Shown: positions 1-32,547 of the stretch, one piece after another
Position numbering within the stretch: position 1 is the stretch's first letter
Layout of the letters: every line of letters starts with the position of its first letter
IMG/VR virus record: IMGVR_UViG_3300022910_000004
Length of the DNA stretch: 32,547 nucleotides
From: a virus
Taxonomy: Duplodnaviria > Heunggongvirae > Uroviricota > Caudoviricetes
Strand: one strand, 5' to 3'
The notes under the pieces: model-generated
Seen by the model: only the letters and a program-made list of their open reading frames with translations
The model's database searches: none
What the model was told of the DNA's origin: nothing
Position numbers and translations under genes: made by a program

Positions 1-12
1 CATACTCTGTCA

Positions 13-840
13 TTATCTAACCCTTTTATTGTAAATGAAATTCTCTGGATCAGCATCTTCTTTACGGTCTTGCTGTTCTTTCTCAACATTATCCATTTGT
101 TCTTTTTCAAGATCAGATGGAGTTTTCTTAACAGTACTAGTTGTACCGCCAGTGATACGTTGCTCTAATGCAACTTGTTTTTTGTATTTGTCTACAACAT
201 CTTTTGGTATTGAAGATTTCTTTGTTTTTACAAATGTGACTTGTTCAAGAGTAAAGTCCATGAACAAACCATCACCACTATCTGCATCTTCTTTAAATGT
301 TAGGTTTGTTAACACCAAGTCTTTTATAGGGGTATTAAATAATTTATTATTTTCATACTCGTACAAAGTAACTAGTTGAACATTCCCATCAATAAAAAGT
401 GACTCAAGTAAATCCTTAACACCTTTGTAAGTATTCTTACTAGCTTCTTGTAAAGTGACTACTGGTTTTTGTGGGGAGAAGAATTGGCCAATACTGTCTG
501 GTAAAAATTCAACAAGAGACTTGTCAGAAGATTTTATAGATACAGGATTTATCGTCTGCAACGATATATTACTTGGAGTATTTGTATTCTCATCAACAAT
601 CCCACTCAAGCCAGTAGAGATATCTACCCCACTAATTATTGCACTAAAATTTATTACTTTATTTTCTTTAGTAAAGTGGTCTGTTATCTTTCCACCAGAG
701 GATATTGGATGACTAGAAGTCTTACCAGAATTACTTTGGCTATATGCAGTCACGACATCCATATAAACAAAGCCCTGAGTCAGAGGCTCTGTGTTATCAC
801 TACTAGTAGAGTAGTAACCCCACTGAATTGCAATACTCAT
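13..840 (-). CDS. Baseplate hub/Dit-like tail protein
   Basis: 275 aa ORF directly after tape measure (TAATG overlap); N-terminal HPISSGGKITDH and downstream LVLTNLTFKED pattern typical of this gene position in myoviruses. Confidence 0.6.
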   Translation of the reverse strand: MSIAIQWGYYSTSSDNTEPLTQGFVYMDVVTAYSQSNSGKTSSHPISSGGKITDHFTKENKVINFSAIISGVDISTGLSGIVDENTNTPSNISLQTINPVSIKSSDKSLVEFLPDSIGQFFSPQKPVVTLQEASKNTYKGVKDLLESLFIDGNVQLVTLYEYENNKLFNTPIKDLVLTNLTFKEDADSGDGLFMDFTLEQVTFVKTKKSSIPKDVVDKYKKQVALEQRITGGTTSTVKKTPSDLEKEQMDNVEKEQQDRKEDADPENFIYNKRVR

Positions 841-2696
841 TATTTACCACCAACTTCAGGGCTATTGTGCGCAATTACTACTTTGTGTAATTGATCCATT
901 AAAGTATGAGGATCATTTGCTGTAACATTAAATGTAGAGTTGCTAATAGATATTCCACTACCAGAACTTTCCATTGTTGACGCATTGAATCCTGTCATCT
1001 TACTCATGATATTTGATTGCATAGAATTACTAGAAGATCTTTTTGAATTAACCAACAAATCAAACTCATTACGCAATTTTTCTCTATCATCATGATATTG
1101 ATTTGGATGAAATATACCATCCCAGAATTGCTCACCATAAGACATACCTTTAGCTGTTTTTATAGCATCCAGTCTTTTGTCTGTATAAGCATTTCTTAAA
1201 TCATATAATTTTCTTCGTGAACCTTTATCGTTAGGATCTATTCCAGCAGCTTGATCAACTAAACTTTTTCCACCAACAGTTGTTTCCTCTTTTATACCAA
1301 ACAGAGATGCTACACCTTTCATAGCAGATCCAAGAACACTCATACCATGCCCAAGACCCGTAAATCCTGTTTGCAATATTGGTGTGATATCTCTTAATGC
1401 ATCTGTAAGACCATTAAATAAGTCAGCAAAGTTTTTATCTAATCCACCTTTGTTAGCTAGATTAAACATTTGGTTAAATTGGTTTGCTAAATTTGCTTGT
1501 GCTGTTTGAGCAGAAGTTCTAGTTACTTCTAAACCTTTTTGAGATTTATTTTTTAACACTTCAGAGAAATGTTCAATCAATGGAGCAGAGGCAATTTTTC
1601 CTTTACTAGCATCGCTAATAAATGCAGCAATAGATTCTTGTCCTGTTAATTTACCACCAGTCATGCGCTGATAGGCTTCAGCAAAAGCTGCAACACCTCC
1701 AGGCAAATTACCACCAATTTGTTTCTTCCATTCTTCTGCTTGTACAGTTCCTTTACCCAGCATATCTCTTAAACCTTGCATTACAAGTTTTTGCTTGTAA
1801 GGGTCTAAGTGCATTGCACGAGCGTAAGAAGAAATCCCTTCGTATTGATCAATTGCTTTGTTAGTAGAAACTCCCATCCCCATTGCTGAAGATAAGAAGC
1901 TGTTAAACTGGTCTGCACCACCTAACCAATCTACCCCAATACTACTTGAGAATTTTTTGTAACGATTAAATATTTGATCGTGTTTATTTTCTAGACCATA
2001 AGCAGCTAAAACTGATTCTAATCCTAAGTCAGCAGCCTGCACTCTTTGAGATCTATCAGATACCCCTTTAAGGGCTAAGAACCCACCTGCTGCACCAAGA
2101 GCTGCTGGACCAAATCTAGCAAGCATTCCTGCTGTACCTGCAACTGCCCCAGCACCAAATTTAGCTGTGCCCCAAGCATTCTTACCATTAGTAAACATTC
2201 TCTCAGCTAAAGAAGGCTTAGCTGGAGGAGTCCACTGTTGAACACCTTGTCTTGCCAGTAATTGAGGAGACCATCTCCCACGACTACTTGCCTCTAATGC
2301 TGCATAACGTTTTTGATCATTGGCATACTGCTCCATCTTACGTTGATGGGCATAAGCCGCAGATTCTGCTTTGTAAGGATTAAATTCTCTACCAAAGTTT
2401 TGTAATTTATATTCCCTATCTCTTGCAGCCTTAGCTTGTCTCTCTGCTAATTTATTATCTCGATCAGCAGCTCGCTTCTTCATGTCGTACTCTTTATCAA
2501 GAGACTTCTGAATAGCTTGTTCTTTTAATTTGAGATTGGCTAATACTAATTTGTTTTTATTGGATTCGAGCTTTTGAAGCTTTTTATCCATTTGCTCAGC
2601 CATCTTCTCCATTTTATTGAAGGTGGTCTGGATGTTCTTTAAAACATTTGGATCGATATCAATACCGAACTTAGCAAAATACTTTGCAATTTGCAT
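840..2696 (-). CDS. Tail tape measure protein
   Basis: 618 aa, Ala/Gly-rich helical; tape-measure-domain-like AEEWKKQIGGNLPGGVAAFAEAY; AAGGAG RBS; follows the chaperone genes. Confidence 0.9.
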   Translation of the reverse strand: MQIAKYFAKFGIDIDPNVLKNIQTTFNKMEKMAEQMDKKLQKLESNKNKLVLANLKLKEQAIQKSLDKEYDMKKRAADRDNKLAERQAKAARDREYKLQNFGREFNPYKAESAAYAHQRKMEQYANDQKRYAALEASSRGRWSPQLLARQGVQQWTPPAKPSLAERMFTNGKNAWGTAKFGAGAVAGTAGMLARFGPAALGAAGGFLALKGVSDRSQRVQAADLGLESVLAAYGLENKHDQIFNRYKKFSSSIGVDWLGGADQFNSFLSSAMGMGVSTNKAIDQYEGISSYARAMHLDPYKQKLVMQGLRDMLGKGTVQAEEWKKQIGGNLPGGVAAFAEAYQRMTGGKLTGQESIAAFISDASKGKIASAPLIEHFSEVLKNKSQKGLEVTRTSAQTAQANLANQFNQMFNLANKGGLDKNFADLFNGLTDALRDITPILQTGFTGLGHGMSVLGSAMKGVASLFGIKEETTVGGKSLVDQAAGIDPNDKGSRRKLYDLRNAYTDKRLDAIKTAKGMSYGEQFWDGIFHPNQYHDDREKLRNEFDLLVNSKRSSSNSMQSNIMSKMTGFNASTMESSGSGISISNSTFNVTANDPHTLMDQLHKVVIAHNSPEVGGK

Positions 2697-2702
2697 TATT
2701 GA

Positions 2703-3021
2703 TTATCTCCTTATTCTAGGATTCTGCAATTTTTGTTGTTGCATGGAGTTATTTCTTGCTTGTTCTTTAGCCTTGACAGATTCCTCTGTAAGACATTCAA
2801 TTGCATCTAGCGTCTCTAGAAAATCATAAAGATCATCAATAGTGTATATTGTATCTAGCTCATATTTTGTAGCCAGTCTTGGCTCTGTTGAAGAGTAGAC
2901 TCTAACAATATCCCAGTCTTGGCTAAAATTATTATCTAGATCTTGTCTTTCTTTACTCGGTCTACCTGCTGCTGAAGGCTTGCTTACTCCAGCATGTCTC
3001 CTAAACCGAGTTCGATAAAAA
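2703..3021 (-). CDS. Tail assembly chaperone, -1 frame extension (GT-like C-terminal half)
   Basis: Open -1 frame without a usable start, ...RLATKYELDTIYTIDDLYDFLETLDAIE...RIRR*; overlaps the 3' end of 2984..3367; T5 run GTTTTTA at 3016-3022; absent from the ORF track. Confidence 0.75.
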
Positions 3022-3367
3022 CATCTTGATAATTGAATATTAGAATTTGTTTAACTAATTCGAATAGGGTGAAATAATTACCACTGAATTCAAAATCAAA
3101 AGCAGTTGGTTGAATATCCGTTGCAGTACATACCATTTCTCTAATAACTTCTTCATCCAAAGCATCCAGATTTTCTGAAATAGCTTCAAACAATTGAATG
3201 AAAGTAAGACCACCATCTGATTGAGTTGCTTTTATGAAAGCAGGGCCAAATACTTTACGAAGTAAGTTAAGATATTTAACACCTCTAGTGGCGGGATATT
3301 TAGTAATAACATAAGTTTTTTCTTTTAAAACTAATTCTTTTTGTGCGTAAGCTCTTAATATTGCCAT
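2984..3367 (-). CDS. Tail assembly chaperone (G-like)
   Basis: 127 aa, between tube genes and tape measure; KYPATRG motif. Confidence 0.8.
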   Translation of the reverse strand: MAILRAYAQKELVLKEKTYVITKYPATRGVKYLNLLRKVFGPAFIKATQSDGGLTFIQLFEAISENLDALDEEVIREMVCTATDIQPTAFDFEFSGNYFTLFELVKQILIFNYQDVFIELGLGDMLE

Positions 3368-3371
3368 TTTG

Positions 3372-3845
3372 TTAATTTATACCTAATGCTTGAAGTACTT
3401 GTTGCATTGCATCTGATTGTGGACGGACGTTACCACCGAGTTTCCAATCTGTCTGTTGACAGAATATCTTCCAAACTCTGGGTTCGAATGCGTCAGAGTA
3501 TCTAGTTACTGGATAATCTAAGATGTATGCTTCAATTGATTTGAAAATTGAATCTCCAGACTTGTCAGCTAATTGCAATTCAATTCTGCCTGTACCGTAC
3601 TGGAGGTCTAGTGTGTGTATTTCGTTTAATATATTGTTACTAGGACTAAATTGAGATAGTGTTAAAGTAATTAGCGCTGAAGTGTCAGGATTTAAAGTTC
3701 TCCCATTCTTGCCTCTAATACCACGTCTCTGAATAAAACTTGGTCCTGATCTTTCTATTGTAATGTCTAACCAACCCGCCACTGGATAATCTCCAAGTGT
3801 TAAATAAACATCTGTTGGGCTGTATGTAAAAACTTCAAAACTCAT
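3372..3845 (-). CDS. Tail tube-like structural protein (paralog 3)
   Basis: 157 aa; TYSPTDV N-terminus and LTLSQFSPSN shared with the two adjacent tube-like ORFs. Confidence 0.7.
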   Translation of the reverse strand: MSFEVFTYSPTDVYLTLGDYPVAGWLDITIERSGPSFIQRRGIRGKNGRTLNPDTSALITLTLSQFSPSNNILNEIHTLDLQYGTGRIELQLADKSGDSIFKSIEAYILDYPVTRYSDAFEPRVWKIFCQQTDWKLGGNVRPQSDAMQQVLQALGIN

Positions 3846-4363
3846 TATAAACCACCTGTCAGATTTTGAAGTGTTTGCTGAATCAAAGGTATTCCACTAG
3901 CTGCAAGAGTTAGTATTCTCTCTGAGACAGACTCTTCGTCGTTCCCACCAATGTTAATGAGCCCTTGAGAGCTTCTGAGTAACCATTGTCTGATTTCTGG
4001 GGAACTTGAATATGAAAGGTCTGGCAGTTTCTCAACCCATGTTGTAGAGGAGAAAAATATTCCAGTACCTTTTGAATCTTTAATAAGTAATGGGAATTTT
4101 CCCATTCTTGTGGCTTCATCTATTTGCCACAATCTTGTTAATATGTCATTTGAAGGAGACATACTCATTATTGAAATTGTAATACTGTAAGTTTGATCGT
4201 TAACATATTTTCTAGCGACCATCCCATCTGTGGTTCTCATCATTGTAAAAGGAACTACATCTTTAGATACATTAACAAATGTACCATCGACAAACCCTAC
4301 AATATCTTGAACTCCACCTAAAAGCACTTGTACATCTTCAGGGCTGTATGTCCAAAGATCCAT
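3845..4363 (-). CDS. Tail tube-like structural protein (paralog 2)
   Basis: 172 aa; TYSPEDV, GFVDGTFV, SPSNDIL; DUF3277-like. Confidence 0.7.
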   Translation of the reverse strand: MDLWTYSPEDVQVLLGGVQDIVGFVDGTFVNVSKDVVPFTMMRTTDGMVARKYVNDQTYSITISIMSMSPSNDILTRLWQIDEATRMGKFPLLIKDSKGTGIFFSSTTWVEKLPDLSYSSSPEIRQWLLRSSQGLINIGGNDEESVSERILTLAASGIPLIQQTLQNLTGGL

Positions 4364-4374
4364 TATCTAATCCC

Positions 4375-4402
4375 CAAAAGAAGAAGGAGCCGAAGCTCCT
4401 TT
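4375..4402 (-). terminator. Intrinsic terminator after the major tail tube gene
   Basis: Minus strand AAGGAGC-TTCG-GCTCCTT hairpin (4384-4401, C(UUCG)G loop) followed by CTTCTTTT. Confidence 0.85.
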
Positions 4403-4403
4403 A

Positions 4404-4931
4404 TTAATTACTAATCCACTTAGGATCAATGTCACCACCAATTGCAGTGATAGCTTGAACTGTAGCTGGATCAATCTTAGCGTTACCACCAATGTGTTGA
4501 GTCAAGTTAATTGAATGCACATTCCATGTTCTATTGCTAATATCAACACCAAAATCTGATTCTGGTATTTGAGCAATAAAGCATTGAGTAGCTTCGTAAT
4601 AACTTCTCCCTGTGTTATCCTTAATCAGCATATCGAAAAGCCAAGTACTATCTCTACTTGCAGAGTCATTTGCATAGATCTGACTTAAGAAGTCATTTGT
4701 AGAACTTATCTGACTTAGAGTAAGCTCTACCATTCCTGCATTGTTAGAGTGGAATACTCTTCCACCACTTTTATCCGCACCCTGATACAGTTTAGAAGAT
4801 TCGATGGCTCTTGTAATTTTTACAAAAGTACCATCAGAATATCCTGTAACAATCTGAGGTGGGTAATTAGGGACAGTGATAACTATTGTAACGTCTTCTG
4901 AACTATATGTTCCTAAATTTAAATCTGCCAT
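4404..4931 (-). CDS. Major tail tube protein
   Basis: 175 aa directly downstream of the sheath; TYSSEDV, GYSDGTFV, LSQISSTNDFLS; followed by a terminator. Confidence 0.8.
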   Translation of the reverse strand: MADLNLGTYSSEDVTIVITVPNYPPQIVTGYSDGTFVKITRAIESSKLYQGADKSGGRVFHSNNAGMVELTLSQISSTNDFLSQIYANDSASRDSTWLFDMLIKDNTGRSYYEATQCFIAQIPESDFGVDISNRTWNVHSINLTQHIGGNAKIDPATVQAITAIGGDIDPKWISN

Positions 4932-4943
4932 CTCTGGTTCCTA

Positions 4944-6227
4944 TTAAACGGTTAACGTCCCTTTGATAACAACTTTACGAACACTACCAGCAAGTACAGC
5001 AGTGAATTTGAAATCACCTGCAATACGATTAGCACGTTGTGTTGGAGAGATTAACAATGGGTCTGGAGAAGTTACTGTGTAAGAAGCATAAGCTCCATTA
5101 GCAACACCTTGAGCTAAAACAGAACGAATTCTATTTTCGATTATTGTAAATCCTGCTCTTGTGAAAGGAATCTTCAAGCTATTAATTAGAACAAAGTAAA
5201 TTGCTTCTTGTAAGCGAGAGTAAGTCCAGTCTGTGATAATGATCTCATCAATAGGTTTACCATCAGCCATATTTCCATCTTGGAAAATATTAATGCCAGC
5301 AACAGTAGTAAACATGTTGGCATTTTTAGCACGAAGATTTACACGTTGAGTATCGGTCAAATTGTCAGGAGTTAATCCTGCACCTTGTTTGAAATCCCAA
5401 TCGTTTGATCCTACAGTGCGAGGCAATTGAGAGCCTAACCAAACTGCTTCTGGATAACTAGATGCTTGTGTTGAATACACCAAGCAAGTACGAGTGTATC
5501 CACCCTCACTTAAAGCTGTAGCAACATCAGTACTAGCAGAACTTGGAACATCATTATCAGAAGTAGAAGTTATATAAATCTTATGTTGTGGCTGAATAGC
5601 TTCAGCAATTGCCAAAATATCTGTCTTAGCATGTGTATCAGCATTCAATGCATACCAGTTATTAGCAACAACTTGAACAGCAGCCAAAGCTTGTGGCCAT
5701 GTCTCTGTAGGAGTTACATTAACCAAGTTTACATTATCAGAAGGGATAATTGACCAACCAGTACCAGAAGCAGTCACACCAATAACAAATGTACCATCGC
5801 CATTGTTTGTGAAAGTGATACCACTTATTGGACCTGCATCATATGCAGCTTTTAGTGCAGACACTATATTAATTGCTGTAGCACTTCCACTTGAAGTAAT
5901 ACTAAATAAAGTGTTATTAATTTTTAAACTATAAACAGTTGAGTTAGCTACTGTACCAATAGATCCATTAACAGAATCTACTTGTCTACGACCGATAACA
6001 ACTGAAGGAGGACGAACACCCTCTTGTCCAAAAACTTTACTACCCCAAGTATAAACATTTCCACTTGGGAAATCTGTCTTGAGTCCATCAAAGTCTGTGT
6101 AAACGCGAGCACGTTCAGAAAAATTTGTAAAAGTAGAGATGAATACCGGAATATTGAAAGATGCCGTTGAAGGGGCTGTTGTCTCTCTAGTAATCGTAAT
6201 CTCAATTATTTGATCTATTTCAGCCAT
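4944..6227 (-). CDS. Contractile tail sheath protein (DUF3383-like)
   Basis: 427 aa; IITDWTYSRLQEAI, KIPFTRAG, RANRIAGDFKFTAVLAGSVRKV. Confidence 0.9.
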   Translation of the reverse strand: MAEIDQIIEITITRETTAPSTASFNIPVFISTFTNFSERARVYTDFDGLKTDFPSGNVYTWGSKVFGQEGVRPPSVVIGRRQVDSVNGSIGTVANSTVYSLKINNTLFSITSSGSATAINIVSALKAAYDAGPISGITFTNNGDGTFVIGVTASGTGWSIIPSDNVNLVNVTPTETWPQALAAVQVVANNWYALNADTHAKTDILAIAEAIQPQHKIYITSTSDNDVPSSASTDVATALSEGGYTRTCLVYSTQASSYPEAVWLGSQLPRTVGSNDWDFKQGAGLTPDNLTDTQRVNLRAKNANMFTTVAGINIFQDGNMADGKPIDEIIITDWTYSRLQEAIYFVLINSLKIPFTRAGFTIIENRIRSVLAQGVANGAYASYTVTSPDPLLISPTQRANRIAGDFKFTAVLAGSVRKVVIKGTLTV

Positions 6228-6248
6228 TGGCTTTTTATCCTATAATTT

Positions 6249-6791
6249 TTATGGGGTGGGTGGTACAGAGTAAGATTCGGAAGTTTCACTATTTCCTACA
6301 ACTACTGTTGCTACAACATCTACACTTTCTACGGTATCCACGACTTGTTTTGATATAGCAGAATATGTAAAGGTTACATTCATGTTGTGGTATTCTACCC
6401 AGTTACCTTCTCTCTTCTGAGGGGCACGGCGAACACTTGAAGCATCAGAGATATTTAAATTTTTTCTCTGAAGGTTTTCTCTTACTATTGGATTATTTTT
6501 AATATTCTGTAAGAAATCATAAGATATTTCTCCAGAATCTTTACCGACAAAACTCAGTTGGGTTTTAACTTCATAGCTGGCTGTTATAGTCAGTTCTGAA
6601 TTTAAGTTAGTTAATGCAGAAACATTTGCTCCAGCTATTTGATCTGTCGTGTCTATATAGACAACAACATAGGTTTGTGTAGGCTCATTGGTATTACTGT
6701 GGGAGAAAAGTACTGGAGTATTTGTATGTTCAAAAAGTCCTACTAAAATTCCCTCTCTGACTGCTGCCCTTACTTCGTTATATAAGCTAAT
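6249..6791 (-). CDS. Tail terminator/neck protein with probable ATT start
   Basis: Manual translation gives an uninterrupted 180-codon frame (M)SLYNEVR...RRAPQKREGNWVEYHNMNVTF...; AAGGAGG RBS 5 nt before ATT at 6791; no ATG/GTG/TTG in the first ~135 codons; absent from the ORF track. Confidence 0.8.
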   Translation of the reverse strand: MSLYNEVRAAVREGILVGLFEHTNTPVLFSHSNTNEPTQTYVVVYIDTTDQIAGANVSALTNLNSELTITASYEVKTQLSFVGKDSGEISYDFLQNIKNNPIVRENLQRKNLNISDASSVRRAPQKREGNWVEYHNMNVTFTYSAISKQVVDTVESVDVVATVVVGNSETSESYSVPPTP

Positions 6792-6802
6792 AATGGCCTC
6801 CT

Positions 6803-7162
6803 TTATGGGTTAGGTGATATCTTACAAGCTGTGGCTCTCCAATGATTTAAAACACCCATTGAATAATCTTGAACCTTTTCTACTTGATAAGTATCCCCAT
6901 CCCAAATAAATCTGTCAGCATCATATTCCCCTTCTTTGTTAGATCTTATTAAAGATGCGGAATAAACTTTAAGCCATTTTTTAGTTCTGTCGGCTTCTGG
7001 CATTTGAACAATCTCTCTATCTTTAAGAGGTTGGACATTAGCTCTAACAGTTACAATAGTTGGGGTAGCTTTTACATAGTCCCCTGTACTGTAATCACCT
7101 AATGCGTATCTGCTTATAGATAAATTAACCCAGCCTGTTCTTGAAAAAGTAGGATATGTCAT
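6803..7162 (-). CDS. Head closure (head-tail joining) protein
   Basis: 119 aa; ANVQPL, LKVYS, DRFIWDGDTYQVEKVQDY...LNHWRA. Confidence 0.75.
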   Translation of the reverse strand: MTYPTFSRTGWVNLSISRYALGDYSTGDYVKATPTIVTVRANVQPLKDREIVQMPEADRTKKWLKVYSASLIRSNKEGEYDADRFIWDGDTYQVEKVQDYSMGVLNHWRATACKISPNP

Positions 7163-7626
7163 TCATCTTTCCCTCTTCGAGTGACTTTATATTTAACAGA
7201 ACTAATCATTAATCCTGTATCTATAAGTGGATGGCTGCTGCCTTTTATACTTATCGTTTTGGGCGAGTTAGGGGGATCATAGGTATCTTCGATCGACTGT
7301 ATAACTTCTTCCTGTATGGCCTTCCCAATGCGATCTAAAGCATAGTTTGTATTCGTCCTTTCTAGACCAACTTTTACAGCCTCTTCACCAAACGTATCAT
7401 CCATAACACCCCTTTGTATTTCATTTATTACAGAAGTAAAAAAAGGTCTTCGTGGATTACTTATAGAGCCTTCATTGTTCCATTGAGCAACTTGAGCAAC
7501 ATTGATGTCATCGTCATAAGTTTCATTATTTATAAAACCCACTTGAACTTCTTTTTTATTTAGCTCAAGCATTGTTTTCTTAAGATTTTGCCATACAGCA
7601 TCATCTTTCGTAATTTTGAGACTCAT
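7159..7626 (-). CDS. Neck/tail completion protein (HK97 gp10-like)
   Basis: 155 aa; VAQWNNEG...PRRPF and PPNSPKTISIKGSSHPLIDTG. Confidence 0.75.
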   Translation of the reverse strand: MSLKITKDDAVWQNLKKTMLELNKKEVQVGFINNETYDDDINVAQVAQWNNEGSISNPRRPFFTSVINEIQRGVMDDTFGEEAVKVGLERTNTNYALDRIGKAIQEEVIQSIEDTYDPPNSPKTISIKGSSHPLIDTGLMISSVKYKVTRRGKDE

Positions 7627-7629
7627 GAC

Positions 7630-8079
7630 TTACTCGACTATAGTTATTACTGGCGGACTACTTTCTTGAAGACCATCTTGAGTCCAACAATAGGAATTTA
7701 TTTGTGTTAGGGGAGAAACAACTACGTCTGGGTCACTTCTATTACTAATTATATCTTCCCAACTTATTCCTGCTGCGTAAGGCATAATGCCACTAGACAA
7801 ATAAGTATTTGGATTCTCATTAATCAAATAAGAAAGTGCTAGTTGATATTGTTTTGCATAATCATTCCAGACTTCAATATCCCCAGTCTTTTCTCTGGTA
7901 GGAACCCAAGAAATAGCCATAGAGGCGGAAACAGCAGCTTGTCTAGCTGCTTGTCTCACACTGCCATTAAACATTTCTAAAAAATATTCTATCTGATCAT
8001 CTGAGAGAAGTGGGTAGAAAGGGGATGATTGAGTATCCCCTATTAATAATCTAACAGCGTCTATATCTGTAAGAGCCAT
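7630..8079 (-). CDS. Head-tail adaptor protein
   Basis: 149 aa; VRLLIGDT...LLSDDQIEYFL, PYAAGIS. Confidence 0.75.
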   Translation of the reverse strand: MALTDIDAVRLLIGDTQSSPFYPLLSDDQIEYFLEMFNGSVRQAARQAAVSASMAISWVPTREKTGDIEVWNDYAKQYQLALSYLINENPNTYLSSGIMPYAAGISWEDIISNRSDPDVVVSPLTQINSYCWTQDGLQESSPPVITIVE

Positions 8080-8105
8080 ATAATATCCTCATACAGAATA
8101 CTGTA

Positions 8106-8684
8106 TTAATTATCTCCAGCATTAGCCCAGAGAATAGTGATAGTACCATTGACCAAAAGAGCGTCGTTTCCTGCACTTCCTGCGTCTGGTATTGCAAAGT
8201 TTAGGTAAGCATCTTTAGCAGTTGTAGTACCATCAAGAACAGCGATACCAGCAGTTACAGATTTACCTTTGAATGTTCCAGCACCAGCAGTTAAGGTTGC
8301 AGTAGTAGATGGAACCAAATCTTGCTCAGTGCTTGTCAATGTTGCATCTGCACCAGCAGCCGCAGTACCTACACCAGCAACAACAGCAGCGGTGGTAGTA
8401 ATGTTAGTTCCTACACGAGCAATTGTTAAGTTAGTGGTAGCACCAAAGAAAACTAGATTTCCTTCTGGAAAGTCATACACTTTCAAACTACCAGATGCAC
8501 CATTGGTTGTAGCGTCTACTGTTGCCACTGACGCGTTAGTCAATGTAATTGTTGTACGATACAAACCTGATTGTTCTTGAACTGTAACCCCAGTACCCGC
8601 AACAGCACCAACTGCTTGGGCTATACGATTAGAAAGGGTTTTAACATTCCACTGCCAACCATTTTGAATTTTTATTAGAGCCAT
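8106..8684 (-). CDS. Putative virion accessory (decoration/spike) protein
   Basis: 192 aa, Ala/Thr/Gly-rich beta-strand pattern, between capsid and adaptor genes. Confidence 0.5.
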   Translation of the reverse strand: MALIKIQNGWQWNVKTLSNRIAQAVGAVAGTGVTVQEQSGLYRTTITLTNASVATVDATTNGASGSLKVYDFPEGNLVFFGATTNLTIARVGTNITTTAAVVAGVGTAAAGADATLTSTEQDLVPSTTATLTAGAGTFKGKSVTAGIAVLDGTTTAKDAYLNFAIPDAGSAGNDALLVNGTITILWANAGDN

Positions 8685-8711
8685 TATTTTAACCTTTTAA
8701 TATTTATAATT

Positions 8712-8894
8712 TTAACTAGAAGCCATTGCACCACTTGCTCTTAATTTAGCAAGGAGTGCATTGAAATCTGTTTTAAGGCCAGCCACAGTTGTAGCTGTGC
8801 TATCTGCTTGTGTTGGCATTTGACTTGGAGTTACTGCCTTCAATCTTTTTAGAAATTGAAGTCTTCCGTTTTGAGCTGATACTTTAATAGTCAT
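8712..8894 (-). CDS. Head fiber-like small protein
   Basis: 60 aa; ADSTATTVAGLKTDFNALLAKLRASG, the helical motif of phage head-fibre proteins. Confidence 0.7.
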   Translation of the reverse strand: MTIKVSAQNGRLQFLKRLKAVTPSQMPTQADSTATTVAGLKTDFNALLAKLRASGAMASS

Positions 8895-8980
8895 TTAAAA
8901 CCATCCTGCGTTTCTCATTAAAACAAGCAAAGCATTCAAATCTGTTTTGAATTCATTAACAGTTGTAGCTGTGCTATCTG
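8764..8980. repeat. 174-bp-period duplication of the head-fibre module
   Basis: Exact 22-mer ACAGTTGTAGCTGTGCTATCTG at 8785-8806 and 8959-8980; AAATCTGTTTT at 8764-8774 and 8938-8948 (same 174 nt offset). Confidence 0.9.
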
Positions 8981-10280
8981 GTAAATAAGGAAGGATATTT
9001 CTTCCCTTGGACATTTGTATCTGTGCTTGGTAGTAACCAGATTTCATTGTCACTTTTGTTGGCACAACCACTGGAGGTGTTATTCCTGTACCAGTAATTA
9101 ATGCGTAACTTCTAATAATTCCAGTTGACGCTTTTAAATGCCAAAGGGTTTGTGTGCCTGTGTAAGAAGTAGAAGCACTTGCATCAGACAAAACACTTGT
9201 CACAGTAGAATCGAAAACTATTTGATCGGTTACTAGAGCTGCTGGAGAGAAATTATAAACAACACCATTAACACTTGTGATTATACTTCCAGACAACGTA
9301 ACGAAGTTATATCCAGCTTGTGGTCGAGTAGCTACTGTAAAGTTAGCTGAAGTACCACCATTGCTTGCTATTAATGTTTGGTTACCAAATAATGGCCAAA
9401 CATTTTCATCAGTGTATAGAGGGAAATCAAAAGTAAAGTTTGGAGAAGTTCCTGCAATATTTGTTGCAGCAATTCCACCAATTGTAATTGAAGTTGGAGT
9501 AAATCCTGAAGTTGTTACTAAAGTATTTCCTGTACTACCAGCGGCAACACCAGCACCACCATTAACACTTACAATACCTGCTGAAGAAGATTTGATTTCA
9601 AATGCTACAGCAGTCCATGCAGTGGCTGCGTTGTTTAAAAAGTTTGTCCAAGCCTCAGAACCTATGCTTGTACCACTTGTTGGAACGTTAACAAATGCGT
9701 TACCATAAACTAAACCAACTGACAAAGCTCTTGTCTTATCTGCAATTAAACCTGTTGATCCACTTGGATAATTAGAGTTAACTGCTGTTATTCTATTTCC
9801 GTTTGTTGCAAGGGCACGATACCAAACAACTGAGTTTGGTCCAGTTGTAGTAATAGCTGCGGAAGCTGGAGAAACAGAACTGTTATTTGCAAATGCGCTT
9901 ACTGCACCTAATGGTGTAGTTTGATCAATAGTTCCTGTAAGTTTCCAAACTTCAAGAATATCATCACCACCATCACCTGTTGCCCAAGTAAATGTTGGGC
10001 TGGTCTCTTCTGTCCCATCAACAAGTCTGTAATAAATCCATTCATAAGGATATAGGGTGGCCCCTGTGTCTCTTTTAGAGAAGAGAACTGCACCAGAAGG
10101 GACAGCACTTAATGCAGAGGCAACATTTCGTTGAGAACTTAATATGTAGATAAGTAAATTGTTGTTAGATCTACCAGAAGGTAATGTTCCAACTATACTT
10201 GTGTTTGAAGAGGAGGTCGTTACTGTTGTTATCGTGTAATCTACCCCCAAGACGGGGGTACTTGGTATTACAATAGCCAT
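8895..10280 (-). CDS. Multidomain virion appendage protein with C-terminal head-fibre motif
   Basis: 461 aa, Thr/Ser/Gly-rich, Ig/IPT-like segment (TSITIGGIAAT), ends DSTATTVNEFKTDLNALLVLMRNAGWF. Confidence 0.6.
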   Translation of the reverse strand: MAIVIPSTPVLGVDYTITTVTTSSSNTSIVGTLPSGRSNNNLLIYILSSQRNVASALSAVPSGAVLFSKRDTGATLYPYEWIYYRLVDGTEETSPTFTWATGDGGDDILEVWKLTGTIDQTTPLGAVSAFANNSSVSPASAAITTTGPNSVVWYRALATNGNRITAVNSNYPSGSTGLIADKTRALSVGLVYGNAFVNVPTSGTSIGSEAWTNFLNNAATAWTAVAFEIKSSSAGIVSVNGGAGVAAGSTGNTLVTTSGFTPTSITIGGIAATNIAGTSPNFTFDFPLYTDENVWPLFGNQTLIASNGGTSANFTVATRPQAGYNFVTLSGSIITSVNGVVYNFSPAALVTDQIVFDSTVTSVLSDASASTSYTGTQTLWHLKASTGIIRSYALITGTGITPPVVVPTKVTMKSGYYQAQIQMSKGRNILPYLPDSTATTVNEFKTDLNALLVLMRNAGWF

Positions 10281-10289
10281 AAATCAATC

Positions 10290-11585
10290 CTATGTTAATG
10301 TTATTGGAGAACTCCAAAGAACTGTATTTGGGCCTGTTACAACACAAACATAATAATTTCCAGAGGTGATGGCACCTTTATTAATTGTTCCGCTAACAAC
10401 TCCACCACTCCAAGTGGTCCAGTTTTGTATCTCGTACACTGTAGCTAAATCAATATTAGTATTATCTGTAATTACAACTCTCTTAGTACTTCCATACTGA
10501 GTAAAAATATCGTCACTATAGGCCTCCTTTAATGTCATAGGGGAGCCATAACCACCAAAGTAATCTTGTGCTTGCATCCAGAAGAAACGTTTAGTACCAC
10601 CATAAATAGGTATATTAGTTCTTACATCATCTACTACTACACCACCTTGACGATAGCGAATGGTATAACTACCGTCTGCCAAACCTTGATGAGATGTATG
10701 AATAAACTGCTCAACATGGAACCAACCACTGTTTGGGGCTGGCACTAAACCAGAACTTCCATAGAAATCTTGTTGAACACCTATAGAATATGTATCCCCA
10801 GCCACAACAGCAGGAACGGTTCCTACTAAAGTAATTGTAGTCGCTGTATTACTTGCCACTACACCAAAAGAATTTGTTACACCGTGAGTTAATTGGAGTC
10901 TTTTATTTTTATGCATATTGACTCCCCAGTTAGCTGTGGAGTCAGTGAAAGAGTTTACAGTTCCAGAGGTTGCAGTGCCTGTGAATAGACCTGCGTTATT
11001 TTCTATTCTTACTTGCCTACCATTACTATTGTAAGAAATTGCACTAAAAATTTCTTGTCCAGTATTTGTATCAGAATCATCACTAACCCCATTAGTGAAG
11101 TTGGGTCTATGAAACTTCCATTGGACAGCAGAACTTGGGGGAAAATCTGCCCCCCCTGTTGTTTTTAGTACACCCCTAACCCAACGACTATAATATAAGT
11201 CTGTGTCTTCAGGTACACCAGAAGCAAATCCATAACCTTTAGTAGCATCAAGATCAGTCATTCCTGATCCATAGTTATTAAATAAAACTTTACCGCGAGT
11301 TGCATCATTGTATACTGTAGGTGCTGTAGCAGCGAAAGTAAAAAACCAACCACTACTCCCATTAGTTCCGTTACTGGTGTTAGCAGGAGAAGCCCCCACT
11401 GAGAGGGTTTCTATCAATCCCCCAGCACCTCCAGCGAAAGCCTTTTCACCTACAGAATTTGTTCCTATTAAAGGATCATAAAACATATATGCACTACCAT
11501 GAGTGTAGGTAGGGACATCAGCCCTCCATATACCACCATTTAAAGTCCATATACCTCCACGTTTATCTTGTGTGGTCTGTGCCAT
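10290..11585 (-). CDS. Putative virion carbohydrate-binding/lyase-like beta protein
   Basis: 431 aa, aromatic-rich; WKFHR and WFHVEQF...GLADG patterns reminiscent of jelly-roll polysaccharide-lyase folds. Confidence 0.4.
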   Translation of the reverse strand: MAQTTQDKRGGIWTLNGGIWRADVPTYTHGSAYMFYDPLIGTNSVGEKAFAGGAGGLIETLSVGASPANTSNGTNGSSGWFFTFAATAPTVYNDATRGKVLFNNYGSGMTDLDATKGYGFASGVPEDTDLYYSRWVRGVLKTTGGADFPPSSAVQWKFHRPNFTNGVSDDSDTNTGQEIFSAISYNSNGRQVRIENNAGLFTGTATSGTVNSFTDSTANWGVNMHKNKRLQLTHGVTNSFGVVASNTATTITLVGTVPAVVAGDTYSIGVQQDFYGSSGLVPAPNSGWFHVEQFIHTSHQGLADGSYTIRYRQGGVVVDDVRTNIPIYGGTKRFFWMQAQDYFGGYGSPMTLKEAYSDDIFTQYGSTKRVVITDNTNIDLATVYEIQNWTTWSGGVVSGTINKGAITSGNYYVCVVTGPNTVLWSSPITLT

Positions 11586-11647
11586 TATAGTTACTCGTTG
11601 TTGATTATCTCTTATTATTTTTAAAACATTTCAAACTAAAATATCTT

Positions 11648-11677
11648 AAAAATAATAAGAGGGAATTAACCCTCTTA
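11648..11677 (-). terminator. Intrinsic terminator after the major capsid gene
   Basis: TAAGAGGG-N6-CCCTCTTA hairpin (11656-11677) followed on the minus strand by TTATTTTT. Confidence 0.8.
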
Positions 11678-11691
11678 CTATAAGATATCTA

Positions 11692-12762
11692 TTAAGGAGC
11701 GATAGATACGCGAACCAAAACTTCTGGGTGACGAACAACGTTGATGAAGTTCGATTCAGAACGAATTTGCAATTCACTATCCCAGTCATCCATCTTCTGA
11801 GCAAAATAAGCTTCTTGAGCAGTTTTGTTGATAGAAGTGAAAGTTTCTGCTGGAGCAAAATAAGTTTTGAAGTTATCTGTAATATCCAGTGGGAATACAC
11901 GAGCTTCGTTAGCATCGATTTGTTGAGTCATACCAGTACCACGGTAAGAAACCCAAACGATATCACCGAAGTATAGGATACGATAACGAGCATCTAATCC
12001 ATATTCGTTTGCAGTCAAACGACCCATCAGAATTTTCTCAGATTGAGAAAGGTTTTGATACTTCACAGCATCAGTTACGTATGGGTGGCTACGAAGTTTA
12101 TCGAAGAAACCAGAAGCACAAATTGCAATCAATTGGCCAGGAACATCACCAGTTTTGATGTTATCTTGGATAGCTGCAATAATTGGTTCAATGTCATCTT
12201 GTGGGTTAACAGTTTCATCATTCAGACGCATAGTCAAAGATGTGCGAGTAACACCAAACTCTTGATACCAGTCAATGGTAGAACCATAAGACTGAGTCAA
12301 TGTACCATTTGGAGCATACACAGTTCCGTTGTTGATCAACTGAATACGTGCGTTTTCCAAAGTAAGTGCGTGAGCCTTACGAATTGCTTCAAGTTTACGA
12401 GCTTGAGAAGAGGCAAGAGTTTCAAGAGTCTCTGCACCCATAATTTCTTCCCAAACAATATTTCCATCCAAATCTTTTGCAAGAATAGATTCATCTAATG
12501 GGAAGTGAGGAACACCAACAGTCACATAAGATTTTGTGCCTTTGTTGATGGTAGAAGCACGTTCACCCCAGTTTTTATCCCCGATGATGTAGTTGGTCAT
12601 GCTGATACGTGGAATCATTACAGTTTTTTGTGTAAGATACTCGTGCTCAAAAATACCAAGTTGTGCAAACAAACCCCATTGGTTTGGAATGCGAAGCAAC
12701 AGAGACGTTTTATCAACTACCTTGTTGTTATTGCTAGGACTACGAACAATTTTAATTGTCAT
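11692..12762 (-). CDS. Major capsid protein (phage cap E family)
   Basis: 356 aa; IPNQWGLFAQLGIF, VPHFPLDESI, HALTLENAR, AICASGFFDKLRSHP, SESNFINVVRHPEVL. Confidence 0.92.
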   Translation of the reverse strand: MTIKIVRSPSNNNKVVDKTSLLLRIPNQWGLFAQLGIFEHEYLTQKTVMIPRISMTNYIIGDKNWGERASTINKGTKSYVTVGVPHFPLDESILAKDLDGNIVWEEIMGAETLETLASSQARKLEAIRKAHALTLENARIQLINNGTVYAPNGTLTQSYGSTIDWYQEFGVTRTSLTMRLNDETVNPQDDIEPIIAAIQDNIKTGDVPGQLIAICASGFFDKLRSHPYVTDAVKYQNLSQSEKILMGRLTANEYGLDARYRILYFGDIVWVSYRGTGMTQQIDANEARVFPLDITDNFKTYFAPAETFTSINKTAQEAYFAQKMDDWDSELQIRSESNFINVVRHPEVLVRVSIAP

Positions 12763-12789
12763 CTTATTTATTTCTCTCTTTCTAATTTA

Positions 12790-13224
12790 TTAAACGATGG
12801 CAGTTAGTACATCTTCTAGAATAATGCCTTGAGTTTTCAAAGCTTCTTTCAGAAGGTTAAACTGTGTTTGGTTGAGAGAACCACCAACATGGATAGTTTT
12901 AGGAAGAGTCTCTTTCAAACGTGCTTGACGGCGAATTGCCAAAACTGGTGTTGCAGTGGTAGCAGCAACTACTAGGGAGTCTTTAAAATCATAACGATCG
13001 CCAAGGAAAACAGCGTATTCGTTAGTAATCAGAACATCTGATCCATTAACTAAAGGTGCCCAAGCAGCAGTAGGGTCAATACTTTTTACACGAAAAAGAA
13101 TGTGCCCAAAACTAAGGGTTCCACCTGCGTAGTTTACAGTGATCATTTCACGTCCATTGCGAGCTAGGGGCTCCCAAAGAATAAGATCAGATGCATATAC
13201 TTGAGTAATATTTACACTAGCCAT
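12790..13224 (-). CDS. Head decoration protein
   Basis: 144 aa between protease and capsid genes; ASDLILWE...REMITV. Confidence 0.7.
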   Translation of the reverse strand: MASVNITQVYASDLILWEPLARNGREMITVNYAGGTLSFGHILFRVKSIDPTAAWAPLVNGSDVLITNEYAVFLGDRYDFKDSLVVAATTATPVLAIRRQARLKETLPKTIHVGGSLNQTQFNLLKEALKTQGIILEDVLTAIV

Positions 13225-13226
13225 TA

Positions 13227-14591
13227 TTATTTTTTACCTTTGTTATTGTATCTTTGTTCTAAGAATTTTTCTGTAGCAGCGTCAACTGCAACACGGTTTT
13301 TACTAACTGTATCTAAAGAAGCAGTATCCATTTCTTCATCGGACAAATTTTCTTGTCCTTCTTCACCTACTTCTTCAAATTTTTCTTCTGCTTCACTTCT
13401 AGAAAGCTTAAGAATATTTACAGTAGATTGAAAATCTGCATCACTTAGATTTGCCAATGACACAGAAAGAGTTTCTGCTTGAGCAGTACCAACAGCAGCA
13501 ACCAATTCAGCTTTACGACCTGCGGTTTTAAGTGCAGCTTTCTCATCACTAATTGCTTTAAGTTGTGCTAAGGCATTAGCCAACTCTTCATTTTTTCCTG
13601 CAAGAACTGTTTCAGAATTCAATTTGAATTGAGTGAATTCTGTTTGTAATGCAGATAAGGAAGCTTCTAGCTCTTCCATATTTAGCTTAGACATTTCTTT
13701 GTCCTTTGTTTTGGTTTTGAAAAGATTTGAAATTGGATTATCCATTTCGTCTCCAAGGGTTATTTCTTCCAAGTAAGATTTAAATTCTTCTAGGGTCATT
13801 ATTTTATCTACTAGACCATTAGCTTGTGCCTTCTGAGAAGAGAAAGTTCTTGCACCAAGTGCAACAACATCTTTCTTATCAACACCACGCCACATAGCGA
13901 CATGATCTGTAAATTGATCGTACATCTCAAGCACGGATGCCTGTATGTCATCTAAAAACTCTTGAGTGAATTTTCCCTCAGAGTCAAAAGGAACTTTGCC
14001 ATCACCTGCCGTAACATAGATGTCTTCAATTCCTAATTTTTTCATGTACCCGTTCATGTTTCTCAACTGAACACGTACACCTATACTTCCTGCTTCTGCT
14101 GAAGGATTTGAAATCACTTCATGCATTACTGCTGTGTAACAATAAGAAGCAGAGTAAGAACAAGCAGAAATGTAACCAATTAATTTAACGTCATTCTCAT
14201 CAGCAAGATCTCTTATATAGTTTGCTGACTCGAAAGCCATATGAGCACTACCACCACAACTGTCTTGATCAAAGACAATGGTTTTAGCACCCATATCAAT
14301 AAGTTGTTTTACTTCTTCGCGAATAAGTTGGTGGCTTACGCCTTCTTCACCGCACATGCCGTAATATGGGATATCTGTAATACCACCATGTATATCTACA
14401 ATCCCAAGCTTTTGGTCTGGTATGTAATTAAGGCTTCTTTGTTTTGGTTTAATTGTTTCTGAAACTGCAAGCTCAGTAGTACCTAAATTTCTTTCCTGTA
14501 CGATTTGCATAACCTTTTCAAGATAAGGCTCTGAAACCATGAGAGGGGTATTACATAGTTTTGTAGTAAGTCTTAATAGCTCATGACTCAT
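13227..14591 (-). CDS. Prohead protease (S49 family) with C-terminal scaffold
   Basis: 454 aa; DSCGGSA, SACYSASY, AGSIGV, AGDGKVP; coiled-coil acidic C-terminus. Confidence 0.88.
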   Translation of the reverse strand: MSHELLRLTTKLCNTPLMVSEPYLEKVMQIVQERNLGTTELAVSETIKPKQRSLNYIPDQKLGIVDIHGGITDIPYYGMCGEEGVSHQLIREEVKQLIDMGAKTIVFDQDSCGGSAHMAFESANYIRDLADENDVKLIGYISACSYSASYCYTAVMHEVISNPSAEAGSIGVRVQLRNMNGYMKKLGIEDIYVTAGDGKVPFDSEGKFTQEFLDDIQASVLEMYDQFTDHVAMWRGVDKKDVVALGARTFSSQKAQANGLVDKIMTLEEFKSYLEEITLGDEMDNPISNLFKTKTKDKEMSKLNMEELEASLSALQTEFTQFKLNSETVLAGKNEELANALAQLKAISDEKAALKTAGRKAELVAAVGTAQAETLSVSLANLSDADFQSTVNILKLSRSEAEEKFEEVGEEGQENLSDEEMDTASLDTVSKNRVAVDAATEKFLEQRYNNKGKK

Positions 14592-14600
14592 AATTTATCT

Positions 14601-16094
14601 CTATTTATTGTTAGCATTACTTGCGCTACTATCTCCAGACTTTCCTGTAGATTTGCCTGTACCATTTCCTAGGCCTGCCCCCATACCATCTCCACTTCTA
14701 GAGGTCTCTGGAGATAACAAGTCGAATAATTCATTCTGACTCATTGTTTTATCCACTCTGGCAGGTAGTCCAAGTTTTTTCTGAATAGCATTAATGTTTT
14801 CAGGAGTTTTTAATATATTTCCTGTTGCAGCAGCTTGTTGTAATGCTTTAGCAAATTCTGCTACACTTATTTCAGAAACTTCCTTATATTCAAATGTAGG
14901 ATAAACTTCAGTAGACCATCCATTCCATTTAAATAAGCGGGGGATTAAGTAATGATTTAGAACGTCTCGAATTTCTTCAAGCTTAGATTCTATAACCATC
15001 TTAACGATCGACATTTTAGATTCAGACAAGGCAAAGCTTCCTCCACCTTCTTGACCTAAAACTAAGAAATCTGCATACAATGCAGTTAAAATTTCTTTCT
15101 GGTAACGGGCAATAACTTGATTTATATCAAAAGCTTTTTTACCTGTTACAGAAACTACTTCAAAATTAAAGTAAGATTCACCATTATCATCAAGCACTCT
15201 TGGCAAAATCATTCCTGATTCTTTACCAATGTGAATATTACGCATCATCTTTTTGTAATATTCATAAACTTCTTTATCCTCATCTGTAGCATCAGGTTTC
15301 ATATATTGAGGTGGGATACCTAATACTTTAAAACCGTGTAAATCAGATGCGATACCTTGGGCTTCACTTTCTTCTAAAGCTTTTTTATATTTCCAAGATT
15401 CCCAAATTGAATTTAATGGGGAAGTTCCTATAGGAGAGTCTTTAATTGGGTTGTTACGAAAAAGCAACATTCTTTCTACAGGGATATCTACATAAGACTT
15501 TCCATTATCTTGCGATGGGGAAGTTCCTTGACTGTAGTCATCTCTATTCTGAGGGATGTTTACTCTTTGAGTAATATGAGATAAATCTCTTCCCTTATTC
15601 GTCCACTTCCAACCGGCAATGGTATCTTGAGATCTTAAAACTAATTTTTTGATTCCAACTAATCCATCATTGTGTCTACTACCTTTTTCTGGTAGTCTGT
15701 AACGACGAACTATTTCAAATGGGGCAAAGCCGTAAGGGACAAAAGATGTTGCTTGCTTAATAAAAGACAACCAACTATGTTGCATATCGTCTTTAACAGA
15801 CTTAATAAAAGCAACTTCAGATTTTAGTTGTTCTTCATATCCTTCTGGAGCAACTACGTCCCAGCCAACTCTTGCTATCATTGTTTGGACGTAATCAACA
15901 GCAGGCGCTATCGTTCCATCCTTCAACATTTTCTTATAAGTTTTAACGCACCAAGGCCATCTTAACTCATAATTGCATTCTTCGAATATCTGGCCACCAA
16001 GAACCATCAATCCATTGTAGCCTGATTCTGTCATCCTCAATGCAGGGATATCTTCACCAGCGCTCAATGGAGCTAAATCTTCTATAACTGCCAT
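14601..16094 (-). CDS. Portal protein (DUF935-like)
   Basis: 497 aa; YGFAPFE, PIGTSPL, LGQEGGGSFALS; follows the terminase. Confidence 0.9.
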   Translation of the reverse strand: MAVIEDLAPLSAGEDIPALRMTESGYNGLMVLGGQIFEECNYELRWPWCVKTYKKMLKDGTIAPAVDYVQTMIARVGWDVVAPEGYEEQLKSEVAFIKSVKDDMQHSWLSFIKQATSFVPYGFAPFEIVRRYRLPEKGSRHNDGLVGIKKLVLRSQDTIAGWKWTNKGRDLSHITQRVNIPQNRDDYSQGTSPSQDNGKSYVDIPVERMLLFRNNPIKDSPIGTSPLNSIWESWKYKKALEESEAQGIASDLHGFKVLGIPPQYMKPDATDEDKEVYEYYKKMMRNIHIGKESGMILPRVLDDNGESYFNFEVVSVTGKKAFDINQVIARYQKEILTALYADFLVLGQEGGGSFALSESKMSIVKMVIESKLEEIRDVLNHYLIPRLFKWNGWSTEVYPTFEYKEVSEISVAEFAKALQQAAATGNILKTPENINAIQKKLGLPARVDKTMSQNELFDLLSPETSRSGDGMGAGLGNGTGKSTGKSGDSSASNANNK

Positions 16095-16113
16095 CTTAGA
16101 GATAGCTCCTTTG

Positions 16114-17652
16114 TTAACGTATATTTAAAAGTGGGTTGTTATTAGTTAAATCAACTGATTTTATTCCTGATAAGAATCCACTTGGCATAGAGAATTTGGA
16201 AGCTAAAATAGAGTAACCAAGAGAACAACAGTCTACGAGATCATCGTGTCCAGACTCTCCGCCCTTTCTCTCACCTGTGAAAGCTTCTAACTCGTTGTAG
16301 AAAAATTCATTAGTGCCATAGGACTTATTCCAGAAATCTGTACCACAATTCTTGACGATTTCAATAACACCAATTTGAGCAGATGCAGCAAAAGGTCTAA
16401 AGCTTTGAAGCTTGCCTTCACCAGAACGTTGAATAGTGGTGGCAAAACCATTTTCATTTAATCTTCTAGCAAGCCTAACCGTTTCTGCTTTAGCCATTGG
16501 GTTAGGATCTTGGGGGAGGATGATGTCTACTTTATTTCCATCTCGCATTGCATTCTCTAAAATAAATTCTTCCCACATCCCAAAAGGAATACGAGTTCTG
16601 TTTACTTCAAGAATTACATAATTGCCTGTTTTTAATTTCCCAATTTTTACAGAAGCTGTATAGTCAGGGGAGCGGTTCATTTCATGGGGCAGGGTGCCAG
16701 CGAAATCGTAAGCTCTAACAATTCGGGTGAATTGATTATATGCAGGAGGATCTATTATCTCTGTCATTGTCTTTCTGTCAAAGTAGGAACTTGCTTCTTC
16801 TCTTACTTTCCAGTTTCCATACAACAGACGTTGCTTTTCTACGCCCCTTAAACCCTTAAGCCAAGCAACATATTTGGGGTTAACTTCTTGAACAATTTTA
16901 TTATCAAAAACGTTAGCACTGATAAACGTAAACGATAGAACATCTTTTGCTTCACAAGCAGATTTGTAAATAACTTCTTCTACAGAATCTCCCCAACAGA
17001 AATCACCTTCATTGTAAGTAAAGTAACGAATCAAACCGTCTTTACTTCTGTCTGGGGTTCCATCAGGATTAAGATAGGGCTCAACCCACTCTCTTAAGAA
17101 GTGATCTGCTAAAGGGTTACAAGTAAGTTTTAAGTGAGGTTCTATCGATGGGCATGAGGGATTTCTCATCCTACTCATAATGTACTGAATCATGAATTGA
17201 GTGAACTGTGTTGCTTCGTCTACAAGAAACAAATTTGCTTCTGTACCTTGCCAGTTTTCATGATCTTTTTCGTATTCAAAGTGTTTTAAATAAATTTCTG
17301 AGACTTGGTATTTTTTACCTTCTTCATCTCTTTTATAAAAAACGAATTTACCATCTTTTTCTTTCCAAACATAATCTTCGCCATATCGATATAATGAAGA
17401 GAATGTTCTGTGGCACTTGGTAAGAATACCACCAGCACCTTTTAACTGAGGTGTGGTTCTTCTTGTAATAACTCCAATAAAATTCTGTATCCAGATATAC
17501 TTTAAGAAATCTATTACACCAATCTCAGATTTACCTGATCCAGCAGCTCCTCCAAATAATGTTACGTCACATTTAGATGTTGTATAAAGCCACTGTCTTT
17601 TACTAATTGGTCTTGGAAATTTTTTCGTAACTTCTATAGTCATTATTATCAC
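16114..17652 (-). CDS. terL: Terminase large subunit (start GTG 17652 or ATG 17643)
   Basis: Walker A GGAAGSGKS, Walker B FLVDEATQF, RAYDFA and HDDLVD nuclease motifs. Confidence 0.95.
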   Translation of the reverse strand: MIIMTIEVTKKFPRPISKRQWLYTTSKCDVTLFGGAAGSGKSEIGVIDFLKYIWIQNFIGVITRRTTPQLKGAGGILTKCHRTFSSLYRYGEDYVWKEKDGKFVFYKRDEEGKKYQVSEIYLKHFEYEKDHENWQGTEANLFLVDEATQFTQFMIQYIMSRMRNPSCPSIEPHLKLTCNPLADHFLREWVEPYLNPDGTPDRSKDGLIRYFTYNEGDFCWGDSVEEVIYKSACEAKDVLSFTFISANVFDNKIVQEVNPKYVAWLKGLRGVEKQRLLYGNWKVREEASSYFDRKTMTEIIDPPAYNQFTRIVRAYDFAGTLPHEMNRSPDYTASVKIGKLKTGNYVILEVNRTRIPFGMWEEFILENAMRDGNKVDIILPQDPNPMAKAETVRLARRLNENGFATTIQRSGEGKLQSFRPFAASAQIGVIEIVKNCGTDFWNKSYGTNEFFYNELEAFTGERKGGESGHDDLVDCCSLGYSILASKFSMPSGFLSGIKSVDLTNNNPLLNIR

Positions 17653-17748
17653 TTACTAAATTGTAAAGTCGCCACTTCTTGCCATGCGATCATTTACTGG
17701 ACTGACATACTTCAGTCCTTCTCCACCTAGCGATTATTACTTTATCGC

Positions 17749-18345
17749 TTATTCTTCAGGATCTGACTCATATTCAAAGCTTTCGTCATCCCATTCAGAA
17801 TCATAGGCGGTGACATAATCAGCCACTGCTTTAGGACCACCAAACTCTTTGGCTACTTGTTGTGGATCTTCTTTTGGTATCAAACCATTTTCTTTTGATT
17901 CTTCTGTCTTTTTAAGCAATTCAAGTTTGCGTATCTTAGCTTCTTGTTCTGCCTTAAGAAGATTAGCCTCTTGAGTAATGACCCATTTAGCAATCTCAAC
18001 TCTGCGAGTAGGGACGGGGACATAACGAACCAATACTTCAACTTCTCTCATATCGGGAAGTATCAATATCTCGAAAGATGCACTAGAATCATTTGTAAGA
18101 ATTTCATGACGCTGATCTTCTGTACCTTTCCAAACTTCACGTTCTGGAACAAGGCCACCTTCGATAGCTTGTTTAACAATTTCAGCCGCAGGGTCTGTAA
18201 GATCAGACAGTTTACGTCTGACATTACCAAGGGCTCGGGGGGTTTTTATCACGCCAGCAGAAGTGGCTTTATCGGGGTTACTATGAAATTCTTTAAGGGC
18301 TTTCTTTTGTTTAGCTTTTTGTTCTGGCGTAAGTTTTGGTGCCAT
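17749..18345 (-). CDS. Putative terminase small subunit
   Basis: 198 aa immediately upstream of terL; basic N-terminus, acidic tail; assignment by position only. Confidence 0.5.
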   Translation of the reverse strand: MAPKLTPEQKAKQKKALKEFHSNPDKATSAGVIKTPRALGNVRRKLSDLTDPAAEIVKQAIEGGLVPEREVWKGTEDQRHEILTNDSSASFEILILPDMREVEVLVRYVPVPTRRVEIAKWVITQEANLLKAEQEAKIRKLELLKKTEESKENGLIPKEDPQQVAKEFGGPKAVADYVTAYDSEWDDESFEYESDPEE

Positions 18346-18361
18346 ACATTACCTTGGAAGA

Positions 18362-18439
18362 TGGTACTCTATCGGGGAGTCGAACCCCGTTTGACAGGTT
18401 GAAAACCTGTAGTCCTAACCAAACGTAGACGAATAGAGC
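18362..18439 (-). tRNA. tRNA-Glu(TTC)
   Basis: Cloverleaf, loop TTTTCAA, encoded CCA. Confidence 0.9.
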
Positions 18440-18449
18440 ATTTTAAAAA

Positions 18450-18524
18450 TGGTGGTAACAATTGGTATCGAACCAATCTATCAAGCTCTTCAGGCTTGCG
18501 CTAATCCATCTCAGCTATATTACC
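18450..18524 (-). tRNA. tRNA-Phe(GAA)
   Basis: Loop CTGAAGA, encoded CCA. Confidence 0.92.
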
Positions 18525-18530
18525 ATAATA

Positions 18531-18604
18531 TGGTGCTCAATGTGTGAATCGAACACACGACAGATGCTTACAAGGCAACTGTTATACCACTTAACTAATC
18601 GAGC
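18531..18604 (-). tRNA. tRNA-Thr(TGT)
   Basis: Loop CTTGTAA, one mismatch in the anticodon stem, CCA. Confidence 0.88.
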
Positions 18605-18606
18605 AT

Positions 18607-18682
18607 TGGCAACCCGTACTGGATTCGAACCAGTAACACCTAGATTCAAAGTCTAGTGCTCTACCAATTGAGCTAACAGGCT
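18607..18682 (-). tRNA. tRNA-Gln(TTG)
   Basis: Loop CTTTGAA, G73, CCA. Confidence 0.9.
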
Positions 18683-18691
18683 GATTAAACT

Positions 18692-18768
18692 TGGTGTGAC
18701 GTGTGATAATCGAAATCACATACTCCAGAGTCACATTCTGGATCTTTTCCGCTTAAGATAACGTCACC
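18692..18768 (-). tRNA. tRNA-His(GTG)
   Basis: Loop ATGTGAC; genomic G at -1 but discriminator A; CCA. Confidence 0.88.
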
Positions 18769-18774
18769 ACTGTT

Positions 18775-18849
18775 TGGTGGAACTGGTTGGATTTGAACCA
18801 ACATAAGTCGGCTTAAAAGGCCGATGATCTACCTGTGATCCACAATTCC
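18775..18849 (-). tRNA. tRNA-Lys(TTT)
   Basis: Loop CTTTTAA, CCA. Confidence 0.9.
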
Positions 18850-18856
18850 TTTAATT

Positions 18857-18930
18857 TGGCAGACCGTGTAAGAATCGAACTCACATCTCATGGTTTGGAG
18901 CCACGCATTCTACCACTAAACTAACGATCT
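18857..18930 (-). tRNA. tRNA-Trp(CCA)
   Basis: Loop CTCCAAA, G73, CCA. Confidence 0.9.
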
Positions 18931-18937
18931 AAAAATT

Positions 18938-19013
18938 TGGTACTTCTTGCTGGATTCGAACCAACCCCACAGAGTTCGTAGCTCTATATTCTATCCCAAT
19001 AAACTAAAGAAGT
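18938..19013 (-). tRNA. tRNA-Arg(ACG)
   Basis: Loop CTACGAA, CCA. Confidence 0.9.
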
Positions 19014-19014
19014 A

Positions 19015-19088
19015 TGGTACTCAGTGCTGGTAACGATCCAGCGTTTAACGCTTATCAAGCGTTTGTTCTACCATTGAACTAACCGAGT
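19015..19088 (-). tRNA. tRNA-Ile(GAT)
   Basis: Loop TTGATAA, CCA. Confidence 0.9.
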
Positions 19089-19100
19089 ATAATATTCATA

Positions 19101-19188
19101 TGGCGGAAAACAGAGAGCACGATTCTCATACGCTAGCACGTACAGACCGCTTAGCAGGCGGCTCCAGAACCCATCTGGTTTATTTTCC
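19101..19188 (-). tRNA. tRNA-Ser(GCT)
   Basis: Loop CTGCTAA, long variable arm, G73, CCA. Confidence 0.9.
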
Positions 19189-19192
19189 ATAT

Positions 19193-19269
19193 TGGTACGA
19201 AAGGTGGGACTTGAACCCACAAAACCTAGTTTCTAAGACTAGTATGTATGCCTATTCCATCACTCTCGC
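19193..19269 (-). tRNA. tRNA-Leu(TAG), short variable loop
   Basis: Loop CTTAGAA, 5-nt variable region, CCA. Confidence 0.88.
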
Positions 19270-19277
19270 ATTTAAAT

Positions 19278-19353
19278 TGGCGCCACTTATGGGTTTCGAT
19301 CCCATTACCTTACCCTTGACAGGGGTACGCTCTCCCAATTGAGCTAAAGCGGC
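19278..19353 (-). tRNA. tRNA-Asp(GTC)
   Basis: Loop CTGTCAA, G73, CCA. Confidence 0.92.
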
Positions 19354-19359
19354 TTAAAC

Positions 19360-19443
19360 TGGTGCGCAGGGGCGGAATTTGCACCACCACATCTCTCGAA
19401 GCTGATTTACAGTCAGGTGAGTTCACTCGTACTCAGCCTACGC
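19360..19443 (-). tRNA. tRNA-Tyr(GTA)
   Basis: Loop CTGTAAA, extended variable region, T-loop TGCAAAT, CCA. Confidence 0.88.
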
Positions 19444-19452
19444 ATTTAACTA

Positions 19453-19540
19453 TGGCGGAAAATAAAGGAGTCGAACCCTCAGCGCTCATCACACTGGCTA
19501 CGGTTTTCAAGACCGTTTGTGGCCACCCACGCTATCTTCC
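19453..19540 (-). tRNA. tRNA-Ser(TGA)
   Basis: Loop CTTGAAA, long variable arm, G73, CCA. Confidence 0.9.
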
Positions 19541-19545
19541 TAAAT

Positions 19546-19621
19546 TGGTGGAATAGGTGAGAATCGAACTCACCACAGGAAAGGTGCAAACCTCCCTCGC
19601 CCCCTTGGCACATGCTACCCC
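19546..19621 (-). tRNA. tRNA-Ala(TGC)
   Basis: Loop TTTGCAC, G3:U70 identity pair, CCA. Confidence 0.9.
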
Positions 19622-19632
19622 ATAACTATAAT

Positions 19633-19707
19633 TGGTAGCGGGAACCAGATTCGAACTGGTGATTTTCAGCTTATGAGACTGACGAGTTACCGCTTCTCTA
19701 TCCCGCT
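19633..19707 (-). tRNA. tRNA-Met(CAT), initiator-like body
   Basis: Loop CTCATAA; 5' AGCGGGATAGAG resembles fMet tRNA but has A1-U72 and lacks the three G-C anticodon-stem pairs. Confidence 0.85.
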
Positions 19708-19800
19708 ATTAATCCTGTGACTCTTTATAACCATTCATGGATTGGTAACTCCGAAGAGCTGGTCGTAACCCTTACAACTGGTCAAAGTTACTTTTAAATA

Positions 19801-19878
19801 TGGCTGATCACCTTGGAATCGAACCAAGCTCCATTCTGATTAACAGTCAGATGCTCACACCATGCTTGCTCGTGATCA
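19801..19878 (-). tRNA. tRNA-Asn(GTT)
   Basis: Loop CTGTTAA, G73, CCA. Confidence 0.92.
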
Positions 19879-19885
19879 ATAAATT

Positions 19886-19960
19886 TGGTCTATCCTGTAG
19901 GACTCGAACCTACGACTTCTCCGTTCCAAACAGAGCGACTTGCCTCTAGCCTAAAGATAG
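19886..19960 (-). tRNA. tRNA-Pro(TGG)
   Basis: Loop TTTGGAA, C1-G72, A73, CCA. Confidence 0.9.
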
Positions 19961-19995
19961 AAATGAATATCATATAATATTCGCTGTACATTCTA

Positions 19996-20024
19996 ATTAT
20001 ACTATCAATTTTAACTATTGTAAA
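19996..20024 (-). promoter_or_regulatory. Sigma70-type promoter driving the main tRNA block
   Basis: TTTACA-17 nt-TATAAT, ~35 nt upstream of tRNA-Pro. Confidence 0.75.
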
Positions 20025-20045
20025 GTTATTTTTTGATAAATATAA

Positions 20046-20237
20046 TCAATCATCAAAATTTGTTGGTTGTTTTACACCTTCTACAGCATACTGTAGAATA
20101 TATTCTTTCTCTTCTGGGATATTTATTGTATAAACTACCCCACGACATTCATGACAAAAATCCTCAGGAGTTCCATCATCTTTCTTCATTCTTAAATCAG
20201 ACCACGATAGGGCCGAATCACAGCACCGACATCTCAT
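20046..20237 (-). CDS. Small putative zinc-binding protein
   Basis: 63 aa; CRCC...FCHEC cysteine pairs, acidic tail; sits in a gap of the tRNA cluster. Confidence 0.65.
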   Translation of the reverse strand: MRCRCCDSALSWSDLRMKKDDGTPEDFCHECRGVVYTINIPEEKEYILQYAVEGVKQPTNFDD

Positions 20238-20272
20238 AACACACTCAGTCTAGCTTATGCTAGATTTATTAT

Positions 20273-20348
20273 TGGGGCAAGTAAAAGGGTTCGAACCTTT
20301 ATCTGGAACCAGATTGCTCCCGTCCTCTCCAAATTAGACGATACTTGC
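20273..20348 (-). ncRNA. Atypical tRNA-like RNA with a 6-nt anticodon loop
   Basis: Perfect GCAAGTA/TACTTGC acceptor, D arm, AAAGG-TTCGAAC-CCTTT T arm, C73-CCA; stem GGAGC/GTTCC closes loop AATCTG. Confidence 0.8.
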
Positions 20349-20356
20349 GTAATTCT

Positions 20357-20433
20357 TGGTGGGCCACCCAAGACTTGAACTTGAAACCTTCGACTTATGA
20401 GGTCGCTGCTCTAACCAGTTGAGCTAGAGGCCC
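20357..20433 (-). tRNA. tRNA(CAT), probably Ile2 (lysidine)
   Basis: Loop CTCATAA; C4-G69 and C5-G68 pairs as in TilS substrates. Confidence 0.8.
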
Positions 20434-20437
20434 TTTC

Positions 20438-20511
20438 TGGAGCCTGTGGTAGGAATCGAACCCACGTAAAAGGATTTGCAATCCCTCGCATGGCCACTCT
20501 GCCACACAGGC
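20438..20511 (-). tRNA. tRNA-Cys(GCA)
   Basis: Loop TTGCAAA, U73, CCA. Confidence 0.92.
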
Positions 20512-20516
20512 TTGTT

Positions 20517-20591
20517 TGGTGCGGGATTGGGGACTCGAACCCCAGACACCGACTTGGAAGGACGGCATGTTACCAACTACACTAATCACGC
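20517..20591 (-). tRNA. tRNA-Gly(TCC)
   Basis: Loop CTTCCAA, discriminator A, CCA. Confidence 0.88.
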
Positions 20592-20721
20592 ATTATACTA
20601 ATCAAAATAATTCTTACATTTTACATAAATAGCTGTGTCTGGACAGCTTGTTTCTTCACTGTAATCATATATGAAATATATTACACCAAAGAATGTAACA
20701 AGGGACACAATAAAACCTAGC

Positions 20722-20904
20722 TTACTCATCTAACATCCCTTTCAATACATCTACACCAATACCGGTCAGGGTAGAAATTGTGTATAACTCCAACCCATCA
20801 TTAATCAACTGAGTTAGTTGCTCTTTTGTAATGTCCTCCCCAGAAATCAGGGAGTCTCCAATACTAAGAGCATTACTAATTGATTTTGTAAAAAGATCAA
20901 ACAT
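20722..20904 (-). CDS. Small helical hypothetical protein
   Basis: 60 aa; start overlaps the stop of the TROVE-like gene (TAATG). Confidence 0.7.
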   Translation of the reverse strand: MFDLFTKSISNALSIGDSLISGEDITKEQLTQLINDGLELYTISTLTGIGVDVLKGMLDE

Positions 20905-22319
20905 TATAATGCATACCTCTCAATCATCACTGTTTCCAACATAACTTCTTCAGGATTAGAGGCTTTGCCTAAAACACTCTTCATGATAGAAGGACTATAA
21001 CCACTCACCATTGCTGTTCCTGTTTCGTGTTTGGTCACAGGCTTACTGGTGTTAGCCGCATTAAGATTCCAAAACACAATTTTAGGAATCTGATAGCCAG
21101 CAGCTTCAAATTCTTTCTTCATCATGTTAAAAGCAGTCACAGACTTTCCTTCGACATAATTGCAATTAAACTGCATATCACTCAAAATAACTAAAGTGGT
21201 GGGCATTTGTGAAGGATCTAAATTAACATCCTTTGCTGCATCTAGGATCAATTTAAAAGCAGCTTGAATATTAGTACTTCCACCCCAAGGGGCTTTAGAG
21301 ATTAAATCAAATCTTTGTTTTAAAGATCCTGCATCTATTTTTAATAGTCTTGGGCTAGACTCAAAGGTCATAAACACATCTTTAAAAATACCCTCTGAAC
21401 GACTGGCTATGTACCAACCCAGAGATATTGCAACATCAACACATTGTAAATATCGATCGCCACCAGCAGATTTATACATACTCTGAGAGACATCAATCAG
21501 TGGAAGAATACGTTCTTCACTACCTTCCATATAATTAGGAAGGGCATTCCACTGTTGTTCTGCTATCTCAGCATTACCTTGATAGACAGACTTATAAATG
21601 TCATGTGGGTATACGGCAGAAGCATGGATAGTAGTTTCACCTTTCTTAAGTGATTCTAAGTATTTACCATAACGTTCTGTAGCATTACGCCCAAAAGCTT
21701 TCTGATAGCGTGCAGAAGCAACAGAAGGGACCTTGTCAAACTCTATAGTATCCCATTCTTTTGCACACATACTCTGTTCAACAGTCTTACGACCTGCAAC
21801 AATGTACTTACGCCAATCGGCCTCTTTCTTGAAGCCCAGCATCTTACGAACTTTCTTTGCTGTATTGCCTTTAATAGGCACCCACTTAAAGGCCAAACCA
21901 TTGCCTTCTTGTAATTCTGTTTTATAAATGTGACTTGCAAAATCACTCATCTGAGGAATATTCTCAGATACCCACAAAAGGTCATCAAAACGACCAATTT
22001 CAGGGATTTTGGTAAGCAGGGTATTCAACGCTTGAATTATCTCAGCTTTACCTGCATTAGCATATGCAAATTTAAGTAGATTACGGAACAGTTGACGTTC
22101 CCCAGCTCCACCCCTAACATCACGTAACCACTGTAAGATACGCAATGCAACATCTTGATTCTCAATCAAGGCGTCTAAAAATTCTTTATCGATATTCTTC
22201 CCACGGCTAGCACCAGCCAAGTAGAATAGATCTAAGCATTTGGACAGGCTCGAAAAATGCGCCTTTGCTCCATTATCGGTTTTTGCTTGTGCATTAACCG
22301 CTTCAAATAATGACATCAT
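20904..22319 (-). CDS. TROVE/Ro60-like RNA-binding protein with vWA domain (DUF2828-like)
   Basis: LRDVRGGAGERQLF, IPEIGRFDDL, MIDAS-like LIDVSQSM, WGGSTN, ILSDMQF, FWNL, VSGYSPS; AGGAG 6 nt before ATG 22319, preferred over the track's GTG 22349. Confidence 0.85.
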   Translation of the reverse strand: MMSLFEAVNAQAKTDNGAKAHFSSLSKCLDLFYLAGASRGKNIDKEFLDALIENQDVALRILQWLRDVRGGAGERQLFRNLLKFAYANAGKAEIIQALNTLLTKIPEIGRFDDLLWVSENIPQMSDFASHIYKTELQEGNGLAFKWVPIKGNTAKKVRKMLGFKKEADWRKYIVAGRKTVEQSMCAKEWDTIEFDKVPSVASARYQKAFGRNATERYGKYLESLKKGETTIHASAVYPHDIYKSVYQGNAEIAEQQWNALPNYMEGSEERILPLIDVSQSMYKSAGGDRYLQCVDVAISLGWYIASRSEGIFKDVFMTFESSPRLLKIDAGSLKQRFDLISKAPWGGSTNIQAAFKLILDAAKDVNLDPSQMPTTLVILSDMQFNCNYVEGKSVTAFNMMKKEFEAAGYQIPKIVFWNLNAANTSKPVTKHETGTAMVSGYSPSIMKSVLGKASNPEEVMLETVMIERYAL

Positions 22320-22339
22320 AATAAACTCCTTAATAATTG

Positions 22340-22418
22340 ACAGAATCACTTGTTTGTGATGAGATCACAGTACTGGCAGCCGTGTACGGCTATAATTTTT
22401 TGTTGCTGAACTGATTCT
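22340..22418 (-). ncRNA. Y-RNA-like unit 4 (two internal hairpins)
   Basis: AAGA-ATCA-GTTCAGCAA...TGAT-TCTGT; inner stems AGCCG/CGGCT and TGTGAT/ATCACA. Confidence 0.65.
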
Positions 22419-22427
22419 TTAATTTAA

Positions 22428-22492
22428 ACAGACTGCATACTTTTAGTCGGACTTGTAGGTCTGATTATAGTAGGGTTTGCTGAAAGCAGTCT
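22428..22492 (-). ncRNA. Y-RNA-like unit 3
   Basis: AAGA-CTGC-TTTCAGCAA...GCAG-TCTGT. Confidence 0.65.
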
Positions 22493-22498
22493 TTCTTA

Positions 22499-22636
22499 AC
22501 AGAATGTATTATTACTTGTCTTTTGCTCTACCAACTGAGCTACATCCGAACGAAACGTTAGTCGCGATTTAACGGAAGACAGGACTCGAACCTGTGACCC
22601 AAAGTTTGGAATAGTAATTGTTGCTGAAAACATTCT
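22499..22636 (-). ncRNA. YrlA-like Y RNA with permuted tRNA module (unit 2)
   Basis: AAGA-ATGT-TTTCAGCAA...GGGTC-ACAGG-TTCGAGT-CCTGT (T arm), loop-closed acceptor-like stem, TA-GCTC-AGTTGGTA-GAGC (D arm)...ACAT-TCTGT; no anticodon loop, no CCA. Confidence 0.8.
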
Positions 22637-22651
22637 TTAATTAGTAGAGAA

Positions 22652-22704
22652 ACAGAAAACTCTTGGTTTCATAAGCCTGAAAGTTTGGTTGCTGAAAGTT
22701 TTCT
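22652..22704 (-). ncRNA. Y-RNA-like unit 1
   Basis: AAGA-AAAC-TTTCAGCAA...GTTT-TCTGT; inner TTTCA/TGAAA hairpin. Confidence 0.65.
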
Positions 22705-22718
22705 TAATCTCTATATTC

Positions 22719-22753
22719 ATTATAACACACTTGGATATACTAAAAGCAAGTGT
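22719..22753 (-). promoter_or_regulatory. Extended -10 promoter for the Y-RNA-like array
   Basis: TGT-TATAAT at 22719-22727, possible TTGCTT -35 at 19 nt; overlapped by the inverted repeat ACACTTG-N13-CAAGTGT. Confidence 0.65.
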
Positions 22754-22899
22754 TTTCTTAATCTTTTGTAAATATATTGTTTATTTTACAATATTCTCAC
22801 TCTTTTACTTGAAACTCGTAATCAACTGACTCAGTTTACCCTAGTTTTTCTCTGTACGCAATAACATTATCTAAATAATCATAAACATTAGCTATTAGT

Positions 22900-23187
22900 C
22901 TAGACCTTAATAATTCCTCTCTTTAAAGACTTAAGTAATTCTGAGTAAGATTCACTACTAGGTTTATACTTCTTGCGTAAAGCGGACTCTTTCCACAATG
23001 TAACTATTCTTGTTTGACCATCTGGAATAACAAAACCTAAATCGTATCCCCAAGACTTTTCTGTAATTACAAAATCTTTATAGAAAGATTCGGGTGGAAC
23101 CACTGCAACTATAGTATATTCCCCATTATATTGAGAATGGGCTTTACTTTCAAGGATTATCTCTTCCCCAACATGAAATTTATTCAT
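22900..23187 (-). CDS. Hypothetical protein (small beta-barrel-like)
   Basis: 95 aa, AGGAG RBS. Confidence 0.7.
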   Translation of the reverse strand: MNKFHVGEEIILESKAHSQYNGEYTIVAVVPPESFYKDFVITEKSWGYDLGFVIPDGQTRIVTLWKESALRKKYKPSSESYSELLKSLKRGIIKV

Positions 23188-23195
23188 AGTAACTC

Positions 23196-23366
23196 CTATA
23201 TAGTGTATTTTTGCACTGGAATAGGCTTAGTGTAGTTGGGTGTATATATTTTGTCAACAGAATACTCTTTAAAAGAACGAAATCTTGAAGGTACAGGACA
23301 ATTAAAAGTGACGGCCAAGTGTAAATTCTTACTCTTATTACAATTCTTACATAAATACTGTTCCAT
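23196..23366 (-). CDS. Small hypothetical protein with CxxC (56 aa)
   Basis: Manual: MEQYLCKNCNKSKNLHLAVTFNCPVPS...KYTI*; TAGGAG RBS. Confidence 0.65.
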   Translation of the reverse strand: MEQYLCKNCNKSKNLHLAVTFNCPVPSRFRSFKEYSVDKIYTPNYTKPIPVQKYTI

Positions 23367-23454
23367 ATATTACTCCTAAGTATAATTCAATTAGGCTGGT
23401 GGATAAATTCTGGATAATACTAACCCATAGCCATACCATAATAGTATTAGCCAT
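23347..23454 (-). CDS. Possible 35 aa hydrophobic peptide
   Basis: Manual: MANTIMVWLWVSIIQNLSTSLIELYLGVIYGTVFM*; GAGGA RBS; overlaps the next ORF by 20 nt. Confidence 0.4.
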   Translation of the reverse strand: MANTIMVWLWVSIIQNLSTSLIELYLGVIYGTVFM

Positions 23455-23487
23455 TAGGTTAGTATCCTCAGAATTCAATTAGGCTGG
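23384..23487. repeat. 16-bp direct repeat pair
   Basis: AATTCAATTAGGCTGG at 23384-23399 and 23472-23487. Confidence 0.85.
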
Positions 23488-23791
23488 AGCCATAAGATTC
23501 TCTGCGCTACAGGCAGCATACTATAACTAGTACGGGATAATGTAAAGTGATTTATATCTTTACATCACAAGGGGCTTCCTCTATAATCAGAGTCCATGCT
23601 ACTCCCCCTTAAGCCATTTTATAATGGCCACTAACAAGTATTGTGTCTTGCATCTTCTTACACTTTAGGATTAGCCGGTGAGTGATGCGTTAAGCTTGAC
23701 ATATCTCTCTAATCCGTAGGACCTGATTCTCAGGAACAATAGGTGTAATGTCTTTACGTTAGAACACCTAGAAATATTAATCTCTTTATCC

Positions 23792-23821
23792 ATTATACAG
23801 TATTGGACTCTCAAAAGTCAA
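23792..23821 (-). promoter_or_regulatory. Leftward sigma70-type promoter
   Basis: TTGACT-18 nt-TATAAT. Confidence 0.7.
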
Positions 23822-23845
23822 TATCACAAATAAATAGGTAAATAT

Positions 23846-23885
23846 GTCTTAACCCTATCAATTTAAGACTTCAGTGTGATATAAT
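23846..23885 (+). promoter_or_regulatory. Rightward extended -10 promoter
   Basis: TGA-TATAAT at 23877-23885; inverted repeat GTCTTAA-N10-TTAAGAC upstream. Confidence 0.6.
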
Positions 23886-23922
23886 GGTAATGCATTTTAA
23901 AATTTACTTAGGATAAAACATT

Positions 23923-24135
23923 ATGGATGCAAAAGTTAGAGCAGAAGAATTATTTAACAATGTAATGGGGCAGGTTAAAGAGGCTAGAGACAACTTAGCT
24001 AAAAGAATGCTGGAAAAAGGTATGACCCCAGAAACACATTATATCAAAGATAATTTTGAAGAAATTGTAAATGGTACTACACTAGAGTATATTTGCACAC
24101 CCGAACCAAAAACAAAGGAGAAAACTAATGGCTAA
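23923..24135 (+). CDS. Hypothetical protein
   Basis: 70 aa, AGGA RBS, first gene of the rightward unit. Confidence 0.75.
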   Translation: MDAKVRAEELFNNVMGQVKEARDNLAKRMLEKGMTPETHYIKDNFEEIVNGTTLEYICTPEPKTKEKTNG

Positions 24136-24793
24136 AAAACCTAATAAAGCAAAAGAAGAAACTGTTGAAAATACTATAATCACACAAGAAGTAGTTGAAG
24201 AAACAGAATCAACTGAAGAAGTGGTCTCAGAAGCTCCTACAGAGCCTGTAGAGAAAGTTAAAAAAGAAATACGTATCCACGGAACCAATCTTAATACCTT
24301 AGTCTCAGAGGTGATGTATGCGGCTTTCTTGGGTGGAGAATTAGTACCAAGAATTCTTCCAAGAATTTCCTCCTTACCTTTTACCGTAAGAATGCTTATC
24401 AGCGAAGATAAGTATGAAGAGTACGTTACTAAGTCTGCACAACCCCGTTGGACTGAAGGTGTAGAATATAACAGAGTGGTAGTGACGGCTCCTGATCCTC
24501 TCGTGTTTATTCGAGGCATAATTGCCGCAGGTAAGAGAGGTGCTGTACTACCCCCAAGAAAAGCCGTTCGTGTAGGCGGACCCTATCAGGCAGAATTGGC
24601 TATGAGAAACCCTATTGCTGAAACTCCTACTGTTCATGTTGGACCTAAAAAAATAGCCTATACTAAAGAAGAACTTGAGCAATACGACATTCATGACCTA
24701 AAATTAATTGGTGCCACGATGTCCTTGACAGGTAGAGGCAAAGCTGCTTTAATTAAGGTTATCTTAGACAAACAGAAGGAGTCAGAAGTATGA
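24128..24793 (+). CDS. Hypothetical protein with C-terminal HeH/LEM-like helical domain
   Basis: 221 aa; acidic N-terminus; YTKEELEQ...DLKLIG...GRGKAALIKVIL. Confidence 0.7.
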   Translation: MAKKPNKAKEETVENTIITQEVVEETESTEEVVSEAPTEPVEKVKKEIRIHGTNLNTLVSEVMYAAFLGGELVPRILPRISSLPFTVRMLISEDKYEEYVTKSAQPRWTEGVEYNRVVVTAPDPLVFIRGIIAAGKRGAVLPPRKAVRVGGPYQAELAMRNPIAETPTVHVGPKKIAYTKEELEQYDIHDLKLIGATMSLTGRGKAALIKVILDKQKESEV

Positions 24794-24993
24794 TAGATCG
24801 AATCCTAGGCAACAAAACATTAAATGTATTAATTGGAATTCTGTTGGGAATCCTTTTATATTCACTTGCTTATGCTTCAGGAAATGTTTTTACTGGGTTT
24901 GTTGGAGGTGGTGCATACCTCCACTTGATTGGTTGGTTAGAAAATCGATATAAGGAGTCTAAAAATTTAAGTACAAAAGGTAGTTGGGAATAA
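24790..24993 (+). CDS. Small membrane protein
   Basis: 67 aa, two hydrophobic stretches. Confidence 0.65.
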   Translation: MIDRILGNKTLNVLIGILLGILLYSLAYASGNVFTGFVGGGAYLHLIGWLENRYKESKNLSTKGSWE

Positions 24994-25028
24994 AGTAATA
25001 TCCTATTGATGTATTAAGGAGACTTCTT

Positions 25029-25796
25029 ATGAAGAATGCTAATAACAAAAGAAATACAAGAAAATCAAAGATCGAAAATGGTGTTGAGAAAGTAACGAAA
25101 GAAAAATTTCAGCACGAAAGGGAAGAAGAAATAAAAGCTAAACCTATTAAACCTATGAATGCAAAACAAAAGGTTTATAAAGAGTTGATAGAAGATTTCT
25201 CCATCCCTACAGTATTAGCAACTGGATATGCAGGGACTAGCAAGACTTGGATGCCAACTGCAATAGCTTGTGATTGGCTTAGACTAGGCAAAATTAATCG
25301 CCTAATTTTTACAAGACCTAATATATCTAATAGTAAATCATTAGGATTTTTTACTGGCTCTTCTATAGAAAAATTATCCCAATGGCTAATGCCTGTAATA
25401 GATATTCTAAAAGAACGCCTTGGTGCAAATAATTTAGACCTTCTTATTAAAAATGGTGATATAGTCTTCCTTCCCTTAGAAGTAGTTAAGGGGTATTCAG
25501 CAAATAATTGTGTTTTTATTTGCGATGAGGCGGAAGACTTGTCTATAGATGAGGCCAAAAAACTTGTAACTCGCTTAGGGCAGAATGCAAAAATGATTTT
25601 GGCAGGGGATATTTCTCAAAGTGAACTTAAAGATGCAAGTGGCTTACGCTATCTTATAAATTTAGCAAGTAAACATGAAAATCTTTCCTTGGGTACTGTG
25701 GACTTTAATGAAGTATCAGATATAGTAAGATCCGAAGCTGTAAAGAATTGGATCATAGCTTTTGAAGAGGATAGAGTTAATGGCAAACAAAAATAA
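25029..25796 (+). CDS. phoH: PhoH-family ATPase
   Basis: GYAGTSKT, LIFTRP, GFFTGS, ICDEAEDL, LVTRLGQNAKMILAGDISQ, IVRS. Confidence 0.92.
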   Translation: MKNANNKRNTRKSKIENGVEKVTKEKFQHEREEEIKAKPIKPMNAKQKVYKELIEDFSIPTVLATGYAGTSKTWMPTAIACDWLRLGKINRLIFTRPNISNSKSLGFFTGSSIEKLSQWLMPVIDILKERLGANNLDLLIKNGDIVFLPLEVVKGYSANNCVFICDEAEDLSIDEAKKLVTRLGQNAKMILAGDISQSELKDASGLRYLINLASKHENLSLGTVDFNEVSDIVRSEAVKNWIIAFEEDRVNGKQK

Positions 25797-26109
25797 AGGC
25801 AAGGGGGATAATGTCAGACCGATTAGAGAAGGTGTAGAGATATCGAAAGATCCTCTCGAACCAGTAGAGGACTTGGTGGTTATCACAGGTCTTCTCCATA
25901 AGTTAGCTTTAGAAGGCAGATTAAGAGATTTAGCATACGCGGGAATTACCACAGATATAAACGAAACTAGAATCTGTGGAATTCTGGGGGAAAATTTTAA
26001 CTTCAGTTTGATGGATACATTATTAAGACATCTTACACTAATGCATTATGATGGCATAGTATTTCCCCATCTTACAGGAATTATGTTGGAGGGTTTTGAT
26101 GATGAATAG
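25780..26109 (+). CDS. Hypothetical protein
   Basis: ATG 25780 with GAGGA RBS, preferred over the track start at 25762. Confidence 0.7.
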   Translation: MANKNKGKGDNVRPIREGVEISKDPLEPVEDLVVITGLLHKLALEGRLRDLAYAGITTDINETRICGILGENFNFSLMDTLLRHLTLMHYDGIVFPHLTGIMLEGFDDE

Positions 26110-26401
26110 ACTACAGTATCTATTAAACAAACTATCAGAGGAGGCCAGTGAAATTGTGCAGATATCCCAGAAGACAGCTCAATTTGGTCTTAATGAAGTT
26201 TATGATGATGGAAAAAATAATTTAAGCAATCGTGAAAGATGCCACGCAGAAATAGACGATTTGCTTGGGATAATCTCCCTTTTGAATGATGAGTTTGATT
26301 TCTGTTATGAGCCAGACAGAGAAAAGATTGAACAGAAGAAAGACAAAACCAATAGATATTATAAATACTCTAAAGAGTTAGGGATGGTATCGGATGAGTA
26401 A
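26099..26401 (+). CDS. MazG-like nucleotide pyrophosphohydrolase
   Basis: LSEEASEIVQ...FG...EIDDLLG (EExxE...ExxD pattern). Confidence 0.6.
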   Translation: MMNRLQYLLNKLSEEASEIVQISQKTAQFGLNEVYDDGKNNLSNRERCHAEIDDLLGIISLLNDEFDFCYEPDREKIEQKKDKTNRYYKYSKELGMVSDE

Positions 26402-26519
26402 GTTTGAGGTAGAACTGTTAGAAGAGGAAGATAATTCTGCTTCTGATGCAGATATAATTGAAATGATTAAAGACACAATGAGGAATACGTTAGGTTGTAC
26501 TGATCCAGATTGGGAGTAG
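26394..26519 (+). CDS. Small acidic hypothetical protein (41 aa)
   Basis: Manual: MSKFEVELLEEEDNSASD...PDWE*; fills the gap between neighbours. Confidence 0.55.
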   Translation: MSKFEVELLEEEDNSASDADIIEMIKDTMRNTLGCTDPDWE

Positions 26520-26523
26520 TCTT

Positions 26524-26775
26524 ATGTCTAAGAGTATAAAAACTTCTGTAGTAAGTTTTGATGATTTTAATGATTTAGATTTTGTTTCACCAAGTCGATG
26601 GTTTATCTTTACCTCTATGAATGAGTATTTATTTATACATGTTAGAGATCGCCAAGTTGCTCAAGATTATGTTGATGCAGAATATGGAAAAGGTAGATAC
26701 AAAATTAGAACAGTAAAAGTTATAAAAAGTGGTAAGGGGTTAACTGTAAGTGGATCTGAGACAAGGAGAAAGTAA
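26524..26775 (+). CDS. Hypothetical protein
   Basis: 83 aa, GGGAG RBS. Confidence 0.7.
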   Translation: MSKSIKTSVVSFDDFNDLDFVSPSRWFIFTSMNEYLFIHVRDRQVAQDYVDAEYGKGRYKIRTVKVIKSGKGLTVSGSETRRK

Positions 26776-27267
26776 ATTAAATTTAAATATGAATATGCTT
26801 ACATGGATATGGCAGAACGCTTTGGACAAACATCTGAGGCGGTTAGGTTAAAAGTTGGAGCCCTAATTGTTCACGAGACTCTTGGGGTAATTGCTGAAGG
26901 TGTTAATGGAATGCCTCCAGACTGGCCTACAGAGGTCTGCGAAGAAAGGAAATATTTCGATGGTGGTGGTTGGATAAATTTTGATGAAAGTTTATACCCT
27001 TACATCGATTCAGATGGAGAACACTATGCACTAGTAACTAAACCTGAATGTCGTCATGCAGAAATAGCAGCCTTAGAAAAATTATGGAAAAAAGCTGAAA
27101 CGGCAGAAGGTGCCATGATGTTTGTCTCACACAGCCCTTGTGTGGCATGTGCCATCAAGATCAAGACAGCAGGCATAGTAAAGGTTTATTACAGACATGC
27201 TTATAGAGAGTCCTCTGGAATAGACTTTCTTAAGCGAAATAAAATTGAAGTTGTAAAATTAAATTAG
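26776..27267 (+). CDS. dCMP deaminase, probable ATT start
   Basis: HAE and SPCVAC zinc motifs, RLKVGALIV; AAGGAG 7 nt before in-frame ATT 26776; no RBS before ATG 26803. Confidence 0.88.
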   Translation: MKFKYEYAYMDMAERFGQTSEAVRLKVGALIVHETLGVIAEGVNGMPPDWPTEVCEERKYFDGGGWINFDESLYPYIDSDGEHYALVTKPECRHAEIAALEKLWKKAETAEGAMMFVSHSPCVACAIKIKTAGIVKVYYRHAYRESSGIDFLKRNKIEVVKLN

Positions 27268-27276
27268 GAGGATTAT

Positions 27277-28566
27277 ATGAGTAACTACACGGCAATTATT
27301 GCCAAGATCGATAATACACTACCAATAGTTGGGGCGGATAAAATCCAAATTGCCAAGGTTCTTGGTGAGAGTGTGGTGGTAAGTAAAGATGCGAAAATTG
27401 GTGATATTGGAGTATTTTTCTGTGCAGGTACTCAACTCTCCACAGAATACTGCCATCACAACAATTTGTTTAGGGATGCGTCAAAAAATTATTACACCAG
27501 CGAGTCAGGCTTCTTTGAGGATAGTCGTAGAGTTCGTGCTCAGCCTTTTCTTAAAGTTAAGTCAGAGGGATATTTTGCTGACTTATCATCTTTGCGTTTT
27601 GCTGGAGACTTTTCTAAGCTTAAGCTTGGTGATAAATTTGAAGAATTGAATGGTGTTAAGATTTGTAATAAGTATCTCAATGAGAAAGCCATTAAGGCCA
27701 TTAAAGAACAAAAGAATAAACCAGCCAAAAAGAAACTTATTCCATTCTTTAAAGAGCATGTTGAAAGCGAACAATATAAGTACAACACCCATAAACTTGA
27801 GGTTGGTAATGTTATCTCTATCCAATCTAAACGTCATGGCACATCTGGTCGTTACGGATATTTAAGCTCTATTAAAAAACTTCCTAAGTGGAAACAATGG
27901 ATTAATAAAATCATACCTGTATTCCCTACAGAGGAATATGAATATGTTGTGGGTACGCGTAGAACAGTTTTGAATGACCCAGAGAAAGAAGGCTTTCATG
28001 GCAGTGAAGCTTATCGTTATGAAGTTATGGAACAATTGAAACCTTATCTAAGTAAGGGCATGACTATTTATGTTGAAATTGTTGGCTATGTTAATGGTAA
28101 GTCTGTTATGCCTTCCCATTCTACTAAAGACTTAAAGAACAAAGAATTTAGTAAGAAATATGGTGATACAGTTGTTTATAAATATGGTTGCCCAGAAGGC
28201 ACATACAAGTTCCATGTTTATCGCGTAACCTTAACAACTGAAGATGGTAATTCTATTGATCTAACTCAACAACAACTAGTTCGTTGGTGTGCTGATCGTG
28301 GATTAGACCCAGCACATGATCTTGTTCCGCCATTCGTTTATGACGGGGATGTTGAGAAGTTGAACGCCTTGGTTGAGGAATTAACAGAGCGTCCTGATAC
28401 GCTTACAGAAGATTATCATGATCCAAGCCACCCAAGCGAGGGTGTTATTGTTCGTGTAGATCGTTGGACTCAAACTCCATTATTTTTAAAGTCTAAATCT
28501 TATGTCTTTAAAGTTATGGAAGGAATTGCTTCTGAGAAAGAAGTAGATATTGAGGAGGTATCATAA
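27277..28566 (+). CDS. ATP-dependent RNA ligase (DRB0094/Rnl2-like)
   Basis: Motif I KRHGTS, YVEIVG, EGVIVR, KSKS; N-terminal IAKID...GADKIQIAKV OB-like domain. Confidence 0.85.
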   Translation: MSNYTAIIAKIDNTLPIVGADKIQIAKVLGESVVVSKDAKIGDIGVFFCAGTQLSTEYCHHNNLFRDASKNYYTSESGFFEDSRRVRAQPFLKVKSEGYFADLSSLRFAGDFSKLKLGDKFEELNGVKICNKYLNEKAIKAIKEQKNKPAKKKLIPFFKEHVESEQYKYNTHKLEVGNVISIQSKRHGTSGRYGYLSSIKKLPKWKQWINKIIPVFPTEEYEYVVGTRRTVLNDPEKEGFHGSEAYRYEVMEQLKPYLSKGMTIYVEIVGYVNGKSVMPSHSTKDLKNKEFSKKYGDTVVYKYGCPEGTYKFHVYRVTLTTEDGNSIDLTQQQLVRWCADRGLDPAHDLVPPFVYDGDVEKLNALVEELTERPDTLTEDYHDPSHPSEGVIVRVDRWTQTPLFLKSKSYVFKVMEGIASEKEVDIEEVS

Positions 28567-28844
28567 TGAAAAATATACTTATCTTGATTATTTTGGGACT
28601 AAGCCTCTCAGGTTGCCTTAAAAATAAAGATATTGATGTAGTTGAATATGCAACAGTTGTGGAACTTGGGCTTTGTAATGCCAACTCTTGTGTTGTAAAA
28701 GTTAGAGATAATGTAAAAGGAACTGAGGAATATTGGCAATCTCATGGCCCTGCAATGATTGGGATGCAATTATACAGAAGTTGTTATGTAAAGCCTAGTG
28801 GAGATAAATGGTGTTTTGATGCCTCTCAGGTTCTGAGGAGTTGA
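28566..28844 (+). CDS. Lipoprotein
   Basis: Signal peptide MKNILILIILGL with lipobox LSGC; Cys-rich mature part. Confidence 0.7.
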   Translation: MKNILILIILGLSLSGCLKNKDIDVVEYATVVELGLCNANSCVVKVRDNVKGTEEYWQSHGPAMIGMQLYRSCYVKPSGDKWCFDASQVLRS

Positions 28845-28845
28845 T

Positions 28846-29094
28846 ATGAGCATACCTTGCATACAACTAGAAGTTCACTGGAATGAAGAGGCAGCGGTTC
28901 CTTGCCGATCTACTGTAGGCGATGGTACAAATCTACAAAACGAAGACATGTTTAATATTATTAAAATAGGTTTTGATGTATACGGGGGAATCCCTGTATA
29001 CCTTGTAGAAGAAAATATCACCATACGTTTAATCAATAGGGCTTTGATAATTGGACAAAAACATTATAAGGAGAAAGTTGAATGCCAAAAATGA
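28846..29094 (+). CDS. Hypothetical protein
   Basis: 82 aa, GAGGAG RBS. Confidence 0.65.
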   Translation: MSIPCIQLEVHWNEEAAVPCRSTVGDGTNLQNEDMFNIIKIGFDVYGGIPVYLVEENITIRLINRALIIGQKHYKEKVECQK

Positions 29095-29972
29095 TATTAA
29101 CTTGTGGCATTAGTGCCTCTGGTAAAACTTCGTGGGCTAATGAATATTGCAAGATCAATTCTAACTGGGTAAATATAAACAGGGATACTGCAAGATTTAT
29201 TCTCTTCTGTGATGGAGTAGAAGATTGGGGTTTATATAAATTTACTAAGGCCAGAGAAAAAGCTGTTTCGGATAGTTGTGAAAATTTATGGAAGGCTTCC
29301 GTTCATTTTGGTGAAAATGTTATTATCTCTGATACTAACCTCAACCCAAAGACACAAGCTATGTGGAAGCAACGAGCGGACGCCGCTGGGTACGAGTTTG
29401 AAATTAAGTATTTTGAGATAAGTCTTGAAGAGGCATGGAAACGTAACGAGCGGCGCCCTAACCCTGTTAGACGTGATGTTATTACAGAGCAATGGCCTAA
29501 GTGGTTGGCTATTACGGGGCGTAAACGTTATACACCTACTGGTGATAAACCTGAAATACTTCTTTGTGATATTGATGGTACTATTGCTAAAATGTATGAT
29601 AGGGGTCCATTTGATTGGATGAAGGTAGGGCAAGATCTACCAAGAAAAAAGATTATAAATCTGATTGAAGCTTATGCTTATAGTGGAGATTATGATGTAA
29701 TGTTTCTATCTGGTAGGGATAGTGTTTGCCGTTGTATTACAGCAGATTGGCTTTGTGATAACACCACTGTTTATAGCGGCAATAATTTCTTAGCTATGCG
29801 TCCACAAGGGGATATGCGTAAAGACTCTATTGTGAAAGAAGAATTGTTTTGGGAAATTACAAAAACTTATGATGTTGTGGCTGTATTTGATGATCGCCCT
29901 CAAGTAGTAAGAATGTGGAAAGACCTTGGACTTACTGTTATTGATGTAAGCGAAGGTTATCAAGAATTTTAA
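29082..29972 (+). CDS. pseT: Polynucleotide 5'-kinase/3'-phosphatase
   Basis: P-loop GISASGKT, INRD, HAD motif DIDGT, FLSGR, MRPQGDMRKD, FDDRPQVV. Confidence 0.93.
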   Translation: MPKMILTCGISASGKTSWANEYCKINSNWVNINRDTARFILFCDGVEDWGLYKFTKAREKAVSDSCENLWKASVHFGENVIISDTNLNPKTQAMWKQRADAAGYEFEIKYFEISLEEAWKRNERRPNPVRRDVITEQWPKWLAITGRKRYTPTGDKPEILLCDIDGTIAKMYDRGPFDWMKVGQDLPRKKIINLIEAYAYSGDYDVMFLSGRDSVCRCITADWLCDNTTVYSGNNFLAMRPQGDMRKDSIVKEELFWEITKTYDVVAVFDDRPQVVRMWKDLGLTVIDVSEGYQEF

Positions 29973-29985
29973 TTAGGAGAAAAAG

Positions 29986-30294
29986 ATGACCGATAGAGAC
30001 GAAAAAATTAAAGAAATCCGTAAAGACCTTAAGACAACAGGCTTAGGCGCACCAAAACGTTCTGTAAATTTTGATAAATCAACTTTAGAGTTGAAAAAGG
30101 ATCATAGAACTGGTGACTTTACTATAAACCATAAATTCTATAAGAAAGATGGTGATGTGCATTTTAATCAAATGTCTGAAGTTTCTCAGACTGCTGAGAT
30201 TATGATGTGGTCCCGAATTAATGTAGATGTTTGGGAATATATTGTTGATAAATTTGTTGAGGCCCATAGTAAACCTTCTACAGAAGTGCAATAA
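29986..30294 (+). CDS. Hypothetical protein
   Basis: 102 aa, TAGGAG RBS. Confidence 0.7.
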   Translation: MTDRDEKIKEIRKDLKTTGLGAPKRSVNFDKSTLELKKDHRTGDFTINHKFYKKDGDVHFNQMSEVSQTAEIMMWSRINVDVWEYIVDKFVEAHSKPSTEVQ

Positions 30295-30443
30295 TGAACT
30301 TTCAACAGTTTTATTTAGATGTGGCGGAATCGGCATTACTGTTAGGCTACTCTGCCAATCAAATTAGCATGTTCAAAGGTGACATCCAAGATTGTTATGA
30401 TCTTGGTATGTCTGTTGAGGAGACAGTGGGTAAGATATTCTAG
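30294..30443 (+). CDS. Small hypothetical protein (49 aa)
   Basis: Manual: MNFQQFYLDVAES...VGKIF*; TAATG coupling. Confidence 0.6.
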   Translation: MNFQQFYLDVAESALLLGYSANQISMFKGDIQDCYDLGMSVEETVGKIF

Positions 30444-30456
30444 GATTTAACTTGTA

Positions 30457-30633
30457 ATGTTATCTGATAGAACTTTAAAAGCTATAAAAGATATTCTTAG
30501 TGACAAACAAAACTTGGAAGAGATAGAGTCTAATATGTTATTATTAAAGCGTGGTTACATAACCGAAGAACAGTTTTTAATAAGATATAATAAATTTCTA
30601 TCACTAAGGGGGAGAATACAAAATGACGACTGA
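30457..30633 (+). CDS. Small hypothetical protein (58 aa)
   Basis: Manual: MLSDRTLKAIKDIL...IQNDD*. Confidence 0.6.
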   Translation: MLSDRTLKAIKDILSDKQNLEEIESNMLLLKRGYITEEQFLIRYNKFLSLRGRIQNDD

Positions 30634-30793
30634 AGAGCAAGTCCAACTAGAAAAGCTTATAGAGAGTGAAATTTTTAATAATCTTACCATTGAGGCTTCT
30701 AGCTCTTATGACGGTTGGAATGGTACAAAAGTAAAACTTACTTTACTGTATAAAGATGTTATAGTAACAACTACAGAACTTAATATCCTATGA
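30623..30793 (+). CDS. Small hypothetical protein (56 aa)
   Basis: Manual: MTTEEQVQLEKLIE...ELNIL*; GGAG RBS, ATGA overlap with the next gene. Confidence 0.65.
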   Translation: MTTEEQVQLEKLIESEIFNNLTIEASSSYDGWNGTKVKLTLLYKDVIVTTTELNIL

Positions 30794-30981
30794 AAACAAT
30801 AGAAGATTTTAAATTCTGGGCTAGTATGTGGGAATTTAACCCAAACCATTATGATTTTCCTGAGGATTTTAACCAAGAAAATGGTCGGTATGAAAACAAA
30901 TGCCATTGTGGTGTAATATTTACAGGCAATAAACATAGACTTGAATGTAAACAATGTAAAATTAAGAGAGAAAGCGTATGA
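30790..30981 (+). CDS. Small Zn-ribbon hypothetical protein
   Basis: 63 aa; CHCG...CKQC. Confidence 0.65.
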   Translation: MKTIEDFKFWASMWEFNPNHYDFPEDFNQENGRYENKCHCGVIFTGNKHRLECKQCKIKRESV

Positions 30982-31229
30982 CAGCAGTGAAAATTATCGT
31001 TGGGATATTAATTATCAGCTCAATTATTGGAGGAACAACTCTAGCCTTTCTAATCGGCCATAATAAAGAGACATTACCACCAACAGTTACAAAAGAACAA
31101 AGAGATCAGGCAGCAAGTGAATTTATTGCTGTTTGTAGAAAACAGGCAGGACAGCCTTATTTCGAAGTAAACACAGGGACGCCTAACTTTTCTGTAGGTT
31201 GTATTCTTCCCCGTGCAGGCGAAATATAA
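30978..31229 (+). CDS. Membrane-anchored hypothetical protein
   Basis: 83 aa; N-terminal hydrophobic helix. Confidence 0.65.
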   Translation: MTAVKIIVGILIISSIIGGTTLAFLIGHNKETLPPTVTKEQRDQAASEFIAVCRKQAGQPYFEVNTGTPNFSVGCILPRAGEI

Positions 31230-31245
31230 CTAACAGGGGAATAAA

Positions 31246-32109
31246 TTGATTAAGATCTATGATAAACTTTGGTACATAGTAAACCCAAGCAGAGCCGAAA
31301 AAGAAGATAATCTTGCTTACATGACTTATTGGGAGAACAATGAAGCATTTAGAAAGAGAAAGGAAACAGGAACAAGCTGGGCCAGAAATGAAAAGTACAA
31401 TTATCAAACCAGAGAATACGAAGGTGAGGAAGTTGGTGAGGGTGAAATTATAGACAATACACCAGTTAAAGGTGTCTATATTGGAAGTAGTGTTTCTCGT
31501 TGGTCAACTAGCAATAAATTGTTTCGAGTGAAGGACCCAAGAGGATTTACTGTCGAAGTGCCCACAGACAATATCTCCACACTCCTTCATTTAACTACAG
31601 TTATTAATGGGCTAATTCAGGAAGAGTGTGTATGGGCTAGAGAGGGCAATAATCATATTTTATTACCCGTAAACTCTGAACCTTATCTAGAGACTATTGG
31701 TAAAATGGATTTGATAGCAAATGGATTAATTAAATTGTCAGATCTGAAGTCTGGAGATGCGGTAAAATTATTTGAAGACGAAAGTAAATATGTTTATTTA
31801 GGTAAGGGAAAAGTTACGTGGACTATCTCCCCTTACGACTATGTTTTTGTAAAAGGTAGATGGGTCCACGAGCCTATAGGGACTTCTTATGAACACACCT
31901 CTTCTGGATATTTAAACATTTTTAAGATTAAGCATAGTTGGGATAAAGAAGGGAATTTTTCTTATAGAAATCTTACAAACCCTAAAATCACTGAAGTCGT
32001 AAGTAATACTTTTATAGACTTAAGTGTTGAGCCTATAGATTTATGGGTGACCGGTAAACCAAAAGATATACACTATGAGTCTAAAATTAAGGAGATTAAG
32101 TGGAAATGA
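31246..32109 (+). CDS. Conserved phage hypothetical protein
   Basis: 287 aa, TTG start with AGGGG RBS; DPRGFTVEVPTDN...CVWAREG pattern. Confidence 0.75.
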   Translation: MIKIYDKLWYIVNPSRAEKEDNLAYMTYWENNEAFRKRKETGTSWARNEKYNYQTREYEGEEVGEGEIIDNTPVKGVYIGSSVSRWSTSNKLFRVKDPRGFTVEVPTDNISTLLHLTTVINGLIQEECVWAREGNNHILLPVNSEPYLETIGKMDLIANGLIKLSDLKSGDAVKLFEDESKYVYLGKGKVTWTISPYDYVFVKGRWVHEPIGTSYEHTSSGYLNIFKIKHSWDKEGNFSYRNLTNPKITEVVSNTFIDLSVEPIDLWVTGKPKDIHYESKIKEIKWK

Positions 32110-32312
32110 TACAAATACTAGTAATTTATTTAATAACTGTTGTCATTTGCTTTGGCATACTCGCTCATTTAATTAAAAAAGAGATTAAAGAGAAAAATGT
32201 ATTAGACAATGAAGATATAAAGATAATAAGAGGTTTGACTTATTGGTCTTGTATCCCATTACTTAATATGCTATTTATAGCGCTTACTATTAAAATTCTT
32301 TGGGAGGATTAA
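32100..32312 (+). CDS. Small membrane protein
   Basis: 70 aa, two hydrophobic helices. Confidence 0.65.
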   Translation: MEMIQILVIYLITVVICFGILAHLIKKEIKEKNVLDNEDIKIIRGLTYWSCIPLLNMLFIALTIKILWED

Positions 32313-32547
32313 ATGTCAGAAGTACTCTTTATTAGTGACCTTCATTTTGGTCACGCCAATATCGTAAAGTTTGGTAGACAACTTGACCCATTAGCCCCTC
32401 TTCGTAGTGGAGAGGACTGGATTGAGAACATGCACAATATTATTAACAAATGGAATGCTAAAGTAACAAAACGAGATACTGTATATGTTCTTGGTGATAT
32501 CGCTTTTAATGTTGTAGGCTTTGAAGCTTTAAAAGAGCTAATAGGAA
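32313..32547 (+). CDS. Calcineurin-like metallophosphoesterase (3' truncated by the window)
   Basis: Manual: MSEVLFISDLHFGHANI...WNAKVTKRDTVYVLGDIAF; GGAGG RBS. Confidence 0.85.
   Translation, partial: MSEVLFISDLHFGHANIVKFGRQLDPLAPLRSGEDWIENMHNIINKWNAKVTKRDTVYVLGDIAFNVVGFEALKELIG

What the first reader, a model, noticed from the sequence alone, without database searches (positions are those of the whole stretch)
22340..22704. Array of four Y-RNA-like units with a shared covarying stem, directly upstream of a Ro60/TROVE-like gene
Seen: four tandem units on the minus strand (53, 138, 65 and 79 nt) separated by 6-15 nt AT-rich linkers. Each begins AAGA-N4-KTTCAGCAA and ends N4'-TCTGT. N4 differs in every copy (AAAC, ATGT, CTGC, ATCA), yet N4' is always its exact complement (GTTT, ACAT, GCAG, TGAT), which indicates a conserved RNA helix. 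The interiors are unrelated structured modules. A promoter lies just upstream and the TROVE/vWA gene just downstream. Known: Ro60/Rsr proteins bind the terminal stem of Y RNAs, whose other end recruits effectors, and bacterial Y RNA genes lie next to rsr. Inference: one phage Ro-like protein is loaded with four interchangeable adaptor RNAs that share a handle and differ in payload.
Basis: partly seen in the sequence, partly recalled or inferred. Interest (0 to 1): 0.93.

Follow-up and report, generated by a model that had tools for sequence, protein, structure and literature searches.

The report
Phage Ro60-like protein's partner RNAs
Four small RNA genes that share one "handle" but carry different inner parts sit just ahead of a phage gene for a ring-shaped Ro60-like protein; the same RNA-protein pairing, which I found neither in Rfam nor in the papers searched, recurs in very different phages and looks much like the unexplained "Class I" RNAs of social amoebae.

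Summary
Four minus-strand units (22705-22652, 22637-22499, 22493-22428, 22419-22340) each have a 7-bp closing stem, 3 nt, CAGCAA, a variable interior, the complementary strand and G(U). A strict descriptor finds 51 such units in 175 kb (window plus 24 related loci) against 1.0 in shuffles. In the loci, 43 lie on the gene's strand outside the gene and 1 on the opposite strand. The stems covary at all 7 pairs.

The 471-aa gene downstream is Pfam DUF2828+DUF7788, and its model's 13 best PDB matches are all Ro60/TROVE. Unit 2 is a YrlA-type, circularly permuted tRNA elbow.

The same handle lies beside DUF2828 genes in a Felix O1-like phage, Listeria A511, Staphylococcus CF9, Campylobacter F357 and mycobacteriophage LeBron. 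It lies 8-11 kb from the gene in nt-1, Aeh1 and S13. It is absent from T4, T5 and Bxz1.

Best reading: a divergent Ro60/Y-RNA particle whose RNAs use a CAGCAA handle instead of the canonical GNCGAA motif, in a tRNA and RNA-repair island. Binding and processing are inferred, not shown. The handle matches Dictyostelium Class I RNAs feature for feature but scores below Rfam's threshold, and I could not show a dictyostelid DUF2828 protein.

This scan has noted the same pairing before on other DNA (341 notes, at least 256 genomes). I found it in no paper searched and not in Rfam.

The parts
22719..22749 (-). Promoter-like site: TTGCTT (22749-22744), 19-nt spacer, extended -10 TGtTATAAT (22727-22719). 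It would start transcription a few bases before U1.
   Evidence: Read from the sequence. Not listed by the consensus scan because of the long spacer. Inference.
22652..22705 (-). Unit 1 (54 nt): handle AAG-AAAAC / GUUUU-CUGU with UUU-CAGCAA; the interior is one 5-bp hairpin.
   Evidence: R1 model 40.6 bits. Rfam RF01414 18.5 bits, end to end.
22499..22637 (-). Unit 2 (139 nt): the same handle, a second 6-bp stem, then a circularly permuted tRNA-like domain. Its parts are a 4-bp anticodon-stem-like helix, variable loop, T arm (22600-22579), a closed acceptor-like stem with a hypervariable loop (22575-22544), and D arm (22542-22524).
   Evidence: Rfam YrlA RF02553, 35.8 bits, E 3.9e-6, model 1-114. 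Fold. The D and T arms equal those of ordinary tRNAs in metagenome contigs, and the loop varies in a close relative.
22428..22493 (-). Unit 3 (66 nt): handle AAG-ACUGC / GCAGU-CUGU with UUU-CAGCAA; the interior is weakly structured.
   Evidence: R1 45.3 bits. RF01414 18.5 bits.
22340..22419 (-). Unit 4 (80 nt): handle AAG-AAUCA / UGAUU-CUGU with GUU-CAGCAA; the interior has two hairpins.
   Evidence: Fold z-score -2.9, 0 of 200 shuffles as stable. R1 19.8 bits.
20904..22319 (-). 471-aa Ro60-like protein: a helical-repeat N-terminal part (Pfam DUF2828) plus a vWA domain (DUF7788). The MIDAS residues D276-x-S278-x-S280, T349 and D381 are invariant among 9 relatives.
   Evidence: Pfam. PHROG 850 'RNA-binding protein'. 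Alignment A1. AF2 model pLDDT 69, pTM 0.67. Foldseek: the top 13 PDB hits are all Ro60/TROVE, E 2.5e-9 to 1.4e-4, TM 0.43-0.51. Swiss-Prot Ro60 entries are the best matches.
18362..20591 (-). Array of 19 tRNA genes directly downstream on the same strand; probably part of the same RNA island.
   Evidence: ARAGORN. Rfam tRNA.
27277..29972 (+). Context: RNA ligase (27277-28566) and polynucleotide kinase/phosphatase (29082-29972), the classic tRNA-repair pair, 5-7 kb away.
   Evidence: PHROG 968 and 505; Pfam HAD_PNKP and AAA_33.

Best explanation
The four units are the RNA subunits of a phage-encoded Ro60-like ribonucleoprotein.

They are transcribed from the promoter at about 22720-22750, as a leader in front of the Ro-like gene and possibly on into the tRNA array. 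They are cut out at the AU-rich linkers, as M. smegmatis YrlA and YrlB are cut from one precursor upstream of rsr.

In each RNA the 7-bp terminal helix, the single-stranded NNN-CAGCAA next to it and the 3' G(U) form a common handle that the DUF2828/DUF7788 ring protein binds. The variable interior is the payload. In U2 it is a tRNA elbow mimic of the YrlA type; in U1, U3 and U4 it is small hairpins. The payload tethers the ring to other factors or substrates, for example exoribonucleases or tRNA-processing and repair enzymes.

The particle probably serves RNA or tRNA surveillance, repair or counter-defence during infection.

Shown: the units, their covariation, their linkage to the gene family, the Ro60-like fold, and the tRNA-like module. 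Inferred: transcription, processing, binding, and the cellular role.
For: 1. Units are real and far above chance: 51 against 1.04 in shuffles.
2. All 7 stem pairs show compensatory changes in a 14-sequence seed from 8 phage lineages, with 42 double-changed cells against 10.3 in shuffles; slid controls pair at 36-44%.
3. Linkage to the gene: in 24 loci, 43 strict units lie on the gene's strand outside the gene and 1 on the other strand.
4. Whole-genome model searches of nt-1, Aeh1 and S13 (180-250 kb) give only 1-3 hits each, all within about 8-11 kb of the gene and on its strand.
5. T4, T5 and Bxz1 (447 kb, all rich in tRNAs) have no hit better than E 0.75 and no DUF2828.
6. The protein's fold equals Ro60 over its full length. 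UniRef names a Rhizopus homologue 'TROVE domain-containing'.
7. U2, and the middle unit of LeBron, match YrlA over the whole model. Related arrays hold units that enclose tRNA-like sequences scoring 30-42 bits. This fits the rule that at least one bacterial Y RNA per species is tRNA-like (PMC4201824).
8. RNA-repair context: RNA ligase and Pnkp nearby, RtcB near the gene in A511, and a natural fusion of DUF2828 to a 2'-5' RNA ligase domain.
9. In a close natural variant the handles and the T and D arms are unchanged, while the closing loop of U2 is riddled with changes.
Against: No transcript, end-mapping or binding data exist; no RNA run was available.

The canonical Ro-binding motif (GNCGAA N0-1 G, or GGUCCGA) is absent, and the protein fails Pfam TROVE, so binding by analogy is an assumption.

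The stem statistics are partly circular, because units were collected with a descriptor that demands pairing.

The RNAs also always lie in or beside tRNA clusters. Linkage to the tRNA island rather than to the protein is therefore not fully separated.

U1 and U3 interiors fold no better than shuffles, or only marginally better (z -1.3 and -2.0). One natural substitution breaks a predicted interior pair of U3.
Confidence: 0.8

Rival explanations
1. The RNAs are real small RNAs of the phage tRNA island but work without the DUF2828 protein. They would be bound by another factor (a host or phage RNA-binding protein), or act as decoys or processing substrates. Their nearness to the gene would only reflect a shared tRNA and RNA-metabolism island.
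For: Units often sit among tRNA genes. In nt-1, Aeh1 and S13 they lie 8-11 kb from the gene. In Dictyostelium the look-alike Class I RNA is known to bind an RRM protein, Rnp1A (PMC7919456).
Against: T4, T5 and Bxz1 have tRNA clusters but neither the RNAs nor the gene. In most loci the units directly abut the gene, at 19-306 nt, including loci such as LeBron and Staphylococcus CF9 where no tRNA lies between them. The protein has the fold of a known Y-RNA binder.
Confidence: 0.1
2. The units are cis-acting elements of the Ro-like mRNA leader rather than free RNAs. They would be autoregulatory binding sites, stabilisers or processing signals that control expression of the gene.
For: In this window the array lies between the promoter and the start codon, with no terminator. 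U4 ends 20 nt before the ATG.
Against: In the Felix O1-like phage, LeBron, Staphylococcus CF9 and four IMG/VR contigs the units lie downstream of the gene. In others they lie 1-2 kb upstream or about 10 kb away. Payloads such as a full tRNA-like domain are not expected of leader elements.
Confidence: 0.07
3. The units are DNA-level repeats (a mobile element, recombination sites) or a chance pattern.
For: They form a tandem array of short inverted repeats in an AT-rich spacer.
Against: Stem sequences differ while complementarity is kept, which selection on DNA identity would not give. Hits are strand-specific, 43 to 1. They are about 50-fold above shuffles.
Confidence: 0.03

Closest known systems
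Bacterial and phage Ro60 (Rsr) with Y RNAs YrlA/YrlB (Chen et al. 2014, PMC4201824; Rfam RF02553)
   Same: A ring protein of HEAT-like repeats plus vWA. Two or more small RNAs are encoded next to it on the same strand. The 5' and 3' ends are paired in a stem that carries the protein site. One RNA has a permuted tRNA-like domain. The RNAs can be processed from a precursor upstream of the gene.
   Different: The protein is DUF2828/DUF7788, about 15% identical to Ro60, with no Pfam TROVE hit. The handle is a 7-bp stem plus NNN-CAGCAA plus CUGU, not GNCGAA N0-1 G. U2 scores 35.8 bits against a gathering score of 69. Bxz1, a phage with canonical Ro60, has no CAGCAA-handle hit.
Thermus phage phiLo Ro60 with Yrl1 and Yrl2 (NAR 2025, PMC12135203; PDB 9KOP, 9L5Y)
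   Same: A phage-encoded ring protein with two Y-like RNAs just upstream. It is the best structural match of the model (E 2.5e-9, TM 0.51). It is proposed to recruit host PNPase.
   Different: phiLo has a canonical Ro60 and a CGAA motif in an internal bulge. Here there are four RNAs and a different motif.
Dictyostelid Class I RNAs (Rfam RF01414; Kjellin et al. 2021, PMC7919456)
   Same: They start with AAG, have a short terminal stem with covariation, the motif CCUUACAGCAA right after the 5' strand, a variable interior and a CUGU end. They are 42-65 nt long and have many paralogues with different interiors. RF01414 is the best non-tRNA Rfam match, end to end, for 7 short units in three phages.
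   Different: Scores are 15-26 bits against a gathering score of 41.5. The spacer is 4 nt (CUUA) in D. discoideum and 3 nt in phages. Class I RNAs are reported as unique to Dictyostelia, and their only shown binder is the RRM protein Rnp1A. I could not show a dictyostelid DUF2828 protein.
Bas63 (Felix O1-like) gp130, a Ro60-like counter of the Ppl defence (PhageMaP preprint, PMC11482910)
   Same: It is described as structurally Ro60-like and lying directly upstream of the tRNA stretch. That is the layout of the DUF2828 gene present in 251 Felix O1-like records.
   Different: The identity of gp130 with the DUF2828 gene is inferred from gene order, not checked on the Bas63 record. The authors guessed that some annotated tRNAs are the Y RNAs. 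The CAGCAA units between the tRNAs are not mentioned.

Membership tests
Y RNA (functional class: RNA partner of a Ro60-type protein) | 5' and 3' ends pair in a terminal stem that carries the protein-binding site | tested here: met
   A 7-bp terminal stem in all four units, covarying across phages.
Y RNA (functional class: RNA partner of a Ro60-type protein) | Canonical Ro-binding motif (GGUCCGA in animals, GNCGAA N0-1 G in bacteria) | tested here: not met
   No such motif is present. The conserved element is NNN-CAGCAA. The motif definition is from PMC4201824.
Y RNA (functional class: RNA partner of a Ro60-type protein) | Encoded next to the Ro60-type gene on the same strand (bacterial and phage rule) | tested here: met
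   20 nt upstream here. In 24 loci, 43 units lie on the gene's strand against 1 on the other.
Y RNA (functional class: RNA partner of a Ro60-type protein) | Physically bound and stabilised by the protein | not testable with these tools
   No RNA data for this phage. Needs RIP, CLIP or EMSA.
YrlA (Rfam RF02553) | Score at or above the gathering threshold of 69 bits | tested here: not met
   U2 scores 35.8 bits, E 3.9e-6, full model 1-114.
YrlA (Rfam RF02553) | Permuted tRNA-like domain: T arm, closed acceptor-like stem, D arm | tested here: met
   The cmscan alignment. The D and T arms are identical or nearly identical to those of ordinary tRNAs.
Dictyostelium Class I RNA (Rfam RF01414) | Score at or above the gathering threshold of 41.5 bits | tested here: not met
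   Window U1 and U3 score 18.5 bits each. The best phage unit scores 26.2 bits, E 0.005.
Dictyostelium Class I RNA (Rfam RF01414) | AAG start, short covarying stem, 11-nt motif CCUUACAGCAA after the 5' strand, CUGU end | tested here: inconclusive
   The window has AAG, a 7-bp stem, (U/G)UUCAGCAA and CUGU. Relatives have UUACAGCAA. The spacer is one base shorter than in the real D. discoideum sequences.
Dictyostelium Class I RNA (Rfam RF01414) | DUSE promoter element about 60 nt upstream; dictyostelid host | tested here: not met
   This is a bacterial-type phage with a sigma-70-like promoter, so the feature does not apply.
Ro60 / TROVE protein family | Pfam TROVE domain hit | tested here: not met
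   Only DUF2828 (1.4e-25) and DUF7788 (7.9e-45) at E up to 0.01. No PDB hit by sequence.
Ro60 / TROVE protein family | Helical-repeat ring followed by a vWA domain with a MIDAS site | tested here: met
   AF2 model. Full-length Foldseek matches to Ro60 of a phage, a bacterium, frog and human. D276-x-S278-x-S280, T349 and D381 are invariant. The model is of moderate confidence (pLDDT 69).

The most novel reading that the evidence does not exclude
The phage CAGCAA-handle RNAs and the dictyostelid Class I RNAs are one ancient RNA family, and its cognate protein is the DUF2828/DUF7788 branch of the Ro60 superfamily. That branch also occurs in fungi, plants and algae. Class I RNAs would then be a Y-RNA-like class rather than a dictyostelid invention. 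Class I-like RNAs should also exist in other DUF2828-bearing eukaryotes. Kjellin's own model already flagged Arabidopsis candidates with the full layout, one at CM score 40, which the authors dismissed as too few.
Probability: 0.3. Interest if true: 0.95.

Novelty: new variant of a known kind. Interest (0 to 1): 0.8.

Why it matters
Ro60/Y-RNA particles are known from animals, about 250 bacteria and a few phages, always with the canonical protein and motif. Here a second branch appears, apparently much larger in phages: tblastn finds the protein in 710 phage records, and there are more than 7,000 protein clusters. It has its own RNA handle. It includes well-studied phages (Felix O1-like phages, Listeria A511, mycobacteriophage cluster L), where the RNAs sit unannotated between tRNA genes.

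This gives DUF2828 a testable function. It names the likely RNA cofactors of a protein reported to counter the Ppl defence. It shows tRNA-like cargo being presented on a common handle inside tRNA and RNA-repair islands. It also offers the first concrete hypothesis for the protein partner and origin of the orphan Class I RNAs of social amoebae.

Tried and rejected
- DNA-level relatives in the phage collection: none.
- PDB by sequence: nothing.
- The window's own assembly is not held. The nearest virus record, G001, is an 11-kb fragment without this region.
- Sequencing runs: no RNA holder listed. Only DNA contigs from a leaf-litter metagenome (probably the source) and a rhizosphere metagenome.
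- MAFFT on 19 units misaligned the 3' ends. This was solved with a trimmed 14-unit seed.
- A loose descriptor allowing free G-U pairs was too noisy, 304 hits against 65 in shuffles, and was replaced by the strict one.
- Dictyostelium protein question:
  - Avesson 2011 is not held.
  - The RNP1A papers and the Kjellin supplements name no vWA or DUF2828 protein.
  - The D. firmibasis paper has no supplements held.
  - AFDB cluster rows hide the organisms.
  - The homology search from the phage profile returns only metagenomic phage relatives.
  - The exhaustive search from a fungal member lists only 150 of 5,567 hits, and none has a Dictyostelium-like composition.
  - Result: neither presence nor absence is shown.
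- Bas63 record: my guessed accession was Bas51. I did not guess further.
- Hidden units in the gaps of the tRNA array: none.
- Complex prediction was not used, because it does not take RNA.

Full report
**1. The observation**

Reading 22100-22900 on the minus strand shows four head-to-tail units.

| Unit | Coordinates (minus strand) | Length |
|---|---|---|
| U1 | 22705-22652 | 54 nt |
| U2 | 22637-22499 | 139 nt |
| U3 | 22493-22428 | 66 nt |
| U4 | 22419-22340 | 80 nt |

- The units are separated by 14, 5 and 8 nt of AU-rich linker.
- Each reads AAGA-N4-(U/G)UU-CAGCAA ... N4'-UCUGU, with N4/N4' = AAAC/GUUU, AUGU/ACAU, CUGC/GCAG and AUCA/UGAU.
- The helix is 7 bp (AGA+N4 with N4'+UCU). Single-sequence folds keep it in all four.
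Everything else is as stated.

Upstream lies an extended -10 (TGtTATAAT, 22727-22719) with TTGCTT 19 nt before it. The consensus scan did not list this site. U4 ends 20 nt before the ATG (22319) of a 471-aa ORF, and no terminator-like site lies between them on that strand.

**2. More than chance**

I used a strict descriptor: a 7-bp stem with at most one G-U, exactly 3 nt, CAGCAA, an interior of up to 260 nt, the complementary strand, then G.
- On the window's minus strand it hits only these four places.
- Over 175 kb (window plus 24 related loci, both strands) it gives 51 hits, against a mean of 1.04 and a maximum of 3 in 50 shuffles.
- A looser version that allowed free G-U pairs was noisy and was dropped.
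- A covariance model (R1) built from 14 short units of 8 lineages, run without filters over 17600-24200, finds only U3 (45.3 bits), U1 (40.6), U4 (19.8) and part of U2 (15.7). It finds nothing in the gaps of the tRNA array.

**3. The protein**
- The ORF 20904-22319(-) matches Pfam DUF7788 (7.9e-45) and DUF2828 (1.4e-25), not TROVE. It belongs to PHROG 850, 'RNA-binding protein'. It has no PDB relative by sequence.
- An AlphaFold2 model from a 9-sequence alignment (pLDDT 69, pTM 0.67) has a helical N-terminal part and a C-terminal vWA domain.
- Its 13 best PDB matches are all Ro60/TROVE over the full length: Thermus phage phiLo Ro60, D. radiodurans Rsr, and Xenopus and human Ro60 (E 2.5e-9 to 1.4e-4, TM 0.43-0.51).
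- In Swiss-Prot the best matches are Ro60 of frog, Deinococcus, mouse, human and worm, plus Tetrahymena telomerase p80.
- The MIDAS residues D276-x-S278-x-S280, T349 and D381 are invariant among the nine relatives.
- UniRef calls a Rhizopus homologue a 'TROVE domain-containing protein'.
- So the gene is a divergent member of the Ro60 fold class. It is not a canonical Ro60.

**4. The RNAs travel with this gene**

tblastn finds the protein in 710 phage records. In 16 IMG/VR contigs and 8 named phages the same handle lies next to the gene.

| Phage | Units found | Position relative to the gene |
|---|---|---|
| Salmonella GEC_vB_BS (Felix O1-like) | 4 | downstream, between tRNA genes |
| Campylobacter F357 | 2 | upstream |
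| Mycobacteriophage LeBron | 3 | downstream |
| Listeria A511 | 3 | upstream |
| Staphylococcus CF9 | 3 | downstream |
| Cronobacter S13 | 1 | downstream |

- Over the 24 loci, 43 strict units lie on the gene's strand outside the gene, 2 inside it and 1 on the opposite strand.
- nt-1 and Aeh1 had none within 2.5 kb. Whole-genome model searches of nt-1, Aeh1 and S13 (180-250 kb) gave 1, 2 and 3 hits, all on the gene's strand and about 8-11 kb from the gene.
- T4, T5 and mycobacteriophage Bxz1 (which has a canonical Ro60) total 447 kb and carry tRNA clusters. They have no hit better than E 0.75 and no DUF2828 (positive control).

The stems differ between copies and lineages but stay complementary.
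- In the 14-sequence seed all 7 pairs show changes on both sides.
- There are 42 double-changed cells against 10.3 in shuffles, and slid controls pair at 36-44%.
- The 100% pairing is partly by construction, because units were found with a pairing descriptor. The enrichment, the strand bias and the position next to the gene are independent of that.

Conserved features across lineages:
- the outer pairs (A-U, sometimes U-A; then G-C);
- the spacer (GUU or UUA most often);
- the invariant CAGCAA;
- G(UU) after the stem.

**5. The payloads**

U2 matches Rfam YrlA over the whole model (35.8 bits, E 3.9e-6, gathering score 69).
- Its domain consists of a 4-bp helix in place of the anticodon stem, a variable loop, a T arm, an acceptor-like stem closed by a loop, and a D arm. 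This is the circularly permuted tRNA elbow of bacterial Y RNAs (PMC4201824).
- The middle unit of LeBron does the same (39.8 bits).
- Laying metagenome contigs on the array showed that ordinary tRNAs of other organisms match exactly, or with one change, the D arm (22542-22524) and the T arm (22600-22579), in the normal order D..T. This confirms the permutation.

A close natural variant (1,396-nt contig) keeps all four handles and both arms.
- 16 of its 19 gap letters and 4 of the 8 listed substitutions fall in the loop that closes U2's acceptor-like stem.
- A 3-nt insertion at 22632 only duplicates GAA in the flank and leaves the stem intact.
- With so few changes, the handles' intactness alone is not significant.

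In close relatives, units of about 100 nt enclose sequences that score 30-42 bits on the tRNA model. U4 has two stable hairpins (z -2.9). U1 and U3 are weakly structured.

**6. Context**
- The gene is followed by 19 tRNA genes on the same strand.
- An RNA ligase and a polynucleotide kinase/phosphatase lie 5-7 kb away.
- In A511 an RtcB ligase is nearby.
- One metagenomic homologue is fused to a 2'-5' RNA ligase domain.
- A preprint reports that the Ro60-like gp130 of the Felix O1-like phage Bas63, located just upstream of its tRNA stretch, counters the Ppl defence. The authors guessed that some annotated tRNAs are its Y RNAs (PMC11482910).
- The DUF2828 gene has that layout in 251 Felix O1-like records. 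I did not verify the Bas63 record itself.

**7. Mechanism**

The best reading is a Ro60-like particle with a common handle bound by the ring protein and interchangeable payloads.
- The RNAs would be made from a leader or polycistronic transcript and cut out at the linkers, as M. smegmatis YrlA and YrlB are.
- The role would be RNA or tRNA surveillance, repair or counter-defence.
- Binding, processing and role are inferred.

Rivals:
- The RNAs belong to the tRNA island and use another protein.
- They are cis-elements of the leader.
- They are DNA repeats or chance.

The second rival is disfavoured by downstream and distant positions in other phages. The third is disfavoured by covariation and strand bias. 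The first is the most serious, because the units always lie in or near tRNA clusters. Against it, tRNA-rich phages without the gene lack the RNAs.

**8. Comparison with what is known**
- Phage Ro60 with Y RNAs is known: mycobacteriophages and others in PMC4201824, and phiLo with two upstream Yrl RNAs in PMC12135203. Those have the canonical protein and the (GN)CGAA motif.
- The handle here is different, and no Rfam family reaches its threshold on it.
- A full-text search for 'DUF2828' returned five unrelated papers. The phage Ro60 papers I read do not describe it.

The closest RNA by sequence and layout is the dictyostelid Class I RNA.
- Kjellin et al. describe an AAG start, a short covarying stem, CCUUACAGCAA after the 5' strand, a variable interior, a CUGU end and a length of 42-65 nt.
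- Their curated D. discoideum sequences read G-UUGAC-CUUA-CAGCAA...GUCAAC-UG.
- RF01414 matches 7 short units in three phages, end to end, at 15-26 bits. The best is E 0.005 over all 4,227 families. All are below the gathering score of 41.5.
- The spacer is 3 nt in phages and 4 nt in Dictyostelium.

Whether dictyostelids encode a DUF2828 protein I could not establish. The family does occur in ascomycetes, mucoromycetes, a chytrid, poppy and Acetabularia. Kjellin's outgroup table lists Arabidopsis candidates with the full layout, one at CM score 40, which the authors dismissed as too few.

**9. Earlier notes of this scan**

After I had reached this reading, the scan's index showed 341 notes in at least 256 genomes that describe CAGCAA-handle RNAs beside DUF2828 genes. 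Several also note the Class I resemblance. So this is a further instance of something the scan has found repeatedly. The scores here rest on my own tests.

**10. Verdict**

This is a new variant of a known kind: the Ro60/Y-RNA particle, with a distinct protein branch and a distinct RNA handle. It is widespread and, as far as I could find, undescribed. The Dictyostelium link is an open lead of high value.

Noticed in passing
window 22752-22759 (-): The 8-mer AAGAAAAC, identical to the 5' strand of U1's handle, occurs once more just upstream of the promoter-like site, without a CAGCAA motif after it.
   Followed up: no
window 20273-20348 (-): ARAGORN calls a 'tRNA-???' with a two-base anticodon (tc) at the head of the tRNA array. 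Rfam's tRNA model does not report it at the gathering score. It may be a degenerate or tRNA-like element.
   Followed up: no
window 20046-20237 (-): A 63-aa Cys-rich ORF (CxxC...CxxC, zinc-ribbon-like) sits in the 313-nt gap of the tRNA array. A TTTACA-17-TATAAT promoter-like site follows it at about 20030-19990.
   Followed up: no
window 25029-29972 (+): A cluster of PhoH-like ATPase, dCMP deaminase, RNA ligase and polynucleotide kinase/phosphatase. It is a T4-style tRNA-repair set, divergently oriented from the Ro-like/tRNA island.
   Followed up: partly
L013 247-346, L015 551-648, L010 431-528, L009 203-300: In close relatives, units of about 100 nt with the CAGCAA handle enclose a tRNA-like sequence in normal (not permuted) order. 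These score 30-42 bits on Rfam's tRNA model.
   Followed up: partly
L017 4396-4638 (Cronobacter phage S13): Two annotated 'tRNAs' of 121 and 113 nt (tRNA-Ser, tRNA-OTHER) lie just before a CAGCAA unit. Rfam tRNA scores are 56.9 and 40.9 bits over unusually long spans. They may be tRNAs with inserts or further tRNA-like cargo.
   Followed up: no
protein P0122 (metagenome, 1045 aa): A natural fusion of a 2'-5' RNA ligase (2H phosphoesterase) domain with DUF2828+DUF7788. P0121 joins the module to a RecQ helicase, which may be a gene-call fusion.
   Followed up: partly
Kjellin et al. 2021, Supplemental Table S4: The authors' Class I model flagged Arabidopsis candidates with stem, (A/C)UUA-CAGCAA, complementary strand and UG (ath_can_1 at CM score 40, ath_can_4 at 27). 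Plants encode DUF2828 proteins, so these may deserve a second look.
   Followed up: no
window 22378-22391 (+): The complement of U4's first hairpin, followed by a T-run, is scored as a terminator-like site on the plus strand. No converging plus-strand gene is nearby.
   Followed up: no
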